Shown here piece after piece: positions 1 to 64,000 of a DNA stretch of 64,000 nt. This stretch comes from Psammoneis japonica. Taxonomy: Eukaryota. Location of the stretch: NCBI GenBank assembly GCA_008632985.1, contig QPGO01000040.1, forward strand, positions 67,719-131,718, written 5' to 3'. How positions within the stretch are numbered: position 1 is the stretch's first letter; each line of letters starts with the position of its first letter. Both the position numbers and the translations under genes were made by a program. The notes beneath the pieces were generated by a model. The model did no database searches and had not been told where the DNA came from. It saw only the letters and a program-made list of their open reading frames with translations.

Positions 1-403
1 GCAGGAGGCTCCAGAGATACAGTACCAGTGTATCTTATCGCTGCGGTCGAACGGGGTATGAATATGGCACAGTACGGTCTCATGGTGCGGCCGCTGAAAT
101 CATCGCTTCGGCCGGTCGGGTGGTTCGATCGATTGCGCGATTGAATTCGCGCACGCCCATTTGGCGATGGATCCGAACACTGCCACCGTCAGCATGACGT
201 GGGCGAACAAAAACCTGTCCATTCGTTCGCCGCCACCTGCCTCCGACCCAAAAACAACGAGAATTTGCACGAACAATGATGACAAACGCCAGTTCAAGCG
301 AGAAATGCTACAGCATGATAGGATCGTCTCGAGTAACGTATGTGTAAAATATCTATAGCATCTATAATGTACATTGTAGCGGTCAAAATTTGTATCGTTT
401 CAT

Positions 404-958
404 TCAATACGTGTGCATCGTATCGACCAATGCGTGGGTAACTTGAGACAGAGGCCGTTGCTGTCTGGCGGCACTTGCGGTAAATCCAGTCAAATAGCAG
501 TAAAGTCCGTCTCGAGCGTATTGAAAACCATATTGCCACGTTTTGAATGCCCAAAACGAAAATGGCATGAGCGAAAGCGCTTGTTCCTTTTGTTGTCTCT
601 TGAGTTCACGCCTTTCTCGCTTGGCGTCCTTGCGAAAGGCCTTGATTTGTTTGGAAGAATAAAACAATAGTGCCTTTTGATTAATGTGTGTTCTGGGACG
701 TGTCCAAACATCGGTTACGAGGGTCGTAGAAAAAGTAACGCGTCGTTGCATCTTGTGGGCAGCCGGTGTTGTCGAAGATTCAAATGGATTTTCGTGCAAG
801 TAGTAGTGATCTTCCCACAATTTCTTTTCGTCATTCAGTGGAGACTCTTCCAACGGATTTCCCGTCATCAATTCATCGTCATGATCATTATGTCCAGTGG
901 TATCGATAAGTTCGTGTTCTACTTCAGAGGGGTGCATCGTCAAGGGGCTAATCGTCAT
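404..958 (-). CDS. Hypothetical protein (184 aa) with an RRVTF (RVxF-like) motif
   Basis: Intact ATG-to-stop ORF with normal composition. The segment RRVTFSTTLVTDVWTRPRT..KALLFYS..I.AFR resembles a motif common in diatom hypothetical proteins. Confidence 0.6.
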   Translation of the reverse strand: MTISPLTMHPSEVEHELIDTTGHNDHDDELMTGNPLEESPLNDEKKLWEDHYYLHENPFESSTTPAAHKMQRRVTFSTTLVTDVWTRPRTHINQKALLFYSSKQIKAFRKDAKRERRELKRQQKEQALSLMPFSFWAFKTWQYGFQYARDGLYCYLTGFTASAARQQRPLSQVTHALVDTMHTY

Positions 959-1659
959 GATGAAATGTGATTTGTGATTGTTTGTGATTGGTCGATGGAT
1001 GGCAATCGGTCAGAAATATTGTGAGCGAGTCAAAATTTTGAAATTTCGCGACTGCCAGATTTTTTTGAGATCATCTTGTGTTCTGGTACAAATTCTACGT
1101 AAAAACCAGTATCCTGACGTCAGCTAGAAATTCAAGAAGTTGCATACGCCAGCATTACATAACCAGAATTCCACGTCACAAAAACGCACTTGAAACCACA
1201 CGTCATCATTACGTGGTAAGGTCGCGAGTTCAGTCGTGAATGGTGATTGATGATGATCTTGGCTGATAACGTTCTGATGGTGTTACTTTGAGAGCGATAG
1301 AGCGTCACATCTTGGTTGGAGAGCTACCAACTAAACTAGATTACGTCTGGAAATTGGTCTATTGGAGAGTTCGCTCGGATCTCTTGGCGAGTTGATGGGT
1401 GCCAATTGCAGTTGAACCGTCCGCCTTCTCACAGTATGCCCTTGGTCCTTGGTCGTCCGACTGCTGTGATCCCAGATGTGTAGCGATAAATGGCAAGGTA
1501 TGGATACCGGACTGTAGGAGAAATGTGCTGCAATCATATATATTAGAACTTACAGCTAATAAATGTAATTATGCGTCAAGAACTGCAATCTGTAATGATA
1601 AATCGACGTTTTTTGGTTCTGAGAAATGTACATGAACACATCGCATACGCAAAACCTAT

Positions 1660-2778
1660 TCACGTCCAATGTTGATATGGAGGAATTGCCGGGAGCTTAT
1701 CCACTGTTAGATACCCAGCAGGGGCATCAATCACTTGCAGGATGCGGCTCATTACGGCGGTATTAGTCATTTGCACCGATGGCGTTTTCGGCATGGTAAA
1801 CTTGACCCCCGAGGGCTCTCCTTGAAATTCCCACGAGGTTTGATCTATATCGTCGGGGCCATAACAATTCCCAATCAAATCAAATTCAATTGTAATGCCC
1901 TCATTTGTTTTCGTCGTGGCTTTGGCCTTCATTCCTGTGCATTCTCCCACGGGTATTTCTCGGTCAAGGGAGGCTGCCCAAACGGGAACGTTACAAAAGG
2001 TTGGTTCTCGCTTTTCGGTCGTCTCCTTGAGCGTCAGTCCCAAGGGAGAAAGAAGCAAACCAATTATGCTTCCACCACAAAATTCGGCGCTTGAATTATC
2101 CGCAATTTCCGTTTGAAACTGCTCTGGCGTGAGTCCCGCCCCGTGTGCTTCTGCCAAGACTTTACCATAGTCGTTCAAATTGTACTGCACAAAGCCATTG
2201 ATTGAGTCGATACGGTGCATCATTGAACTCAATGTCAAAATCATTTGACAACACGCAACGTCTTCATAACCACTACCCGTCAGAGTAACGCCATGTTGTC
2301 GAAACAGGGCATCAACTTGTCTTGTCAGAGTAGGAGAAGACTTGCTCGAGTCGTATAATTCTTCTGCAATGGTAATGACGTTCACGTTACACTCGGCACA
2401 AACGACAAGCGACGGTTGCAAGTCTCGAAGAGTCGATCGGGTAAACAAGATGCAAATGTCTGGACGAGTCGCTTCAAGAGTCGATCGGGCGTCGGATTCA
2501 TCCACAATTACGACACCATTCGTGCCACCGAGTTTGTTGCCCCACGGAGCCAAATCCACCAATGTGTAGTCCTTGCCAATATCATGGTGCGAAATGACAG
2601 CCACAATATCAACGTGACGCTCGTGCAAGTACTTGGCCATGAGCTTGTTTTGATTGCCAAATCCCCACAAGGCAACCTTGACGTCGCTCAGATTTCTTTC
2701 GACGATTGAGCTAGTACTTGTAGGAGGCTCTGTCACAGCAGCAGACGCTGATGGTGTATTCGTCGATTGCTTCATCAT
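1660..2778 (-). CDS. NAD(P)-dependent dehydrogenase, DapB-N / 2,4-diaminopentanoate dehydrogenase (Ord)-like family, intronless
   Basis: 372-aa ORF with Rossmann-like KVALWGFGNQ, PDICILFTRST, NVNVITIAEEL, GVTLTGSGYED and C-terminal VIDAPAGY.TVDKLP, as in the bacterial Ord/DapB-like family. Confidence 0.8.
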   Translation of the reverse strand: MMKQSTNTPSASAAVTEPPTSTSSIVERNLSDVKVALWGFGNQNKLMAKYLHERHVDIVAVISHHDIGKDYTLVDLAPWGNKLGGTNGVVIVDESDARSTLEATRPDICILFTRSTLRDLQPSLVVCAECNVNVITIAEELYDSSKSSPTLTRQVDALFRQHGVTLTGSGYEDVACCQMILTLSSMMHRIDSINGFVQYNLNDYGKVLAEAHGAGLTPEQFQTEIADNSSAEFCGGSIIGLLLSPLGLTLKETTEKREPTFCNVPVWAASLDREIPVGECTGMKAKATTKTNEGITIEFDLIGNCYGPDDIDQTSWEFQGEPSGVKFTMPKTPSVQMTNTAVMSRILQVIDAPAGYLTVDKLPAIPPYQHWT

Positions 2779-3010
2779 TAGTCCTCTTCCCGCAAAATCA
2801 AAAGCAGTATCTTGTTTGAGAAACGATCACTACGAGCGACGTTATAGAGGATAGATGTTGTTGATCTTTCGTCCTGTGGACCTTGAGAAACAAAAAAGAA
2901 ATCGTTCGAGACGACTACGTCTGGAGAAGCGCTATTGTAAAGCCGCAGGAGCATCCACTCGCCACAAGAGATGATTCAGGCAATAAGCGAAACAGGCATG
3001 GGTGTCATGG

Positions 3011-4040
3011 CGTGAACCTCCAAAGATTTGTGTGAGGAATGCGTGATCCCGCATCCGAAAGTTAAAGTTATGCGAGTTCACATTTGAAGTTGCGTGGAAA
3101 CTGTACTATGAGCTACGGACCAGCTCAGGCGCCCTTCCTCGAACGTCGAACTCCACTCCCGGCTTAGGAGGTCTGTAGCAGTTGGTCGAACTCACAACGA
3201 GATCCGGTTTCAGCAGAGTTTAGCACTGCGTTCTCTCCTCTCTGCTCTCTAGAGAGAGCAGACAACAGGGCCTCACTAGCCAGCAGCCTCTCTCTAGCTA
3301 GCTAGCAGATCTGACGCTAATGCGATGATGCTGTCAAACAACAAAACAAACTTGTGCTTGTGTCAATTTCATCATGTTGGTTTTCTTCGTTTGACCCAAC
3401 AAATGTTGGCACATCAAACACCACAGTCACACACACAAAAGCTCAAAACAAGTCAAATGGATTTCCCTTTCAGGAGGGGGGTGATGCATCAAATGGATTT
3501 CTTCCTTGTGGTGGTCCAGCTGGCTGCTGTGATTGTTGAGCTGGAGCAGAGGTGCCACATTTGCGGCTGCTGGGGAGCGAGCCAGCAGTTGCGGCTGCTT
3601 CTGTGGAGCTGGAGCGTTGCCGTCATTTGCTGCTGCTGTGGAGTGGGAGCCAGCACCGCCATTTGCTGCTGCTGTGGAGTGGGAGCTGGTGGTGCCATTT
3701 GCTGCTGTGGTGCAGGAGCTGGTGCCACCATTGGCGGCTGTGTTGTCAGAGGTGGATCCTGCACCAATCCCTTGGGTCGAGTTGTTGCTCCTCTCCTCCT
3801 TGTTGCGGGGTTGGACTTGGAATCATGGGTTTGCCACCTGCAGCAGGGATTGGAATTCTCCCATCATGTCATTGCCACTGTGCCATGATGTTGTTGCTCA
3901 CGTGCTTGACTCAGCATGGATGGAGCCAAAGTCACCAACATCAGACCTTGAGGAGCAGCTGAAGCAGGTGCCAAAACTGGAGCTGTGGCACCAGCGCCTG
4001 AACAGGCATGGGAGCTGGTGCACACAGAGCAGCCAGCGCT
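3011..4040. repeat. Diverged direct duplicate of ~20371-21690 (CTAG-rich repeat plus the 3' end of the ArfGAP-EH gene)
   Basis: Shared anchors: cgtgaacctccaaagat (3011 and 20371), gcccttcctcgaacgt, ctagctagctag, ttttcttcgtttga, gtcaaatggatttcccttt and ttgttgcggggttggacttggaatcat. Confidence 0.9.
3443..4040 (-). pseudogene. Decayed fragment of the ArfGAP-EH gene 3' end (Pro/Gln-rich tail with NPF motifs)
   Basis: Collinear with 21188-21690 and retains the KGNPFD.F-stop end. It has frameshifts and CpG>TpG/CpA changes (gcgggtgccgaaactggagccgg > gcaggtgccaaaactggagctg). Confidence 0.85.
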
Positions 4041-4989
4041 GCCAAAACAAAACCCAAAATCTGTTTTCATTGACCACTCAGTGGTTGATGATTGCAGACT
4101 TTTTTGTGTCCAGCAGCCAGGCAGTCTGGCAGTCCAGCAGTTGTGGTGTTGGGCAGTCAGCCCAAATTTGAGAGTGTGCCCCTCTGACTTTGGAACAGCA
4201 TGTGTGATTTGGCACAAATGAGTTGTTTGGATTCACAAAATGACAATTGAGAACATTGGAGGTCATGGGGACATCCCAAAGAATCAACAAATTCCCTGCG
4301 ACGGGTGCACAGAACTGTCTTTCAGAAGAGCTTGAAAGTGCTGCAAAGTTGGGGTGGGTTGCCAGCGTGGCATGTTGAAAATTGTGTTGGGCTTGGCATG
4401 AAGAGAACTCATTGTGAATTGGCACACAAAACAGTCAAAATGGAAAAAAACTCATCGTGCAATCAGCGAGTCTGTGTGGTGCACCATTTTGGTGGTGAAC
4501 TGGACAAAAAAGAGTGTCAGCATGAGCTGTCAAATGTGATGGTCATCTGCATCACCGGCGTGGTGGCCATGCCAACCTGCCACTGCAGTGCCAGCCCCAG
4601 TGGCAGAGCCCTGTGTGCGCGCAGGCAGTGCAGCATGCAGTGGCACACACCCTCACCCACAAAGAGAAAGACAAGTGGTCAATGCTCCCTGCAGGCCTGG
4701 TTTAGGTGCTGCTGTGCTTCCACCCCACAACTCTGGCAAACAAGCCAATCCACACCCTCAGCACACTCAAAGCGCAGCAGGGGCTCACAGCAATCAGCCT
4801 GAGCTGGCATCACCATCATGTGATGCTGCACCAAAGCCTCACAAAGCCATTTTGCCAATGCTTGATTTAAACACGGGTCTCGTCATTGCCAACAACTCCA
4901 AAGCCTGTGCAGAGAGTGATTCAGATGCTTGTCAACAGAGTCAAAAAGTTCTGCTTGATCTTTTGCCAAACAATGTTCACTGGACCATG

Positions 4990-5350
4990 AGTGGATCACC
5001 TCAACCTCTGCTTCCATGCACTGTGCTTTAATGACGAGTGTGCAAACAAAGACAGAATGAAGTGAGAAAAGTGAAAATTGCAAGATGAGATTTTTGTCAA
5101 TCATTTTGGGTTTCCCTGAATGAGTTCTCAATGGCCTAAAGCTTCTGCGCTCTGTGCATGAAAGGCCTTTCAGAAAATGTGGTCATGACAACAGATTGTC
5201 CGGGTGCAATTGCCATTGATGCATGAGGTGTCAACATTGTTGAGTGATTGCATTTGCAACTTTTGCATCCAACCAACTCTGTGTGATTGATTTGTCCTTT
5301 GTGTGAACCCATGATTGATGTGCAATTGAAGTGCAATGATGTTTGGGACA
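4990..5350 (-). mobile_element. Fragment homologous to the 5' leader/LTR region of the Gypsy element (related to ~11810-12180)
   Basis: Shares gtgaaaattgcaa, ttttgggtttccctgaa, aaagcttctgc and tgat.tgtcctttgtg..aaccca..attgatgtg with 11858-12155. Confidence 0.65.
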
Positions 5351-5689
5351 TGTGGACATGGGCTGCATGCATGATGCACACCATGGGGCAATGCATGTTG
5401 CACTCACCTCCCCAGTTGCACATTGGAGTCATTCATCAAATGGCACCATGCAGCAAATGTTGATGGCATCAACAACATCATCACATTTGATCTGCGCTGT
5501 GCCATTGGTGTGCGCCATTGTCATTGTGTGTGCTCCAGCATGAGGCTGTTCCATCTTTTGGGAGTCTTTCTTGAGCAGTGTCTTTTCTCCTGCTCTGCAT
5601 TGTGTGTGTGTGTGGAGTGCATCAAGTGTTCTCTCAAATGTGGTTTTCATTTGTGATTTCTTGTTTTTGTTCCTGGGCTGACTTTTTGT

Positions 5690-7990
5690 CTGTTGCCGCT
5701 TGCATCTGAAGGCTTTGTCAGTTTGGACGTTGCTCTTTTGGATGGGATGACTCTCGATGGATCCAAAGTAAAAGGGGACCCTTCCCTGCGCAGCAGCACA
5801 AGCACTCTCAACAACATTGAACAACACAAACCGTGTCAGCGAGCCTGGACCGTGTGGAGAAAATTCTGTTCAAGTCTGTGTCATCTGAGATCACACCGAC
5901 TAAAGGAACCTCTCGGTGATTGGCGGTTTCCACCATCACAAATGAGAATGCAATCTACCGCATGCTTCTCTCCATCTGAAGACAGCTTGTGTGCATGTGC
6001 TTTGGAAGGTCATGACATCTTCCAAGCAAATGGAGCAATCACTGACTCGACAGTGGAAATTGAGACAGTGCCAACCCCCTCCAAAGATTCCTGTCCGGCA
6101 GAAGTGTCCACAGTCAAGGATGGCCGATGGCAATTCGAGATTCCGCATGCTTCATCAACCGCCTCTCTTTCTCCGGCTGCACCAGACTCTTTTCTCGAGA
6201 GTCTTCAACGATTGGATGTTTGGGAACCAACGCTGTTCAAAGAATTGGCACTGCACGTTTCTTCTTGAGCATTGGCTCAACATTTTCTTTTGTCTGCTCT
6301 CACCGCAGGCAGTGACCGGTCAGTGCAGGAGGGAGCTGCCTTTGGATGGACAATCACCACAGACGGCACTCCATTGGTGGATTGCGCAGGACCAGTTTTT
6401 GGAAAGACACCATCTTTGTGCCGAGCAGAGGCCTGTGGCATCCTCTCAATTGCAAGGTTCATTTTTCGACTGTGTGAATGCTGTCGGATTGCAGCTCCTT
6501 TGGATGCGGTGATTCATTGTGACAACAAGGCATTGGTCAACTGTCTCTCCCAGTTGACATCTGCCTCACCTGTGTTTGACCCAGACAATGACTCTCACGC
6601 TTTGCACAATTTTCACATTCGTCGTCAAGGCGCCAACGCCATTGCCCCAGACTGGGACGTGCTGAATGAAATCCTTCACACCCAGCAAACTCTGACTCAG
6701 CTTTTGGATTCAGAGGACCTCATTCCCCCCCAGTGCTCTGGGTGAAAGGACATCAAGACAGGCATTCTCCGGTTCATGCCTTGCCTTTAAATGCTCGAGT
6801 CAACATCCGTGCTGACAGATTGGCAGGCACATGTCAAGGTCACTGTCTGCATGATGTGGAACAAGTGAAACGTCCACCTCATTGCCACTCTCACCTTGAG
6901 ATAGAGGGAGGTGCTGTGACGTCAAGCTGCAAGAAACAGATCAGATGCGCAGCCACTGCTCCTCAACTGATCGAATGCATTGTCGAACGCAACCAATGGA
7001 ACTCTTCAGTGGCAGATCAAGTGGATTGGAACGCCCACGTGGTCCTGGTGAAGCGCTGCTCAAAGAAACACGTCAACACGGTCAAATTGGTGTGTGGCTT
7101 GTCACCTGCAAATAAAATTGCCCACAGATGCAATCCAGGTTGTCCTCACCAGTGCATTGCATGTGATCATCCAATGGAAGACAGGGACCACATTCTCTGA
7201 TGTCCCAACAATGAACAGTGGAGGAGGAAGTTCTTGCAAGGCCTGCAAAGACACTGCGACAAGGTGGGCACAATGCCTGTTCTTTGTGACTTTCTGTTGG
7301 ACATGCCACAGGCTTGGTTCAATGAGGAAATCACGCATCTCGACAATGTGGATTGCAGATGCAAGGAGTTGTGGAAAGCTCAGTCTGATGTTGGATGGTG
7401 GATGGTGACAGATCTTCAATGGCAGACATTCATTCACGTGGAACCTCCTGCAATCCGGTCATCTTTGCAACTCAGGCATCTTGCGTCAACATCAAGAGGA
7501 AAACAAACAACCACCGGGTTGGACTGTCCAGACAGGATCCCACACATGGAGAAGCTGGTGGGAGCTGTGGGAGGAGCATGACCAGCCAGTCCACAGACAC
7601 GATGTGGAGTCTCAAAAGTCATCACAACGAAGAAAGGTTGAGGCCAAATTGACGGCAATTTACAACAAACATCACAAATGCTTGGCTGAAGACAGAGGTG
7701 TGTTGTTAGATTCAGTCAAGGAACACCGTTCATTCACTGTGACGAGGATTCAAAATTGGATCTCTGTGGTCCGCCCAAGACTCAAAGAAAGCCTGAAAGA
7801 AGCCAAACGCCTGGCTAAAAGAGGCGCTCGCACCATCTTCAGCTGTTTCTGTCGGGCGCCCTCATCCGGGGGCACCGTTTCTGGCCAATTGCACAAAATT
7901 TCTGCTGCATCCTCCGCAGGGTGCACTGGAAGTGTGGGTCAGCCGGCGCCGGTGTTGCTGGGCAAAGGTGCAACAGCACTCAAAATTGGA
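5690..7990 (+). mobile_element. Degenerate non-LTR retrotransposon (diatom RNase H-containing LINE), 3' portion
   Basis: RNase H motifs GSDRSV..GAAFGW, CRAEACGILS (consensus YRAEAYG), IHCDNKALV and WVKGHQD..LPLNARVNIRADRLA; a zinc knuckle CIACDHPMEDRDHIL*C; C-terminal IQNW..AKRGARTI. Contains stops and frameshifts. Confidence 0.8.
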
Positions 7991-10168
7991 GTTTTTTTTT
8001 TGAAGACCAGTTGTCCTGGTGCAGCTTGCACAGCAGCATGACACATTGAACATGCAGCAAAGGCCGCTGCTGACAGCACACCAGAGAGAGGATTGCCTGC
8101 ATCCAGGGGTGCATTTTGTGGGTTGAATGTGCGCAGCACATTGCCTGGTGTTTGGTGCAAGCATTCAACAACTGTGCTCACTTGTGGAGTTGATGCAGCT
8201 GTGGTCATGCCACAGTCATCTTGAGCCACATCTCTCAATTGGTGTCCAATGAACTCACTTCCATGGTCACATGTGATTCATGATGGCCAAGGACATCCAC
8301 TCAACCATGTTTGTTTCAACAGCCCAGCTGCAGTTTTGTGGGTTCCTCATTTAGAATTTTTGCAACTTCAAACCACCCTGCTGGGTCAATCATTGTTGAA
8401 CATTTGAAGACACGGGGTTTCTTCTTTCCCTTGCACAATGCATTTTGTTTGGTCCAGCAGGATCCACACAAAGTTGCTCTCCCCGCGGCACTGATTCTGC
8501 GCACTTGGGGGGCAAATGTCCACCATTTTTTGTGTTTTTTTTTTGAATTTCTGGCACGTCTCACATTTTGACACGCATTTTTGCATGTCTTCACGCAGGG
8601 TGGATCACCACAGGTGTTGTGAGATTGTTTTTTCTTCTGTTCTGTTTGTGCCTGGGTGAAGAAGATGTGCATGGCACCAGCCCATCACCGCTTTCTGCAA
8701 CATCTTTGGAATGATGATTTCATCCTTGTGACATGTGAAATGTCTCATTTGACAAATTGGAGAGAATGTCTTTGTCCCATTTCTGTTCAATGTCAAGAGC
8801 TTTGCAGTTCAATGGAAAGACATTGTCGCGGGATGTTGGCAGGACCTTTTTGACTGGTTGCTCAGTTCTGAGATGTTCCACAGGTTTCATTTTTTCATGG
8901 CAAGGCAAATTGTTTTGGGGCTGCTTTCTTCTGTTGTTGGATGCAGCACATGACACTGTCCATTGTAAAATTTTTGTGTGTGTGAGAGATCGTTGTGATC
9001 CAAGTGTGTGTTTGTCTGTTGGCCAAACAGCATGTTCTGCAACTCTTTTGGTGTTTCCATGACAGACAGCAGCTCTTTTTCTGCTGCAGCTGTGGAAAAA
9101 AACAGGTTGGTTTTGCTGTGCAACAACCACCCCCAATTGAGAATTGCTTGCATCAGCACACATCTCAAAGGGTGTGTTGAAACTTGGGTGTGACAATGGT
9201 GTGTCTTTTGAAATGATGGGCTCCACATTTTTCAAGGCTTTTTGTTCCATTTTGGCCCGTTGCCACTTCACCTGTGTTGGGATGAGTTTGGCCAAAGGAG
9301 CCAGAATGTGAGATTGTCAAGGCCGCATGTCTTGACAACAGTTGATCACACCAACAAGGCACCACAATTCCTTTTGCCAGTTTTTGGAGTGGTGATCACA
9401 TGAATTGCTTCAACTTTTTTTGGAATTGGGGTGATGCCATTGTGGGTGATGTGAAAGCCCAGACAGCCTGCTTTGAGTTTCTTCTTGGCATTGACCTTCA
9501 GCCCAGTTTGTTCAAGGTGCATGAAACCATTTCAAGCTTTTTGAGGTGGTCTCAGAAATCACCTTTGTGAGGCACAGTGTGTCATCAGTGTGAGTTCTGA
9601 CAAACTCCAGACACCTGCCATGAGTTCACTCATGTGCTCTTGGAAAACATCTGGAGCTCCACAGATGCCCCCTGGCAGTCTGCAGTGCTCATGTTTGCCC
9701 AAGAAAGTGCACAAGCAATGTGCACGCTGCATCAGTTTGACATGACAGTGTCCCATGTTCAAATCAAGGGAGGCAGCAAACACGGAACCTTCAAGTTTCT
9801 GTCACATGTCCTGAACGTCAGGCAAAGGAATTGGAGTGCACATTGACCTCTTGTTCAGCTCACGAAAGTCAGAAAGAAACCAAACTTGACCATTTTTCTT
9901 TGGTTGAATGAAGGTCACAGTGCCCATTCAGAACAATTTGTTTTTCTTGAGACCTTCAACTTGCACAGTCTTTCAGCTTCCTTTCAAGTGGCCGGTCACC
10001 TCCAAGGCTTGTGGCATGGGGAATGGTTTGGCGCAATGTGGACTCATGCCTGGTTTCAACTTTAAATCCACTGGCATCCTGGTCCACTTGCCCAGAGAAC
10101 CATTGAAAAGGTTTTCAAATCATTTTGAGAGGAAGTTCAGCTGCTTCTGCTCTTCTGGGTTTAGATGA

Positions 10169-10206
<38 letters not shown>

Positions 10207-12200
10207 CACATTGTTGAGGTTGGCACAACATGACAAGCCAACCTGAGTCAAGGAGCCAATTGACAACCCTGTCATTGAATCCAATCACAGCATGAGATTC
10301 CTCAAAGTGGTTGGCAATCAACTTGAAAACATCGGCATTGAAGAGTGCACCAACATTCTTCACAGGCACAGTTGCGTCCTCTCATTTAATTTCTTTGTTT
10401 GAAAAGTCCAATGTGGTCCTGAGACTTGACATCAAGTCACATCCCATGATCACATCATGACAACTCAAAGAAGAAGGGGTGTTGTCAACATGTCCCCTTG
10501 TTTTGATCATCTCATGTTTGTCAAATTCCAGCAAGGAGAACCAAATTTTACACCGATTCTTTGGTTCTGGGTCATCACGTCAATTTGCACAAAATTGTGG
10601 TTGACAATGTTCTGCTGTCAAGGAGAACATGAAGAGGCTTGTTTGAGCCACTGGACTTGCATGAATTGTTCTGGCCCTTTTTCTAGGCTTCCCAACATCC
10701 AGCAGAGTCACTGAGCATCAGTTTTTTAAATTGACAGTTCTCCTTGCTGAGGGTGTCAGAGTTGCAATCCTTTCTCTTCTTGTGCTTTGCATCTTTGTTT
10801 GAAGAACTTGCCTTGGGTGTTTTTTGATCCACCTGGATAATTGCAGCATTCAACTCTTCCTTGCGAGTGGCGTTTTCATTGTTGCAACATGACCACATGC
10901 TGTTGCCATTTGAATGGCACCACTTCAGATCATGACCACCATTTCTGTGGCACTCTTTGGCCAGCCTTTTTGAAACCCAGCACTTGCCCGCATTGTGGGT
11001 GGTCTTTTCGCAATGGCTGCACCACTTGTCAGACTCAGAAGCTTTGGCACCAGATTGGTGACCATTTTTGGAACCATGGTGCTTGCTTGGATCCATTCTT
11101 GGCTTTCAATCCAGGCTTGTTGCTGGCATCAGCTTGGACATGAGCAGAGTTGCGCGTGTCTTCTGCAACCTGCTTTGGATGCCCCCAAAACTCAGCCAAC
11201 TCATTCAAGGTGTGCTTCAAAATTTTGGGCCCTTTCTTGGTCAGCTGACACTGCCATTTGCAAGGTGCAAGGTTGCAGACAACATTCTTGAGATCATCAC
11301 CCTTGACCTTCTGATCTTCCTTGAAAGGAGGACAACACTTGAGGTCTTTGTTGACTTCTTGAACCCAGGTGGCAATTTCTTGGATCTTCATGGTCTCTGG
11401 CTTCTTGAGATCATGCCACAAATGGCATTTCTGAATTTGGACTGCATTCTTTGGAAAGACATGACTTGTGCAAGGTGTTGCAGGCATTTTTTGAAAGCTC
11501 CTTTGGCTGGCTCATCTTCAAGATGCAGCGCCATTCTCAACTTCTTGTTTCTTGATGTTTTGACCCACTGGGAGTTGTTTGCAGCTTGTCAGGAATTTGA
11601 GGCACTTCAAAATGCCTTGTTGCTTGCAGTGCTTGACATTGATTGTGCAGGTGTGGCTGTCCTTCTTTTCTGGGTGAAAGCACTGCTCCTGGCTTGGTTT
11701 GAGTTTCTTTGGTTTGGAGGTTGATTCCAACAGCGCTGGAGCTGTTTTCTCTTGAGGTGAAAGCTTTGTTTCTGTCTTGGCACCTTCTGTGGTGTGCATG
11801 CACAATGCACCATGCTCAAAGAACAAGCACAGACAAAGGCAGATTGAAGTGCAAAAAGTGAAAATTGCAACATTGGATTTCAGTCAATTGTTTTGGGTTT
11901 CCCTGAACAAGCTCTCAATGGTCCAAAGCTTCTGCACCTGCTCAAGCAAAAATTGATGCACTTCAATCATGGGCGAGTTTGTGCATTTGCAAAATTGTCT
12001 CATTTTCCATTGGTGGTCATTGGCACATTCATCACCTGGTGATTTTGCTGTGGAGATTGCATGTGGAATTCTGCGGGCCCAATGTCACACGGATTCCCAC
12101 CTGCATCTGAAATGCATCTTGATCTGTCCTTTGTGCAAACCCACAATTGATGTGTGGTTGAAGCACAACAACACATTCATGACACATGCAGACACACACA
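7990..12200 (-). mobile_element. Degenerate Ty3/Gypsy LTR retrotransposon (gag, protease, RT, RNase H, integrase)
   Basis: RT: AASLDLNMGHCHVKL and GKHEHCRLP..APDVFQEHMSELM. RNase H: FEMCADASNSQLGVV. Integrase: WCHAHLLHPGTNRTEEKTI, CETCQK, TMIDPAGWFE, ECLHQTPGNVLRTF and APGQLVF. Gag: LKKPETMKI..CCPPF and CSHCEKTTHNAGKCW. Domain order RT-RH-IN. Confidence 0.9.
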
Positions 12201-12349
12201 CACACACACACACACAGTGCACATGACAGTGCATGTTGCATCCACATGATGGCATTGAATTGATTCACCAGTTTCTGAGTCATGCCCACAAATGGTGTGA
12301 TTGTGTTGTTGATCCCACAATTTCTGCAATCAAGGCCAAACAGAGCTGC

Positions 12350-14530
12350 CAATCACAGCGGCCCAATCCACTCTGGAGTTGTCAGAGCCAGAGCTTTGAA
12401 CCATCTTTAAATGCTCTGGCTGCACCTTGCTCCAAAGGGAGGAGAAGCAATGGTTGAAAAGGTGCCACACCATCTAATCTGCTCTTGAGAGTGGAAAACC
12501 AGCACCAGTGCACTGTGGTGAAGCTTGTTGGCAGCATGAACCAGTTCCTCATGGAGCCAAGATTCTGGTGCTGCCAACAGCACAAGTTGCGCAAAGGAGG
12601 AGACATGTTGCAAGCCTTGAAGGAATGTGTGTCACCAAACTTCATTGCAAGAAGGACACCACAGAATGTGATTCCTGTCTTCCATCAGATGTTGACAATG
12701 GATGCAGCAGCTGGGTCAGATGGGGTTGCACTGGTCAACTGTCTTGATGGCAGACAGAAAATCTTGAGCCAACTTGGCTGCATTGACTTTCCTGCAAATG
12801 TTGCAAGACATGAGTTTTGAATGGACAGGCCAGTCAATGGAGTGGAGCACCTTGTCAGCCCATCCACATTTCTCTTTCATGTGCTGGATGTGGGTTGGAC
12901 TTGATGCCTTGAAGTGTGACAACAGCAGAACAATGTGGCACCCTGGGAGCAACTGAAGTGCTGCCAGGAAAATTCCTTTGATGTTGACCTGCAATTGACC
13001 CACACAGACACTCATCTTTGCCAGAAGAGACAATGACTCACAAGGGGCTCAATCATCTTGGTGTCCTTTGATCTGCTGCACACTGACTTGAGTGTTGAGT
13101 GCATGGCGGCTCTGCGAACGGGGATTTGGACAGGCACACAACTGAAAATTTTCCAGTCAGCCAACATCATGTCAGCAACATGATGTCTGTGGCAGCAGTC
13201 AAGAAAAGACAAGCTCCAGAAGAGCTTGCTTCATCTGAGATGGGAAATGGTGCCTGCAGATTTGCAATGTCTCAGATGATGGCAGAATTGCTGCAGTGTG
13301 GGTCCAAACCCAGCCAGAGGAAAAACAGTCTGACAACATTCCACAACCAAGAGCGTGGGTTGAACAAAGAAGAGTGTGCCTCATGCTTCTGTGTGGTGCA
13401 AAGAACGGTGAAACCCAAATGCAGGACCGGTGCAATTGACTGAAATCAAGTGATTGATGGCAAGCATCTGTCCAAATTCAGCATCAAAGTCAATGACCGA
13501 ACCATCGCTTGCCACTGCAGCTCAAGAGAACTTGCTGTCAGAGCAGAGTGAGCCAGCATGTGTGCCACCAACATGGGTGTGGGTCCACTGCTGCCCCTGG
13601 CAATGATTTTTCTGTCCACAGGGCTGCGTTTGATCTTGGCAACAAACTCACATGGCATGGACCAAAAATGGAAACAGCCACACACGTGTGTGCTGTCAAA
13701 CAACAAGTCCAGAATTCCAGAGGTTTTGGTTTTGAGCAGAGTCATGCAGAAAATGTCCTGTGACCACACAACAATGCTTGTGAAAGCTCATTGGCAAGCT
13801 GGGGCTCTGCTCATTTGCGTTGTGCACCAGACCACAGCACTCATGTCCTGGCATTTCTGACATGCTGTTGCTGGCACATTTTGCCACTGGGTGAGCAACA
13901 ATGTGTCATTGCTTCAAAGCCACGGGAAGGCTGTTTTGAGGGTTGCCAAACTCTCTTTGTGTTTTTCTCATCATTGAGTTCACAGCCCACACAAAAATGG
14001 TGCCAAACAAGGAATCAATGTCATGACCCTGCTTTGAACAGATTAAATCCAAGTGGCTGCAAGTTGTTGGAGATCTTCAAAGCACCCCTTCAGTGCATTC
14101 CTTGGATGGGTGCTGACTGTGCAGCAAACTGGGTTGCTCACTCATCCTCTTTGATGCTGCTCTTTTGTCCACACCACATTCCTCATGCTCTGCAGGTGGT
14201 TCCAGACCTTGCCAGTCATCCAAACACGTGTTTTGTCATTGACATCTTTGCAAAAGTGTGCCCTCCTTCTCTTGCTCTCATGGCTGCACTGCTGTCAACT
14301 GGCCTTTTGTGCAAACCTCATCTCTGTCAGGCAAATGTTGTGTGGCAGCAAAGACATGTTCCAGCTCCAGGTGGGACCTCACACTGCTGAACTGTGACAT
14401 CAACAGTTTTTGGATGGTGCCACATGTCACGCATGCAGATGGCTGCATGTGACATTCTAAGAAAATGTTTCATGTTCCCTGTTTTGTGAAGCCCCAAAGG
14501 CTTTCTGTTTTCAATTTTTGACATTTGCGA
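12350..14530 (-). mobile_element. Second degenerate RNase H-containing LINE relic (same type as 5690-7990)
   Basis: Minus strand gives AVASDGSV (~13490-13520), CTGPAFG and MLADWKIF. GWADKVLHSIDWPVHSKLM..KVNAAKLAQDFL matches QWNSSVADQVDWNAHVVLV..HVNTVKLVCGL of the first LINE. Confidence 0.7.
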
Positions 14531-15638
14531 GAATTAAAACACCCTCTGGGGGGGGAGGGGCACATTCTTCAATGTTTGCAGAACACACCCAGGCAAACTG
14601 TCAATGATGCACTTCAAGTGTGAAGGAGGAGATGCGTTCATGAAATTGGCTCTATTTCTGTTGGCGATCATTTGTTTGCTGCACTTTCATTGCTTGGCGA
14701 AGTTGCTGCGGAGCTTGCACATGGAATCCCACGGGCCAAATGCCACATGGAGTCCCACCTGCTGGGACTGGAACCTGTCCAATGGCAATCTTTTGTGCTG
14801 CATGGTCATTGCAAAAAAACACGTAGAAACTGTGCAGACCAGTGCCGCCAAAAAAATGCAATTTGTTTGTCTGTCCGCCCTTGGTGAATTTTAATTCTGC
14901 AAAAAATGGACTTGACTGCCAACTGATCAGGTGCATTTCTGCAAAAGTTTTGAGAAGACAACCATTTTGGTGCAAAAACATGCAGCAGATTTTGTGGACG
15001 TCCTTGAGCAATTTGTGGGTTTTGTGTCACGGGTCATTTTCGAAAGATTGTTGTTGAGACGAGAGAGGACGGCTCTGCAAATTTTGTGCACAAGGGGATG
15101 CAGCCATGGCTCTGCTGCAAAAAGCCTGTGCACAGCTCTGCAAGCAAATGGGGTGCATGTTGGGCTGGTTTGTGTCCATGGCAAGAACTTGAGAAATGCC
15201 AGCTGCCTTGGCTGCACTCAGCCCAAGCTCACATGTGTCCCCCCATGAAAAGCTCCGAGTGCAGCTCTTCCCATCACACTGGCTGGATGTCTGCTCCAGA
15301 TCAACACCTCAGACAGAATGCAAGCAAAGAGGATTTGCTGATGAGCAGTGATGGGAGTTCAGCCAATGGTCTTTGCCAAACCGCTGTTGACCAAATCACA
15401 AGCTGCCCAGAGGACTGAGTCTGCTGAGTGCAACAAAGCGAGATTTTCCCGCACACTTACACTGGAGACTGGTGCAAGTTTTAGGGAAACAAGCACTGCT
15501 GAAGCAATCGAGCTTGAAATTCGGGGGACGTGGCGCAAAAGAATTTCAATCAGAATTCCGATGGACAGAATGACAGACACACACATGGAAGATTGGGTCA
15601 GTGGACAGACGACCCACGACTCACTCTACTACGTCCCG

Positions 15639-15975
15639 TATGAAAGGGGACGTAGCCGGTGGCTCTGCTACCAGAAGCTCTCATGTAGCTATCAAGGCAA
15701 AGGGGACGCATGTAAATCTGCATCGCAGGGGTGGCAAGAATTCGAGAAACGTTGGTAACCTTACACTCTATGGAAAGGGGACGTAGCCAGTGGCTCTACT
15801 ATCAGAAACTCGCATGTAGCTATCAAGGCAAAGGGGACGTACGTAAACCTGTATCGCAGGGGTGGCAAGAGTTCGAGAAACGCTCATACACTCTACCGGT
15901 ATGGAAGGGGACGTAGCCAGTGGCTCTACTACCAGAAGCTCGCATGTATCCCAGTAGGCAAGGGGACGCATGTGA
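15639..15975. repeat. Tandem repeat, ~130 bp period, about 2.5 copies
   Basis: aaggggacgtagcc.gtggctct.cta.cagaa recurs at ~15644, ~15775 and ~15905. Confidence 0.9.
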
Positions 15976-16102
15976 AGCGCAACGGCTTTGGATACCAACC
16001 TATTTTTTCTGCTTTCGAGCAGCGCCTCTTGCTCACAAAATCTGATTCTCGACTGAAAACAAGATATTGAACTCAACTGGAACACACTTGAACCCATCAA
16101 CC

Positions 16103-17204
16103 ATGCTCTTCTTCATGAAAGCTCTTGCTACTCTCGGCGCTTTGGGTGCCGTCGTCTCAGCTGATCAGGTATGCAGTGATGCATGTTGCTGCTGTTTTCA
16201 ATGTTTTGATTTTTTAGCGCTAACGATGCCGTTGTCAACATCTGCAGATTCGTAAACTTCCCAAAGAGACCGTGACAACCGAGAGCGTTTACTTTGCATC
16301 GGTCGCCCATGCCATCGACTTTGATTATTGTTACGACTGGGACTCTACCTATCAGGTGGACTACGACACCACGGACTATCCCCAGGAGTACGCTTACATC
16401 ACCAACTCCATCTTAAATTCGGTCGCCAAGCAAGTATCGGCTGAAATTCTGGCTCTCTTTGAAGGCGAGGGCGAGCTCGTGGTGACCCAGCATGGCAATG
16501 CCGGCGCAGTTACCAACGTGACACTTCAAGCAGAGATGAAGGACTTGTCGCTAACGATCCTTCACGACGACACCCAGGAAACCATTTCGACCTCGTCAAG
16601 TTGGTACGCTCGTGCTTCCACTGATCGCTTGAAATTGTGCGAGTACTACTCCTCCTATTATTATTACGATTACTTCAAGTGCGCTGAAACGCAGGGCGGT
16701 GTTACCACGTATGGCAGTGCCTCCGCCACTACGTACAGCTCGTCCAGTACGGACTCGCTTGTATGGAATCAAGGCGCCATTGGCAGCAGCGTGGAAGTCA
16801 TTGGCAAGAACTTGCAAGACTTCACCGCTCTCCTTCTTTCTGGTGGAACCAACTTTGTCATCCAAGACAACACCGACTACCAATATGTGTACACGAACGC
16901 CTACATGAGTGTCTATGAGCGTGATTTCTTGACGATGTATGACAAGTACTGTTATTACGGCTGGTGTGGCACCTACAGTTACACCACTATCTACGATTAT
17001 GCTTCCCAGTATGTGAGTGAATACGCGAGCGCCTATGCGAATGCTGCTTCTCAGGCTGTGGCCGGTTCCGCTGTTCAGGCCGGACTCTTAGCCCAGTTTG
17101 AGCGCACACCTGGCGATCCCAAGAACAACAACATCCAGGTTGGCATTGCTGGTGGTGCCGGTGCGGTAGCCGGTGCGTATGTGAGCGCCAGCTGCAACGC
17201 CTAA
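16103..17204 (+). CDS. Secreted tyrosine-rich protein (~340 aa); exons 16103-16168 and 16248-17204
   Basis: Signal peptide MLFFMKALATLGALGAVVSA. A 79-nt GT..ctaac..CAG intron joins it in frame to the 16272-17204 ORF. Tyr clusters include YYSSYYYYDYF and YCYYGWCGTYSY. Confidence 0.8.
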
Positions 17205-19162
17205 TTTGGCCTACCGGCCAAGTGGGGCGGGGCATCTACATGGAACATTCATATGATCACAACAAGTCGGGGTGCAATTGAAATGACCGAACAAGAATCC
17301 ATCCATTATATTTAGAAGAAAAAGAAAGGAAAACACACAAAAAAAAGAGTCATCCGCTTCCCACGGACAGTCTCCAAAACAGAAAGAAAAAACAGATAAA
17401 GGGCCAACGTTTCGCCGCAAAAGAAAGTACCGGACGAGTGTATACAGTTGTAATGCGTATTTTAGTTCTCTTTTGCTCCGGTATGTATGGCGATTGATAT
17501 CCTACTACTAGAGGCTTATTGTCAAGACGACTTTGCAGGACAAGCCGCCAAGTTGCGACTGGGATCACATTCGTAGTCTCACATAATTGGTAGTTTCGCC
17601 ACCACGTGCGTCTTTGTTGTGAGTCACATGGGCGGTCCCATGCTTGCGCTGCTTTCGGGTACAGAATGCTTGCAAGGGTCGGTATTCGGAACTTGAGTTC
17701 GCTACGCATGCTTGACAACCACATCGTCCCGTCACATCGACTCTTGTGTTGTCGGCTAAGACTGACGATACCACTCTTTCGTCTGAGAGGACTAGATAAT
17801 TCCGATCAGCAACTTCAACGGCAAGTTCTCTTGAGCACTGGGCACTGGACCCGTCACAATGAAGGACCCATGCTCTCTTCCGATGGGGCGTGTCGATTCG
17901 GAAAGACACCAGGTGTTGCGGAACTCATGAGACATTGACGCCGCTCGCCAGTAGAAGCACGTGGCGCTATGTCGACGGCTCTTCCTGATCACGATTTTCT
18001 CTTTCTCCATCCTTTGACCCTTATGTCGGTCGAAAAGATTGCATTGCTCATGGTAGAAGACCGCAACGGCTCGTCGTCATCAACCAACACAACCGCACAG
18101 CTAGATAGTGGCGCTGCATTATACCTCATTCTCCTCTTTCAGGGACCGCGCGTAGCCGAGGAGAAGCAACATGGTGTCAGCCAGACAAAGTGACGAATCA
18201 TCACACTCGCTCAAAAACTGGCTAGAGACGCATCGTGAAAGCCTCATGCTGCATCCGGGTGGCAGGACAGCATAGAAGTACTCAAGACAAGTCGTTGATG
18301 TTGTTGTTTGTTTGATGCTGCTGCTGCTGCTTCCGGCCGCATCCTCCCCGTATACGTTTTCCAGCCCACGTCCTCCGAGAGTGTGTTAGCGTTGCTTGCT
18401 ATGATAGAGGTGGAAAAAATAATGTTCGTCCGTTGAATCTTGGCTGGTGAGTCGTGAGAGTGCGTTGAGTCGTGCGTTGAGTCGTTTTTTTTAAATATTT
18501 CAAACAAAAAATCAAAAATCTATCGAACACGAAAGCTCGCTCACGCGATGAGCGATCGAAAGTCGTCGAATCATCAACTAACAACACGTACCGGTAGATC
18601 TCTCAGTGGGAAGTCCAAGTAAACTTCTCACTTCTCTCTGTTGTAAGCAAACCCAAAAAGTAGACAAGAGAATGCTGCTGATTTAGAGTGATAAACACTC
18701 GTTGATTTAACACTGTGGCTTCCGCATTGGCCTTGTGTTCCTGGTCGCTCCTCATCCAATAAATGGCCGGAAGACCCAATGAGCAGCGCTATGATACTTC
18801 TCGCTTGTGTCTCGTTGTTGTTGGTGTTGCATTCTTGGTGATGCTTCTTGATGATGGCTGTTGGGTCGTGTGGTCGTGTATCACGGGTGGAGAAAAGACA
18901 GGAACAACCCTTTGGGTGCCAGAAGCAGACCATTTGGCAGGAAATGATACGAGAGAGAAAGGCGGCTAAAGGAGGATCTGTTTACCTGAGTGGATTAAGT
19001 ACCCATCTACTACTTTAGGACATGCACACGGACACAAGAAATGGCTCCAAGAGATTCAAGGTTGGACGTGGACGACGCTGCCATCGTGAGTTGGGACCAA
19101 TTCATGGAATGTTCAAAGCATCTTACTAGCTGTTTCAGGGATAGAGTCAATGTAAGCCAGTA

Positions 19163-20071
19163 CTATTGTATATTTGTCAGCGCCCTCCCTTTTTTGTATA
19201 TCGAGAACATATCTCTAATGCACTCTTCTTTTCGTTTTGGTCTGCATGCAATGTCCATACTACTACTACTACTTGATGGGTGCTGCAAAAATGGAAATGA
19301 TTGTAACCTTCTCTGTCTCACCGTAATGTCGTCACCGAGGAATGAGGAAAGATCGTCTTCGAGATTGGGCAAAGTGAGATCGTCCTCATTCGTCTCTAGT
19401 GCTTGTGTCTCTTGTGTGGGCATACTCCGGGCGTAGTGTTGACCGGCATCATCATAGTTGAAAGCATGATCATCTCTTTGCATGGAAGGCGTTTTTCCAA
19501 AAGCATATCTCGTGTCTCGTTCTCGTTGTTCCGTGGCGTAGGAAAATGGGGTTCCTGCTGGAGACGAGTCGGAGGGCGCCGACGTTTCCTCCATGCGGAC
19601 CTCCCAGTCTGACTTCGCAGACTTGTTGTTGGAATACACCATGAATTCCAAAGGATGTTGCAAATGGATGCCGTGATGAGAAGATATCTTGAAGGTGTTG
19701 TCCCTGCGAAAGCCGTACTTGCTGAGATTGTTTTGAAAGGACTTAAATTGTGTCTCGTTAAAGAAGATGCCCATCACATGCTTCTTATATCCTTCACGCT
19801 CAACAGCAAACTTCTTACCATCGTCCAGCCAAAACATGTATGAAGAGAGCGGTTCGCATGATAGCAGTTTGTAAAGCTTCGCAGGGAACAAGAGGGTTTT
19901 GTGATCGTGGCCGAAAACTTGACGTCTCAATCTTTCAGCCAACTGCCGACGAGCCGTGGCACCCAGAACTTGTTGGCCCGCCGATGTGGCTAAAAGACTT
20001 AGTGAAAGGCGTATGTCAATTTCATCAGGGTAGTCAGTTTCCATCATCGTATCGTTGCCTATCGTGCTCAT
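19163..20071 (-). CDS. Heat-shock factor (HSF-type DNA-binding domain) protein
   Basis: FPAKLYKLL..MFWLDDGKKFAV..FFNETQFKSFQNNLSKYGFRR matches the HSF DNA-binding domain consensus. Confidence 0.85.
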   Translation of the reverse strand: MSTIGNDTMMETDYPDEIDIRLSLSLLATSAGQQVLGATARRQLAERLRRQVFGHDHKTLLFPAKLYKLLSCEPLSSYMFWLDDGKKFAVEREGYKKHVMGIFFNETQFKSFQNNLSKYGFRRDNTFKISSHHGIHLQHPLEFMVYSNNKSAKSDWEVRMEETSAPSDSSPAGTPFSYATEQRERDTRYAFGKTPSMQRDDHAFNYDDAGQHYARSMPTQETQALETNEDDLTLPNLEDDLSSFLGDDITVRQRRLQSFPFLQHPSSSSSSMDIACRPKRKEECIRDMFSIYKKGRALTNIQ

Positions 20072-20469
20072 GCAAATGGTGATCGCAGGTGAGAGATAAG
20101 ATAAGATCCGCCCAGATGTACTTAGAGTCAGAATGTTGCATGCGCTGTGCGCTATCTGCCATTCTCTGTTCTTTTCGAATTTTTAGTTAAAGGCGCCGAC
20201 GTCACAAAATGGCATTTCGTTTTTTAAGGATTCTTCAACTAGCAGGACGATGGAAACCTGGACATTTCACATAACGAAGAGTTCCGAATGCTTGTTTAAA
20301 CTCCCCTTGACTTATTTATCGAGAAACTAAATGTTTTCATACGTTCTTTTAAGATATGTACCGAATCTAGCGTGAACCTCCAAAGATCTCCATGCGTGAT
20401 TCGAGAGAGTTGAAGTTGCGAGTTCACTTTTGAAGTTGCGTAGGGCCCTACGGTAGTAGCAATTGTACG

Positions 20470-21080
20470 ATACGAGGCATGAGCTACGAACGAGCTCATG
20501 CGCCCTTCCTCGAACGTGGAACTCAAAAGCGAGTTCAGGTTAGGTCTACAGTGGAGTTTTTCTCCTCTCTACCTACTCTAGTAGAGTCAGTAGACAATAG
20601 GGCCCTACTAGCCAGTAGCCTCACTCTAGCTAGCTAGTAGATCTAAAACTAATCTGATTACGAGGAGCTACAAACGAGCTCATGCGACCTTCCTCAAACG
20701 TCGAACTCATAACGAGCTCCGGTTGCAACACAGTTTACTGTGCTCTCCCCTCTCTACTCTAGAGTTGAAAATAGGGCCCTGCTCTAGTAGCCAGTAGTCT
20801 TGCTAGCTAGTACAGTAGATCTAAAACTAATCTGATTATGAGGAGCTACGAGCGAGCTCATGCGACCTTCCTCGAACGACGAACTCATGAGTTCCGGTTG
20901 CTCATGAGTTCCGGTTACTATCTACTCTACTCTCTACGGTATCTACTAGCTAGAGCTGGTAGTTTTAGTACACTACAGTAGAGTTTTATTGTGTTCCTAC
21001 CCTCTCCACTCTCTCTAGAGTAGACAATAGGGCCCTACTCTAGCCAGAGTCATCGCTAGCTAGTAGAACTGATACTAATC
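20470..21080. repeat. Three tandem ~180-bp CTAG/CTAC-rich units; one homologous unit at ~3110-3320
   Basis: gagctac.a.cgagctcatgcg.ccttcctc.aacg occurs at 20481, 20665 and 20843. Each unit ends with a variant of aatagggccct..ctagctagtag..ctaatc. Confidence 0.9.
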
Positions 21081-21187
21081 CGATGACGCTAACAAACAAT
21101 AAAATAACTCGTTTGTATCAATTTCATTATATTCCTTTTCTTCGTTTGATTCAATAAACATTAACACATCAAACACAGTCACACAGT

Positions 21188-24100
21188 TCAAAACATGTCA
21201 AATGGATTTCCCTTTGGCGACAGGGGCGCCGCATCAAAAGGATTTCCTCCTTGTGGTCCGGACGGCTGTTGCGGTTGAGCTGGAGCAGGCGCCATTTGCG
21301 GTTGTTGGGGAGCCAATTGCTGCTGCTGTTGGGGAGCCGGTGCCATTTGCGGTTGGGGAGCAGGAGCCGACGCCATTTGCGGCTGCGTTACCAGAGGCGG
21401 AGCCGGTGCTAATCCCATGGGTTGAACGGTTGCTCCTCCTCCTTGTTGCGGGGTTGGACTTGGAATCATAGACATGCCGCCACCCGCAGCGGGACTCGGA
21501 ATTCCCATCATGTTGTTGTTGCCATTGTTGTTGTTCATGCTCGACGGGGCGGGACTTGCGGGTGCCGTTTGACTCGGCATGGTCGGAGCCGGAGCCGCCG
21601 ACAGAGCCGGAGTCACAGGAGCGGGTGCCGAAACTGGAGCCGGTGGTACAGGCGCTGGTGGAGCAACCGGTTCTGGAGGAGCAGGTGCAGCCACGGGTTC
21701 CGGAGCTGGAGAAGGAGCAGATGGTACAGGAGAGGGAGCAACCGGTACTGGAGAGGGAGCCGACACGGGCGCGGGTCCACTGTTGCCATTCGCAACGACT
21801 TTTCCATCCACAGGATTGTGTTTAATCTTGACAATAAACTCATGTACTTGTTTCAATTGCGCATCCGACAAGTACAGTATTTCCTCCTTGATTTGTTTTT
21901 GTACTTGAGATTCTTGCAATTCCTGTAAATGCGCATCGTCCGTTTGCTTTTCTTTCCCCGTGGGCAAGACAATGGTATAAAAGGGTTCCAAATCATCATC
22001 GTAATGGACCTTGACAATTTTGGCAACACAGACATTCTTGGAACTGTCTGTATACGTGACGGCTTGGCCCTTTGTATATTTGGACGATGCACCCTTGGCC
22101 GAGGACGATGCCGATGTCGTTGTCGTGGCTGCTGCTGCTGCTGCCGGCGTACTACTACTCGTCGCTGGCTGTTCGACAAGTGGCGTAGACGCCAAAGCCA
22201 AATGATTAAAGGCATCAAAGGCATTCTTGCGAGGACTTGGTGGTGGAGCCGGGTCGGTAGCAGTAGGAGGCGGCTGCTGCTGCTGCTCTTGCGCCGGTTG
22301 GGGTGGCTGCGGAGGCGGCGGCTGCTGCTGTAGGTCCGGTTGAGCTTGGGATGACTGCTGCTGCTGTAGTGAGGGCGGTTGAACTTGTTGCTGTACCTGG
22401 GGCTGTACTTGGGGCGGTTGCTGTTGCTGCTGTACCTGAGGAGGCTGCTGTTTAACAGGCTGCATTGGAGCAACTTGATTCGGAGCCGTTCCTCCTCCTC
22501 CCATGCCTTGTTGTTGCATGTTGTTATTTCCAAAGCTTTGCTGTGGTTGCAAAGCAGCTGGTGGTCCCCCGCTTGCTTTGAATGCCACCAACGACGCTGG
22601 TAGTTGCGGCGGCAATTGCAATTGTTTTTGTCCAACACAATGAATCAAGTGTAATGCCAAACAAAATTCCATCTTGTCAAGTTGATTATCCACGGGTTTA
22701 TCCACCATGGTCCAAATATCTCTCAAGATGGTTTGATCCAATCCGTATTGTCCAAATAATTGTACCGCCTGTGGACCCAAGACGTATTCTGTATTGGGTG
22801 GGAATTTGGATTCGTACATGCTGTACTCTTGTGGCGTCATGCTGTACGGATCGGACGGTTGTTGCTGTTGCGGAGTAGGCTGTTGTTGCTGCTGTGGAGC
22901 CGGTGGCGGTTGAGCGGTAAATCCCTGCTGCGGTTGCTGCTGCGAAGTAGGTTGCTGTTGACCACCAAAGTTGGCAAAGCCGCCTTGTTGCTGAGGCTGC
23001 TGTTGTACAGGTTGCGTCGGCTGCGCCTGAGGCTGCTGCTGCTGTCCACCAAAGTTGGCAAAGCCGCCTTGTTGCTGCTGAGCTTGGGGCGGTGGCTGTA
23101 CTTGAGCCGGCGGCTGTTGAGGCGGCTGCTGCTGACCGCCAAAATTGGCAAAGCCTTGTTGTTGTGGCTGCTGTGGTACAGGCTGCTGCTGCTGCTGGAC
23201 GGGTTGTGGCTGTTGAACAGGCGGTTGCTGCTGCTGCTGCTGCTGCTGTCCACCAAAATTAGCAAAGCCTTGTTGTTGCGGAGGCTGCTGCTGTTGCGGC
23301 GGAGCTTGCTGAGGCTGTGTCTGTCCGGCTCCACCACCAAAGTTTGCAAAGCCTTGCTGCTGTTGAGCAGGCTGAACTGCTGCTTGTTGCCCTCCAAAGT
23401 TTGCAAAGCCTTGTTGTTGCTGCTGCTGCTGCTGTTGAGGTGGAGGCTGCTGCTGTACAGGCTGAGCTCCAAAGTTTGCAAATCCCTGTTGCTGTTGCTG
23501 TTGCTGTTGAACAGGCTGTTGCTGAGGCGGAGCTGGAGCCGGAGCAGGAAAGGCCGCGTGAAAGGAATTATTCTGCTGTTGATGATTCGCCGATTGGGAC
23601 GATCCGCCAAAGTTATCCCAACCACCGTTATTATTGGTAGTACTAGCAGCATTACTGGCTGGAGCAGGCGCAGGAGACGCATCAAATCCGAGCAAATCAA
23701 CTGCCGGAGCTGCTTTTTCCTTTTTGGGAGGCACCTTGACTCGCGTCGGCTGTGGCTCACTCGTAGCAGACGTACTATTAGCATCACCACTATACCACGC
23801 CTTGTCATGATATTTCCTTCGAATCCATATACGTAGAGCTTGTAAATCAAAATTATTTTCCGGAGCTCGTAGTCGTTCTCGCATGGGATCATATCGTGCC
23901 AGATACACAGCATTGACTTTATCGTTGCTGGTATTCTTCATCAACATGACTTCGTCCATACTAAACGTTGACGCACCCATACCCTTGACGCGATGATTGA
24001 GTTCTCGCAAGACGCCACTGCATGCCATGCAAACATACGTCCCGACCGTCAAATTGACGCACTGCGGAAGTTTAGTGCTGCAATCGGCACACTTTTTGTT

Positions 24101-24205
24101 GCACGGTAAACGTGATTGAGCACGAAGAATTTCTTCTGGTGATTCCGGGGTCTTGCGACGGCGGGGTTTGTTGGAAGAAGAACTAGTGCCTGGACGGGGA
24201 AGCAT
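21188..24205 (-). CDS. ArfGAP (AGFG-like) protein with GFANFG repeats, an EH domain, an SH3/Tudor-like module and C-terminal NPF motifs (~1005 aa)
   Basis: ArfGAP zinc finger [18 protein letters not shown]-like [59 protein letters not shown] and KGNPFDMF. First plausible ATG (MLPRPG) is at 24205. Confidence 0.9.
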
Positions 24206-24479
24206 GATGTGGTGTTGGTGGTAGATACTGTGGTAGTAACGAGAGTGATGTAAACAAACAACAACAAACGACGTGTTGATAATTGTTGTTGTTGTTGCTC
24301 TCAACGCTCGCACCACCACACGTGACCTCTTCTTGAAAAATGACCGCGATCTTTCCAATGCGGGCGGACGGAAGGAAGGACGGACGGGTCAATGCGACCT
24401 GAATCGTTTATTCGTGAATGAATACATAATGCAATTGCTTACTTAGTGTAACCTGTACATCGGCCAATGACGCGTTGTT

Positions 24480-25750
24480 GTGTTTTTTGTGAGCGCATCA
24501 TGTGTGGTCCTCCAGCTCATGTTTTGTGGTGCTTTTTGCCAAAACCATCCCAACATGCCCACATTGAGAGATGTGCCACGACATTGCTGGCAAAAACTTC
24601 CAGCAATGACGACCCATTCTTGTGTGACCAGCACATTGCTGCCTCGTCGGTTCTTGTTGCTGACAAAGTTGTTTCTCATTTGGGTGCTCTCACAACTTCT
24701 GAGTTGCTCATCAGCTCACGGTCCACAAAAAAATCACCAACTTTGTCTCCTTGCTTTTGCTGCTGCCACGAGTGTTGTGTTGCCCTCAACATGAGGGCCG
24801 GCCTGCTTTTTGCCTTGTGTGCTTGTTGCTTGTTGATGCGGCAAAGCTCTGCTGTGTGCTGGTGCACCTCATGAGCTGAGGCAGCAACAGCAACCAACAG
24901 CAGCATTGGACAACAAACTCCCATTGTTTGGGGGATTAAAGTCACCATCATGATGCAGCAAATGTGGTGCCAGTCATTCTGGTCTTTTGAGCTGCTCTTC
25001 AAAATCTCTTGACAAAAACCAACAGTTTGGTGTGATGCACCTCAGCAGTCGCTCACCCAGAAGAGCTTCACAGCCCTTGACTTTGGTGTGAATGGGAAAA
25101 GGAGGAGGCACACCAGCAGCTGCAAAAAAGCTGCAAAAAAATGACAGAAATGCACAAACCATTTTTCGGTGTGTTTGAGATTTTTTGACGCCAGTCAACA
25201 CAACAGACCTGGTCCAGTGAATGATGGGATGATGTGCATGACTGAACTGATGAAGATTCTCATCTGCCAAACTTTTGCGTTGCTCTCATTTTCCTTTGTG
25301 CCCTTCCTCCACTCAAGACTGTTTTGCTGCAAAAGCTGCATCAAACTCTCGCTTTTGCTGTGCTCAAAGTTAGCATCATGGCACAGCGGTTGCCAGCACC
25401 TCCAGTCATGAGCCACACTCCCAAAACTCTCAAGTGCCTGAAGTTTGGCCTGGTGCACCTTGGCACCCCCCAACCACAACCACTCAAAGCCAGCGTTGAC
25501 CTCATGAATGTTTTGACCTGATTTCCACAGAAAAAAAAAAATAGCTGCAAGGAGAGAAAGCATGCAACAACAACAAAATGCCATTGGAAACGGGGGAAAT
25601 CACCAGCCATGTTTGTTCTGCCACAGCAGTGAACACAATGACATTGTTGCAGCTCTCTTGGTGTTGCACCTCTCTTGGTGGTGTTGCAGCGCCGATGTGA
25701 TGGTGGGTGCGGTTCGTGATGGCAAAAACATTCTCGAATTTTGCGCCAGC
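24480..25750. other. TpA/CpG-depleted hypermutated island 2 (unidentified repeat relic)
   Basis: Abrupt compositional switch like domain 1. The few surviving TpA are attaaa, gttagc and aatagc. No recognisable protein motif. Confidence 0.85.
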
Positions 25751-26050
25751 GCACATTAACGCGCGAAAACACACATTGTAGGATCCGCTATCTTGTGGTA
25801 AACAACGAGTAAACATGTGTTATAGAAAGGTATACAATGAGGAATGCAATGTCGCAAGCTCGGCTTTACGCAGCATGTGGCACAGTGTAAACAGACCGGC
25901 ACTGTCGTTTCTAGACTGACGCCGCCGGCCAAGGACGTTGGTCAATCCATCGACGATGACTTGAATTACTGACGTAACGTGGAAGTAACGCATGGACGTA
26001 TCATGAATTCATCGCACTCCAAAGCCGCAGCAGTGGCCCTCACCAAGAAC

Positions 26051-28377
26051 CTAAAAATTCTCCTTGTGAACGAGCAACCGACAAGTACATGCGACATCCT
26101 GTTTCTTTCTGGTAGCATACTGATGCTCGGCCTTGACACGCTGAGCAATGCGCTGGAGATTGGAAGCAATCGCTGGTGCACCACAAAAGAAGATACCAAC
26201 CGCCTTACCTTCGGCGTTTGTAGAATGCGCTCGTTCAATGGCATCCACGAGAATGCTCTCCCAGTCGGGACGTCCAGCATTAAGCGAATGATTCGAGCTG
26301 TAGCTTACAAAGGGATTCACTTGCTCAACATATTCTGGTTTGTCTCGAGTAGCATACAACTGAAGGGAATAGGCAGGAGACAAGTCTCGAACAGTTTCCA
26401 CCAGATCGGGTGCAGCGAAACTCATGCCTGAGTAATTGCGGGACACCCAAATGCCAGTGATTGAGTCAACCCTTGCAGATTGCTCATTTCGTTGAGTACA
26501 AGAGGATGCTTGGTCAATCTTGGGGGGACGAGCTGTCGCGTAGAAGATGAAAAAGATTCGAACGCCATGCAACAGCATAAAGAAGGCAAAGGAGATAAAA
26601 TATGCAATCGCCTCATTGCGACTTGGTGAATGAGCTGACGAAATAGACGTGCCAAGCGCCACGCCATCCACCAACACAATACCAAACTCCAAAAGGCCAA
26701 CAAATGCTACCAAGTACCGGCGACCATATGCCATCGTGGATAGCACAATCTTGGAACCAAACAAGACAAGAGCAATGCTGCTTGCAACAACTTCCATCAA
26801 TGCGCTTGTCCGGTTGTGGTCATAGAGCCACACGCCAAACACTGCAACCTCCATATACATGAAGAAGAGAAACATTATAATGTTCACGGTCATGGACTAG
26901 ATACTTGCATAGTAGGCAGCCTTGGCTTTGACGGAGGCAAACTGTCGACCAGCAAAGCTCACCACGTCCACGTGAGCCAAATCCGTACTTTCAACAAGAC
27001 GCTTCTCGTCGAGCTGAGCCGGTAACCGCTCAAGACTCTTTCCGCGCTTCCCGGAGCTTCCAACATACTGGGTCGCATCTGGGTTTGACACAAGCTTTGA
27101 TCCAGCCGAGACAAGGTGATTCCAAACCGAAAGCAGTGGGGTGACGCCGATACCGGATCCAATGGCAATAATGTGCCGATAAGCAACATAATTCTGAGCT
27201 GGAGCACCATACGGGCCTCTCAACCTGATAGACGACAGAACGGGGGCATCAGCCTGACTCGTGGCTTGTAATGCTGCCAGATCACAGAGGGCTTTCGTCC
27301 ACCGTCCAACTGCCTTGATGTAAAACACGACTTCTCCGTTTTCGTTTGGGGCACTGGCGATAGTGAAGGGATGCCATTCGTATCGTGACAACTGAGGAAT
27401 CTTCAATTCAGCATACTGTCCTGGTTCATATCGAAAGCTGCTGCACTGAACAATCATCTTGACAACGGTTTCGTCGCCATCCCGGTGGGTACTCAAATGA
27501 ATTACACCTGCATTCTTGGCGACAAAGACGGAACGTCGCATTAGACAGTCGAATCCATACACGAAAATTGGAAACGCCATGAAATACAACGTAATGGGTT
27601 CCCCTCGAATGGTTCCATGAATTAACAACAAGGGCAACGCCGAGATGATGCCAATGATATGAGTGATCCAAAAGATACGAAAGCCAATGGTAGTGTGGCG
27701 AACATATTCCAACGTCGTCACGTAAAACAGCCCAAACACGACAAACAGGATAATGCCAGTAATCAACAACTGTCGCGTCGCAAACCCATCGCCCCATGTC
27801 CAAATGGGACCACCGTCGTTGATTTTGATCTCCTCTGTGGCATAGTTTATAATCTGAGAGGCGGTTAGAAAGAGAAAAGAATGATTGGCAAGTTCAGAGA
27901 GTGCACAACATTGTCCTTGGTTTTCATTACCTGCGGGATCGAATGCACGATGCATCCCATGACTATGACTGTAGCAGCAATAATGCGATGATAATAGGGC
28001 ATGACTTTGTCCACAGGAAAGCCCAGCTGAATGGGCGTGAGTCGAACACGTGTCCAGAGGTACTTGCAGCCCGTAATGAGAATAAGCGCTGAGTTCCACG
28101 TCACCAGTCGTCCAGCAGCACGTGCAATCGGGAGGGTGATTCTCAACACATTACTGTCAGTCGTCCATTTAGGTTCGGTGAACTCCCAGGCGCCCCAGAC
28201 AGCCATACAGGCATTGACCGCCATGAGCATTCCCAACGCCGCGAGGTTTGCTCCATGATTGAAGAAGAACGCCTCCGAAGCTGCCCAGCGTCTTGCAGCA
28301 GAGTTCGACAATGTCGCATCGGTTGTAGAAGATTCATTCATGTTGTCTGCCTCTCCAAAGACGATGGCATCGTGCAT
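26051..28377 (-). CDS. NADPH oxidase / ferric reductase-like (RBOH-type) gene with extra TM helices in the NADPH domain; intron 27854-27930; in-frame TAG at 26897-26899 (possible pseudogene)
   Basis: Motifs PIARAAGRLVTWN, haem-ligand His (YYHR, HSIPQ, WITH, LIHG), PGQY, EWHPFTIASAP, RGPYGAP, GSGIGVTP, GRPDW, GIFFCGAP and terminal HKENF. The 5' end may extend further upstream. Confidence 0.85.
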
Positions 28378-30430
28378 GAGGGTTTCGTCTCGTGTGCGCT
28401 ACTGTGCCGGTACCGGTATGAATTGTGAGAGAAGAAAATAGTCTTCAAGTTGAAGGTGTCAAATCGTGACAGCACATTGAACATGATGCTTCTCATCCTG
28501 GTCTGCGGTCACGATTCCTGTCGACACACAGACGCCGACGGACCAGCGACGAGCGACGCGGTACGGGTGAGCTCTCTACTCTCTTAGCAGCTACTAACTA
28601 AGCTAGCTAGTAGCTACTACTCTCTCTAGAGCTAGAGAGTAGACTTCCCCAGATGCCATGCAGGCTTCGGGTAAAGACGGGCGAAACTCTCTCTCTCGCT
28701 CTCTCGTGTCTGCAATGATGCTCATCATGTCCTTCTGGATGGCACTGAAAGCAAGACAGCCTTTTCTCTTCTTGCGTCGGTGCTGTTGTCACAGGTTTCT
28801 CCATAAGTCGGAGAGCCTTATCTCTCTTCATAGGTAGTCGAAAAATCTAAGAAAAGAGTCCCCGCAAAGATGGTGTATGCAAGGCATTGGAAGTAGAGGT
28901 AGTTTGCATTACCTGAGGCAGTCTCTACAGCCACAACCAGCATGCGACGCCATGGACATTTGTGGCATCGTTCGAGTGGACAACAGCATCAAACAAAGGC
29001 CAAAAACAAAGTCGTGCAGTGTGGATACGGGTCGGAAAGACCGACCACAATGATGCAACCTACAATCATCGACAAACCAAAAGCTGTGGCGCAACACATT
29101 GAGACAAAACACATCTTCGCATCGGCACGGAACTCCTGTTGTTTTCTCAGCAGGGCGATTGGATTTCAATGAAATCACACCGTCAAGGGTACAACAAAGA
29201 GATACGATAGACCATTGACCGTTATGACAAAGTAGAGTCGGAACCTTTGGAACATTTGCACGCAAAAATACCATTACATGCCAAGATTCGGGCCGAGATC
29301 GTACGTACCATCCCAGTTCATGGCCAGTCATCGATCGGATAACGTGCCACCATGAATCTCCGACCAAGACAAAGGATAAAACTCGGAGGCTCCATAAAAA
29401 AAAAAGCATCTAATCAAAACTATGAACGGGACCGGCAAGCGAAACGAATTGTAAGAGTTGAGAATTTCCACCCGAGATCAGCAGGTACTCTTCCATGAAT
29501 GGTCTTGCCGACAGGGTTCCGATCTTTGTCCGTCTTTGATGCCCGCTTGCGACCTATTATTTTTGTCAGGGTGATCTCGAGGTGTAGGTTCCAAAGATGT
29601 GAGCACGTGGTGGTTTATGGTGGTAGGCATTCTTCGCTGCAAGCTTTCTTCTCGTTTATCAATCGTCTTTAAAAGATGCAATCCTATTCTTTGCAACTCG
29701 TGATCAAGGAAAAAGTCAATAACGAGCAAAAATACATCCCCCATCAAATCCAAAGTCCATGGATAAATTCGCCTCAGTACCATGTATACACGCGGTGGAA
29801 GATGCAGACGAGATCCGTGATAAGCGTCTTGAAGTATATTTTCCGTTGACAGTTGTTGGATCGCATAACTCTCCAATTGCATGCTCAAGAGTTTCGTTGG
29901 GCCAAATAATGAGAGACTGCAAAGCGGGTCTCATCATCAGAAAGCACTGTATGGCAAACCAAAAAAAAAGGACGGCGCCTTCCAAAGAAAAATGTTGCAA
30001 GTCTGACGAAAGTTCTGGCCATCGTAAACTATGACACAGTAAATCTTGGTTGCATCGGACGAGAAACATTCTCTTTATTTGTACTGTCCCACTCCCGTTG
30101 CTCGTCATGCTACCACCGCCGATTTGGTGCGGTGTTTACGCCATGTTGTTCGATGTCGGTGGGTCGGTGGGCGAGCGCGGAGAGACGAGCGAGAAAAACG
30201 GCTGCGTGGAGTAGCACGTTCGGCTAAGCTCGATACGTGCACCAACCGCGCCTAAATAACTAACGCGAAACTTTCTTTGAACATCAATTCAACGCGTCCG
30301 TCTAGCGATAACGGCTCACGCCACGTAGATTTCTACGTGGTTTGTACCAAGTTGCCTCCATTGCAGACAGAATCTTTCTCGTTCGAAGGCTCTCACAATT
30401 TCTGAATTGCTCGTCAGTTCACAGTCCACC

Positions 30431-31498
30431 ATGAAAATCATGAACTTTATCCTTGCCATCATTGCCGCCATGAGCGCTGGTGCCATCGTCAGTCCACTCT
30501 CTGCCTCGTTTGTTGATACGGCAAAGCGCTGCGTTAGCGCCGTGTCGATCAAGGCTACCACGGCGACCGACAGCATCGCCACGATCAAACAAGAGCTCCT
30601 ACGCAAGTTTTTGGACAACGCCATTCCTTCAGATATCGATACTACCTCCAGCTACTACCATGACATCATCAGCAATGCTGATCCCAGCACTATTCCCTTC
30701 GAAAACGCCATCATCACTTCCAGCTCTTGCGTTTCTTTTGACGACTCCGACAAGTCTCCGGGTCGCGTCCAAGAACTCCTACGCAATACCACGCCCACGA
30801 TTGTACCAGAAGAAGATGCCAACGAGTATTGCGTCTATGACTACTTTGTACCGGACAACAATGGCGACTCCAACGGCGGTAGCCTCCAGCAACTTTTTCG
30901 CAACACCACTCCCGTCAACACGATTCAGACCAAGGCAGTCCCGTTCCAAGATACGTTCACGATATTTTTGGAGATCCAGTCGGCCTTCTTGTCGGACACA
31001 TACAACACTTTTTTGGAGTCCAAGTCGGAAGTCTTTCATCTTTGGTACAAACTTGTAGACGTATTTTCGAACGACGTCATGGTGCAAATCCAAACTCAGG
31101 CTCGTCGCGTTCTTCAGGAACTCGATATTTTTTTGCCCTTTCGGAACCCAATCTTGTCTAACGGTCTCTCTGAGATCAAATCGAATGTTGGACATTGGGG
31201 GAAGAGAGTTGTGGAGATTGCAAAGACTCGAACGAACCTGCTATTTGAAGAGGCGTCGCTATTTCTGTGCCCAATTTTGTCTGACTGTCGCTCTACGATT
31301 GAGTGGAAAGCCAAATATTGGGGAACAAGAGTTTTAGATACGTCGATTCATGCAATGAACGTTCTTCAAGATTCTGTGCCATTTTTGAAACCCCGTGAAG
31401 GACCCGAGAATGCTGTTGAGGTTACGGCATCTGCAATTGGAAGTTTGTTTACGATGTTGAAACAAATCAGGCTCGCCTTTCGAATCGGTGCTTTTTAA
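30431..31498 (+). CDS. Hypothetical protein with N-terminal signal peptide (secreted or plastid-targeted)
   Basis: Long ORF with MKIMNFILAIIAAMSAGAIVSPLSASF and a short internal repeat (QELLRNTTP / QQLFRNTTP). No domain recognised. Confidence 0.65.
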   Translation: MKIMNFILAIIAAMSAGAIVSPLSASFVDTAKRCVSAVSIKATTATDSIATIKQELLRKFLDNAIPSDIDTTSSYYHDIISNADPSTIPFENAIITSSSCVSFDDSDKSPGRVQELLRNTTPTIVPEEDANEYCVYDYFVPDNNGDSNGGSLQQLFRNTTPVNTIQTKAVPFQDTFTIFLEIQSAFLSDTYNTFLESKSEVFHLWYKLVDVFSNDVMVQIQTQARRVLQELDIFLPFRNPILSNGLSEIKSNVGHWGKRVVEIAKTRTNLLFEEASLFLCPILSDCRSTIEWKAKYWGTRVLDTSIHAMNVLQDSVPFLKPREGPENAVEVTASAIGSLFTMLKQIRLAFRIGAF

Positions 31499-32007
31499 GT
31501 ACCTGGAAACATTGGATATTAGACTAGGTGGGAGAAAATGCAATCGAGAAGTTAGTGAGTCTCGAGTAGCATCGAGGGGATATATGTTATTAGTTAGCTT
31601 TGAGCAGAAAGTATAGTACAAAATATTAATCATTGTCGTTCGCTTTCCTACCGTAGAGTTTTCCACTTCGACTACCATCCTAACACCACTTTATGTAGAT
31701 AGCTCTACCGAGACAGAGTAGAGCTAGCAGACTTGTAGCTAGAAATGGAAGCCACCCTCTAGCTAGTTGTGTATGTGTAGGCCCTACCCCGTATTCATAA
31801 TTGCCAGCATCCCATCAAGGGCACATCATGTATGTGACAGTGAAACGGTGCTACTGTATTCCCCAGCAAGTAGGCTACTTGTACCGTTGTTGGTAAAGGA
31901 CCGCTGCAGTACAGTAGTAGTAGGATAATCCAAATCAGTAGCAATAACAAATTAAAGTGTGGTATTATTTTTCATTCACATCAAATTACAGCGTCGCTTG
32001 ACGCAAT

Positions 32008-35000
32008 TCACGGCGTATATCGATTCCAATAGCCAGTCTGCGCCGAATGCGCATCCGAACATTCATCCACGTAGACCTCTTCACCTGGTTTGGGATGATG
32101 ATGCTGACTCAAACAACCGGCAAAGCTTTTGGGAATGATTTCAAATCGTGGCTCGTCAAATTGGCCCTTCCACAGTTGTCGGTCGTTGGAGCTGCAGATT
32201 TGAACCTCGACATCGCGACTGTTGACACGTTCCAAACAAAAGTTGGTTCCGACAATTTGGATTTGAACGGCACCACCCGATTGAGGTGAAAAGAGAAACT
32301 CTGTTGAAGTAATCTCGCACTCGTCCACAATAATGAGTGCACCAACATGACAATAGGGATCGCAGTCCATGCACCAAGGAATTTCGGCGTAATAATCTTG
32401 CCAACCATAACCTTGCTCCCAATAGAGCTTTAGGAAAAAAGGATCGTTGGCACCAAAGCTTTTAATCAAAGCTAAAGGATCGTAGTCGGAATCGTCATAA
32501 CAATAATCATAGCTTGGAGCTCCGTAGCCTCGACAACCAGGAACTTCTTCAAAAACACCACTACGCTGATAACATTTCAAAGAGCCCTCGCACTCGAGGT
32601 TGGTATCACAGTCGCCTTGACAACGACCAAGCGGGGCAAGAGGGGGGTTGGCTACTTGTTGCAACACAATCCTATAGTCCTCGGAATCATAACAGTAGTC
32701 AGTACCAGGAACCCCTTGTCCGTCACAACCTGGAATAGAAGCAACACTCCCTCCGTTACGCTGAAAGCAAACGAGATCTCCACTGCAATCCGAGTCGTTG
32801 TCACAGCTACAAGTACATAGTTGCATCAAACAATGGCAACATGACAAAAGTAGTGAGTGAGCAAAGCATAAACCAAAAGCAACGGTGTTGGGGAAAACAA
32901 AAGGAGAGAAACTTACTCTCCCTCGCAACGATTCAATAGAGAATTGGGAGGATTGCCCAACCAAACCAACGGTATGTTGGGATTAACATCTCCGGCATCG
33001 CCGTCAGGATCATAACAATAATCAGTATTCTCGGATCCTTCGCCATCGCATCCGGGAACAGGATTAAGTCCCAAGCGAGCATAGCACAATAATCCGCCGA
33101 TGCAATCATGGTCGCCATCACAGCTATTCAAGTCGCAAAACAAGAAGAAACACATAAGTGCGGCAAACATAATGAGTGATTCACACAAGAATTAGCAAGC
33201 TAGAAAAAAAATAAGTCGATATTTTCACTCACTCTCCCTGACAACGATCGAGTGGTGTAAGTGGCGGGTTTCCGATATCTGTCAACACCGCTGAAGGGCC
33301 CGTGGGTGGTGACGGAGGAGGCGTTGCTGGTGGAGGTAGTGGTGTTGGCGAAGATGTGGGTGAAGGTGTTTCTGGTGTCAAGGTTGGAGAAACAGTCACG
33401 GGAGCGGAGGTGGGGGAGGATGTCTCGGGAGTCGATGTTGGTGAACCAGTCTCGGGAGATAAAGTAGGTGAGGATGTCTCGGGAGTTGATGTTGGCGAAT
33501 CAGTCTCGGGAACCAAAGTAGGTGAGGATGTCTCGGGAGTTGATGTTGGCGAATCAGTCTCGGGAGCTAAAGTAGGTGAGGATGTCTCGGGAGCGGAAGT
33601 AGGGGAGGATGTCTCGGAGGCCGCTGTCGGCGAGCTAGTCTCGTTAGGGAGTGAAGTTGTCGTTGGTGACGAAGTCTCCGGGGTTGTCGGTGAGGCTGTT
33701 TCAGGATCCACTGTTGGTGCCGAGGTGAGTTCGGGTGACATAGTCGGGGATAACGAAGCTGGAGCCGGTGACAAGGAATCGGGCAATGGAGGCGGAGGCG
33801 GAGGTGCCGGATCTATGGACGGAATAGGAGGAGGTTGAATGTCAGGGGCTGAATTGGAGGTAGGAGCAGGGCCGTCAATTGGATCATAGCAATCTATGAT
33901 GAGAAAGCAACGGAAAGAGGTTAGTGTCTAAAGCACTAGGACAAACGGAACACCCAAAACACGTCACGACACTTGCAGTCCAATTCCGCTTCTCCGTCAC
34001 CAGTGCAGCCCTGCAGTCACAAGACCAAATGAAGGAATTTGAGAGACGAAAACGACAAGGAAACAGACCCTACATCATTTTACATCACTTACAGGAACGC
34101 TATTAGTGCCTTGGCGGAAGAAGCAGCGGAGGCCGCCAACACAATCAAGGTCTGAGTCGCAGTCGCCACGGCAACGGTCCAAAGGGCCAGGAGGAGGGTT
34201 GCCTTCATTGATTAGCTCCAACACAGAGTTCCCAGTGAAAGTAGGTGGCGGCGGCGGCGGTGGTGCACTAATAGACGTAGGAAACTGAGTAGTTGGAGCA
34301 AGAGTGTCGGCTTGGTCAACGCAATAGTCCCAGTCCACCGCTCCTGCTCCGTCACTTCCTTCGCATCCAGGAACAGGATCGAGGCCGTCCCTAAAGTAAC
34401 ACACGTATCCGCTGGCACAGTCCTCGTCCCTGTCACAATCTCCTTGACATTTTGAAAGAAGCGCGTTAGGAGGATTCCCCACGTTGACTAGATCCCCGTA
34501 ATCGTCGTATCCATCTCCACCAGGCGGCGGTGGGGGTGCCGGAAGGTTATTGTCGCTATTAGGAGATGGTGGTGGGGGTGGTACTAGCACAAACTCTTCT
34601 TCATAACAATAATCCCATCCCTGCCTTCCGTCGCCTGAGCAACCCGGTACCTAAAGGATTCAAAAAGCAATAGAGTGAGCACAACCGCGGATGCAGGCTC
34701 AACATAGATAACTGTAATGCCTTACTGTTGTAAATCCGTTGCGAAGAAAGCATTTTAGGGTACCAACACAATCGCTGTCGCTGTCACAGTCTCCTTCGCA
34801 TCGACCAAGCAACTGAAGCGGATCTCTATCCACATTTACAAGATTTATGTCGGTAGTATCTCCTTGCGGTGGCGGCGGCGGTGGTGCACTAATAGACGTA
34901 GGAAACTGAGTAGTTGGAGCAAGAGTGTCGGCTTGGTCAACGCAATAGTCCCAGTCCACCGCTCCTGCTCCGTCACTTCCTTCACATCCAGGAACAGGAT

Positions 35001-38000
35001 CGAGGCCGTCCCTAAAGTAACACACGTATCCGCTGGCACAGTCCTCGTCCCTGTCACAATCTCCTTGACATTTTGAAAGTAAGACGTTAGGAGGATTGCC
35101 CACATTGACTAGATCTCCGTAATCGTCGTATCCATCTCCACCAGGCGGCGGTGGGGGTGCCGGAAGGTTATTGTCGCTATTAGGAGATGGTGGTGGGGGT
35201 GGTACTAGCACAAACTCTTCTTCATAGCAATAATCCCATCCCTGCCTTCCGTCGCCTGAGCAACCCGGTACCTGAAGAATTCAAAAAGCAATAGAGTGAG
35301 CACAACCGCGGATGCAGGCTCAACATCAATAACTTCAATGCCTTACTGTTGTGAATCCGTTGCGAAGAAAACATTTTAGGGAACCAACACAATCGCTGTC
35401 GCTGTCACAATCACCTTCGCATCGACCAAGCAACTGAAGCGGATCTCTATCCACATTTACAAGATTTATGTCGGTAGTATCTCCTTGCGGTGGCGGCGGC
35501 GGTGGTGCACTAATAGACGTAGGAAACTGAGTAGTTGGAGCAAGAGTGTCGGCTTGGTCAACGCAATAGTCCCAGTCCACCGCTCCTGCTCCGTCACTTC
35601 CTTCACATCCAGGAACAGGATCGAGGCCGTCCCTAAAGTAACACACGTATCCGCTGGCACAGTCCTCGTCCCTGTCACAATCTCCTTGACATTTTGAAAG
35701 TAAGACGTTAGGAGGATTGCCCACATTGACTAGATCTCCGTAATCGTCGTATCCATCTCCACCAGGCGGCGGTGGGGGTGCCGGAAGGTTATTGTCGCTA
35801 TTAGGAGATGGTGGTGGGGGTGGTACTAGCACAAACTCTTCTTCATAGCAATAATCCCATCCCCGAACTCCGTCGCCTGAGCAACCCGGTACCTAAAGGA
35901 TTCAAAAAGCAATAGAGTGAGCGCCACCACGGATGCAAGCTCAACATAGATAACGTTAACGCCTTACTTTTGTGAATCCGGTGCGAAGAAAGCATTTAAG
36001 TTCGCCAACGCAGTCCTCGTCACTATCACAATCACCTTCGCATCGATAAAGAGACTGATTGGGGTTTGTACCCACATTGACCAGGTCTATGTCAGCGGTA
36101 TCCCCTTGTGGTGAAGGCGGCGGTGGAGTGGACACAGCATCTGGGTCAATGCAATAGTCCCATCCCTTCCTTCCATCGCCTGAACAGCCAGGTACCTTGA
36201 GGAGGAAAAAAAGATAGAGTTAGTTGTACCTCATGCAATATAAGCATCAACACTTCCGCTAGCCTTACGCTTGTGAATCCGGATCGTTGAAAGCACATTT
36301 CACTTTCGCAATCAGAGTTTTTATCGCAGTCTCCTCCACACAGTGGGATTGGAGTACCAGCCGGATTTGCAACACTTATCAATGGAGGGAAAGCGTTTAT
36401 TCTCCTTGGAGGTGATGGAGAAACAACAGTGCTGGATACGACATTCGCAACGGCCGCGGATGGGGGGACAACGGTGTTCGACATAGTTATGTCAGAAGGT
36501 GATGGCGTCGCAGAGATTTCACTCGGGTTAATGCAGTAGTCCCAATCGATGATACCATTAGCACTCCCACAGCCAGGCACCTGTTTTGTTCATAATAATT
36601 ACAAGAATGTACTGATTAGAGACGGCGGGATGATGTATTTGAAATGGCTGCATTTACTCACGGTGGTGTGTCCATTGCGAACAAAGCACACCAACGGAAA
36701 TTCACAATCGCTGTCGCTGTCGCAGTCCCCTTCGCACAAGCCAAGAATTGAATTGGCTGGGTTGGCTACATTAATCAACTCATTCACTTGGTCGCCTTGA
36801 GCTGACGTTGGATGAGGAGTGGGGTTGGAAGAAGGTGAAGGAGTTGGTGATGGCGTAGAGTCTGCATCCGGACTTATGCAGTAGTCCCAGTCGACGATAC
36901 CATTAGCACTCCCACAGCCAGGCACCTGTTTGGATTCATAATTAAAAAACGTACCGGTTAGAAACAGCGGGATGATGCATTTGACATGGCTGCATTTACT
37001 CACGGTGGTGTGTCCATTGCGAACAAAGCACACCAACGGAAATTCACAATCGCTGTCGCTATCGCAGTCCCCTTCGCACAAGCCAAGAATTGAATTGGCT
37101 GGGTTGGCTACATTAATCAACTCATTCACTTGGTCGCCTTGAGCTGACGTTGGAGGAGGAGTGGGGTTGGAAGAAGGTGAAGGAGTTGGTGATGGCGTAG
37201 AGTCTGCATCCGGACTTATGCAGTAGTCCCAGTCGACGATACCATTAGCACTCCCACAGCCAGGCACCTGTTTGGATTCATAATTAAAAAACGTACCGGT
37301 TAGAAACAGCGGGATGATGCATTTGACATGGCTGCATTTACTCACGGTGGTGTGTCCATTGCGAACAAAGCACACCAACGGAAATTCACAATCGCTGTCG
37401 CTATCGCAGTCCCCTTCGCACAAGCCAAGAATTGAATTGGCTGGGTTGGCTACATTAATCAACTCATTCACTTGGTCGCCTTGAGCTGACGTTGGAGGAG
37501 GAGTGGGGTTGGAAGAAGGTGAAGGAGTTGGTGATGGCGTAGAGTCTGCATCCGGACTTATGCAGTAGTCCCAGTCGACGATACCATTAGCACTCCCACA
37601 GCCAGGCACCTGTTTGGATTCATAATTAAAAAACGTACCGGTTAGAAACAGCGGGATGATGCATTTGACATGGCTGCATTTACTCACGGTGGTGTGTCCA
37701 TTGCGAACAAAGCACACCAACGGAAATTCACAATCGCTGTCGCTATCGCAGTCCCCTTCGCACAAGCCAAGAATTGAATTGGCTGGGTTGGCTACATTAA
37801 TCAACTCATTCACTTGGTCGCCTTGAGCTGACGTTGGAGGAGGAGTGGGGTTGGAAGAAGGTGAAGGAGTTGGTGATGGCGTAGCGTCTTCATCCGGACT
37901 TATGCAGTAGTCCCAGTCGACGATACCATTAGCACTCCCACAGCCAGGCACCTGTTTGGATTCATAATTGAAAAACGTACCGGTTAGAAACAGCGGGATG

Positions 38001-39241
38001 ATGCATTTGACATGGCTGCATTTACTCACGGTGGTGTGTCCATTGCGAACAAAGCACACCAACGGAAATTCACAATCGCTGTCGCTATCGCAGTCCCCTT
38101 CGCACAAGCCAAGAATTGAATTGGCTGGGTTGGCTACATTAATCAACTCATTCACTTGGTCGCCTTGAGCTGAAGTTGGATGAGGAGTGGGGTTGGAAGA
38201 AGGTGAAGGAGTTGGTGATGGCGTAGCGTCTTCATCCGGACTTATGCAGTAGTCCCAATCGATGATACCATTGGCACTCCCACAGCCAGGCACCTGTTTG
38301 GATTCATAATTACAAATAATACCGGTTAGAGATAGCAGCATCATGCATTTGAAATGGCTACATTTACTCACGGTGGTGTGTCCATTGCGAACAAAGCACA
38401 CCAGTGGACCTGCACAGTCGCTGTCACTGTCGCAGTCCCCTTCGCACAAGCCTAGAATAGAATTGGCGGGGTTGGCTACATTAATCAACTCATTCACTTG
38501 GTCGCCTCGAGCTGACGTTGGAGAAGGAGTGGGGTTGGTAGTAGGAATACGGGTCGGGTTTTGCGTTGGGTTCGGCGTCGACAAAGGGGTGGGATTCGGA
38601 GTCGCTGGAATGTCATCACCCCAAACACCAAACTCTTGCAAAGAGAATCCGTTCTGAGTGTTGGGAGTTATTCCATACATTCGAATATACTTTCCTTGCA
38701 CATCTGATGGGAGATCAATAATTTCCGTGCCGCCTTGACCATTGCTCTCTGAAAACACAGTTTGCCATTGGTTCTTGTCGTCAGACACGTCGATGGTGTA
38801 TTCTTTGGCGGATGCAGAATCCCAAACAAGTGCAACTTTGGTAAGCTTGTACGCCTTGGCAAATTCCAGATAAATATACTCGTCGTCGCTGTGTTCGCTT
38901 GCCCACCGAGTGCTAAAGTCGTGATCAAATGCCTTTTTAGGTGCGTATTGTTCATCTGCGTGATAGACGGAAGACGTTCCTGTATGAATAAGCTGCAACG
39001 TTGTTGACAGTCTCCTTCGAAGTGAAAGTAGATCCTCTTCGATAATACGGTCAGTCGGTATTTCTTCGACAGGTCCTTCGATCTTTACTTCTTTTTCTTC
39101 GTGAAGAACATGCTCAACGAGATTTTCGTCCATTCTTATTAGGTTCTTGAACGGCGAGTTGAGTCGATGTTGTCGTCTTGCAACAGTCCCGGTGGCGCTT
39201 AGCGCAGCCAACAGAACTGCTGCGTTCCTGTGGAACCTCAT
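32008..39241 (-). CDS. Very large multi-exon frustulin-like cell-wall protein: signal peptide, F5/8C (discoidin/CBM32-like) domain, ~17 acidic Cys-rich (CxGDCD) domains, Pro/Thr/Ser linkers, C-terminal Trp-rich domain
   Basis: MRFHRNAAVLLAALSATG; KAFDHDFSTRWASE..YIYLEF..GKYIRMYG..SLQEFGVWG; repeated C[EQ]GDCD.D.DC...C..R.G...VPGC..DYC; PETSSPT repeats; LKLYWEQGYGWQD..WC. GT-AG introns fall at matching positions within the repeats. Confidence 0.85.
34250..35950. repeat. Intragenic tandem repeat, 621-bp period, about 3 copies including an intron
   Basis: Near-identical ORF starts at 34590, 35211 and 35832 (spacing 621), with near-identical intron sequences. Confidence 0.95.
36530..38540. repeat. 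Intragenic tandem repeat, 342-bp period, 6 copies, each an ACR exon plus a ~78-nt intron
   Basis: cggtggtgtgtccattgcgaacaaagc occurs at 36661, 37003, 37345, 37687, 38029 and 38371. Confidence 0.95.
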
Positions 39242-42200
39242 CGTTCGACGTCGCTGTGGCATGGATTTTATGAGAAACCAAAAATACCGCTGTCGGTGTT
39301 TGACTGTTGGATTTGTTTCGATTCCCGTCCAAAAAGTGAGGCATCCGTTGGGGGTCGTCAATCAGTGTATAAAGATATATTAGAGTTCGAATAAAGATAT
39401 TCAAATTTGAAATCATTTGTGTTCGCCAACGTACCTATTATTTGATGAATTATTAAACATATTCAGACATGATTATTTCATAAATAAATAATTAACGATC
39501 CGTACCAGATTGGATAAAAATGAGTACATTCTTGAAGATAAAATAAAAACGTCCAAAAATGAGGTGAGAAGCCATGGTCAGATGGTGCCCGTCGTCAGCA
39601 GCCAGGACGCAAAGCTTCTGTATCAAAAGTACTTACCTTTTGGATAAACGTAGCAACTTACACAGCATGATAAAGCGTTTGCAACATGAACAATCGAGGC
39701 GCACATGCATTCCTCGTTTTCTTCTGCGTGTTTGGTGCAAAGTAAATCGGAAAAGGTGATTGATGAAACAGGGACGGACGGTTGACTTAGCTGATCAAAA
39801 AGTGTCGGCAAGATGTTTGCCTTCAACGGTGACACTTATTCTGCTCATTCTCGCAACTGAAAGCGGCATCGAGACATGATGGGATGGCAAGCACTTCACC
39901 AACCACACCCCTGCACTTCGATTAGGTTTGTCCGGACTTATTTTCAGAATCTTCTATGCGACTCCGTCGACCTTTTCATCCTGACTGCCTACTTTGAACT
40001 TGTCTCGCGTTGATCAGGGTTCCGTTGTGCCTTCTTTTCGACTCAAGGGTAAGTTCAAACAGCTATACTGCATTCTAGATCTTTCCGGTAGAATACATCA
40101 GTAAAGTAGAGCATCTCACTTGCAGGCGAAGTCTCGGGTCGTAGTTCTTGCATCACCACTCATCGCAAGAAAAGATAAAGTAGTCGAAACGTAATTTTTT
40201 TCCCAGGTCAGCTCGTCTTTCAAACTGAGGAGCTCGTTTCTGATTGTTTTCTCTGTGGCTGCCTCGTGACCTCCAGCGAACAGAGAGATCTTTCGGGAAC
40301 CGCGTAGCAAGGCTTCTTCGCGCCATCGAAGCTGAATCATTCAAAGCACGTGAAGCTACAAAGTGACCTCACTTGAGACAAGTGCAATGAGCTTATCTTG
40401 TCCCAGACGCAAGCTCTATTCTGCAATGCGTGGGTTCATCACCGACTTTACTCAAAGCGAGCACATGACACATGCAGCTTGCACACACGTCTGTGCGGAA
40501 ATCGACGGGTGGCAATAGAGCACAGCAAGAAGATGAGACTGAAGATAGCGATCAAGCTTCATCTCGAATAGCACCAACAGCAAACAACTTAACAGTCTTC
40601 CAAGATGAATGCCTTTTCAAAAGATGCATTATATTTCCGAGAACAGAACCACCTCCACGAGTTCACGAAAACGAGTTTAGGTCATACGTCGATCTTTCGG
40701 TCGTTGGATAGCTGCTGAACAACTCCCGACATCGAGCTCCCCTTTCTGGCATCGTATTGACACAACTGCGGCCAGCTGAAAGCAGCATTGAAGCCAAGTC
40801 AATAGAAATGAAAACAAGCACATCACGGTGATTATCAGTCACGACAGGTACTCATTGCAAAGAGATTAGCAACCGTTCATTCTTGACAACCGCTAGTGAA
40901 AAGAGTCAACATCCGTGATGGATCCTAGAGAACCGTCGTAGCAGTGATGGAAGATTCAGGACATGCCGCATGTCGTCGTAAGGTCCAAGTGAGGTTTGAG
41001 TAAACCAAGAGTACGAGTGAAAAAATCTCGTCCGTTCCCATGCGGAGCTTGTGCCATTTGAAATCTAGTCATACCCAAGCAGTTAATCAGCATCGTGAGG
41101 AGATTTTCATGTACGTGGCGGAGATAGTTCAATCCTTTTTTAGCACTGATCAGCTCGGCCTCGCCGCGACCAACAACGTAGATCGTAGGAAACGATAGCC
41201 ATAGCTCCGTCTAGAATTAGCCTAGAAGTTCTCCACTGCAGCCATAGGCAACCATCGTCACCTTCAGCACTATCACCTCGTGCTTGGTTCCTCGACGTGA
41301 CTTTACGCAACCCTGTATGGATTAGACACGAGCTAAAATAATGGTTGGGTGGCGACACAAGGAATATATTCCCCTCGTTCAGAACTCGAGCCGCCTTGAA
41401 TCTCTCATCTAGTCGCAATGCTCCAACCGCAACTGCTTACCTGTCTGAGTAAATGATCAAGTTCAATAGAAGCTTTGTAGCTCTCGTTCCCAATAGTGAA
41501 ATTCGATGGGGACCCTGTCGTGATGCCATACTCAAGCTTGAATTCACGTTCGCCATCACGGTGCAGGTGTACTCAACAAGTTCTACGTGACCGTTGTTGC
41601 ATGCCGATAGGATCCTCCTTGCAGGCTTCGATGGAGAAGCTGCAGAATACAATATTGTGGTCAAGTACCGCAAGCTAATATCATGAATGAGAAAGGCAGT
41701 CAAAATGAGTAGGTATGGGAAACAGTGAACCTTCATTCCAAAAGTGTGCATTGCAACACGGGGGTGATGATGATATCTTGTCAGCAGTGGCCAAGGTAAT
41801 GCAGAAAGATTTCAGTCCCGAATGACCGGGTGCAACTAGAAACAGTCCAAGCATGAAGCGGTGGGTGCTTTAAAGGAAACGTTGACGGCGACCCATTAAC
41901 GATTCCAGAGGAACACCGGAGAAATTGCAAAGACGACCAAAGGCCGGCCGACGCCATCAGCAATGGTCGTCGTCGTACATGCCAGATCCGAACCGCAGAA
42001 ACCACCTCCTCACCAACAATACCGATTTCCCATCCACTTTAAGCCACACTTACACTGTATTCTTTTATCCAGCCTACAAATGTGGGCCTCCTCGCTCAGG
42101 TATAGAGAGATTCATTGTGTAGAGCTGCTGAACAAGTAGACGAACCATTTTGTTCGCAAGTATGCATGAGGGTGCTCTTGGACACGCACTCGTTGACTTG

Positions 42201-44051
42201 AAAAGGAAGTTGTTATATGGGATAAAATTCCGCCTTGTAGCCAAGAGTCTCGGAGGGAATCACCGCTACAAACTTGCTTGTTTGCCTCACAAAAAGAAAA
42301 TACGGATGCTCCGACAGAACATTCCCTGTTCCGTTCTTTTGTCTCTGCATTGTAGAGCCGGGAAGAATTCCAAGTCATAACGAAATGTCTTGATAGCCCC
42401 TGCAAAAGATCAAGAGCTGCAATAGTAGCATGTTGAGAGCTCTTGCACCGAGAGAATCACTGAATCAAACAACCGACCAGATGCAGTCGGTTCTCCAGTC
42501 TTGATCATTCACCGCACGCTTCTCCGCTGCATGTTACCTCTCAAAGAGACGAAAAGCATCCTTGAGTTATTCTTTTCCTCTCGAGTTTGGGTATCAATGA
42601 GAAGTGCCATCAATCTAATCCAAAACAAGAAAGCATCAAGGCAACCTCGATACGATTCGAGGTTCGAGGATGAACAGGAGAAGCGCCCGCCAACGTAGTT
42701 CGCAAAGGCGGGTAGCGCTTGATCCACAGAGGCGATGAGTTGTCGACAAAACTCTTCTTCTTGCTAAAAACACTATCAAGAGAGCTCCCGTATTGCTTTG
42801 CCGATGTGCTTCACCGTCAAAGTCGTGCGCACAGACTGATTCGTCGATTTCTGCTGAGAAACAGGACAACCGCAGACACGTTCATCAATTCTTGAGTCTG
42901 TCGTAAAGGTCGTCATCAAAATCAAGAATCAACCACCATCGTTATCCCATATGTACTATCCTGCGGCAGATATCCATACTCTCCAGCTTCTTCCCTGTCG
43001 TGTCTGCTTCTTTCTAAACCGACCTTGTCTGTGAAGATACAGTGTCAGCAACGAGCAATACGCGCTACACGATCTTTTTCGTGGCAATTCGTAACGTGAA
43101 CGAGAATATCGTTCGGTAGTTCTGTCCGAATGAAACTTGTCTTGGATACCATGTCGCTACTAACCGGTTCCTCCACTTGTTGCGCCCGCAGAAAATTGCC
43201 TCGTTGCCTCGCGTCATGGTCAGGATTTTTTTTTCTGAACGTCGTCGGAGGGAAGCCGCGTAGAAGCAATACCAGGTTCTACGGTGACAAAAGATTTCTG
43301 TAAAGCGCAAGCGCCTACACCACATGAAATTCTGTAGCAGATAACGACAGCGTTTTTCTGGGCGCCATGGTGGCTCTTGGTGCAGGCATACGGCTACACA
43401 ATGTAATGACAAGTCAATGAAAATAGGCCAAGTGTGTTTGTTGGATACCCAGGTATGTTTGTGGAAAAGGATACAATCAGAAAAGCTTCGACACACTCTC
43501 TGCTTGTCGAGTTCGCGTTTCGCTGCACGTTTGGCTGATCTGGGACGGAAAGGTGATGGCGGACTGTATAATGTCTATTGTTTAGTTATGATTCGCTCGT
43601 GTTGACGTAATATGAGCAGAGAGCTTGTACTACGTCTTTCAGCGCAGACGAGGAAGACGACGACAGCTGCCTGCAGCACTTTCGACTTTTGTGATCAAGA
43701 TCGATATTTCTGAAACAATTTTCTTTAGGAGAGCGCAACGATTGAGCGCTGTTGAATAGGCGACCTTTTGAAAGGGAAAGTTCATGTGATCTTTGTGTAT
43801 CCTTTCAAAAAGTTGATTCTGGACTCCTGGATCCTGCGGTTTAGTACAGTAGGTGAGAAAGTAGAGGTTAGAACACAATGCCGCGGACCGAGAGAGGAAT
43901 CATCCTTGATTGTCGTACTACTATTGCTCTACTCATAGAAAGTCATTCAGGTTCATGCAGTCGTAAAGCGAAAAGCAGCCAGCAGCACGTGTGGCCGCCG
44001 CTTGACCGTGCAAATTCAACCTTTTTGTTAGGAGGGAAGGATTTTGATTTC

Positions 44052-45104
44052 TCATTCATCTCCTAGTTTCATGACCTGTTCTGTTAAGTTCGTTAAGTTG
44101 TCAACTAAAGGTTTGAGGCTTGTCGACAAATCTGTGCTTGGCTCCAATTCTTTATTCAACTGTATGAGCACTGCCCAAATGGCAATCAAAAGCAAAGGCA
44201 GGCCACGGTAGATATCACAACGCCAGTGATGACAAGGGCAGTGCTTGCACGTGTCACATTTTCTCCACATGCGGCACCACGGGCAAGGAAGGAAAGGGAT
44301 CATACTCCAGTACAAACACACCACGGGGTACCAGTCGTCTTCAAAGCACATGTTCGGAAGTCGTTTTCTCGTTTCCTCGTATACATTTCTTCCTGTTGCT
44401 TCCCTGCAATAGGCGATGTAGTCGTCGTAGTTGTCGTATTCGTCATACTTTTTTCTCTGCTGCCCAAGACTCAACTGAGCTGCATTGATTGGGGGGATCG
44501 TCAAGACAACAGCTACAATCCCACAGATTGCGACTACTTTGCGGATCCTTTTGCCGTCTTCGTAGTTGGTATTTCCCATGGTGGCCGTGAGAAAACCAAG
44601 CATGAGAAAGGTCTGAGAGAGGATCAACCATGATATCCGGTGGTTCAAGAGATTGTCTTCGTGGCTAGTGGCTTGGGCAAAAAGCTTAAATCTTTCGATT
44701 TGTGTCAACTTTCCATTCTCGAGCTCCTTGTACTTGTCACTTTTCAGATCTTCTGGTGGATCGTTGCTGCTGTGATGTTCTTCGGCCGTGCGACTTTCCG
44801 GAGCGGCCTCGCGTTCCGGAATCGGCTTGAATATCCATTCAATGACACGTGTTCCGAATCTCCGTGCAATGACGCATATTACGACCATACATGCAATGAC
44901 GCATGTTCCGAATATCCGTGCGTTTTCTCGGCATGTGCCATTTTCCGAATCTTCATTTTTTGAACTCTGACTTTGTTCGGCCCTGTCAAGTTCCGAATCT
45001 TCGACGACCTCGTGTGATTCAGACTGTTCTACTCCTGACATGCCACTTTCCAGATCTTCATTTTTTGATTCTTCCTCCTTGCTACTTTGATTTCCTTTGG
45101 ACAT
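44052..45104 (-). CDS. Hypothetical multi-pass membrane protein (350 aa)
   Basis: Intact ORF with an acidic N-terminus, about 4 hydrophobic segments, the motif HEDNLLNHRISWLILSQTFL and a Cys/His/Trp-rich loop. Confidence 0.7.
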   Translation of the reverse strand: MSKGNQSSKEEESKNEDLESGMSGVEQSESHEVVEDSELDRAEQSQSSKNEDSENGTCRENARIFGTCVIACMVVICVIARRFGTRVIEWIFKPIPEREAAPESRTAEEHHSSNDPPEDLKSDKYKELENGKLTQIERFKLFAQATSHEDNLLNHRISWLILSQTFLMLGFLTATMGNTNYEDGKRIRKVVAICGIVAVVLTIPPINAAQLSLGQQRKKYDEYDNYDDYIAYCREATGRNVYEETRKRLPNMCFEDDWYPVVCLYWSMIPFLPCPWCRMWRKCDTCKHCPCHHWRCDIYRGLPLLLIAIWAVLIQLNKELEPSTDLSTSLKPLVDNLTNLTEQVMKLGDE

Positions 45105-45109
45105 GGTGA

Positions 45110-48100
45110 TGAGATGGAATCAATCAATCGAAGATGGAAGTTCGTCACGGTTTTGTTTCCAGTTTTTCGGCTTCCTGTCTTGCTTTTTGGCGTCGCAGAA
45201 GACGTTGCGCATGTCTCTGTCTGTTGATCGTTTGTCAGATTGATTGAGGTTCACAAAATTGTTTTGGGTGACCTCATTCCAAAGACAGATGCCAGGTTCC
45301 ACCGAAACTCCGCTCTGCTCAAGGCTCTGCTGCAGCAACAGATTAAGCATTCTTGCAGGCTGGTTCAATCTTCAGTGTGAACTCACATCATCACTCAGCC
45401 ATTCTTTGGATTCCCAGTCGTGTCTCACCCAAAACTGCTTTCACGAGAGCAGCCCTGGCACTGGGCTGCTGGAGAGAAGCCAGCTCAAAAAGGGCTGCTT
45501 CCCAGGGCCTCCCTCTCAACAAGGAGGAGCCATTGTGGACAATTGGTGTCAGGTGGAAGAAAACACCGCTGCGGACATCTTTCCATTTTTTGGTGGGTGT
45601 GCTGAGGCAGCAACAACTCCTCTCCCAGTGTGATGCACCGCAGCTTGGAGCCAGCACACTCCAACACCAACCCCTTCTTTCAAAGCAGTGGGGCACATTG
45701 CTTGGAGAAAAAGAGCAGCTGCCAAAAAGTCTTTTTCAGTCTGCCACAACCAAGCCAAGTGGCCTGGGTGGGTGCTTGACCAGCAGAGCAGAGTGGAAGC
45801 TTTGTGCGCTGGCACATCTGCAGCACTTCCCAAAAGAAAAGTGGGCCAAACAAAGAGCAGCAAATGGGCAACTCAGTGCTGCTTGTCATGTTGTGCCAAT
45901 GCTCAAACACAACATTTTTCACCATGCAGCCACCCTGCCTCCTCTGTTGTCACTGGCAGCTGCACTGGCATGTGGTGGTCTCCTCACTCAAAGAAAGAGA
46001 CTTTCAGCTTGTTCTGGACAAACAGAGAGAGGTGCTGGGTTGTGAGCCATCACTGCATCAACAGCACACTGATGGACATTCATGAGTGTGCATTTTTAAC
46101 AAGGCAGCAACAAAGAAAAAAAGCATGACCTGTGCTCTGTGGCCTTGTGTGGAGCTGCCAGCACCAACTTTTCCAAGACTCGCCAAACTGCACGCAGCAC
46201 TTCTCCACCAGAGCACTCCATTTTCATTTGGTCTCCCCAAAGGGTTGTTTGCAAAGCAACAATCCAAACAACCTTTGAGTCTTTCAGAGCAGCAAAGACA
46301 TGGTGATGAAAAGCTTCAAACAAACTCTCTTGACTTGCAAGCCAGATTGAAGCCACAGAGCTGCAGCCAGCCAGCTCTTGCCTTGATTGCCCCTGCTCAC
46401 TGCTCATTTCTTTGGTGTGTTTGTGTGAGACAGCAAACCTTGACATGTGCCTCTGCTCCTCTTGACTTCAAACAGCAAAAAGATGCTGCACAGCCCAAAT
46501 TTGTTGCTTCAAAAAAGAAAAAAATGTCACATCATCAGCTGCTGCCTGACGCTGTGTCCAAAGCAGCTTGCGAAGCAGCACTCAAGCCAAAAGAGATGTG
46601 CTTGTTGCAACAAAGCTCTTTTTCTCTCACTTTTTTGCTGCCATGCCCCATGGAGGGCCCGCACCACAGCAAAAAAAAAACAGGCTGAAAACTCAATTTC
46701 TTCTGGAAACAATGAAGACAACCTGATGAGCTTGGGCAGCTTTTTGTTTTTGTGGCAATGGCGCTCTGTGGTGCAAAAGCTGGAAATCAAGCATCATTGT
46801 GCTGACATTGCAGCAGCTGAGACATTTCTTGCCACACATGGCTCCTCAATCTCTTGTGCCTGTTCCCCACCATGTCTGGGTGTTTTCCTGGGCTCAATGT
46901 TTGATCTTCTTCCACCACAGATGTGAAGGAGGATTGATGTGGAAGATGTGTCTTTCCAGCAATGTTCACAATGTGCGCCAACATGAATTTTTTTTGCAGA
47001 CCTGCAAGAGGCAGCACAAAGTCCCTTGTGTGCTGTGCAACTTCAAGCCAGCTTTTCTGCTTGCTGCAGCCAGCATCAGCAAAAAATTGGGCTCATGTTG
47101 CCATTGTTTGTGCACAGCAGAGGGATTTGGGCAGTGTTGAGTTGTCTTGAGCTGGTCCAATTTGTTGGTCAATTTTGGCACGTTTCTCCAGATTTCACTG
47201 CTTCCAATTTCTTCTTGTTGTTGGGCTGGTGGGCCTGCCCACTTTTTGTGGAAGTGCTTTCAGGCTCTTTTGACTGGAGAGTTGATTGGGCTGTTCTGGG
47301 CATCCCCCTGGCAGATTGCAAATTGCTGTTTGAGGTTAGAAAAGCAAGTGATTGTGCTGAGCTTTGAGAGAGCTGGCACATTTGGCACTTCTTGTCATGG
47401 GTGCTGTGGGTGTTTGATTGCTCAAAGATTTTGAATCCTGCCCTTGCAGGCTCTCAGCTCTCCTGGTGGCATGGGGTGAGGAACTTGAAGCTGGGGCTGT
47501 CAGTGCAGTGGTCTGTCTGATGACTCAACTCTGTGCTTCTGTCAGCCACAGATCCTTGATTCCATTTTTCATCCATTGATTCCATTTTTCATCCATTTTT
47601 AAGAGCAACATTGTTTTTGTTGTTTTCTGTGATGTTGCCTGCTGCAATGCACATGGGAGTGTGTGTGTGCAATCCTGCAAAGGACAGAGAGAACTCACAC
47701 AACTGGTTGTTGCACTTGCAGCATCAAGCAGCAATGACAGCTGTGATTGCCAGCACAACCTCCTGTCTGCAGCACAGTGCTTCTCACTGGGCTGCAAACT
47801 TTCAGCACTTCAGTGGTGCATGCCACATGTTGCACTTCATCATGATCCTCTGCACCCTCCTCCCTGCAAAAGTTGACATGTCTGCACTCTGCAGCACTTG
47901 GGGGCAGTTTTGCAGGTGGTGGCTTCATGTCCCAGGCAGGAGGTGTTTGAGCCTCCATGCTTTGTGGCATCATTGGCACCATGACAGCCCTGATGTTGGA
48001 GATGAGTCAAATGGCTGTGTGAACAGCTGCTGCATTGCTTGCTTTCAGAAGTCCAGAAGATCCAAAGATTTGCTCTGCACACAGGCTCTGACACACCAAC

Positions 48101-51100
48101 CATGCAGGTGATGCCACACACATGTGTGCACACTGTGATGATGCACAGTGCACACAAATCATCACTCTCATGTTTTGCCAGAAAATCATCATGGTTTCTG
48201 CTGGACCACAAGCACCACTCCGAATGATTTGTCCAAAGTGGTTGGCAAAGCAGCGTCTGATCAAAAAAGGAATGCAGGAAATGTGATTGCAACAAAACTC
48301 CCCCTTTCTCTCTTTTTCCTGCCAATCCATTTTCATGGCAGAGGGTCAACCCCACATGGCACCTCATTGCACCTCTCCATCAATGTCAAAACCAGGCTGG
48401 CTGACTCTTTGATTTCTTCCAGATGAAACAAAAGCTGGAGACATGCCAGATGAACTTTCTGATTTGTGGCAAAGATGCCCCCCATTGAGAAAAGGGAAAT
48501 CAAGCAGCACAGCAGCATCATGGCACGGCAGAAATCAGACACCCCTTGTCACAACTCTGCACTCTCCTTCTTTTTGTTCCCTGACATGCACTGAGACATT
48601 TTTCTAAACTCAACTTGTTTGATCTTCCAGCCACAATCATGGACAAAGGAGGAAAGATGTGTGTTTTTCCAGAAACTCACAATGCCATCATGGTTTGTGT
48701 CATGGCACAGAGGAGGGGCTCTTGTCCTTTCCACTTTGGGGAAAAGTTGCACAAGGGGAGCAATGTCAACTTCCACATCAAAAACAAATTTCTGTTGAAC
48801 ACACATGCTCAGAATTGTTGTGGGTTGTGTGTCAGCCAGATCAAGACAGCTGGCGTGTGTTTGTTGATGACCGTGGCACCCAACTTCTGACAGAGGAGGG
48901 AGGAGTGGGGAGACAATGTGATGATGTGCTCATTGCACTGTGCTCACAGTGTTGTTCCAAAACTCCCCAGATCAAAAACCCAGACAAAACACACAAAAAA
49001 AGGGTGCAAGCCACCCTGCTCAGGATTGTGCGCCAAGAGTTTTTGGCCCACCTGCTGCACACTTTTGCAAACATGCTTGCACGTGCCACTTCACCTGATC
49101 AACATCCATCAAGCTGCTGACAGTGTCCATCTTGACAATTTTGTTGCAGCAGCAGCTGCCTTGCTCACTGCTGCCTCCTCTTTCAGCAAAGCTCCTGCAC
49201 CTCATTCTCTCATGCATGCCCCCTGTGGAGAGGGCACTTGCTTAAAAAATGCAAAGAAATTGTGCTGCAGGAGCAGCACAAAGCAGAAGACAAAGCCTGT
49301 TTGGGATTGACCTCTCATGTGGCCCTTGATCTGCACCTGCTCATCCAGGTTGCCCACAGCAGCGCCAACTGGTGACATGAGTTTGCCCACTTTGCCCAAT
49401 CTGTTGTCATCCGTGACATCTCAGAGCATGATTTTTGCTCATGGAGTGTTGCCAAAGAGTGTCTGGAAAGCACACAGCAGCAAAGCCTGGTCATGCAGGA
49501 CAATGGCTGGTCATTTTGATGGAAATTGATGCCGCAGTGCTCTGTCTCAACACTCAAAATCTAGGGAGGTTCTTTGCTGGGCAATTTCCAACAACCTCTC
49601 CTGGTTTTTCAACCTGTGTCTTCTTGCCTGCCATGGCTCCCTTCTTTCTCAAATCTTTTTCAGCCACAGGTCACTGATTCTTGGGACAGGCATCTTGTTC
49701 CTCTTAGAACCTCTCCACTGCACTTGACATTTGACAGGGGGGTCAATGGCTTTTGCCTTTGCATCTTGTCAAAACTCTTTGAGTGACAAGAGACCAGGGT
49801 CCACAGTGGCTTTTTCATCTGCCTGTGTGTCTTTGCGCTTTTACCCCCACACAGCGTGAAATTCTCAATCCATGGCGGTCGGAGTTGCAAAAATGTGCTG
49901 CATCAACAATGACCCACTCACTGTTGTTGCCGTTTGTGTCTTTGTGCCTTGGCAGAAATTGGGCAGTGCTTGATGAGAGCTGTGGTTGGTTTTTCTTCTC
50001 AGGGAGCTCTTGGTGGAGAAGCTCTTGCAGCTCCTTTTGGTTCTCTCTTGGGATTTGGAGGCATGGCATGGCCAGAGGATTTCTTTTGCTGCTGCTCTTG
50101 CCATGATGTCTGCCTCTGTCTCTTGCATTCTTGTTTTTCTTGCAGCCTGACAAAATTGGGCCAAGTGGCCTGGATGGTTGCTTGAGCCAAGTGGAGGACA
50201 CTTGCTGATGTGTCTGTGTGTTTCACCCAAAAGCAGATCAAATGAAGAACTGCACCTTGGCTGCTGGGCACAGCCAGTCATGTTTTGTCAGACCTCAAAC
50301 ATGGCAACCACATTTTCATCATGCAGACTTCCCACATCCTTTGTCATCACTCTACAACCATGCCAACCTGTGGTTCTTCAAAAAAGAGACTCAGTTTGTG
50401 CTGGGCAAATTGAGATGGGGTGTGAACCACCGCTGCTTTGACAATGTGCAAGTGGGTGTCAATGGATGCTTGCTTTTGACACAAGGCAACAACAACAACA
50501 ACAACGGTGACAACAACAACAAAAACAACAGAAAAGCTTGTTCTCTGTTGTGTGGCGTTGTGTGGCACTGCCAGCGCCAACTCTTTTGACTTGCAAAAAA
50601 CCACATTTCACACAGTGCTTTGCACCAGAACATTCTGTTTTTGCTTGGTCTCCTTGTGGGGCCAAGTGCAAAGCAACAATCTCAACAGCCTTTGCAAGCC
50701 CTTTGGAGCCAAAAAGATGCACAATGCTGAAAAGTTTCAAACAAACTGTTGTGGCATGCTGCAGATTGAAGCCACAGACTCTTGTCTTGGTTGTCTGCTC
50801 TCCATCAATTTTTCTTTGGTGTGCATTTCATGCTTTTGAGTGAGACAGCAAATCTTGGCATGGCCACTGTGCTTCTGCTCCTCTTGATTTCAGGTGGCAT
50901 TGCAATGCTGTGCAATCCAAGTGTTGCTTCAAAGTCAAAACAGCACATTGGCTGTTGTCCCACAATGCATCCAAAGCAGCTCCTCTCATTTTCTTCTTTT
51001 GCAGCCTGACCCATGGAGAGGGTCTCCACCACATTGCTTCAGGTCACATCTCCCCATCAAAAACAAGGCCAGAGGTCAGACTGAACACTCAATTTCCTCT

Positions 51101-52120
51101 GGAAACAAGCTGGAGACAACCAAATGAGCTTTTTGTTTTTGCGGCAATGATGTTCCGCAAAAGCAGGGGAAATTGAGCACCACAGTGCTGACATTGTGGC
51201 AACTGAGGCATTTCTTGTCCCCAGCTCCACAATCTCATGCACTTCTTGGCCCCTGTCATCACATGTGTTTTTTTCTGAATTCAATGTTTGGTCTTCTGAA
51301 GGAGGGTCAACATGCAGAAGATGCGTTTTTCCAGCAGCACACAACTTTGATGTCAGAACATTGTTTTGTTTTTGCAGATCTTCTGCAAGAGTGCCACAAA
51401 GCATTTCTTGGATGCCACATCACACTTCTTCAAGACAGAAGCTCCTCAGCTTCTTGTTGCAGCCACAGAAGAAGTCTGGCTCATGTCACCCTGTGATTTT
51501 TGCACAGCAGTGGAGCTGGGCAGTGTCGAGCCATTTTGAGCTGGCATGATTTGTCATTCAATTTTAGCATGACTTTCCAGCAGCTGGCTGCTCCCTGATT
51601 TCTTCTTGTTGGGCTGGGGCCCGCTGCTCTTGTGTCGAGGAAGCTCTCTTGCTCTTTTTTGGTTGGAGAGGAGAGCCTCCCTCCTGGTGGCAGCCCCCCT
51701 GGCTTGCCAAATTGATGCTGATTTCTGGGCATCCTTCTGGCACATTGCCAGCTGTTGTTTGAGGTTGGAAGTTGAGTGTGAGTCAATGCACGGTCCTTGT
51801 TGTTGTGTGGCGGAGGTGCTGGCCTGTGTGTTTGGCTCTGCTTCTTTTGGCGACAATTTTGCTCTTTCTCTTCACACTGCTGTCGACATTCTTTTGGCAG
51901 TCATGACTCACTACACTGCTTCCTTTATGAACTGAAAGAAGATCTTCAATCCTGTCCTTGCAGGCTTTTGATTCTTCTGATGGAGTGTCAGTGTCATCCA
52001 TGTCAGCATCTGATGTTGGTGGTTGGTGTTGGTCGCGTCTGCACACATGCATCCATCATCGCATGCATCTGATTGAATGCTCTGTCCTTCCGTCAGCAGT
52101 CAGCAGATGATGATTCGACA
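45110..52120. other. TpA/CpG-depleted hypermutated domain 3 (unidentified repeat/transposon relics)
   Basis: About a dozen TpA by eye in ~7 kb, about 9 of them in YTAR context. Dense spurious Cys/His-rich ORFs in all six frames. Confidence 0.95.
46680..47160. repeat. Diverged direct repeat, second copy at ~51078-51545
   Basis: Both copies share actcaatttc.tctggaaacaa, gctttttgtttttg.ggcaatg, gtgctgacattg, tcaatgtttg.tcttct and gaagatg.gt.tttccagca. Confidence 0.8.
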
Positions 52121-52206
52121 CTCGATTGCTCTTCAAGAAAATATGGATGCATGATGCCGGCGACCGCCACCATGGAGCCAATCTCTCCCCGATGAATCCT
52201 TCAATC

Positions 52207-54516
52207 ATGCCATCCATATCATCATTGCTACACCATGGTGCTAGAAACAGAGGAATCGTAGCCAGAATTGCAATTGAACCGACATTGGCACGTCATCATC
52301 ACACCTTATTCGCTTTTTCATCTGTCGCTTCTGCTTCTACTGATTTGCCCACAACATTACAAGTTCAACGCTCTCGTCACGAAAATGACTTGGAACAATT
52401 AAAGCAGTGGAACAAGCAGAGACGCTACAAGGATATTCTGAACTTGTGGAATGCTAGGATAAAAGAGCAAACACGCAGCAAAACAGATGTCGAGAATAAA
52501 ATTCAAGACGAGCTGCTGCTTCTGCAAGTTCTTCAGGCAATCACGTCGGTGAGATCCATCCGAAACAAGGGCCCTCGCGCTGAGCAACTTGTGCAAGACG
52601 TGTTTGATAGAAATTGCAAACAAAAAACAGACAAGTATGGTGATATTTGTAATGCAGTAATCAAGGCGTGGTCCCGAACGCCGGGTGGTGGACCGGATGC
52701 GGAACGATGGTTGAAGCGTCTACAAGAGCACGACGAGCCCAATGTGGCTTCCTTTGCCATGGTGATTCATGCCTATCATGATTCGCCGCAAGACGCACAA
52801 CGGATATTCGACATGATAAAGCTCCAACAAAATGTTGACCCCAATGTGTTTGTGTTCACCTCCCTCATCAAGGCTTACTGCCGAGCTTGTGATTTCGAAA
52901 AGTGTCAGGAGCTGCTTAACGAAATGCAACAAGTCTACTCAGTTCAGCCCAACGTTTATACCTTTAGTATCATCATGTCGTCCATGGTTTACAATAAGCG
53001 TTCCGAAAATAAGTCTCCGTTCAAGCAAGTATTGGACCTTTGGGAACAAATGATGCAGCTTGGCATTGAGCCAGACATTACACTCTACAATGTGTTGATG
53101 CATGCATGGGCCACTTCTCGACATGAAAATGCCCTTGAAGAAGTGAATCAAATCATGAAAAATCTCAAGAATCATCCAACGCTTGAACCGACCGTGTCAA
53201 GTTACAATACGTGGATCCATGCGGTTGGACGGCAACATCCTTCCAAGGCGCCCCAGAAACATGCTATGGAAATCTTACAGTCCATGATTCGAGACTGCAA
53301 CAATGGCAAGAGCTCAGTCTTGCCAGATGCACTAACTTATAGTGCCGTCCTACAATCGTGGGCAAAGAGTCATGATGCGCAAGCTCCGTTTGTATGCGAG
53401 TCGTTACTAAAAGAAATGCAACAAGGTGGATCGTCTATTCCACCGATTCGACCCTACATTCAATGCTACGATGCACTCTTGGATGCGTGGGCACGGTACA
53501 AGGACGATTCTTCCAATGCGAATAGCAGCATGAGCCGCAACAAGGTTGTCACGCGTGTGTTGGAAATTATACGCCACGTCGAATCCTCCATGCACTTAAA
53601 ACCATCGGTACGAACGTACAACGCCGTCCTTTTAGCCCTTTCCAGAAATGGCGAGCCCGCCAAGGCGCAAGAAATTTTGGAATCCATGCCCATCAAGCCG
53701 AATACAGTGTGCTGGACCAGTGTGATTACCGGCTGGGCCAACCAGGGTAATGGCAAAAGAGCGCTCGAGCTACTTCGCAACATGAAGAATGAGACAAAGC
53801 CCAACATTTTCACCTATACGAGCGTCATGTCAGCATTCGCCAAGCATGGGCAAGTACAGCAGGTCAAGGAGCTGATGGAAGAGGTGGAATATATCTATCA
53901 AGAGACGGGTCGTACCGGTATGCGTCCCAATGTTGTCTTGTACAATGTTTTATTTCAAGCACTTGCCAATGCCAAAACACACGAGACCGCCAGGAAAGCA
54001 CAAGACTTGGCCATGTCCATGCACTACGATAAGCAACGCTACCATAACATTGAACCAGATGTACAGTCCTTTACAACGGTCCTACAGGCGTGGGCGAACT
54101 TGGGAGAAGGCGAGGCAGCGCAAGACTTGTTGACGGAAATGCACCAACTAGCACGAGACAAACCGGGCTTGAAACCGAATCCCATTAGCTATACCAGTGT
54201 CATGAAAGCGTGGGTCAATTCCCGAGAAGAGGAAGTAGCAGCGAAACGCGTTTGTGACTTGCTGAACGACATGGACGAGCAAGGGATAAAGCCAAATGAC
54301 GTGACATTGACAACCGCTATTGATGCTTTTGTCCAACACGTTGATTTTGTAGACAAGGCGTACGACACGCTGAAGATTATGATTTCAGAGTTTGATGCTG
54401 GTGGTCGACCGCCACCTCTCTATGCATTTCACGTGGTGCACAGAACGCTTCAACGTGTCAACAAGTCGACACTTGCACGGAATGTGTTGGAGGCACAACA
54501 CCGAATTCATCCGTGA
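52207..54516 (+). CDS. Pentatricopeptide repeat (PPR) protein, probably organelle-targeted; start could also be 52147 or 52192
   Basis: Many 35-aa PPR-type repeats (PNVFVFTSLIKAYC, PNVYTFSIIMSS, PDITLYNVLMHAWA, PDALTYSAVLQSWA, PNTVCWTSVITGWA and others). Confidence 0.92.
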   Translation: MPSISSLLHHGARNRGIVARIAIEPTLARHHHTLFAFSSVASASTDLPTTLQVQRSRHENDLEQLKQWNKQRRYKDILNLWNARIKEQTRSKTDVENKIQDELLLLQVLQAITSVRSIRNKGPRAEQLVQDVFDRNCKQKTDKYGDICNAVIKAWSRTPGGGPDAERWLKRLQEHDEPNVASFAMVIHAYHDSPQDAQRIFDMIKLQQNVDPNVFVFTSLIKAYCRACDFEKCQELLNEMQQVYSVQPNVYTFSIIMSSMVYNKRSENKSPFKQVLDLWEQMMQLGIEPDITLYNVLMHAWATSRHENALEEVNQIMKNLKNHPTLEPTVSSYNTWIHAVGRQHPSKAPQKHAMEILQSMIRDCNNGKSSVLPDALTYSAVLQSWAKSHDAQAPFVCESLLKEMQQGGSSIPPIRPYIQCYDALLDAWARYKDDSSNANSSMSRNKVVTRVLEIIRHVESSMHLKPSVRTYNAVLLALSRNGEPAKAQEILESMPIKPNTVCWTSVITGWANQGNGKRALELLRNMKNETKPNIFTYTSVMSAFAKHGQVQQVKELMEEVEYIYQETGRTGMRPNVVLYNVLFQALANAKTHETARKAQDLAMSMHYDKQRYHNIEPDVQSFTTVLQAWANLGEGEAAQDLLTEMHQLARDKPGLKPNPISYTSVMKAWVNSREEEVAAKRVCDLLNDMDEQGIKPNDVTLTTAIDAFVQHVDFVDKAYDTLKIMISEFDAGGRPPPLYAFHVVHRTLQRVNKSTLARNVLEAQHRIHP

Positions 54517-55183
54517 CATCGGAAGAAATCGGGAGTCGGGGGTTTGAGGACATGCGATAATTAGTTCGAAGCACATGGCGAGAAGACAAAGAGAGATTTG
54601 GGTGACTAGTTGTCGACGAAGGCTCTACCATGCGTTTCATAGCAATACAATTTGAGCACCTTGGAGATCTTTCCTCGGCTCGTGACGACCACATTATTTC
54701 TACGAAATCGGAAAAGGCGAGCGATTGAAGTGCGGTAAACCTTGTACAGTGGCGCTGGCATTTTGCTCACGTCGCGATGGACTCTTTGCCAATGAGCCCG
54801 TTGTAATGCCAAGGATTTGCTTGTTACACACCGTTTTGAGCAAGCAAGCGACTTGCGGCGACTCCTCCCTCCTCTCGATGCGTACAAGTGAGCCAGAGAG
54901 TACGGCCAGCGTACAGACCCAGTCTGTACTCCTCCCGGCGCGCCTTCCGTGATGTCACGACTCACGACATTCTCATGTTGAAACCGCGAACAAATACGAG
55001 TTCACGACTCAATCCCGCCTCACAAGTCTTGACACCCATCATGCCTGTTGGCACCCGTGATTTGGATTGATGATGGGCATTCGCGGAAATCGAGAATTCT
55101 CGCTCAAGCGGCATTTTCTTTCTCACAAAATCAACTTGACACCAAGAACAAAAAACACGCGAGCACATAAAACACAAAGAGCC

Positions 55184-55963
55184 ATGAAAAGATTACTCTC
55201 AACCGTACTCCTCAGCAGCCCGCTTGTGGTTGCTGCAAGCACTCTACAAATGCTCACACCGCCATCGCCGCGACGACCATTAGCAAAGCAACGAGCGCAA
55301 AAGACGCAGCTTCAGCAACTGGCTGATTCGTTTGCTTCCGTCGAACTCCAGGGGATCGACGCAAAACGAAAAGACATTCCCATGGACCCCTTGTTGGACG
55401 CATGCCGGGCAATGGTATCGGTCTTGCAGAGAACGAGTCCCAAGATGGTGGCCAAGGACTTTCATAACAATATTTTAAAAGTGGAATCACAATATCAAGC
55501 AACGTCGCCCGACGGTTTGACACTGTCGTCCTTGCTACGACACGAACGCGACAGTGGAGTCCACCAAGACAACAACTTGAGCGATCCCTCGGGAGCCATG
55601 GGGCTTCTCTGGATTCGTCGGTCACTGGCCTTTCAATTGGATTTCTTTGACCACCTCTCTCTAGGAAATGACCCACGAACTTCTGCAATGCGTGCTTACC
55701 AAGCTCAGCTTCAGCCATATCATGGATGGGCGCTGCGAAATGCCAACAAGGTTATTCTCAAGTCTCACATGCCAAACACGTCATCTACGCTGCTTGCTAG
55801 AATAGGCGGTTACGAAGAAGGAGACGATGAATATATAAAAATCAAGCAAGAAGAGAAAACTCTGGAGACCCTTCGGAGTCTCGTGAAAACCTGGCGCCCA
55901 CTGCTTAATCACTGGAAACAAAGTTTTGTCGACTTGGGTTTGGAAGACACGAGACGAGTGTAA
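55184..55963 (+). CDS. Glycolipid transfer protein (GLTP) domain protein with N-terminal targeting peptide
   Basis: KDFHNNILKV, SGAMGLLWIRRSLAF and AY.AQLQPYHGW match the GLTP fold consensus. MKRLLSTVLLSSPLVVAAS is signal-like. Confidence 0.85.
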   Translation: MKRLLSTVLLSSPLVVAASTLQMLTPPSPRRPLAKQRAQKTQLQQLADSFASVELQGIDAKRKDIPMDPLLDACRAMVSVLQRTSPKMVAKDFHNNILKVESQYQATSPDGLTLSSLLRHERDSGVHQDNNLSDPSGAMGLLWIRRSLAFQLDFFDHLSLGNDPRTSAMRAYQAQLQPYHGWALRNANKVILKSHMPNTSSTLLARIGGYEEGDDEYIKIKQEEKTLETLRSLVKTWRPLLNHWKQSFVDLGLEDTRRV

Positions 55964-56366
55964 ATAATATAATTTTAACTCTATAGAAATCAATAGAGTA
56001 CACGCAAACCAACGTGTGGCGTATCGTCAATATGAAAATGTTGTAGACGCAAAGAACAAGAGTAGCTCTCCAGTGCCTCTTCATCGGCATGTTTGTGCAG
56101 TGCCGTGAACAGAACGTCTTCCGTTTGTTTTCCGGAGACCCGACCTGAGTGAGTGAGTCGTGAATCCAGTCTTGCTACGGGACTAAATGTTGCGACCCAT
56201 CGCGGAAAAAAATCTTTGGTGTCAACAACATCGTGACACAACGACTAAAAATGCGAAGCCAACCTTGAATCCTCTGCCAAAAGCTAATACAGAATCATCA
56301 GTGCCACAAAGTCAAAGAAAGGAACAGAGCCTGAGTATCTGATCTCGAAGCAAGCTACAGAACATC

Positions 56367-59300
56367 ATGAGTCCTCCAAACACAGGAGTGACTCCAACGG
56401 ATGATGGGCACACCAATGCTCATTTGACCAAGCCGTCGATTCAGCCAACGCATCGGCGTCAGGGTTCTCCAAGCATGAATCTTTCCATACCCATGCCAAC
56501 GCATCGCCGAGCTAGGTCGAGTTCGGTAGAAGACATTAAAACAGAGGCGACATTGGCGATCCGAAGACTAAAGGAGCCTCCGTTTCAAAAAATCATGGCG
56601 GCCAACCGCGGTGAGATTGCAGTCCGCATCATGAGAGCCGCTGCCGAGTTGGGAATTGGAACCGTGGCGGTGTATTGCCACGAAGATCGGTATTCGCAGC
56701 ATCGGTGGGGTGCGGACCGATCCTTCAAGGTGGAACACGACGAGAAAGCTACGCCCATTAGTGCGTATCTGGATATTCCTCAGATTATTGAAATTGCCAA
56801 GGACGCTGGCGTTGATGCCATTCATGTACGTATTTTGAATTCATATTATGCTGTGTGTGTGTGATCTATTTCTAGGCATACTTGGTAGCTCATTCTTTCT
56901 AACTTTTCCTCGTTTCGAATCAATACAAATCATAACAAAAGCCTGGTTATGGCTTTAACAGTGAAAACGCTGACTTTGCTCAGGCTTGTCAAGAGGCAGG
57001 GATAACCTTTATTGGTCCAACCCCGGAAAACCTCAGGACCTTTGCCGACAAAACGTCAGCCAAGGAGGCGGCAATCAAGGCAGGCTTGCCGATTGTACCT
57101 GGATCTGAGGTTGCATTCGACACGGCCGATCAAGTTGTCGACTTTGTCAAGCAAATCGGTTTGCCTGTCATGCTCAAGGCGTCCATGGGTGGTGGTGGAA
57201 AGGTAAGAAAGAATATCCACTACTATTGTCTCTGATATCTGTATTTCCTTTATCTTTCATTTGCTTACATTACAACTTCCCCGTTGTTCTTGTAGGGAAT
57301 GCGCATTGTCCGCACCATGGAAGAGCTTGTGCCCTTGTACGAGATGTGTTACTCGGAAGCCAAGTCGGCCTTTGGAAACGGGGCCATTTTTGTGGAACGC
57401 TATTTGGATCGTCCAAGGCACATTGAGATTCAGATACTCGGCGACGGCAAGGGCAATGTCGTGCACTTGTGGGAGCGCGACTGCAGTTTGCAACGCCGTC
57501 ACCAAAAGGTGTTGGAAATCGCACCTGCATGGTCCGTTCCCGACGACCTCCGTGTACAACTCCACGAGTACGCCACGCGCATTACCAAATCGGTCAAGTA
57601 CAAGAATGCGGGGACCGTCGAGTTTCTGATTGACGCAGATTACAATGCGTACTTTTGCGAGGTTAATCCTCGTGTGCAGGTGGAGCATACGGTAACAGAA
57701 GAAATCACAGACATTGATGTTGTTCAAAGTCAGATTAAAATTGCCGCCGGCATGTCGCTGGAAGAGATTGGTCTTATACAAGAGAATATCGTCCCTCGGT
57801 AAGTCAACGTGACATCACCTGCGGTTTATAATTATGCCTTCCTTCTAATCCGTGACGCGCCCACTATGTTTGATAGGGGTGTGGCCATTCAAGCTCGTGT
57901 TACGACAGAGAACCCCGAGCGCAATTTTGCGCCAGATACTGGCACCATTAGTCTCTTCCGCAGCGCCTCTGGTCCTGGCGTACGCGTTGATGGTATCGGA
58001 TACACCGGCCTTGCTATCACTCCTTTCTTTGACTCGTTAATTTGCAAGTTTACGGTTCATTGCATGACGTTTTACGAGGCCTGTGCTCGGATGCGACGGG
58101 TCCTTGACGAAGTACGCATTCGGGGAGTGAACACCAACATTCCATTCCTGTTGAATGTATTGAATCATCCAGAGTTCGAGAAAGGAATCGTCACCACTGG
58201 CTTTATTGATGAGAATCCGCAGCTGAAGAACGTGTCAATCTCGACGGAGCACGATCAGCATGATGCCTTTCGGATGGAGAAACTCTTGCGCTACTTGGCA
58301 AACATTGCAGTGAACGGGCATCCAAGCGAGCTTGGCGCTGACATGAGTAAGAGGACGAATATGGTAAACATGATTGCGCCGCCTCGATTGGATGAGAGCG
58401 ACATTCTAGCAGCAGCAAGCCACACGAAAGGTGGTTGGCGTCGCGTGTTGCTCGATTTGGGACCCGAGGGATACGCCAAAGCGGTACGAAGTCATAAAGG
58501 CTTGATGATTATGGATACCACCTGGCGCGATGCCCATCAGTCCCTGCTGGCGACGAGGATGCGCACCGCGGACTTGCTTCGTTGTGCGGAATACACCGAT
58601 GTGGCTCTCGCAAATGCGTTCTCGCTGGAGATGTGGGGTGGCGCTACATTTGACGTTTCGATGCGATTCTTGCACGAGTGTCCTTGGGAAAGGTTGGAAA
58701 AACTCCGAAAGGCTGCGCCTAGAATTCCTTTTCAAATGCTATTGCGTGGTGCGAATGCCGTCGGCTACACGGCCTATCCAGACAATGTCGTGCACAAGTT
58801 CTGTGAACAGGCGGTGAAGAGTGGGATTGACATCTTTCGCGTATTTGACTCGTTAAACGACAAAGAGGCCCTCCGCCTTGGAATCGATGCAGCAAGGAAA
58901 GCGGGTGGTTTCGTGGAGGGAGCACTTTCTTATACCGGTGACGTCTGTGATCCGAATAGGAGCAAGTACGACCTCAGCTACTACAAAGACCTAGCCAGAG
59001 AATTGGTGGAAATGGGCGTTCACTGCATAGGAATCAAGGATATGGCGGGATTGCTAAAGCCTCGTGCTGCCACGATGTTGATTAGTGCGTTGCGTCAACA
59101 GCATCCCGAGATTCCCATTCATGTCCACACACACGACACGGCTGGATCTGGAGTGGCCTCCATGTTGGCAGCTGCTGAAGCTGGGGCTGACATCGTTGAT
59201 GTCGCCATCGATGCAATGTCGGGCATGACGTCCCAACCTTCACTCGGAGCAATTGTCGCCAACCTCCGTGGCTCAGATCTCGACACCGGCATTGACGCAG

Positions 59301-60536
59301 AGATGGTTGCTAAACTCAATAACTACTGGGAAAGCGTGCGGTCTCTCTATGCACCCTTCGAGTCCGGTCAGCTATCAGGATCATCCGATGTTTACATGCA
59401 TGAGATTCCCGGGGGGCAGTACACAAATCTCCTTTTCCAATCAAAGCAGCTAGGGCTAATGGACAAATGGCCAGAAATCAAGAGGAAGTACGCAGAAGCG
59501 AACCTTCTTCTCGGCGACATCCCGAAAGTGACCCCATCCAGTAAGGTATGTTCAGAAGAAGTTTGTGAAGTAGTGGGCCTTTGTCACGCCTACTCTACTA
59601 GTAGCTTACCTCATTTGCTTTGTCGTGGTTTCGAAGGTTGTGGGAGACATGGCGCAAATGATGGTGGCAAAGAACTTGGATAGTGACCAGGTGATGGACC
59701 AAGCTGAAAACATCCCGTTTCCCGAATCCGTTATCAACTATCTTCAAGGAAACATTGGCGTTCCTCCGGGTGGATTTCCAGAGCCGCTGCGTTCCCGCGT
59801 TTTAAAAAGTCGCTGTCTCCTTCCGGTAGAAGGCCGCCCAGGTTCAAACATGGTCAGGTTCGACTTTGACTTGGCGCGCGCCTTAATCACGAAAAAGGTG
59901 GGTGGTCGGCCCGTCACCGACAAGGATTGTTTAAGCTACGCTATGTACCCTCAGGTGTTTTTGGATTGGAAAGATTTTGAAGCCGTTTATGGTGACGTTA
60001 CAGTGCTACCCACACACATGTTCTTAAACCCCATGAACGAAGGTGACGAGGTAATCTGGGACATGGGCGGCGGTCGTGAATGGCTGGTGAAACTTGAATC
60101 AATTGGCGATGTCCAATCTGACGGCAGTCGCATTGTCATCTTGGAAGTGAACGGGGAGCCGTGGTTTATACCCATCACAGATCTGAGCTCAGCGGAGAAG
60201 AGCGAAAAGCACGAGAAGGTGTCGGTTGGTAATCCGGGTCACGTCGGGGCGCCTACTTCCGGAGTAATTGTGAGGATGAAGGTCAAGGCGGGTGACACAG
60301 TCGAGGAAGGTGAGGCGCTAGCAACCTTGTCTGCGATGAAAATGGAAACAGTTATTCCGGCCACAAGGTCCGGCGTCGTCAACCGTGTGCTGTTCATTGT
60401 TGGTGACAAAGTTGATCGCGATGACTTGTTGATGGAAATTGTCGAAGATGACAGTGCTCACGACAGTGAAAAGGAAGACACCCGTCGTAAATTGAGAGAG
60501 ATTGATACCGGGTCCTCGTTCAGGGCTCTCTCTTGA
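56367..60536 (+). CDS. PYC: Pyruvate carboxylase; exons 56367-56825, 56942-57202, 57296-57798, 57877-59545, 59637-60536
   Basis: Biotin carboxylase ([45 protein letters not shown]), carboxyltransferase ([42 protein letters not shown]) and biotinyl AMKM motifs. Four GT-AG introns restore the frame. Confidence 0.97.
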
Positions 60537-60832
60537 GGTGATACAAAGATGATGCGCGTACGAATTACTTTATACACTATTTAGATTGAATTCATTGTTT
60601 GCTGTTTAGTTAAAGATAGAGCTATTAGTGTTTCACCAGCTACCGTAGCTACAGCTTCCGCTGGTGATTAAAACTACTTCTCAAAAGTATTTAGAAATGA
60701 TAGTAGTAGCTGCTACGAGCTTCTGTGCATTGATTAGTAGTAACGAACTCATACCCAATCGGATTTCTTTTTAAAGATTTTCTGCCAAATACGTAGCGAA
60801 ACAAGGTAGGCGAAGCTATTCTGACAACGGTA

Positions 60833-62624
60833 CTACTTTGCTTTGGTGACTCGAACGATTCGACACCCTTTGAACTCACTGCCGGATTTGTGCGTCCCGT
60901 AAATACATGCTTGCTGACGCCCTGGGCTAAAGCCGGTATGGTGGAGTTTGAATACGAGAATATTGTCCTTAAGACCGTCGAAATTGACATCCTTCTTTCT
61001 CAACCCGATAGGTTCTGCCTTATCAGGACCGAATCGAATGGATTTCACGTCCAACTGTAGGGCGTCGAATTCGCCGGTTGTGAGTACGGCTACGCTGATA
61101 CTTTCTTCTGGGCGGGCTCTGCTGATCTTGATATCATGTTTCTTCTTAAATGGCTTGATGCTGACTTCTACAACAAGAGCATTAACGGCAAGTGGAAGAA
61201 AATTATAAACGGAAATGTCGTTTCCACCAAGGATCGTCACACGATTCCCACTGCCAGCCATTGAAACCCCACCAGCACCAAAGCCAAGAGTTCCCTCCTC
61301 CCCGTACAATCCATTTCCCAACTGTAGCCAGGAGGTTCTATCAAAGTGAAACATCCGAGCGAATCCGGCTCCTGAAGTACCCACCATTTCATCAAAATCT
61401 CTTGCACCAACAACTACTCGCCCTCCGTCACTCGACATCGAAACAGATTCTCCGAAACCATCATTGTACTCTGCTTCAATGTCGTTTCCTACCATGTTCC
61501 AAAGCTTCTTAGATTCAACCCACTCCATCACACGTGCGTATCCACTTTCTCGATGTCTAGCTTCACCAATAACAACGCGGTTTCCATTTTGAGATATCGC
61601 AACGGAGACACCAAAGCCGCGGTCTTTTCCTATGCCGTAAATGTCTTGTCCTTTTTGCACCCAAGAAGATGATCCCTTCCTCCTCGTGAAGACTTGAGTC
61701 CTGCCAACTACTTTTCCTGATTTTGATGCGTAAGGGATACCTACTGCCAATTGATTCCCATCTCCTGACATTGCGATGCTGTACCCGAAATATCCATAGT
61801 TCCCTCGGCTGTCTAAACTCTCCAACAAGTATCCCCGCTCTTGCCATTTGGATCCACTCCAGTCAAATATTTTGACCTGTCCAGGAACTCTGCCACGGCC
61901 CACCCAGAGTGAAACCGCAATAGTTTGCCCATCATCAGACATTGCTACTGCCTGGAAGTACCCTCGAAGGTATTCAGTGCGGAACCACATTGGAATGCTC
62001 TCCCCGACCTGTTCCCACCTTCGACGACGCCACTCAAAGACACGAACTGTTTCCGATCCTTCAGCAGTAACAAAATACTTTCCATTGCCCGACATGGCAA
62101 CTTCAGGACTGTAATGTTCTCCTTCAATCATCTGACCCATTCGCTGCCAGTCCGACCTAAACGAACTCCATTGATATGCACGGAGGGGTTTGCTTCGTCC
62201 AGACAATGAGAGGACCAAACGGTTGCCATCTCTCGACATTGCCACCTTAATACACACGTATAAGAAGATATGATGAGCAACGATCAGATAGCCAGGCATA
62301 TACAAAGCAGATTAGCTTTCTTACCTGATGGAATCTTTTTCTTGAATCTAAAGATATATTTCGTCCCATTCGAACCCACTCTCCAATGTCGACATCAGTT
62401 GAGCTCTGAGAAGCGGATGACAGTGATACATTGCCAAGGTGTCGTACGTGAGTGACATTGTTGCTTAGGGAGGTTGCTTCACTCGTAGCGAGACTAGTGT
62501 TATGCTCCTCCTGGACAGAATCTTCCTTCGCTACTGGATCGATTTGAGCGTTTGCACCTTTGCAAGACAATGCAAACCACAGCAAGGATCCCAACGCCGC
62601 GCACTCTAGAACATTGCGTGTCAT
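60833..62624 (-). CDS. Secreted beta-propeller protein (FG-GAP/WD-like repeats) with a prokaryote-like C-terminal domain; exons 62325-62624 and 60833-62245 (~570 aa)
   Basis: Signal peptide and repeats FG.S[VI]..S..G..[VL]..G. A 79-nt GT..AAG intron joins KRFHQ to VAMSRDG in frame. C-terminus contains VAVLTTGEFDA..FGP..DVNFDGLKD. Confidence 0.8.
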
Positions 62625-63443
62625 GATAGTCTGGTAGTCACGTTGAATAAAAAAGTTCCTTTGCTAACATGAAATGACAGTAAGCTAATCGTCAGATGCG
62701 GCAAAGTACGAAAAGAGACAGTGCGTAGGTTCTGCTTACCGTACCTGATTTTTGCCGTCTCTTGACGAGTTGTGATCTCACTAGCTAGAAGTACTGAAAG
62801 GGCGTATGTTAAGGCTCTTATGGAATGAGGCTTCCAGCGCTGTGTTACTCAGTTGATGTTATGGTTTCTCTATCTGATCTACCTACCGGAGCTACGTCTT
62901 TTTGCGGATTCCGATTTGTGTGAAAGAAGAATCGTCATCAGTTAGTTAGGTCGGAGTTCGCGGGTCTTCGGTCATAAGTGAAATACATTACTTAGGGAGG
63001 AAAGACAGCTTCTCCCTAAATAATGTTCTACAAATAATGTCCGACGTAGAGTCGAATAATACTCTCGGAAACATTTATTGTGAATGTTCCTTTTCATTTT
63101 TTGCAATGACCGAGACGTGTCAACGCGAACTCTGTGTCTTCGATCCGCGAACGAATGCGGCGCATCACAAATTCACCCCACACGCAACAACACGGTACAA
63201 ACAGAAGAAGCGCGAGATAGATACAAGGGCAAACCATCACTGTTAACAGCGCTCGATAAAAAGTTCCCTTTTTAAGAGCGTTTGCTCGCACCTTTCTCAC
63301 AATTCTACAGAGCGAGCAGGCAGTCAAACCCAGACTCACAAGAAGAGGCAAAATTTGGCAACCTGCAAAGTGAACTGTTTTGCATCTTTCCGCTTCTAAC
63401 CACTCGCTTGAGCGTTTGTTGTCCAAATGACTATCAGATCATA

Positions 63444-64000
63444 ATGATGCACAGGACTCTAGATTGCACGGCATTGGGAACGTTTCTGCTGGCATGGCTT
63501 TGCACAGGCGCAAACGGACAAGGCGATCCAGTGGTGCTTGAAGATTCTGTCGGGATGAAGAAAGACACAAGTCTCGCTGAAAGCCACCACAATGCTCACA
63601 GAGGGAGGTTTGACATTGGAATGGCTTTGGCAACCAATGATCGCTCATGCGTGAGCGACCTTGCGGATGATGAATCACAAACCTCGTTGACAAAGGATTC
63701 GGCTGCTTTCGACATTGGAGAGTGGGTGCAAATGGGACGAAGCATCTCTGTGGACAAAAGAAAAAGGCACAAAATGGTGGCAATGTCCAGAGATGGCAAA
63801 CGTGTGGTCATTTCAGAGTCTGGGACATTTGAAAAAGGCGGCACTGTCCGTGCATGTCAACGGAACTCTGTGAAGTCGGATTGGAAACAAGTGGGCCAAA
63901 TCATTGCAGGAGACGAGCTCAGTCCGCTAGTGGCCATGTCGGGAAATGGAAAACATTTTGTTGCTGCCGCAGGCAGGGAAACAGTTCGTGTCTTTAAATG
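63444..64000 (+). CDS. Divergently oriented paralogue of the beta-propeller gene (runs off the window); TpA-eroded, possibly a nascent pseudogene
   Basis: Open frame MMHRTLDCTALG..DIGEWVQMGRSIS..VAMSRDGKRVVIS..RACQ..SDW..VAMSGNGKHF..ETVRVFK aligns to 60833-62624. It lacks the intron and has no Tyr in 185 codons. Confidence 0.8.
   Translation, partial: MMHRTLDCTALGTFLLAWLCTGANGQGDPVVLEDSVGMKKDTSLAESHHNAHRGRFDIGMALATNDRSCVSDLADDESQTSLTKDSAAFDIGEWVQMGRSISVDKRKRHKMVAMSRDGKRVVISESGTFEKGGTVRACQRNSVKSDWKQVGQIIAGDELSPLVAMSGNGKHFVAAAGRETVRVFK

Follow-up and report, generated by a model that had tools for sequence, protein, structure and literature searches.

When the 64 kb window of the diatom Psammoneis japonica analysed here was profiled in 500-bp bins, with expected dinucleotide counts taken from base composition, four sharply bounded blocks almost lacking TpA could be identified between genes of normal composition. 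The observed/expected ratio (O/E) of TA is 0.43 over the whole window, 0.00–0.11 per bin within the blocks and 0.26–1.41 outside. Block 1 runs from ~3180–3230 to 15490–15620 (~12.3 kb); to its left, the last TA outside a YTAR context (R, purine; Y, pyrimidine) lies at 3176, and to its right RTAY first appears at 15639. Block 2 (24457–25541, ~1.1 kb) lies between an ArfGAP-EH ORF and ferric-reductase ORFs and has 2 TA in ~1.08 kb. Block 3 (44914–52141, ~7.2 kb) ends at the start of a PPR ORF, and block 4 (~63460 to 64000) continues past the end of the window. The original prediction of near-elimination of TpA at 3190–15600, of its recurrence at 24.5–25.75, 45.1–52.1 and 63.4–64 kb, and of normal neighbouring genes was borne out, with coordinates right within ~100–250 bases. 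Its hand count of about 30 TpA in the first interval was too low: we computed 39 against 836 expected (O/E 0.05). The other intervals gave 3 against 84 (24500–25750), 13 against 466 (45100–52100; O/E 0.03) and 5 against 38 (63400–64000).

CpG falls, and CA and TG rise, in exactly the same bins. CpG O/E is 0.14–0.30 across the blocks (184/715, 0.26, at 3190–15600; 0.14 at 45100–52100). The predicted inflation of CA and TG was also found at 3190–15600 (CA 1341/715, O/E 1.88; TG 1449/836, 1.73), where GC is 0.480. The blocks as a whole, compared with the normal part of the window, have lost 1731 TA plus CG and gained 1562 CA plus TG, and GC is unchanged (0.483 versus 0.481). No APOBEC-type C>T change at TC or CC was seen, the densities of both being unchanged in the blocks.

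Block 1 contains the pol relic of a gypsy-order LTR retroelement (reverse transcriptase–RNase H–integrase; 8002–10170, minus strand), identified by Pfam, by alignment to the homologue P0003 and by frame translation. Pfam RT_RNaseH_2 matches at 8723–9316, and residues 128–906 of P0003 align with an E value of 1e-86. The YxDD box now reads HTDD. The C-terminal end of the polyprotein is displaced to 5432–5668 on the minus strand (P0003 residues 924–1004, E 0.002), and a nested insertion occupies the ~5.7 to 8.0 kb stretch that separates it from pol. An upstream ORF (10686–11105, minus strand) carries a CxxC...H...C zinc-knuckle-like motif and looks gag-like by eye in translation; a Pfam search of this ORF gave no match. 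Transposon relics had been proposed across ~12 kb; this holds for ~5.4–11.2 kb, the polyprotein relic, and the remainder is without a Pfam match. Parts of this remainder are multi-copy in a second data set, the public run X1.

The blocks also contain host-gene fragments with normal copies in the same window. The 3′ end of the ArfGAP-EH gene, together with the sequence downstream of it, has a depleted paralogue at 3306–3910 (plus strand), which shares 79% identity with the TA-retaining copy at 21058–21545 (plus strand). The latter overlaps the 3′ end of the ORF at 21188–24388 (minus strand) and was used for polarising changes. In block 4, the 5′ part of an FG-GAP gene is present as a depleted, inverted copy that lacks the intron (63460–63995, plus strand). 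The normal copy (62030–62640, minus strand) has a 79-nt GT..AG intron at 62324–62246, and the copy in block 4 is a retro-copy. Within block 3 there are two direct repeats on the plus strand, the LTR-like repeat A (46100–47250) and repeat B (50510–51640), which are 67% identical.

The paralogues give the direction of change. TA of the normal ArfGAP-EH copy reads CA, TG or CG in the depleted one. At the well-aligned sites, a small sample of 28 TA in 'normal' copies that are paralogues and not ancestors, the depleted copies read TA 4, CA 8, TG 10, CG 1 and other 5; in the opposite direction, just one aligned CA/TG of the normal copies is TA in the depleted copy. Transitions from the normal to the depleted copy affected T in TA at 9/27 positions and A in TA at 12/27, against 19/194 for other T and 9/163 for other A. 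TA positions thus changed in 21 of 54 cases and other A/T positions in 28 of 357, an excess of transitions in the TA context.

The protein relic tells the same story. At 19 conserved Tyr columns, defined by at least five homologues agreeing on Tyr, it has Tyr 0, His 7, Cys 6, Phe 3 and other 3, whereas 239 of 438 non-Tyr columns are retained (Fisher p 5e-7). The 34 Tyr of P0003 alone align to 0 Tyr, 7 His and 7 Cys. Could the elements have come from, or evolved as, a naturally TpA-free lineage? Many related X1 contigs do share the depleted state. However, a working polyprotein cannot lack tyrosine, and the relic has lost every conserved one, 13 of the 19 to His or Cys, including that of the YxDD box. 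Intact relatives have a TpA O/E of 0.52–1.18 (median 0.76; 78 of the 78 metagenome loci kept), and the host-gene fragments are depleted in the blocks but not in their normal copies. Inherited composition is therefore hardly credible as the explanation.

Both DNA strands were hit, since His (sense T>C) and Cys (sense A>G) are about equally frequent in the relic, as are CA and TG (8 and 10) in the paralogues. This bears on ADAR-like hyper-editing of retroelement RNA before reverse transcription, by which copies would arrive already mutated. An A>G change favouring a 5′ U is reminiscent of ADAR editing, and the lack of an intron marks at least one of the mutated host-gene copies as a retro-copy. 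Editing of a copied RNA would give only sense A>G, so the Tyr to His changes, as common as Tyr to Cys, count against it. ADARs, which are not known outside Metazoa, favour G as the 3′ neighbour; the 3′ preference here is Y. Furthermore, the depletion edge at ~3180–3230 falls inside a duplicated segment (3108–3910 matching 20479–21545), not at its end. Direct repeats A and B diverged after duplication by CA/TG alternatives: CA versus TG accounts for 13 of 40 adjacent double differences, and the next most frequent class for 3. RNA editing is thus very improbable. The TpA loss was mutational and occurred in place, as read from end-states within 64 kb in which no de novo event was observed.

The predicted RTA/TAY context held. 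When the TA that survive in the 21.2 kb of block sequence were compared with those in 42.8 kb of normal sequence, the counts were 0 versus 508 for RTAY (~252 expected in the blocks), 6 versus 517 for RTAR, 11 versus 450 for YTAY and 42 versus 314 for YTAR. YTAR retains about one quarter of its normal density, and its excess among the surviving TA is significant (Fisher p 3e-14). ATAT, ATAC, GTAT and GTAC are all equally at zero in the blocks. CpG behaves differently, with density ratios between blocks and normal sequence of 0.36 (RCGY), 0.23 (RCGR), 0.22 (YCGR) and 0.19 (YCGY). CpG loss lacks an RTAY-type rule and is therefore a process separate from TpA loss.

Error-prone patch repair would tie the two losses together: T:G mismatches from 5-methylcytosine deamination would bring in non-canonical mismatch repair together with a Pol eta-like polymerase, whose WA>WG errors would fall nearby. 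TpA and CpG loss share exactly the same blocks, and TA is a WA motif. Against this, AA is not depleted (74.6 per kb in the blocks versus 78.2 outside), and other A changed far less often than A in TA (9/163 versus 12/27). The complete loss of RTAY, with its strong dependence on a 3′ pyrimidine and a 5′ purine, is unlike the pattern known for Pol eta. We regard patch repair as improbable. The absence of AA depletion makes Pol eta the poorest fit among the three speculative mechanisms put forward originally.

The depleted sequence is reproduced in X1, whose contigs were built from 31-mers and reach 315 kb; its platform is not on record, and it is possibly from the same source as the assembly. 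X1 contigs with a single-copy k-mer depth of ~54–67 match 12226–14378 with 6 differences and 2000–3590 with 4, and the blocks are reproduced to within ~0.3%. An assembly or base-calling artefact on modified DNA has in its favour that the blocks are probably methylated, judging by the CpG decay, and that the sequencing platform is on record for neither data set. Agreement in the bases at ~55× k-mer depth argues against it, as such long contigs need accurate reads; moreover, the outcomes obey a rule at the tetranucleotide level and are divided among CA and TG as expected of independent mutations. An artefact is accordingly about as improbable as inherited composition. Of 2362 aligned X1 contigs, 1386 are 90–95% like the block, and among the 40 listed of 84 differing places X1 has TA where the window has TG at 3. 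Many related copies thus share the depleted state. An individual copy may therefore have inherited some of its depletion from a progenitor that was itself mutated, or context may dictate the outcome.

Taken together, direction, context rule, distinct CpG context, intact relatives and X1 support the predicted separate, locally targeted A:T>G:C process at TpA, most marked at RTA/TAY, which affects silenced repeats in addition to CpG decay. We hold with a probability of roughly 80% that in this diatom a DNA-level process converts TpA to CpA/TpG only inside discrete blocks of dead repeats, graded by context and near saturation. The transitions would be T>C or A>G and could fall on either strand, within chromatin blocks holding dead retroelements, retro-copies and duplicated gene fragments. 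5′-R-T-A-Y-3′ would be converted fastest, RTAR and YTAY at intermediate rates and YTAR slowest, until near-saturation was reached. CpG is independently lost to TpG/CpA in the same blocks, as expected from 5-methylcytosine deamination; the two losses cancel in GC content and jointly raise CA/TG. Coding capacity would be permanently destroyed through Tyr to His/Cys, Ile to Met/Thr and loss of Arg, and we infer a role in genome defence. Targeting by heterochromatin or DNA methylation is a guess from one observation, the sharing of blocks by TpA and CpG loss.

For the chemistry, we tentatively favour adenine deamination, at somewhat less than even odds: an ADAT2/TadA-like enzyme, or another of the deaminase fold, would convert the A of T-A-Y to hypoxanthine. 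Such an enzyme would act on transiently single-stranded DNA of either strand. Known enzymes of this type are the tRNA adenosine deaminases TadA/ADAT2 and laboratory adenine base editors. In tRNA the edited A34 is preceded by U33, and the loop recognized by TadA reads U-A-C, in agreement with the T-A-Y preference; the contexts without survivors, ATAT, ATAC, GTAT and GTAC, resemble U-A-C only loosely. To our knowledge, no natural role of TadA/ADAT2 in genome-wide DNA mutation is established. With the same targeting, TET/JBP-type oxidation of thymine in R-T-A to 5-hydroxymethyl- or 5-formyluracil would yield T>C through mispairing with G or misrepair. On double-stranded DNA, RTA>RCA and TAY>TGY mirror each other, so sequence alone cannot tell which base was attacked. 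5-Formyluracil miscodes, and the 5-hydroxymethyluracil of dinoflagellates favours TpA. Against thymine oxidation, the literature examined holds no evidence of such a base in diatoms, and the sole experimental paper on this signature argues for adenine deamination, also without proof (bioRxiv 10.64898/2026.01.13.699255). We consider oxidation unlikely, about half as probable as deamination.

Fungal RIP (Neurospora and others) is likewise an irreversible, regional, transition-only inactivation of repeats with a strong dinucleotide signature. Its chemistry runs in the opposite direction: C>T at CpA creates TpA, which is destroyed in the diatom blocks, where GC content does not fall. RIP also mutates both duplicate copies; in the diatom the mutations are confined to the copy within the block. 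Deamination of 5-methylcytosine in methylated transposons explains the CpG loss and about half of the CA/TG gain, but it cannot remove TpA. Animal ADAR hyper-editing and APOBEC3 are also deaminase-based, context-dependent hypermutation of selfish elements. Their substrates are RNA or single-stranded cDNA and their signature lies on one strand, in contrast to the diatom blocks, where both strands and non-retroelement DNA are affected.

The closest precedent is the chlorarachniophyte Bigelowiella natans. Its mutation-accumulation lines show de novo TpA>TpG/CpA hypermutation of integrated giant-virus and virophage DNA, for which ADAT2 is proposed (Mettrop et al., bioRxiv 10.64898/2026.01.13.699255, April 2026). 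The original description of the signature as undescribed thus carries a caveat; for diatoms, our literature search found no report of TpA hypermutation. Both systems make transitions only at TpA, are confined to discrete foreign- or repeat-derived regions with a normal genome around them, and leave TpA depletion with a gain of CpA plus TpG as their long-term trace. The signature seen here would then be the one demonstrated directly in an unrelated alga, so far in this one preprint. The hosts belong to different supergroup branches, a stramenopile here and a rhizarian there. De novo events were seen directly in B. natans, whereas the diatom process is known from end-states alone. The diatom blocks are near saturation (O/E 0.03–0.05), compared with a Rho of 0.45 for the B. 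natans giant-virus region. The text of the preprint mentions neither diatoms nor flanking context nor CpG; the flanking rule, with RTAY much faster than YTAR, and the coincident CpG decay come from the diatom. In the diatom the targets are relics of retroelements, one retro-copy and a duplicated gene fragment; in B. natans they are viral inserts, and the TpA-depleted coding sequences there include those of reverse-transcriptase and DDE type.

TpA is almost eliminated from the stretch at 3190–15600, as the original prediction had it: 39 were observed where base composition predicts 836 (observed/expected, O/E, 0.05), with CA (O/E 1.88) and TG (O/E 1.73) inflated and CpG reduced to 184 of 715 expected (O/E 0.26). 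The three further stretches named with it carry the same signature, with TA counts of 3, 13 and 5 against expectations of 84, 466 and 38, respectively. Individual TA and CG positions delimited four blocks: block 1 from ~3180–3230 to ~15490–15620, block 2 at 24457–25541, block 3 at 44914–52141 and block 4 from 63461 to the window end. The edges resolve to 50–250 bp. The sequence between the blocks is normal, as had been claimed for the neighbours; in 500-bp bins, TpA O/E is 0.00–0.11 in the blocks and 0.26–1.41 elsewhere in the window, and the drop in CpG and the rise in CA/TG coincide bin for bin with the TpA loss. The depletion is real and goes far beyond what chance would give. When dinucleotide densities of the remaining window were taken as the reference, the blocks were missing 827 TA and 904 CG and had a surplus of 682 CA and 880 TG (1731 lost vs. 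1562 gained). GC content is alike in the blocks and the rest of the window (0.481 and 0.483). The left edge of block 3 (44920–45119) extends into the first ~66 codons of the open reading frame (ORF) 44052–45119(−), and its right edge (52114–52141) ends at most ~30 bases from the start of a PPR ORF; blocks thus abut gene starts very closely. A bin at 23001–23500 within the ArfGAP-EH ORF has a TpA O/E of 0.26, a CpG O/E of 0.37 and a GC content of 0.58. Long ORFs overlap on both strands there, which suggests low-complexity coding sequence and not a fifth block.

The genes of the window are long, almost intron-free ORFs (an HSF-type factor, ArfGAP-EH, ferric reductase, PPR, GLTP and pyruvate carboxylase). 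The pyruvate-carboxylase ORF is 67–72% identical to proteins named from Skeletonema, Thalassiosira, Chaetoceros, Cyclotella, Seminavis, Ditylum and other diatoms, and no nearer relatives of it were found. This supports a diatom as the source of the DNA and speaks against Bigelowiella; a protein atlas gave only carboxylase clusters labelled bacterial, which carry no information on taxonomy. Using Pfam on the 144 stop-to-stop ORFs of the blocks, we identified RT_RNaseH_2/RT_RNaseH at 8.7–9.3 kb and two weak unrelated matches. The RNase H domain of reverse transcriptases at 8723–9316(−) is the sole Pfam recognition inside block 1. A word-indexed protein search with this relic against longer proteins found none; exhaustive HMMER searching, with the RNase H ORF as query, gave 392 relatives. 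One of these, P0003 (1004 residues), is colinear over residues 128–906 with 10170–8002(−) (E 1e-86), and its last 80 residues match 5668–5432(−). Reverse transcriptase, RNase H and integrase follow in gypsy order in one polyprotein at 8.0–10.2 kb. From the colinearity and the displaced C-terminal match, the core of block 1 is a gypsy-order LTR retroelement relic, divided by a ~2.3 kb nested insertion. The relic is inactive: its alignment to P0003 (687 aligned codons) contains 12 stops. Stops are few because TAA and TAG cannot exist there, and such blocks therefore give long false ORFs. The original description of the blocks as transposon relics holds for the core of block 1; in the remainder Pfam recognises no protein. 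No deaminase domain was found among the ORFs of the 64-kb window. Compared with its homologue, the relic has about threefold more His (37 vs. 12) and Cys (32 vs. 11). A CAG/CTG run at 10162–10213 makes a poly-Gln stretch in its frame, and a GT/CA microsatellite lies at 12181–12225.

Four independent lines of comparison agree in indicating that the TpA loss in the blocks is mutational. Tyr is shared by at least five homologues in 19 alignment columns, and the relic has kept it in none of these; it reads His in seven, Cys in six, Phe in three and other residues in three. For other conserved residues, retention is 239/438 columns (Fisher p 5e-7 vs. Tyr). The reverse transcriptase motif reads MGHCHVKL in the relic and MGYYHIEL in P0003, and the YxDD box has become HTDD. 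Tyr to His and Tyr to Cys correspond to TAY>CAY and TAY>TGY, which are precisely the changes proposed for TpA. Arg, too, has mostly gone from its conserved columns (5 of 26 retain it), as CpG decay predicts.

Inherited composition, which would explain the deficit without mutation, does not fit the intact relatives of the gypsy element. TpA O/E at 78 such loci from metagenomes is 0.52–1.18 (median 0.76), with none of the 78 below 0.3; working relatives are TpA-normal. The search patterns favour intact elements, so this set speaks for working relatives and not for the absence of depleted relics elsewhere. Host sequence gives the same answer, being depleted only inside the blocks. The 3′ end of the ArfGAP-EH gene occurs at 3306–3910 in block 1 and, in a normal copy, at 21058–21545; the 5′ end of an FG-GAP gene occurs inverted at 63460–63995 in block 4 and as a normal copy at 62030–62640. 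The 28 TA of the normal copies read in the depleted copies as TA (4), CA (8), TG (10), CG (1) or other (5), whereas only one aligned CA/TG of the normal copies is TA in the depleted copy. The predicted excess of TA-context transitions was found: from normal to depleted copy, T changed in 9 of 27 TA and in 19 of 194 other contexts, and A in 12 of 27 and 9 of 163, that is 21/54 in TA context vs. 28/357 at other A/T positions. Between the block 3 repeats at 46100–47250 and 50510–51640 there are 40 adjacent double substitutions, 13 of which are CA vs. TG (the next class has 3), as expected when one ancestral TA or CG resolves independently in each copy. In all, 19 of the 28 TA became CA, TG or CG, and the proposal of a separate, locally targeted A:T>G:C process in repeat blocks is supported. 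A 79-nt GT..AG intron interrupts the FG-GAP gene at 62246–62324(−); with it removed, the frame stays open. The depleted inverted copy of the gene, 1.2 kb from the parent, lacks exactly the intron stretch (seen at 63753–63800(+)) and for this reason looks like a processed (retro-)copy, lying head-to-head with the parent gene.

A second data set was used to confirm the bases. Only one public run, X1, contains the stretch (67% of the sampled window words; the run is guessed to be DNA and its platform is not on record). In X2 and X3, which come from the same sample, almost none of the words occur, and no RNA run is listed as containing the stretch. The comparison covers the parts of the stretch that lie under long contigs. 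X1 contigs have a single-copy k-mer depth of ~54–67 and reach 315 kb in length. They reproduce the TpA-free sequence, with 6 differences at 12226–14378, 4 at 2000–3590 and none at 8546–9033, and so speak against a base-calling artefact, the other doubt attached to the original reading. In 15 kb there are 84 differing places (A>G 14, T>C 16, C>T 18, G>A 19, transversions 17). Among the 40 differences listed, 17 are CpG vs. TpG/CpA, four are TpA vs. TpG (3166, 5957, 7236 and 9922) and one is an adjacent TG vs. CA double (12261–12262). This accurate-read data set gives the same TpA-free sequence, and where it differs, which is seldom, the change is of one of the two expected kinds. Some parts of the blocks are multi-copy in X1; the very high summed contig depth is partly due to the CAG/CTG run and the GT/CA microsatellite. 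Of 2362 placed X1 contigs, 1386 are only 90–95% alike, yet TA is rarely restored in them, which indicates that many related copies share the depleted state. DNA that was already mutated when it was copied may account for part of the depletion.

The TpA that remain follow a clear context rule. In the 21.2 kb of blocks no RTAY survives (~252 expected), compared with 508 in the 42.8 kb of normal sequence. Six RTAR survive vs. 517 (density ratio 0.02), 11 YTAY vs. 450 (0.05) and 42 YTAR vs. 314 (0.27). With slightly narrower block limits the four counts are 0, 6, 10 and 34, with a Fisher p of 3e-14 for the YTAR excess. ATAT, ATAC, GTAT and GTAC are all absent, and TTAA is the best survivor (density ratio 0.44). 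Sites favourable on both strands are gone, those favourable on one strand are 20- to 50-fold down and those favourable on neither ~4-fold down. This is the rule that had been proposed from inspection, T>C at RTA, equivalent to A>G at TAY. Tyr codons are consistent with it, although numbers are small (a His outcome after purine in 5 of 7, a Cys outcome after pyrimidine in 4 of 6). Counts of RCA and TGY on the + strand show a mild TGY excess and no clear polarity. Downstream of the ArfGAP-EH gene, 20480–21060 is TA-rich (O/E 1.41) and consists of short repeats full of CTAG; the duplicate of this stretch, at 3108–3305 on the left margin of block 1, retains its CTAG sites, a resistant YTAR context.

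CpG loss does not obey this rule, RCGY being its least depleted class (density ratio 0.36), so two distinct processes share one address. A single process acting on CG and TA as YpR in alternating purine–pyrimidine sequence is rejected on this ground. Deamination of 5mC alone removes only CpG and leaves the TA missing beside the CG unexplained; the original separation of TpA removal from 5mC deamination stands on both counts.

On the sense strand of the element, His and Cys outcomes are equally common, so both strands are hit. The left edge of block 1 falls within the duplicated segment 3108–3910, off its boundary, and host-derived sequence is mutated inside the blocks with its other copy spared. 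Together these observations argue against RNA editing of the retroelement before integration and favour a regional process on chromosomal DNA. ADAR-type editing inherited via reverse transcription would likewise yield A>G, but on the sense strand only, and conserved Tyr became His (sense T>C) seven times and Cys (sense A>G) six times. ADAR editing favours G as the 3′ neighbour, whereas TAG and TAA are the best survivors here and TAT and TAC are gone; this explanation fits poorly. The comparisons show both-strand, in-place, TpA-specific transitions with an R-T-A-Y optimum, which occur in repeat blocks only and are separate from the CpG decay found there. Near-perfect tandem repeats at 34247–36126 and 36498–38545 (offsets of ~621 and 342–348 bases, 87–96% identity) sit in ORFs with WAP-like and F5/8 type C domains. 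TpA is normal in them, so tandem repetition within a gene does not attract the mutator.

A full-text literature search for the TpA signature returned one paper, a preprint on Bigelowiella natans (Mettrop et al., bioRxiv 10.64898/2026.01.13.699255). According to this preprint, 231 of the 302 nuclear single-nucleotide mutations in its mutation-accumulation lines lie in integrated giant virus and virophage; nearly every one is A>G or T>C, and those are without exception at TpA. These de novo changes arise at a rate orders of magnitude above background. Reverse-transcriptase and DDE domains are over-represented among the TpA-depleted coding sequences of B. natans, and the authors suggest that an ADAT2-type enzyme deaminates adenine in DNA; they also note an Asn variant among ADAT2/TadA-like proteins. 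The blocks match the long-term trace of such hypermutation (TA O/E 0.03–0.05 beside CA/TG 1.7–1.9). They share with it A:T>G:C change at TpA to TpG/CpA (19/28 polarised TA, 13/19 conserved Tyr) and discrete foreign or repeat regions with normal flanks, here four blocks with a retroelement relic and a retro-copy inside. What the window adds is a diatom host, the tetranucleotide rule, a process run to saturation and its coupling to CpG decay; the main text of the preprint makes no mention of diatoms, flanking context or CpG. No description of TpA-specific hypermutation in diatoms was found in a search that covered passages of the Phaeodactylum papers PMC2806351, PMC4504042 and PMC6604790 and few subscription journals. 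A Phaeodactylum mutation-accumulation study among these three gives CG, CC and TG as mutagenic contexts. The original observation and its reading are supported, but the process is no longer undescribed, being already known from one 2026 preprint in a different lineage; within the literature searched, it is new for diatoms. Fungal RIP, in contrast, changes C>T at CpA, creates TpA and lowers GC; here TpA is destroyed and GC is unchanged. RIP also mutates both duplicates, and the copies at 21058–21545 and 62030–62640 keep normal TA.

For the chemistry, adenine deamination in a T-A-Y context is our tentative preference, held at somewhat less than even odds. To our knowledge, the wobble A34 of TadA/ADAT2-edited tRNAs always follows U33, and the sole experimental study points the same way; the preference rests on these two points. 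Oxidation of thymine in R-T-A predicts the same signature and is considered unlikely. Patch mutagenesis of the Pol eta type (WA>WG), a candidate in the original prediction, should have mutated AA alongside TA. AA is untouched (74.6 per kb in the blocks vs. 78.2 outside), and this candidate fits poorly. The process would be directed through methylated or repressed chromatin; the co-occurrence of TpA loss with CpG decay points to methylated chromatin as the address. We put at roughly 0.35 the probability that a diatom enzyme system edits adenine (or thymine) at chromosomal R-T-A-Y, aimed at heterochromatic repeats and fresh retro-copies, to exhaustion.

If the blocks are what they appear to be, a second major algal lineage kills repeats by A:T-directed hypermutation, and a single-species preprint observation becomes a probable widespread defence. 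On the reading of a diatom enzyme system, and with Bigelowiella, TpA editing would be an old genome defence across the stramenopile–alveolate–rhizarian assemblage, with a chemistry opposite to that of all cytosine-based eukaryotic mutators (RIP, AID/APOBEC). The enzyme behind it would be the first DNA adenine editor found in nature to serve defence, and of interest to base-editing technology. Any candidate enzyme must reproduce in vitro the tetranucleotide rule, with RTAY fastest and YTAR slowest, and the diatom blocks prove that the process reaches saturation. Some diatom species are genetically manipulable, which opens a knock-out route to the enzyme. Gene and transposable-element annotation in such genomes will be misled by pseudo-ORFs that lack TpA and Tyr and contain few stops.

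A metagenome contig with a gypsy relative (L069) has, just beyond the match, 1.5 kb (2001–3500) with a TpA O/E of 0.16–0.26 and CA/TG of 1.4–1.8. RTAY makes up 1 of the 23 remaining TA there and 25 of the 149 TA elsewhere on the contig. The process seen in the blocks may be at work here in a weaker form, in a different organism.

Follow-up and report, generated by a model that had tools for sequence, protein, structure and literature searches.

Islands of near-complete, strand-symmetric TpA loss in a 64-kb window of the Psammoneis japonica genome

Results

Four TpA-poor islands in the window

The stretch of DNA analysed here (64 kb, hereafter designated the window) carries an intact ArfGap-EH open frame of 1066 residues (21188..24388, minus strand) and four islands poor in TpA (D1–D4; 20.8 kb summed). 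Inside the islands, 47 TpA remain as compared with 1801 outside (density ratio, 0.054; TpA fraction in the islands, 0.0023), and 279 CpG as compared with 2436 (density ratio, 0.238), whereas CpA and TpG are doubled and the G+C content is the same as in the rest of the window. In the mass balance, the NCAN tetramer frequency rose by 0.0378 against a combined NTAN and NCGN loss, halved per strand, of 0.0412. The largest island, D1 (3319..15457; 12.1 kb), retains 30 TpA and 175 CpG, with an observed/expected ratio of ~2 for CpA/TpG and unchanged G+C. D2 (24457..25541; 2 TpA and 19 CpG remaining) adjoins the ArfGap-EH frame on its upstream side and contains a diverged copy (24657-24852) of 30361-30533. 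D3 (45084..52141; 13 TpA and 60 CpG) takes up the interval that separates two divergent open frames and includes direct repeats (46014-47341 and ~50400-51770) of 61% identity. D4 (63461..64000), truncated by the window end, keeps 2 TpA and 25 CpG and overlaps a paralogue of the FG-GAP gene at 60833-62311. The island borders are sharp to ~20–250 bp and fall in gene-free repeat DNA. Regional TpA loss restricted to islands is thus confirmed for this window, and the stretch at 3190-3420, flagged by the first-pass annotation, is the left border of D1. That annotation was silent on this position and on the co-depletion of CpG.

Two pieces of an ArfGap-EH pseudo-copy, whose parent is the intact frame, lie on the minus strand inside D1: the C-terminus (residues 957-1066) at 3446..3898, where the summed contig depth is at the flank level (~55), and a second piece (residues 850-875) at 13572..13649. 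They are ~9.5 kb apart as compared with 246 bp in the intact gene, and repeats have therefore been inserted between them. D1 also contains a decayed Ty3/gypsy pol (8389..9316, minus strand), consisting of RNase H (8723-9316) and integrase zinc-finger pieces (8389-8808). In Pfam scans of 150 of the 158 frames of at least 50 residues overlapping D1, only RNase H scored above the cut-off, with integrase zinc-finger and RING matches below it; the other 8 frames lie at the left border, and 4 of them were scanned separately. Nothing exceeded the curated cut-off in 120 of the 131 frames of D2–D4, where two matches below threshold (TMEM62_C and TPR_Rlf) came from one D2 frame.

The left border of D1 and its duplicate

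The left border falls within a duplicated segment. Its outer part (3010..3189, plus strand) is homologous to 20370-20524, and both copies share the same TA there, including TpA of the RTA type (GTAC at 3104, CTAT at 3107, CTAC at 3114, and GTAG at 3176). The unaffected copy (20371..21187, plus strand) comprises three ~180-bp tandem units rich in TAG/CTAG and the 3' flank of the ArfGap-EH gene. In the border zone (3190..3318), RTA is replaced by RCA at 3195, 3214, 3259, 3266, 3284, and 3306 and CTAC by CTGC at 3243, and all seven TpA remaining in 3221-3318 are YTAR (one TTAG, five CTAG, and one CTAA). Beyond it, no TA occurs over 1385 bp (3318-4703), an event with a probability of ~8e-26 if TA were as dense as outside the islands.

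The two sequences on which the first-pass annotation had based its context rule are present as written, with TA at 20590-20645 and with CA at 3258-3311. A four-way alignment of the island copy with the three tandem units (20471-21092), together with a pairwise list, bore out its reading that GTAG/ATAG of the units correspond to GCAG/ACAG in the island copy (3259, 3266, 3284, and 3306), while CTAG is retained at 3250, 3295, 3299, and 3303 and CTAA at 3318. At 3277 the island has CTAG and unit A likewise has TAG, but the alignment of unit B gives GTAG. The further examples were also seen (ATAA>ACAA at 3195, 3342, and 3400; CTAC>CTGC at 3243; GTAT>GTGT at 3361), as was the apparent exception (TTAT>TCAT at 3373).

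No evidence was found for a sequencing, assembly or polishing artefact, and such an origin is extremely unlikely. The island and its left border recur in independently built contigs of run X1, with 4–6 differences per ~2 kb: one contig covers 2000-3590 and shows 4 differences from the window, and a second, covering 12226-14378, shows 6. In addition, the borders match gene-free repeat DNA, and the context rule that the changes follow looks biochemical. Run X1 is possibly the window's own source sample, so that this agreement excludes an assembly or polishing artefact and not a sample-specific oddity. In run X2 the flanks are covered unevenly and D1 practically not at all, and no piece of run X3 aligned to the stretch; missing cover of this kind is no evidence of silence.

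Alternatively, the elements might have been TA-free before insertion, by selection or by earlier editing elsewhere, with nothing having happened in place. In its favor, 2376 run X1 contig pieces map to the stretch, of which 1392 are only 90–95% alike, and the summed depth in D1 ranges from hundreds to ~20,000 as compared with ~55 in the flanks, a depth that agrees with many similar copies and is not a copy number. However, conversion extends to host-derived DNA in the island (the ArfGap-EH pseudo-copy together with its 3' flank), the duplicated segment is itself divided by the border, where a graded zone is seen, and a working pol could not be without Tyr. We therefore regard prior TA-freeness as very improbable, and the position of the border and the converted pseudo-copy argue for action in place.

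Direction of the change

The first-pass annotation had taken the direction from the internal duplicate. The direction itself, TA to CA/TG in the 3-kb copy, stands, but it cannot be polarised from the duplicate alone, because the units with TA are copies of one another in tandem and the comparison is effectively one copy versus one, unrooted. It is carried instead by the pol remnant, CA-versus-TG double mismatches, the island composition, and published de novo mutations (see Discussion).

The RNase H remnant, a frame of 198 residues compared here with 150 homologues, contains no Tyr. Every conserved Tyr position is occupied by His or Cys: consensus Tyr 43, 75, and 86 are replaced by His (CAC, CAC, and CAT) and His/Tyr 53 by Cys (TGT). 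Other replacements are Ile 52 by Met (ATG), Leu 40 by Pro (CCA), and Ile 65, 72, and 97 by Val (GTT), each of these last three preceded by a T-ending codon, as well as Arg 1 by Gln (CAA) and Arg 77 by Cys (TGC). In paired paralogous copies, none of 30 TA of the unaffected copies is kept in the island copies (13 became TG and 8 CA), whereas CA is kept at 71/105 and TG at 77/101 sites (Fisher p = 3.5e-15 for TA versus CA/TG retention). In a repeat pair inside an island, CA-versus-TG accounts for 25 of 104 double mismatches, every other class reaching at most 5; against AC-versus-GT, corrected for abundance, p = 0.054.

These data also weigh on the reverse polarity, namely a RIP-like C>T change that turned ancestral CA/TG of the 20.4-kb copy into TA. 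Region 20501-21000 is indeed TA-rich (51 TpA; observed/expected, 1.42) and CA/TG-poor (observed/expected, 0.64–0.66), and the duplicate comparison by itself is unrooted. Nevertheless, Tyr was replaced by His/Cys in the pol remnant, 12 kb are nearly TA-free as compared with a normal rest of the window, both copies share TA left of 3190, and most CA and TG of the unaffected copies persist in their island counterparts, leaving this polarity hardly conceivable. Judged from the sequence, the changes are to be read as A:T>G:C transitions at TpA yielding TpG or CpA, in a direction independent of the duplicate.

Both strands are affected, as indicated by CA/TG counts of 1314/1435 in D1 and 764/804 in D3. 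A runs test revealed no strand-coordinated CA or TG tracts beyond the coding-DNA background (z = -0.9 and -2.1), and the clustering of CA/TG in the islands is below that of coding DNA.

Sequence context of TpA loss

Survival of TpA in the islands depends on the flanking bases. YTAR makes up 33 of the 47 island survivors and 323 of 1801 TpA outside (Fisher p = 1.7e-14), in agreement with the annotated preference; its chance level is, however, 18% by this outside baseline instead of the assumed ~25%. By island, the proposed share of about two thirds holds in D1 (20/30), and D3 has 9/13 rather than 9/12. RTAY is represented by none of the 47 survivors as compared with 508/1801 outside (p = 3.7e-7). 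CTAG and CTAA, described earlier as spared, are lost more slowly and are not immune: CTAG survives at ~7% and CTAA/TTAG at 18% of the outside density, and TTAA at 45%.

With non-island, mostly coding window DNA as the baseline, which differs from the true ancestors of the islands, a Poisson fit gave per-strand exposures of 3.16, 2.64, 1.25, and 0.41 for TA preceded by A, G, C, and T, respectively. The context model was superior to a uniform rate (likelihood-ratio chi2 = 85.3, p = 2e-18; residual deviance, 2.5 on 6 df), and the strand-independent form fits survival in all ten NTAN classes. Thus, the rule RTA>RCA, the same as TAY>TGY, is upheld, and a strand-symmetric, enzyme-like process withstands testing in both its context preference and its balanced strands. 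In N-T-A, T is lost most rapidly when preceded by A or G, less rapidly with C, and least rapidly with T; for T-A-N on the complementary strand, the corresponding order of A loss is TAT ≥ TAC > TAG >> TAA. Since the strands act independently, RTAY vanishes first and TTAA last. As for the products in direct pairs, RTAR gave CA 9 times versus TG 2 times, and YTAY gave TG 3 times versus CA 2 times; the difference is not significant (Fisher p = 0.24), and pooled, 12/16 are consistent with the rule (p = 0.08).

CpG decay in the same islands

Decay of CpG to TpG/CpA is best described as a second, slower process in the same islands. At 67 CG sites of the unaffected copies, 17 are kept in the island copies and 34 changed to TG (20) or CA (14). 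Among the 40 window-versus-contig differences listed out of 85, CG versus CA/TG constitutes 16 of 29 in D1 and 1 of 11 outside (p = 0.012), and TA versus TG constitutes 3 of the 29, the contigs being those of one sample. Survival is best for CpG flanked by G and C (GCGC, 0.61 vs ACGA, 0.12).

A single dual-specificity system that deaminates TpA at its A and CpG at its C could instead underlie both depletions, which share the islands, CpG loss never occurring without TpA loss in the window; ADAT2 enzymes reported active on both A and C are also cited in the main text of a recent preprint (bioRxiv 10.64898/2026.01.13.699255). We nevertheless judge a single process improbable. D4 has 2 TpA but 25 CpG in 540 bp, CpG decay begins further inward than TpA loss at the left edge of D3 (the last TpA is at 45083, whereas CpG continues to 45311), and D1 keeps a CpG observed/expected ratio of 0.37–0.56 at 6001-8000 with TpA near 0. 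Moreover, the flank orders differ (A > G > C > T for TA; T > A > C > G for CG), and Tyr-free homologues elsewhere retain Arg (4.7% vs 5.5%).

Transposable-element islands of diatoms are highly CG-methylated, according to the part of PMC9998398 used here, and CpG>TpG/CpA change is likewise confined to repeat islands. Methylation-driven decay would account for the CpG half of the signal only, methylation of the present islands being deduced from the diatom literature.

Discussion

We propose, with a probability of roughly 0.8, that the islands arose by regional, strand-symmetric hypermutation of TpA to CpA/TpG in place, of the type described for the alga Bigelowiella natans, and probably by an enzyme acting on silenced chromatin. 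Presumably, a pseudogene fragment was invaded by LTR-retroelement debris and became a silenced repeat island, which would then have been exposed to A:T>G:C transitions on either strand of TpA. A lower dose at the island edge would explain why only RTA sites were converted there, and a slower CpG>TpG/CpA process would act in the same islands. An enzyme acting on the DNA of silenced chromatin is the most likely agent, although the window presents the end state alone and no mutation in progress. The favored candidate chemistry is adenine deamination to inosine in 5'-TAY-3'.

The same TpA erasure might be achieved by enzymatic modification of the thymine of R-T-A, for example by a TET/JBP-type reaction giving 5-hydroxymethyl- or 5-formyluracil, which pairs with G and results in T>C. 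5-Formyluracil does mispair with G, and the data are symmetric, R-T-A>R-C-A and T-A-Y>T-G-Y being one event described from opposite strands. Nothing in the window bears on this route, however, and the sole published proposal in the preprint's main text is ADAT2-like adenine deamination, itself hypothetical; we thus consider thymine modification rather unlikely and retain adenine deamination as the candidate.

For targeted DNA hypermutation of the A:T>G:C kind, this 2026 preprint on one alga is the single known source, and in its main text the enzyme is only predicted. Our search for TA>CA/TG hypermutation found, within the literature covered, no other report and none for diatoms. In mutation-accumulation lines of B. 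natans, according to that text, 231 of 302 mutations fell in two viral inserts, and TpA was the site of every one of the 230 among these 231 that were A>G or T>C; the genome of B. natans further contains clusters of TpA-poor, CpA+TpG-rich windows enriched in reverse transcriptase and DDE domains. A de novo mutation rate up ~1000-fold would be a further mark of this type. Both systems thus share A:T>G:C transitions at TpA only, giving TpG and CpA on either strand, and confinement to regions of foreign or mobile origin, here four sharp-bordered islands with gypsy pol in D1. They differ in that the islands here consist of LTR-retroelement debris and a host pseudogene instead of viral inserts, that TpA loss has run almost to completion (TpA fraction, 0.0023, as compared with 3.3% TpA in a mutating B. 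natans viral insert), and that CpG is co-depleted and a flanking-base hierarchy is measurable. In the main text of the preprint, outside which its motif figure lies, the terms CpG, 'context', 'trinucleotide', and 'flanking' do not occur. B. natans is a chlorarachniophyte (Rhizaria), whereas the closest named relatives here are diatoms by protein similarity, the pyruvate carboxylase showing at most 72% protein identity. The carboxylase query also gave bacterial-type carboxylase clusters, and the HSF search one distant match.

Fungal RIP, in the portions of PMC2621366 and PMC3318451 drawn on here, resembles the present case: transitions at a preferred dinucleotide hypermutate mobile elements where they lie and destroy them, in the manner of a genome defence. 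It is, however, C:G>T:A, mostly CpA>TpA, and makes DNA AT- and TA-rich, whereas here TA is destroyed with G+C unchanged; it also mutates both duplicate copies, whereas only one is affected here and the partners at 20.4, 30.3, and 62 kb are normal. RIP was rejected because TpA density in the islands is 5% of that outside them and because almost identical tandem repeats show no such change. Triggering by repeats was likewise not observed in the tandem repeats of 94–96% identity at 34247-36126 and 36498-38545, which keep 40–52 TpA per kb.

ADAR prefers a 5' U/T neighbor. A-to-I hyperediting of repeat RNA by ADAR-type enzymes is likewise A>G, as noted in the preprint's main text. It works on RNA, and its inherited products would be strand-biased and clustered, whereas CA and TG are balanced here without tracts, non-transposon flank is affected, and TAG is disfavored relative to TAY. 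Hyperediting fixed via retrotransposition was rejected in view of the balanced products and the affected host pseudogene and flank.

Since the process is regional and bound neither to homology nor to an element, it would be tied to the chromatin state. As a tentative extension, TpA erasure may, beyond a single chlorarachniophyte, be a chromatin-guided DNA-editing defence across SAR (Rhizaria and stramenopiles), which in diatom-like genomes would mark CG-methylated islands, reach a few hundred bp past the CpG border, and hit single-copy host DNA. The U-A-C context in the anticodon loop of TadA/ADAT2 substrates resembles 5'-T-A-Y-3', and this likeness makes a DNA-acting adenine deaminase of that fold a possible candidate.

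If such a defence is indeed SAR-wide, the 11 Tyr-free gypsy RNase H proteins found in other public assemblies would be further victims. A related-locus search with one Tyr-free protein (P0132) returned 11 metagenome loci of 31–58% identity; all have normal TpA (observed/expected, 0.70–0.97) and give no DNA-level example of TpA loss, and 10 of the 11 are CpG-poor (the exception being L001).

For annotation, the islands conceal transposons from homology-based methods, because they have no Tyr codons and TGA is the only stop; they also inflate random open frames, and across 20.8 kb one pol remnant alone reached a Pfam cut-off among the frames scanned. Collectively, the end state in a diatom-like genome opens a comparative genomic approach to deaminase or base-modifying genes that are common to both lineages and absent from island-free algae, and the quantitative target motif, TAT ≥ TAC > TAG >> TAA, may serve for judging the candidate enzymes.

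Four islands of TpA erasure and the left border of D1

The stretch at 3190–3420, in which the first-pass annotation had noticed an internal duplicate with TA replaced by CA or TG, turned out in the dinucleotide profile to be merely the left border of a much larger feature. Four islands delimited by TA-free gaps (hereafter designated D1–D4; total, 20,822 bp) were found in the window: D1 at 3319–15457 (30 TpA and 175 CpG left), D2 at 24457–25541 (2 and 19), D3 at 45084–52141 (13 and 60), and D4 from 63461 to the window end (2 and 25). TpA numbers 47 inside the islands versus 1801 outside (density ratio, 0.054) and CpG 279 versus 2436 (0.238), and a TA-free gap of 1385 bp has a chance of ~8e-26 at the outside TA density. 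In the islands, G+C stays the same and CpA plus TpG is approximately doubled. NCAN tetramers gain 0.0378, close to the 0.0412 that NTAN and NCGN lose together, and therefore the missing TA and CG turned into CA or TG.

All islands are intergenic, ending tens to a few hundred bp from adjacent open frames. D2 adjoins the 5' end of the ArfGap-EH frame and D3 the 5' ends of a divergent pair, the frame at 44052–45119 and the PPR gene from 52114, so that their promoters would sit in TpA- and CpG-erased DNA. D4, cut by the window end, has almost no TpA (2) and has kept its CpG (25 in 540 bp); it overlaps what is, at 58% identity over 74 residues, a paralogue of the FG-GAP gene (60833–62311). It could represent a young island or simply an edge.

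Both strings quoted in the annotation match the window letter for letter. The eroded 3-kb copy was aligned to three tandem units of ~180 bp at 20471–21092, and the sites were listed pairwise; these units, downstream of the ArfGap-EH gene, are unusually TAG/CTAG-rich (ctagctagctag), with a TpA observed/expected ratio of 1.42 at 20501–21000. In the alignment, GCAG/ACAG of the 3-kb copy at 3259, 3266, 3284, and 3306 stands against GTAG/ATAG in the units, whereas both have the same CTAG at 3250, 3295, 3299, and 3303 as well as the same CTAA at 3318; at 3277, the island has CTAG, with TAG also in unit A and GTAG in the alignment of unit B. The additional examples are likewise present (ATAA>ACAA at 3195, 3342, and 3400; CTAC>CTGC at 3243; GTAT>GTGT at 3361), as is the single exception, TTAT>TCAT at 3373. 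The dose is lower at the border: GTAG at 3176 is intact, conversion of RTA sites begins at 3195, and all seven TpA between 3221 and 3318 are YTAR. Contexts at the border thus rank as they do deep inside the islands.

Direction of the change

Taken by itself, the duplicate leaves the comparison unrooted, because the three units that carry TA are mutual tandem copies. The proposed direction, TA to CA/TG, is nevertheless settled by three lines independent of the duplicate. On its minus strand, D1 contains the decayed remains of a Ty3/gypsy pol, with RNase H at 8723–9316 and integrase zinc-finger pieces at 8389–8808. An exhaustive search gave 392 homologues of the RNase H remnant, and comparison of the remnant with the best 150 of them revealed His at consensus Tyr 43, 75, and 86 (CAC, CAC, and CAT), Cys at His/Tyr 53 (TGT) and Arg 77 (TGC), Gln at Arg 1 (CAA), Met at Ile 52 (ATG), Pro at Leu 40 (CCA), and Val at Ile 65, 72, and 97 (GTT, the preceding codon ending in T each time). 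Its 198-residue frame contains no Tyr; a functional pol could not be without Tyr, and TA was therefore lost, not gained.

Within D3, two copies of a repeat are only 61% identical, and CA-versus-TG accounts for 25 of their 104 double mismatches, every other class for 5 or fewer. Such an excess would be expected if ancestral TA or CG had been resolved separately in each copy (abundance-corrected comparison with AC-versus-GT, p = 0.054). Moreover, in four island-versus-normal sequence pairs, none of the 30 TA of the normal copies was kept in the island copies (13 to TG, 8 to CA), and 17 of the 67 CG were kept (20 to TG, 14 to CA), whereas CA and TG were retained at 71/105 and 77/101, respectively (Fisher p = 3.5e-15 for TA versus CA/TG retention).

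Sequence context of TpA loss

Survival of each NTAN class was taken as its density in the islands relative to that outside, an approximate baseline made up of the remaining, largely coding part of the window. It was 0 for ATAC, GTAC, and ATAT (0 inside, 508 outside), 0.021 for ATAG, 0.025 for CTAC and for ATAA, 0.051 for GTAA, 0.072 for CTAG, 0.178 for CTAA/TTAG, and 0.448 for TTAA. YTAR constitutes 33 of the 47 surviving TpA versus 323 of the 1801 outside (p = 1.7e-14). A model in which the strands are independent and the rate is set by the base 5' of T fits all ten NTAN classes, with exposures of 3.16 for A, 2.64 for G, 1.25 for C, and 0.41 for T (residual deviance, 2.5 on 6 df), and equal survival in all contexts is rejected in its favor (likelihood ratio against a uniform rate, chi2 = 85.3, p = 2e-18). 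Read on the opposite strand, the exposures correspond to A>G in TAT ≥ TAC > TAG >> TAA.

CTAG, described as spared, is indeed kept at the border sites, but is slowed only and not immune in the interior (survival, 0.072). As to the rule RTA>RCA and TAY>TGY, the site preference fits, and the products in direct pairs (RTAR, CA 9 versus TG 2; YTAY, TG 3 versus CA 2), rule-consistent in 12 of 16 cases (p = 0.08), give it weak support. Tetramer gains, correlating at r = 0.45 with the context model versus 0.04 with an even split, modestly back the product rule.

CpG decay

CpG loss is a second process, separate from TpA loss. It is less complete and uneven along D1, with CpG observed/expected ratios of 0.37–0.56 at 6001–8000, where TpA is near 0; at the left edge of D3, the CpG border lies inside the TpA border (last TpA at 45083, CpG on to 45311), and in D4 CpG loss is absent. 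The flank preference is also unlike that of TpA, the best survivor being GCGC (0.61) and the worst ACGA (0.12). Between the window and contigs of a public DNA run (X1), some of which may be other repeat copies, CG<>CA/TG differences in both directions make up 16/29 in D1 and 1/11 outside (p = 0.012, among the 40 of 85 differences listed); CpG sites in D1 thus look polymorphic or still decaying. TE islands of diatoms are reported to be heavily CG-methylated (PMC9998398), and putative decay of 5-methylcytosine would be the ordinary explanation. CpG loss unaccompanied by TpA erasure is the commoner state. Distant gypsy relatives on metagenome contigs (L002–L010) are strongly CpG-poor (observed/expected ratios, 0.11–0.31) and have normal TpA (0.72–0.85).

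Island contents and alternative origins

Besides the pol remnant, D1 holds two pieces of an ArfGap-EH pseudo-copy, residues 957–1066 at 3446–3898 and residues 850–875 at 13572–13649, spaced by ~9.5 kb versus 246 bp in the intact gene (21188–24388). Spread apart in this way, they identify D1 as a partial gene duplicate with later repeat invasion. In D2–D4, no Pfam family scored above the curated cut-off, one D2 frame giving two sub-threshold matches. Beside D1, an open frame at 1660–2826 (minus strand) carries the C-terminal domain of 2,4-diaminopentanoate dehydrogenase, a bacterial-type enzyme.

An artefact is ruled out by the X1 contigs, which reproduce the island sequence: one crosses the left border (2000–3590) with 4 differences to the window, and a second covers 12226–14378 with 6. 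On a 20-kb stretch, 2376 contig pieces of this run were found, 1392 of them only 90–95% alike. Summed contig depth, which does not equal copy number, ranges from hundreds to ~20,000 inside D1 versus ~55 in the flanks and is at flank level in the pseudogene part (3334–4000). The depth in D1 and the 90–95% pieces fit many diverged copies.

RIP is also ruled out, as TA disappears here instead of being created, G+C is not lowered, and only one copy per duplicate is affected; moreover, tandem repeats at 34247–36126 and 36498–38545 (91–96% identical; periods, ~621 and ~342 bp), with normal dinucleotides, keep 40–52 TpA per kb at 94–96% identity and differ by mostly unrelated mismatches. The latter repeat is enclosed by an open frame that has F5/8 type C and URGCP-like domains. 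Fixed RNA hyperediting is excluded by the balance of CA versus TG (1314/1435 in D1, 764/804 in D3) and by the alteration of host-derived DNA and flank; strand-coordinated tracts of CA or TG were absent from the islands. Collectively, the original observation is confirmed and its interpretation, as corrected, supported: a TpA>CpA/TpG hypermutation, regional and strand-symmetric, that prefers R-T-A (= T-A-Y) and is overlaid on CpG decay.

Possible occurrence in other assemblies, and precedent

Among the best 150 RNase H homologues, 11 lack Tyr, versus a chance expectation of 1.5 (P0003, P0019, P0029, P0054, P0055, P0064, P0112, P0115, P0128, P0132, and P0149, from public libraries), some of them long (606, 424, and 383 residues). 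His or Cys stands at their conserved Tyr positions, and across the set their His (5.0% versus 3.1%) and Cys (3.7% versus 1.7%) jointly offset the missing 3.7% Tyr. Ten of them, when looked up, came from Logan, NCBI/ENA, ENA, and JGI/IMG assemblies. These proteins would seem to record TpA erasure of this kind in further assemblies; the relatives retrieved at the DNA level in their place have normal TpA.

Among named relatives, those closest to the window's pyruvate carboxylase are all diatoms (Skeletonema, Thalassiosira, Chaetoceros, Cyclotella, and Seminavis; 67–72% identity), and the clusters nearest to the PPR protein are likewise most frequent in Bacillariophyta. For TA>CA/TG hypermutation, one report was found in the literature searched, a 2026 preprint on Bigelowiella natans (bioRxiv 10.64898/2026.01.13.699255). 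It reports that, in mutation-accumulation lines, 231 of 302 new mutations fell in two integrated viral regions, 230 of these 231 being A>G or T>C and every one at TpA, with a rate of ~6e-7 per site per generation; that the genome has 124 clusters of TpA-poor, CpA+TpG-rich windows; and that an ADAT2-like adenine deaminase is the proposed candidate. The terms 'CpG', 'context', 'trinucleotide', and 'flanking' are absent from its main text. The same signature is seen here as an end state and in a different lineage, and what goes beyond the B. natans report is the flank rule, the sharp borders, an effect on host DNA present in single copy, and an association with decay of CpG.

Follow-up and report, generated by a model that had tools for sequence, protein, structure and literature searches.

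Conserved tyrosines of a degraded Ty3/Gypsy retrotransposon on the minus strand of a diatom contig have given way to histidine and cysteine at nine of 11 columns, and this is very probably the protein-level footprint of a domain-wide process that mutated the DNA once the element had integrated. The direction of the change, its dinucleotide and flank specificity, its timing after integration and its restriction to islands were demonstrated for this copy and the window surrounding it, the window being the whole stretch of 64,000 nucleotides analysed. The process would turn 5′-TA-3′ into CA or TG through A:T>G:C transitions on either strand, fastest at RTAY, with RTAR and YTAY intermediate and YTAR the slowest. 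As every tyrosine codon is TAY, every tyrosine codon is a preferred target, at which A>G would give cysteine and T>C would give histidine. Ordinary CpG decay, running in parallel in the same island, would turn arginine into cysteine, tryptophan, glutamine or histidine.

A dead Ty3/Gypsy copy on the minus strand

A pair of LTRs was identified by transition-tolerant local alignment, the 5′ LTR at 11805..12271 and the 3′ LTR at 5016..5439, both on the minus strand. The alignment contains 287 identical positions, 84 transitions, 32 transversions and 85 gap columns, i.e. 116 of the 403 aligned bases differ and indels are numerous. This pair flanks a coding region which, read on the same strand, begins with gag remnants at 10683..11511 in two overlapping open frames (translations including CSHCEKTTHNAGKC). 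A CX2CX4HX4C knuckle is visible in one of the translations, Pfam gave no gag match at E≤0.01, and tyrosine is missing from both gag pieces (0 of 141 and 0 of 159 residues). A protease remnant (10300..10717, minus strand; profile positions 93-213, 38.5 bits) reads SCHDVIMGCD where relatives read kydmIlGrd. The reverse transcriptase (9373..10191, minus strand; hmmsearch 206 bits, profile positions 239-517), for which phmmer returned 12343 relatives, is broken by frame excursions and by six in-frame TGA stops in 256 codons. It is followed by the RT-RNase H connection and RNase H (8970..9373, minus strand; Pfam RT_RNaseH_2 E=4.7e-08, profile positions 516-661) and by an integrase with H2C2 zinc domain and core (7993..8845, minus strand; hmmsearch 155.5 bits at profile positions 751-1012, plus shifted pieces, and a weak Pfam Integrase_H2C2 match) that contains at least three frameshifts. 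The succession protease, RT, RNase H and integrase is the Ty3/Gypsy order. Between the end of the integrase and the 3′ LTR lies an internal stretch (5440..7992, no strand given) to which Pfam assigned no content, ORFs of at least 85 amino acids giving no match at E≤0.001.

The element carries nine in-frame TGA stops and at least ten frameshifts; it is a dead Ty3/Gypsy copy, and an old one, in the genome of a diatom. The earlier note had proposed that recoding would inactivate RT and integrase without needing stop codons. Its logic is correct, because under the genetic code T>C and A>G changes never convert a sense codon into a stop codon, but the copy also carries the stops and frameshifts just given and was not killed by recoding alone. 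Stop usage in the three sense frames is 105 TGA versus seven TAA or TAG.

Loss of tyrosine at conserved columns of pol

All five motifs pointed out in the earlier note were recovered by translation on the minus strand, and they were read column by column against a profile built from 63 intact Ty3/Gypsy relatives (23 diverse and 40 further ones). LDLNMGHCH (9768-9742), which is DLNMGYYH in relatives, has CAC and TGT at columns 385 and 386, where tyrosine is found in 58 and 52 of the 63 relatives. GKHEHCRLP (9699-9673), corresponding to GKYEYQRLP, has CAT and CAC at columns 407 and 409, with tyrosine in 59 and 52 of 63. Within the integrase span, WCHAHLLHPG (8679-8650) has TGC at the W-Y-H column, which is tyrosine in 48 of the 53 relatives with a residue there, and CSMCH (8052-8038) has TGT at the RAT-Y-H column (tyrosine in 31 of 50), next to an R>C (TGT) and a T>M (ATG) change. 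Six of the eight tyrosine positions assumed in the earlier note are thereby supported. The position in FEMCADAS (9169-9146, RNase H span; column 588) is ambiguous, with histidine in 34 and tyrosine in 22 of the 63 relatives, and the second tyrosine assumed for WYH.YL is unsupported, the column being variable (T/M/Q/I/V/E) and without a tyrosine majority. The note had not listed the catalytic YIDD box, which in a shifted frame (9581..9592, minus strand) reads HTDD, with CAC at column 440, a tyrosine in 55 of 63 relatives.

Altogether, none of the 11 conserved tyrosine columns retains tyrosine; five are cysteine, four histidine and one phenylalanine, and one falls on a frame junction, where it is unreadable. 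Of 160 other conserved columns, 117 were retained (Fisher p=1.5e-6), and intact relatives that retain about as much overall (0.73-0.77) still have 6-10 of 9-10 tyrosines. The stitched pol has no tyrosine among 706 residues, compared with 4.0% in relatives over the same columns, and it is richer in histidine (4.8% vs 2.8%) and in cysteine (4.5% vs 1.6%). The claim that TAY had become CAY or TGY, as an RTA/TAY rule predicts, thus holds at nine of the 11 columns. Its direction, T>C and A>G, is polarised by protein conservation, as had been proposed, and the loss of tyrosine exceeds that of other residues. The two coding-strand outcomes are nearly equal, with T>C giving the four histidines and A>G the five cysteines. 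When sorted by the preceding base they are distributed 3H:1C after R and 1H:4C after Y, a mere trend, and the histidine of column 440 is preceded by T, contrary to the flank rule.

The predicted decay of arginine to W, C, Q or H was found as well, arginine being retained in only two of ten columns and seven of the eight changes leading to one of these residues. The predicted excess of I>T and V>A did not appear, as one I>T and no V>A were counted at the main threshold. Of the conserved columns, 54 are changed; a single step of the TpA class accounts for 15 of them and one of the CpG class for ten, against three in the mirrored ApT/GpC control contexts, and ordinary decay is represented by ten transversions and 11 multi-step changes.

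TpA erasure reaches beyond the element

The element lies inside an island erased of TA and CG that was delimited by dinucleotide counts to 3301..15600 (edges ±~200 bases). In these 12.3 kb, TpA occurs 34 times (o/e 0.04), CpG has an o/e of 0.26, CpA of 1.88 and TpG of 1.74, and the erasure continues past the LTRs by 1.7 kb and 3.3 kb. Three other islands in the window, which lack this element, show the same depletion, the o/e of TpA in islands across the window being 0.03-0.05, compared with ~0.5-0.8 in neighbouring genes and intergenic DNA. Further island edges lie at 24451/25750 and 44901/52200. The flank rule is confirmed by the counts in the islands versus the rest of the window, which are 0 vs 474 for RTAY, 6 vs 474 for RTAR, 10 vs 415 for YTAY and 29 vs 296 for YTAR. 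If the islands had the RTAY density of the remaining window, they would contain ~223 such sites.

Pfam gave no match for 87 island ORFs, and the Gypsy copy is the only identifiable element in the islands of the window, so the notion of a process aimed at transposons is drawn from a single case in the window. Read depth in one run was ~67-110 at 12.5-14.3 kb and 54-86 outside, and parts of the island look single-copy. As to a duplication trigger of the RIP type, the Gypsy family is multi-copy, yet these parts of the island stand at single-copy depth in that one run.

The change came after integration

Between the LTRs, 19 CA<->TG doublets account for 38 of the 84 transitions. Such doublets imply that the same ancestral sites were resolved independently in the two LTRs after insertion, which places the change on the DNA of an already integrated element. 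In these doublets an ancestral TA and an ancestral CG look alike.

Similar products are seen elsewhere. Seven other public Gypsy RT proteins have the same cysteine or histidine at tyrosine columns, and in a second lineage four tyrosine-poor relatives differ from one another in having H or C at the same tyrosine column. These four largely retain arginine (12/15, 7/11, 12/14 and 15/15), from which it follows that TpA erasure and CpG decay are separable. In one DNA run, possibly from the source sample, the family is multi-copy and 126 of 169 between-copy differences are transitions; this is no independent support. In the best-supported 40 variant places of that run CpG was restored in 13 and TG>TA occurred in four, two of the latter being halves of TG>CA doublets.

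Nature of the process

As the likeliest chemistry we tentatively put forward deamination: at TA on either DNA strand, an enzyme directed to silenced or foreign DNA would turn adenine into hypoxanthine, a base read as G. The target could instead be thymine, if T at TpA in silenced DNA were modified to a base of the 5-hydroxymethyl- or 5-formyluracil type that mispairs with G and yields T>C. Since TA is self-complementary, an RTA rule for a thymine target and a TAY rule for an adenine target pick out the same sites, and the footprint would be identical. 5-Formyluracil does mispair with G, and hydroxymethyluracil is present at TpA in dinoflagellates; we know of no modified thymine in diatoms. The only published account of the signature favours adenine deamination, itself as a hypothesis (bioRxiv 10.64898/2026.01.13.699255), and on balance a thymine target appears unlikely.

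Editing of the element's double-stranded RNA by an ADAR-like A>I activity, followed by reverse transcription and insertion, would agree with the preference of ADARs for U before the edited A that is mentioned in the same preprint (bioRxiv 10.64898/2026.01.13.699255). It is nevertheless very improbable, and as sole cause it is contradicted by the LTRs, which are identical at insertion and now differ by the 19 doublets, by the occurrence of both T>C and A>G on the coding strand, and by erasure outside the element, both past its LTRs and in three islands that lack it and are equally depleted. Equally hard to sustain is the view that no special process was involved and that an old pseudogene simply decayed neutrally under the mutation bias of the genome at large. 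The copy is indeed old, as judged by its LTR divergence and many indels, but such divergence cannot remove every RTAY, and neutral decay is contradicted by the contrast between the islands and their flanks, where neighbouring genes and intergenic DNA keep TpA o/e at 0.5-0.8, and by the 25 TpA- and CpG-class changes against three in mirrored contexts. That the Gypsy lineage itself avoids TA and natively carries histidine or cysteine at these positions can scarcely be credited, because, apart from the frequent histidine at column 588, the nearest intact relatives (39-42% identity) have tyrosine at the columns concerned, which contradicts native His/Cys for nine of the 11, the catalytic YIDD of this dead copy reads HTDD, and the DNA of the best-scoring 80 of 544 metagenome relatives, a selection that favours intact copies, has normal TpA (median o/e 0.79, no locus of 80 below 0.3).

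Comparison with known mutational systems

The erasure of TpA described here has features in common with RIP of Neurospora and other ascomycetes, namely dense, dinucleotide-specific transitions on two strands in repeat or foreign DNA and the disablement of transposons. RIP changes C>T at CpA to give TpA, raises A+T and creates stop codons. The process in the diatom runs in the opposite direction, since it destroys TpA, raises G+C and creates no stop from a sense codon; instead of a TpA excess, TpA is erased, CpA and TpG are enriched, and the tyrosine columns give T>C and A>G. Decay of 5-methylcytosine at CpG, as in methylated transposons, is present in the same island, as its CpG depletion and arginine loss indicate, but unlike the process under study it is unable to yield Tyr>His/Cys. 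The footprints of APOBEC and ADAR in vertebrate LTR retrotransposons likewise consist of clustered, deaminase-type transitions fossilised in retroelement copies. Those changes reportedly date from reverse transcription or from the RNA stage and show a one-strand bias, whereas the change seen here is post-integration and on both strands, the mixture of histidine and cysteine outcomes and the LTR doublets differing from the one-strand A>G and identical LTRs of ADAR-type editing.

The closest counterpart is found in the chlorarachniophyte Bigelowiella natans, where integrated giant-virus and virophage DNA is hypermutated and TpA>TpG/CpA changes arose de novo in integrated viral DNA during mutation accumulation (Mettrop et al., bioRxiv 10.64898/2026.01.13.699255). 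The two share a change that is A:T>G:C only, at TpA only and on both strands, seen here in the nine tyrosine columns and in the 15 of 54 TpA-class changes versus three mirrored ones, and they share clustered regions of foreign origin that are TpA-poor and rich in CpA+TpG. In the preprint a cluster is a succession of 1-kb windows in which TpA o/e is ≤0.43 and the o/e of CpA and TpG combined is ≥1.52 (bioRxiv 10.64898/2026.01.13.699255); the 1-kb windows at 4001-15000 and 45001-52000 have TpA o/e of 0.00-0.09, CpA of 1.63-2.37 and TpG of 1.48-2.08, CpA and TpG being scored here each alone and not as the combined value. TpA-poor genes of B. natans are enriched in RT and DDE domains, and the element here is an RT-bearing Gypsy copy.

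The two cases also differ. Besides the host, the depth of erasure is greater here (o/e 0.03-0.05, versus 0.45 reported for the B. natans virus region), and CpG decay accompanies TpA erasure here, in contrast to the account of B. natans. The flank hierarchy RTAY > RTAR/YTAY > YTAR seen here is unreported in the main text of the preprint, whose supplementary mutation tables could have flank data. The evidence for B. natans consists of mutations observed as they arose in culture, and that for the diatom is a fossil footprint only. A full-text literature search gave no description of a TpA-erasing process in diatoms, and within the literature searched the signature is described only in the 2026 B. 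natans preprint.

Implications

It is conceivable, although we regard it as rather doubtful, that diatoms and chlorarachniophytes share an ancient defence in which a T-A-Y-preferring DNA adenine deaminase erases TpA at silenced chromatin domains. Under such a shared defence, transposons and integrated viruses would be killed by missense alone, with loss of tyrosine foremost and no creation of stops, and the system would mirror RIP of fungi. Should the process prove enzymatic and targeted, the diatom copy would add a second case, from another major lineage, to the kind of mutational A:T→G:C defence against foreign DNA for which one preprint has so far been the sole source.

Tyrosine codons are a clean polariser that works without an outgroup: since protein conservation tells which residue was ancestral, a single dead copy reveals both direction and context. 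The near absence of TAA and TAG in TA-erased DNA gives rise to long spurious ORFs in all frames; the proteins of such DNA are missed by domain searches, and gene finders and transposon annotators are misled. If the shared defence is true, tyrosine-free RT fragments rich in histidine and cysteine in public assemblies would be a simple tracer of it across eukaryotes.

A decayed Ty3/Gypsy element without tyrosine

An old Ty3/Gypsy LTR retrotransposon occupies positions 5016-12271 on the minus strand of the window. Its LTRs were placed at 11805-12271 and 5016-5439 by seed matches and a transition-tolerant alignment, and gag remnants were read from the translation at about 11511-10683. A profile of 63 intact relatives located protease (about 10717-10300), reverse transcriptase (RT, 10191-9373), RNase H (9373-8970) and integrase (8845-7993), arranged as is typical of Gypsy elements and all on the minus strand. 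Pfam searches of single open pieces gave RT_RNaseH_2 (E = 4.7e-08) and a weak match to Integrase_H2C2. Alignment of the three window frames to the profile revealed at least 10 frame changes along the coding path, which also contains 9 in-frame stops, every one TGA. Pfam recognised nothing in the ORFs of the 2.5 kb separating integrase from the 3' LTR (5440-7992); this stretch may represent a nested insertion or an additional ORF decayed past recognition. A (GCT)n run at 10162-10213 codes for a poly-Ser stretch in the protease-RT interval, and a (TG)n microsatellite at 12181-12225 lies within the 5' LTR; both were left out as repeats when contigs of a sequencing run were placed on the window.

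Tyr loss was scored against two protein sets. One held 23 diverse long proteins from the top 150 among 12343 phmmer hits to the window RT (X at stops); the best long hit supplied the other, through the first 40 of its 119 full-length relatives. The two sets were aligned into a profile, the three window frames were then aligned to it, and a column was called conserved when one residue led in both sets (at least 50% and at least 70%), giving 171 such columns aligned to the window. Tyr was retained in none of the 11 conserved Tyr columns, which hold 5 Cys, 4 His, 1 Phe and 1 Met, the Met sitting at a frame junction where it cannot be read safely, while 117 of 160 non-Tyr columns were kept (Fisher p = 1.5e-6). 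With the conservation threshold tightened or relaxed, the counts were 0/5 and 0/13. Scored in the same way, the 23 diverse intact proteins individually kept 4-10 of 9-10 Tyr, and the five with window-like overall retention (0.73-0.77) kept 6-10 of 9-10. The 706 residues of the stitched path include no Tyr, versus 4.0% in the same columns of relatives and 3.3% in ten host ORFs of the window; His is 4.8% versus 2.8%, Cys 4.5% versus 1.6% and Arg 2.8% versus 6.2%.

The five motifs that the earlier note had described as recoded from Tyr to His/Cys were all found on the minus strand, as LDLNMGHCH (9768-9742), GKHEHCRLP (9699-9673), FEMCADAS (9169-9146), WCHAHLLHPG (8679-8650) and CSMCH (8052-8038). 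Six of the eight positions assumed to have been Tyr are Tyr in most relatives; the other two are the FEM-C position, where relatives are mixed (His 34/63, Tyr 22/63), and the second Tyr of WYH.YL, whose column is variable. The catalytic YIDD box, whose shifted frame had hidden it from the earlier note, reads HTDD. Native composition is ruled out, as the nearest intact relatives have Tyr at these columns and the DNA of relatives is TpA-normal (median TpA observed/expected (o/e) 0.79, none below 0.3, in the 80 top-scoring metagenomic relatives out of 544). The Tyr>His/Cys observation is real, and its earlier interpretation is correct in its core.

Among the 54 changed conserved columns, 15 are explained by a single TpA-class step and 10 by a single CpG-class step, and the mirrored ApT/GpC control contexts account for 3; the remainder are other transitions (5), transversions (10) and changes of at least two steps (11). 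Only 2 of 10 Arg columns were kept; the replacements are W, C and Q (two each), H and K, all but the K as expected from CpG decay. The excess of I>T and V>A that had also been anticipated was absent, with one I>T in the wrong context and no V>A at the main threshold.

TpA-poor islands and the flank rule

The recoding is a property of the surrounding DNA, not of codons. Four TpA-poor islands were found, at 3301-15600 (34 TA, TpA o/e 0.04), 24451-25750 (0.05), 44901-52200 (0.03) and 63401-63950 (0.12, reaching the window end), the second being a 1.3-kb islet with the ArfGAP gene on one side and the ferric-reductase gene on the other. In the islands CpA and TpG o/e are 1.5-1.9 and CpG 0.18-0.76, versus TpA of about 0.5-0.8 and CpG near 1 in the separating genes. 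These TpA-normal host genes are of HSF-type DNA-binding (19163-20182), ArfGAP/EH (21188-24388), ferric reductase (26051-28150, its open reading split in two adjoining frames) and F5/8 type C domain (36599-39361) kinds. A tandem repeat bordering the big island on its right (15635-15965; three copies of a unit of about 131 bases, 83-86% identity) still has TA and CG.

Residual TA sites in the islands follow the proposed RTA/TAY rule (R, purine; Y, pyrimidine). Counts in 18,602 island bases versus 39,503 other bases were 0/474 for RTAY, 6/474 for RTAR, 10/415 for YTAY and 29/296 for YTAR, a per-base survival of 0.000, 0.027, 0.051 and 0.208, respectively. Every Tyr codon is TAY and therefore always in the favoured context for A>G, giving Cys, while T>C, giving His, is favoured after a purine. 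The nine clean Tyr columns show 3 His to 1 Cys after a purine and 1 His to 4 Cys after a pyrimidine, a trend in the predicted direction in numbers too few to test. Tyr loss is how a TpA-erasing process acting across the whole domain shows itself in the coding sequence.

Timing and mechanism

The two LTRs of the element were identical at insertion. Their alignment now contains 84 transitions, 32 transversions and 85 gap columns, and 38 of the transitions make up 19 adjacent CA<->TG doublets, as expected if each LTR resolved ancestral TA (or CG) into CA/TG independently. The coding strand shows T>C as well as A>G outcomes, and the erased domain overshoots the LTRs by 1.7 kb and 3.3 kb. The process therefore acted on chromosomal DNA after integration, and RNA editing before insertion is ruled out as sole cause by the same three observations. 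Depth at 12548-14283 in the big island was single-copy in one sequencing run (about 67-110 versus 54-86 outside the island), so erasure is not confined to DNA still repeated at ≥88% identity.

The process is directional, specific for dinucleotide and flanks, active on both strands after integration and restricted to islands. Its simplest route would be adenine deamination at TA on both DNA strands. Bacterial TadA recognises U-A-C in its tRNA target, which would fit the TAY preference. A thymine-modifying route may have acted instead and would leave the same footprint; the only published account (bioRxiv 10.64898/2026.01.13.699255) proposes adenine deamination.

Under the genetic code neither T>C nor A>G can turn a sense codon into a stop, so the process disables proteins by missense only, and the stops of the element must have arisen by CpG decay and other changes. 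Removal of TAA and TAG leaves TGA predominant: across 7993-11511 the three sense frames hold 105 TGA, 6 TAA and 1 TAG. The near-absence of TAA/TAG likewise yields many long stop-to-stop ORFs, 87 of at least 85 aa over all six frames of 3533-15245 and 45244-52069, with no Pfam match at E≤0.001. DNA of this kind will mislead gene finders.

Occurrence in other proteins and hosts

Six of the 150 phmmer representatives lack Tyr and a seventh has only one; the seven are His- and Cys-rich, with C or H at conserved Tyr columns and 71-84% of other conserved residues kept. P0018, P0038, P0073, P0077, P0089, P0141, P0091, P0371, P0372 and P0391 are Tyr-free or Tyr-poor, His/Cys-rich Gypsy RT proteins from public assemblies, with C or H where Tyr is conserved. 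P0018, P0371, P0372 and P0391 form a second lineage, differing in H versus C at the same ancestral Tyr, and their Arg columns were largely kept (12/15, 7/11, 12/14 and 15/15), so TpA erasure occurs without CpG decay.

The window's process runs in the opposite direction to fungal RIP. Its signature matches the TpA>TpG/CpA hypermutation seen arising in integrated giant-virus and virophage DNA in Bigelowiella natans cultures, although depletion there is much milder (TpA o/e 0.45 versus 0.03-0.12 in the islands); the abstract, Results and Discussion of that account give no flank preference, unlike the rule seen here, and what it describes covers no diatom (bioRxiv 10.64898/2026.01.13.699255). The host of the window is a diatom and not Bigelowiella, because the best named matches of the ArfGAP/EH gene are diatoms (including Pseudo-nitzschia, Bacillariaceae, Mayamaea, Cylindrotheca, Skeletonema, Epithemia and Thalassiosira, at ≤50% identity); the window has an HSF-type DNA-binding gene as well. 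A full-text literature search found no diatom account of TpA erasure. Passages of a Phaeodactylum mutation-accumulation paper give a GC>AT bias and lack the term TpA (PMC6604790), and some diatoms have DNMT4 enzymes, described as relatives of RID, the enzyme of RIP, and as of unknown function (PMC9998398), which bear at most on the CpG half. The window adds a diatom case to a kind of process that only a single preprint has described to date (bioRxiv 10.64898/2026.01.13.699255).

Follow-up and report, generated by a model that had tools for sequence, protein, structure and literature searches.

The 5' part of a host gene in the 64,000-nt stretch of DNA analysed here (the window) is nearly free of TpA dinucleotides, and we consider it probable (roughly 0.8) from the composition of the sequence that it belongs to a chromosomal segment within reach of a mutator acting at the DNA level, which would convert TpA to TpG or CpA in a process shared with three repeat domains of the same window. 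The gene copy, a paralogue of an FG-GAP-like gene, occupies positions 63444 to 64000 on the forward strand (the tract), where the ATG at 63444 opens a frame that runs for 185 codons to the window end with no stop and no Tyr; that the frame is open and lacks Tyr had been described in a first-pass annotation of this DNA. The hydrophobic N-terminus of its product, read by eye from the sequence, looks like a signal peptide. The affected stretch probably extends past the end of the window.

The 557 nt of the tract contain exactly three TpA and 25 CpG, the same counts that the first-pass annotation had given, which corresponds to an observed-to-expected ratio (o/e) of 0.087 for TA and 0.75 for CG. 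The residual TpA are at 63460..63461 (context CTAG, at a position where the paralogue also has CTA, and within the zone 63443-63532 that holds the left edge of the tract), 63928..63929 (again CTAG) and 63995..63996 (TTAA, which in the repeat domains is spared more than any other context). In the tract TG and CA reach o/e values of 1.57 and 1.55, respectively, compared to 1.18 and 1.19 in normal DNA, and their excess corresponds by a rough estimate to 18 conversions. The 557 nt directly upstream hold 25 TpA, against the three of the tract. The TpA-free gap from 63460 to 63928 spans 468 nt and is the sole gap longer than 261 nt outside all three repeat domains; a 347-nt gap at 51565-51912 lies inside the third of these domains.

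Five control genes of the window have 16, 18, 20, 13 and 21 TpA in their first 555 nt, and while the genes of the window are somewhat TpA-poor in general (o/e 0.46-0.56), the TA o/e of the tract is about 6-fold below that of every control gene. Synonymous recodings of the tract protein with the codon usage of the window (n = 20,000) gave 19.3 ± 3.6 TpA with a minimum of 6, under a null model that overshoots the control genes by about 6-9 TpA. Chance combined with codon bias was thus ruled out as the source of the deficit by both the control genes and the recodings.

Elsewhere in the window, positions 22951-23500 are the sole place with five or fewer TpA per 557 nt that overlaps neither a repeat domain nor the tract. 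This is a low-complexity coding stretch, rich in Gln and Pro, within the gene at 21188-24388 (reverse strand), and it has a CG o/e of 0.37, and its low TpA and CpG content probably stems from amino-acid composition and not from mutation.

The paralogue that serves as the reference for the tract lies at 60833..62624 on the reverse strand and, by a splice model and its translation, encodes 570 amino acids in two exons. Its TpA has not been erased: the span holds 64 TpA, 86 CpG and 16 Tyr codons, with a TA o/e of 0.55-0.60, and the fact that it is untouched suggests a mutator whose target would be a region, and not repeats in themselves. The two copies are arranged head to head, 819 nt apart, and the intergenic DNA between them (62625..63443) has a normal TpA density, with 46 TpA in 819 nt. 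They align with 89 of 170 amino acids (52%) and 351 of 510 nucleotides (69%) identical, with a pairwise dS of about 0.60 and a dN/dS of 0.59 over 170 codons, a ratio that pools both branches and is uninformative on present function. In a blastn comparison 63428-63578 matched 62640-62487, such that detectable similarity begins about 16 nt before each ATG. A tblastn search for a third copy in the window returned these two alone. The intron of the paralogue (62246-62324, 79 nt, GT..AG) has no counterpart at the corresponding site of the TpA-erased copy. We note that the donor of this intron (reverse strand) reads GTAAG and so contains a TpA; erasure would convert such donors to GTGAG or GCAAG, making splice sites potential targets.

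The gene family to which both copies belong is large and carries FG-GAP-like repeats, with 562 representatives at E ≤ 0.001. The 185-residue fragment itself gave no Pfam match at E ≤ 0.01, while most of the relatives found via exon 2 of the paralogue carry a precomputed assignment to FG-GAP_2 (PF14312), and one of them is named as Chaetoceros tenuissimus. A search for a full-length protein or close orthologue of the erased copy yielded a single protein, P0001, at 38% identity, and none of the 562 family representatives is nearer than it. P0001 is a 610-residue protein from a public assembly, encoded as one continuous product on a 2094-nt contig (which could be RNA); it is 63% identical to the paralogue over exon 2 and scores 22.3 bits against PF14312, where the cut-off is 23. 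Scanning metagenomes for DNA of an orthologue gave none with a single protein as the query, and with an alignment as the query gave two weak relatives (L001 at 42% and L002 at 27% identity, over short stretches) that were left out of the analysis. We used P0001 as the outgroup for the comparisons that follow.

At the 16 aligned positions where the paralogue has TpA, the erased copy has TG in six, CA in three, TA in one and some other dinucleotide in six; this count of 9 conversions in 16 rests on one paralogue at 69% nucleotide identity. Conservation between the copies is thus 6% for TA, as against 31-83% for the other dinucleotides. The reverse change, TG or CA in the paralogue and TA in the erased copy, was found once, and 9 to 1 in favour of TA>TG/CA gives a one-sided binomial P of 0.011 (calculated by hand). 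Both strands were affected, with six TA>TG and three TA>CA changes on the coding strand.

Polarization with a protein outgroup is possible at amino-acid sites only, and two such sites bear on the direction of change. Where the paralogue has TAT (Tyr) in the motif GKYF, the erased copy has CAT (His, 63954..63956, forward strand) in GKHF, and since P0001 has Tyr at this site the His is derived by TAT>CAT. At the second site the erased copy has TGT (Cys, 63855..63857, forward strand) in RACQ, aligned to TAT (Tyr) in RAYQ of the paralogue; P0001 has Phe here, and the Cys is plausibly derived, most simply from Tyr. In 365 stretches of family repeats taken from 172 of 269 member proteins, the Cys site is occupied by Tyr or Phe in 286 of 363 (79%) and by Cys in six, while the His site is variable across the family (n = 208: 94 Arg, 44 Thr, 13 His and 8 Tyr). 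The motif differences had been reported in the first-pass annotation along with the proposal that a host gene had been recoded; both are borne out, firmly polarized by the outgroup for Tyr>His and plausibly so for Tyr>Cys. Orthologues that shared the Cys and His had been named there as evidence against recoding, and the nearest relative, P0001, carries Phe and Tyr.

In the 161 columns common to the three proteins, unique changes number 16 in the erased copy, 20 in the paralogue and 31 in the outgroup. Judged by this comparison of sequences, the erased copy is not degenerate at the protein level.

On its left side the tract begins abruptly, in the zone 63443-63532, at the start codon or a little way into the gene, and unmutated TpA are found directly before the ATG in CTAT (63432) and ATAA (63442). 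The right edge lies beyond the window end at 64000, and the TpA loss may, as the first-pass annotation proposed, have spread from a repeat past that point. A contig from the Illumina-type run X1, which may be the window's own source sample and is in that case not independent, runs 408 nt past 64000 and matches the window across the tract save at 63473 and 63839, neither of which restores a TpA. At the contig level this agreement rules out an assembly artefact; runs X2 and X3 contributed no sequence to the comparison. Four differences were counted for the X1 contig, of which three are listed (63308, 63473 and 63839). At 63308, just upstream of the tract, the window has CA and the X1 contig TA. 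In the 2.5 kb before 63308, one difference alone is found among those listed, at 61339, and it comes from a 187-nt contig.

The differences at 63473 and 63839 are both CpG transitions, decayed once in the window and once in the X1 contig. Differences between the two thus affect 2 of 25 CpG in the tract and 0 of 135 in 60800-63443 (Fisher P = 0.024), a weak hint that CpG decay may be under way in the tract.

The extent to which CpG has otherwise been retained distinguishes the tract from the repeat domains. The tract has 25 CpG, compared with 29 in the first 557 nt of the paralogue, and its CG o/e is 0.75, where the paralogue (60833-62624, counted with its intron) has 0.90, normal DNA 0.97 and the domains 0.15-0.47. 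When the window was divided into 128 non-overlapping bins of 500 nt, 41 were TpA-poor, and 36 of these were also CpG-poor while five kept a CG o/e of at least 0.5, the highest value, 0.77, being that of the tract's bin. Conversely, a CG o/e below 0.5 was found in one of the 87 bins with a TA o/e of at least 0.2, a low-complexity Gln-rich coding stretch. CpG loss is therefore nested inside TpA loss in the window. TpA has gone while part of the CpG remains in another place as well, the sub-block 5600-7800 of the first repeat domain, which combines a TA o/e of 0.06 with a CG o/e of 0.47, twice that of the rest of the domain. The view taken in the first-pass annotation, that TpA loss is uncoupled from CpG decay, holds on the strength of the five TpA-poor bins with retained CpG, and the pattern fits a faster or earlier loss of TpA. 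The annotation had further described the copy as caught early; as far as this meant retained CpG the description stands, and the balanced protein divergence agrees with it, but a lower dose of mutation than in the mature domains is not borne out.

The three repeat domains are located at 3319..15457 (TA o/e 0.04, CG o/e 0.25), 24457..25756 (0.03 and 0.36) and 45084..52141 (0.03 and 0.15). Together they hold 46 TpA in 20,497 nt, as compared to 1,799 in the 42,946 nt elsewhere in the window, and their TA content and their TG and CA o/e values of 1.7-1.9 are like those of the tract; their CpG is depleted. When 11 long open frames from the three domains were compared with Pfam, a single match emerged, a gypsy-type RT_RNaseH_2 relic in the first domain (8723-9316, reverse strand; PF17919, E = 4.7e-8). 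The domain edges at 45084, 52141 and 24457 are no more than a few tens of bases away from where a neighbouring gene has its 5' end: near the first is the ATG, at about 45104, of a gene at 44052-45104 (reverse strand), near the second the ATG at 52147 of a PPR gene, and some 70 nt separate the third from the end of the open reading frame 21188-24388 (reverse strand).

The 46 TpA that survive in the domains are unevenly distributed over contexts, with 15 in TTAA, 8 in TTAG, 6 in CTAA and 2 in CTAG, and none in ATAT, GTAT, ATAC or GTAC. All 16 context counts are recovered by a per-strand model with independent attack on each A, in which survival of the A depends on its 3' neighbour (0.65 for A, 0.28 for G, 0.07 for C and 0.05 for T). 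These survival figures make TAY the preferred site, and leave TTAA as truly spared and CTAG as average. The three survivors of the tract had all been placed in the spared context by the first-pass annotation; this applies to TTAA, which accounts for 15 of the 46 domain survivors, and does not apply to CTAG, which at 2 of 46 is about average. TTAG and CTAA, with 14 of the 46 between them, count among the spared contexts too. At the dose of the domains, two CTAG survivors in the tract would be unexpected (P = 0.004), and of about 19 other expected TpA none survives. However, the CTAG at 63460 falls inside the edge zone 63443-63532, and the CTAG excess thereby loses its significance. The three TpA left in the tract agree poorly with a simple dose model.

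Given that the 79-nt intron is missing from the erased copy and that the depletion begins at or near the ATG, we considered whether it might be a processed retrocopy of an mRNA that had undergone A-to-I editing at UA, such that TpA was lost on RNA before insertion. ADAR-type editing prefers a 5' U, according to a preprint on Bigelowiella natans (10.64898/2026.01.13.699255), and to that extent such an origin would account for the dinucleotide affected. On the other hand, editing of a sense RNA yields TA>TG alone, while three of the nine conversions are TA>CA, including the best-polarized change, Tyr>His, and TG and CA are enriched equally (1.57 and 1.55). A head-to-head position 819 nt from the parent is better suited to a local duplication, and the reach of similarity, which ends about 16 nt upstream of the ATG, likewise counts against a retrocopy. 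The reading frame of P0001 is continuous as well (with the proviso that its contig could be RNA), so the intron of the paralogue may be a gain. We regard a retrocopy as improbable.

That the tract belongs to a living gene whose low TpA content reflects chance, or else selection on a property such as mRNA stability or codon use, is very unlikely in our estimation, even though the frame is open with no frameshift relative to paralogue or outgroup, the protein change is balanced (16 unique changes against the 20 of the paralogue in 161 columns) and window genes are generally somewhat TpA-poor. The deficit is some 6-fold deeper than in any control gene, and not one of the 20,000 synonymous recodings had fewer than 6 TpA. 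Moreover, amino acids were altered in the removal of TpA, including the change to Cys at the site where 79% of family repeats have Tyr or Phe, while the TpA that remain could all be removed silently and so were not kept by selection on the protein. Non-coding repeat domains share the composition as well. It was also conceivable that the tract had been copied by gene conversion from a mutated family member residing in a repeat domain elsewhere, with the mutator never having acted at this locus; the sharp left edge, close to the point where similarity between the copies becomes detectable, and the size of the family (562 representatives), are in keeping with such an event. But the tblastn search of the window found the two copies alone, and had the donor come from a mature domain, CpG depletion (0.15-0.47) should have come with it, while the CG o/e of the tract is 0.75. 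Conversion is very unlikely in our view, and mutation of the tract in place, together with the repeat domains, is the reading that we prefer.

In the mechanism that we propose for mutation in place, the change would be an A:T>G:C transition of the A of TpA on either strand. The agent may be an adenine deaminase acting on DNA, following the proposal in the B. natans preprint, with a preference of TAY >> TAG > TAA as suggested by the survivors in the domains. Exposure would be set not by duplication but by position in the DNA, namely inside a chromatin domain that is silenced or carries a mark and that ends at the promoter region which the two genes share. CpG decay would be a separate, slower step that depends on cytosine methylation and that has barely begun in the tract or does not apply there.

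The consequences for a coding sequence follow from the genetic code. TAY becomes TGY or CAY, NTA becomes NTG or NCA, and a TpA that spans two codons (NNT followed by A) becomes NNC followed by A or NNT followed by G, and no stop arises in any of these cases. Since stop codons cannot be produced by TA>TG/CA, the gene has escaped truncation and has instead been recoded, with Tyr>Cys, Tyr>His and Thr>Ala among the changes. For the same reason the intact frame, which the first-pass annotation had taken as a sign of an early stage, has no bearing on age. The same conversions also delete TAA and TAG from every frame, and because these stops vanish the repeat domains show long open frames in several phases. 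It is possible, though we think it unlikely, that the copy is expressed and still encodes a functional protein, secreted or at the cell surface, which leakage of the mutator is rewriting without introducing stops. If that were true, a defence directed at repeats would have the side effect of mildly diversifying duplicated host genes that lie close to silenced DNA, and would be a counterpart, with the protein left untruncated, of the leakage of repeat-induced point mutation (RIP) at fungal effector genes.

A literature search on diatoms, or on TpA hypermutation generally, found one relevant source, the B. natans preprint. Mettrop et al. describe a hypermutation restricted to TpA that strikes giant-virus and virophage DNA integrated in this organism (bioRxiv 10.64898/2026.01.13.699255). 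Each of the 231 de novo mutations that they measured across two such viral regions hit a TpA, giving TpG or CpA, and almost all were A>G or T>C; they report coding sequences and clusters depleted in TpA and enriched in CpA and TpG, some with domains of likely host origin, and they propose an ADAT2-like adenine deaminase as the agent (10.64898/2026.01.13.699255). The tract resembles the B. natans case in the conversion of TpA to TpG or CpA with either strand hit, in regional confinement beside normal DNA (25 TpA upstream and three in the tract), and in a long-term footprint of TpA depletion and CpA and TpG enrichment in which CpG is not involved. It differs in that erasure is near-complete here (o/e 0.03-0.09, as opposed to 0.45 in the viral region there), in that the targets are transposon-type repeats and a paralogue of a host gene in a different organism, and in that de novo mutations were measured in B. 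natans whereas here the footprint is read from sequence. The 3'-neighbour rule comes from the domains of the present window, and the available text gives none for B. natans (10.64898/2026.01.13.699255). The target in the tract is not foreign or mobile DNA but a gene of host type, and its closest relative is the paralogue beside it.

A deaminase of the proposed kind would have precedents in substrate choice. The tRNA adenosine-34 deaminases (TadA, ADAT2/ADAT3) act on a substrate with U before the edited A, in bacterial TadA within the UAC context of the anticodon loop, and this U-before-A substrate fits both TpA and the suggested preference for TAY; action on DNA would be a further step here.

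In the RIP of ascomycetes, C>T changes occur mostly at CpA, create TpA and stop codons, and hit both members of a duplicate pair, and in Leptosphaeria maculans the process reportedly leaks from repeats into neighbouring effector genes. The tract resembles RIP in that dinucleotide-specific transitions occur in repeat-rich compartments and reach adjoining single-copy or host genes, and in that secreted-type proteins can be altered. The chemistry is nevertheless opposite, with TpA removed and stops unable to arise, and the adjacent duplicate is untouched where RIP hits both copies. We know of no link of TpA erasure here to a sexual cycle, unlike RIP. On both counts, the chemistry and the fate of the duplicate, the tract falls outside RIP, and fungal RIP is a functional analogue with the opposite chemistry.

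The untouched paralogue 819 nt away and the outgroup protein together fix the direction of change, and the combination of erased TpA with almost untouched CpG separates the process from methylation-driven CpG decay. Because this chemistry recodes without truncating, open reading frames in such DNA are no evidence of function, a practical warning for gene annotation in genomes that carry TpA-erased DNA. Duplication alone does not trigger the process. In print so far there is one 2026 preprint, on a chlorarachniophyte; if our reading holds, a TpA-specific DNA mutator would also be at work in a diatom-like alga, and would reach an ordinary host gene.
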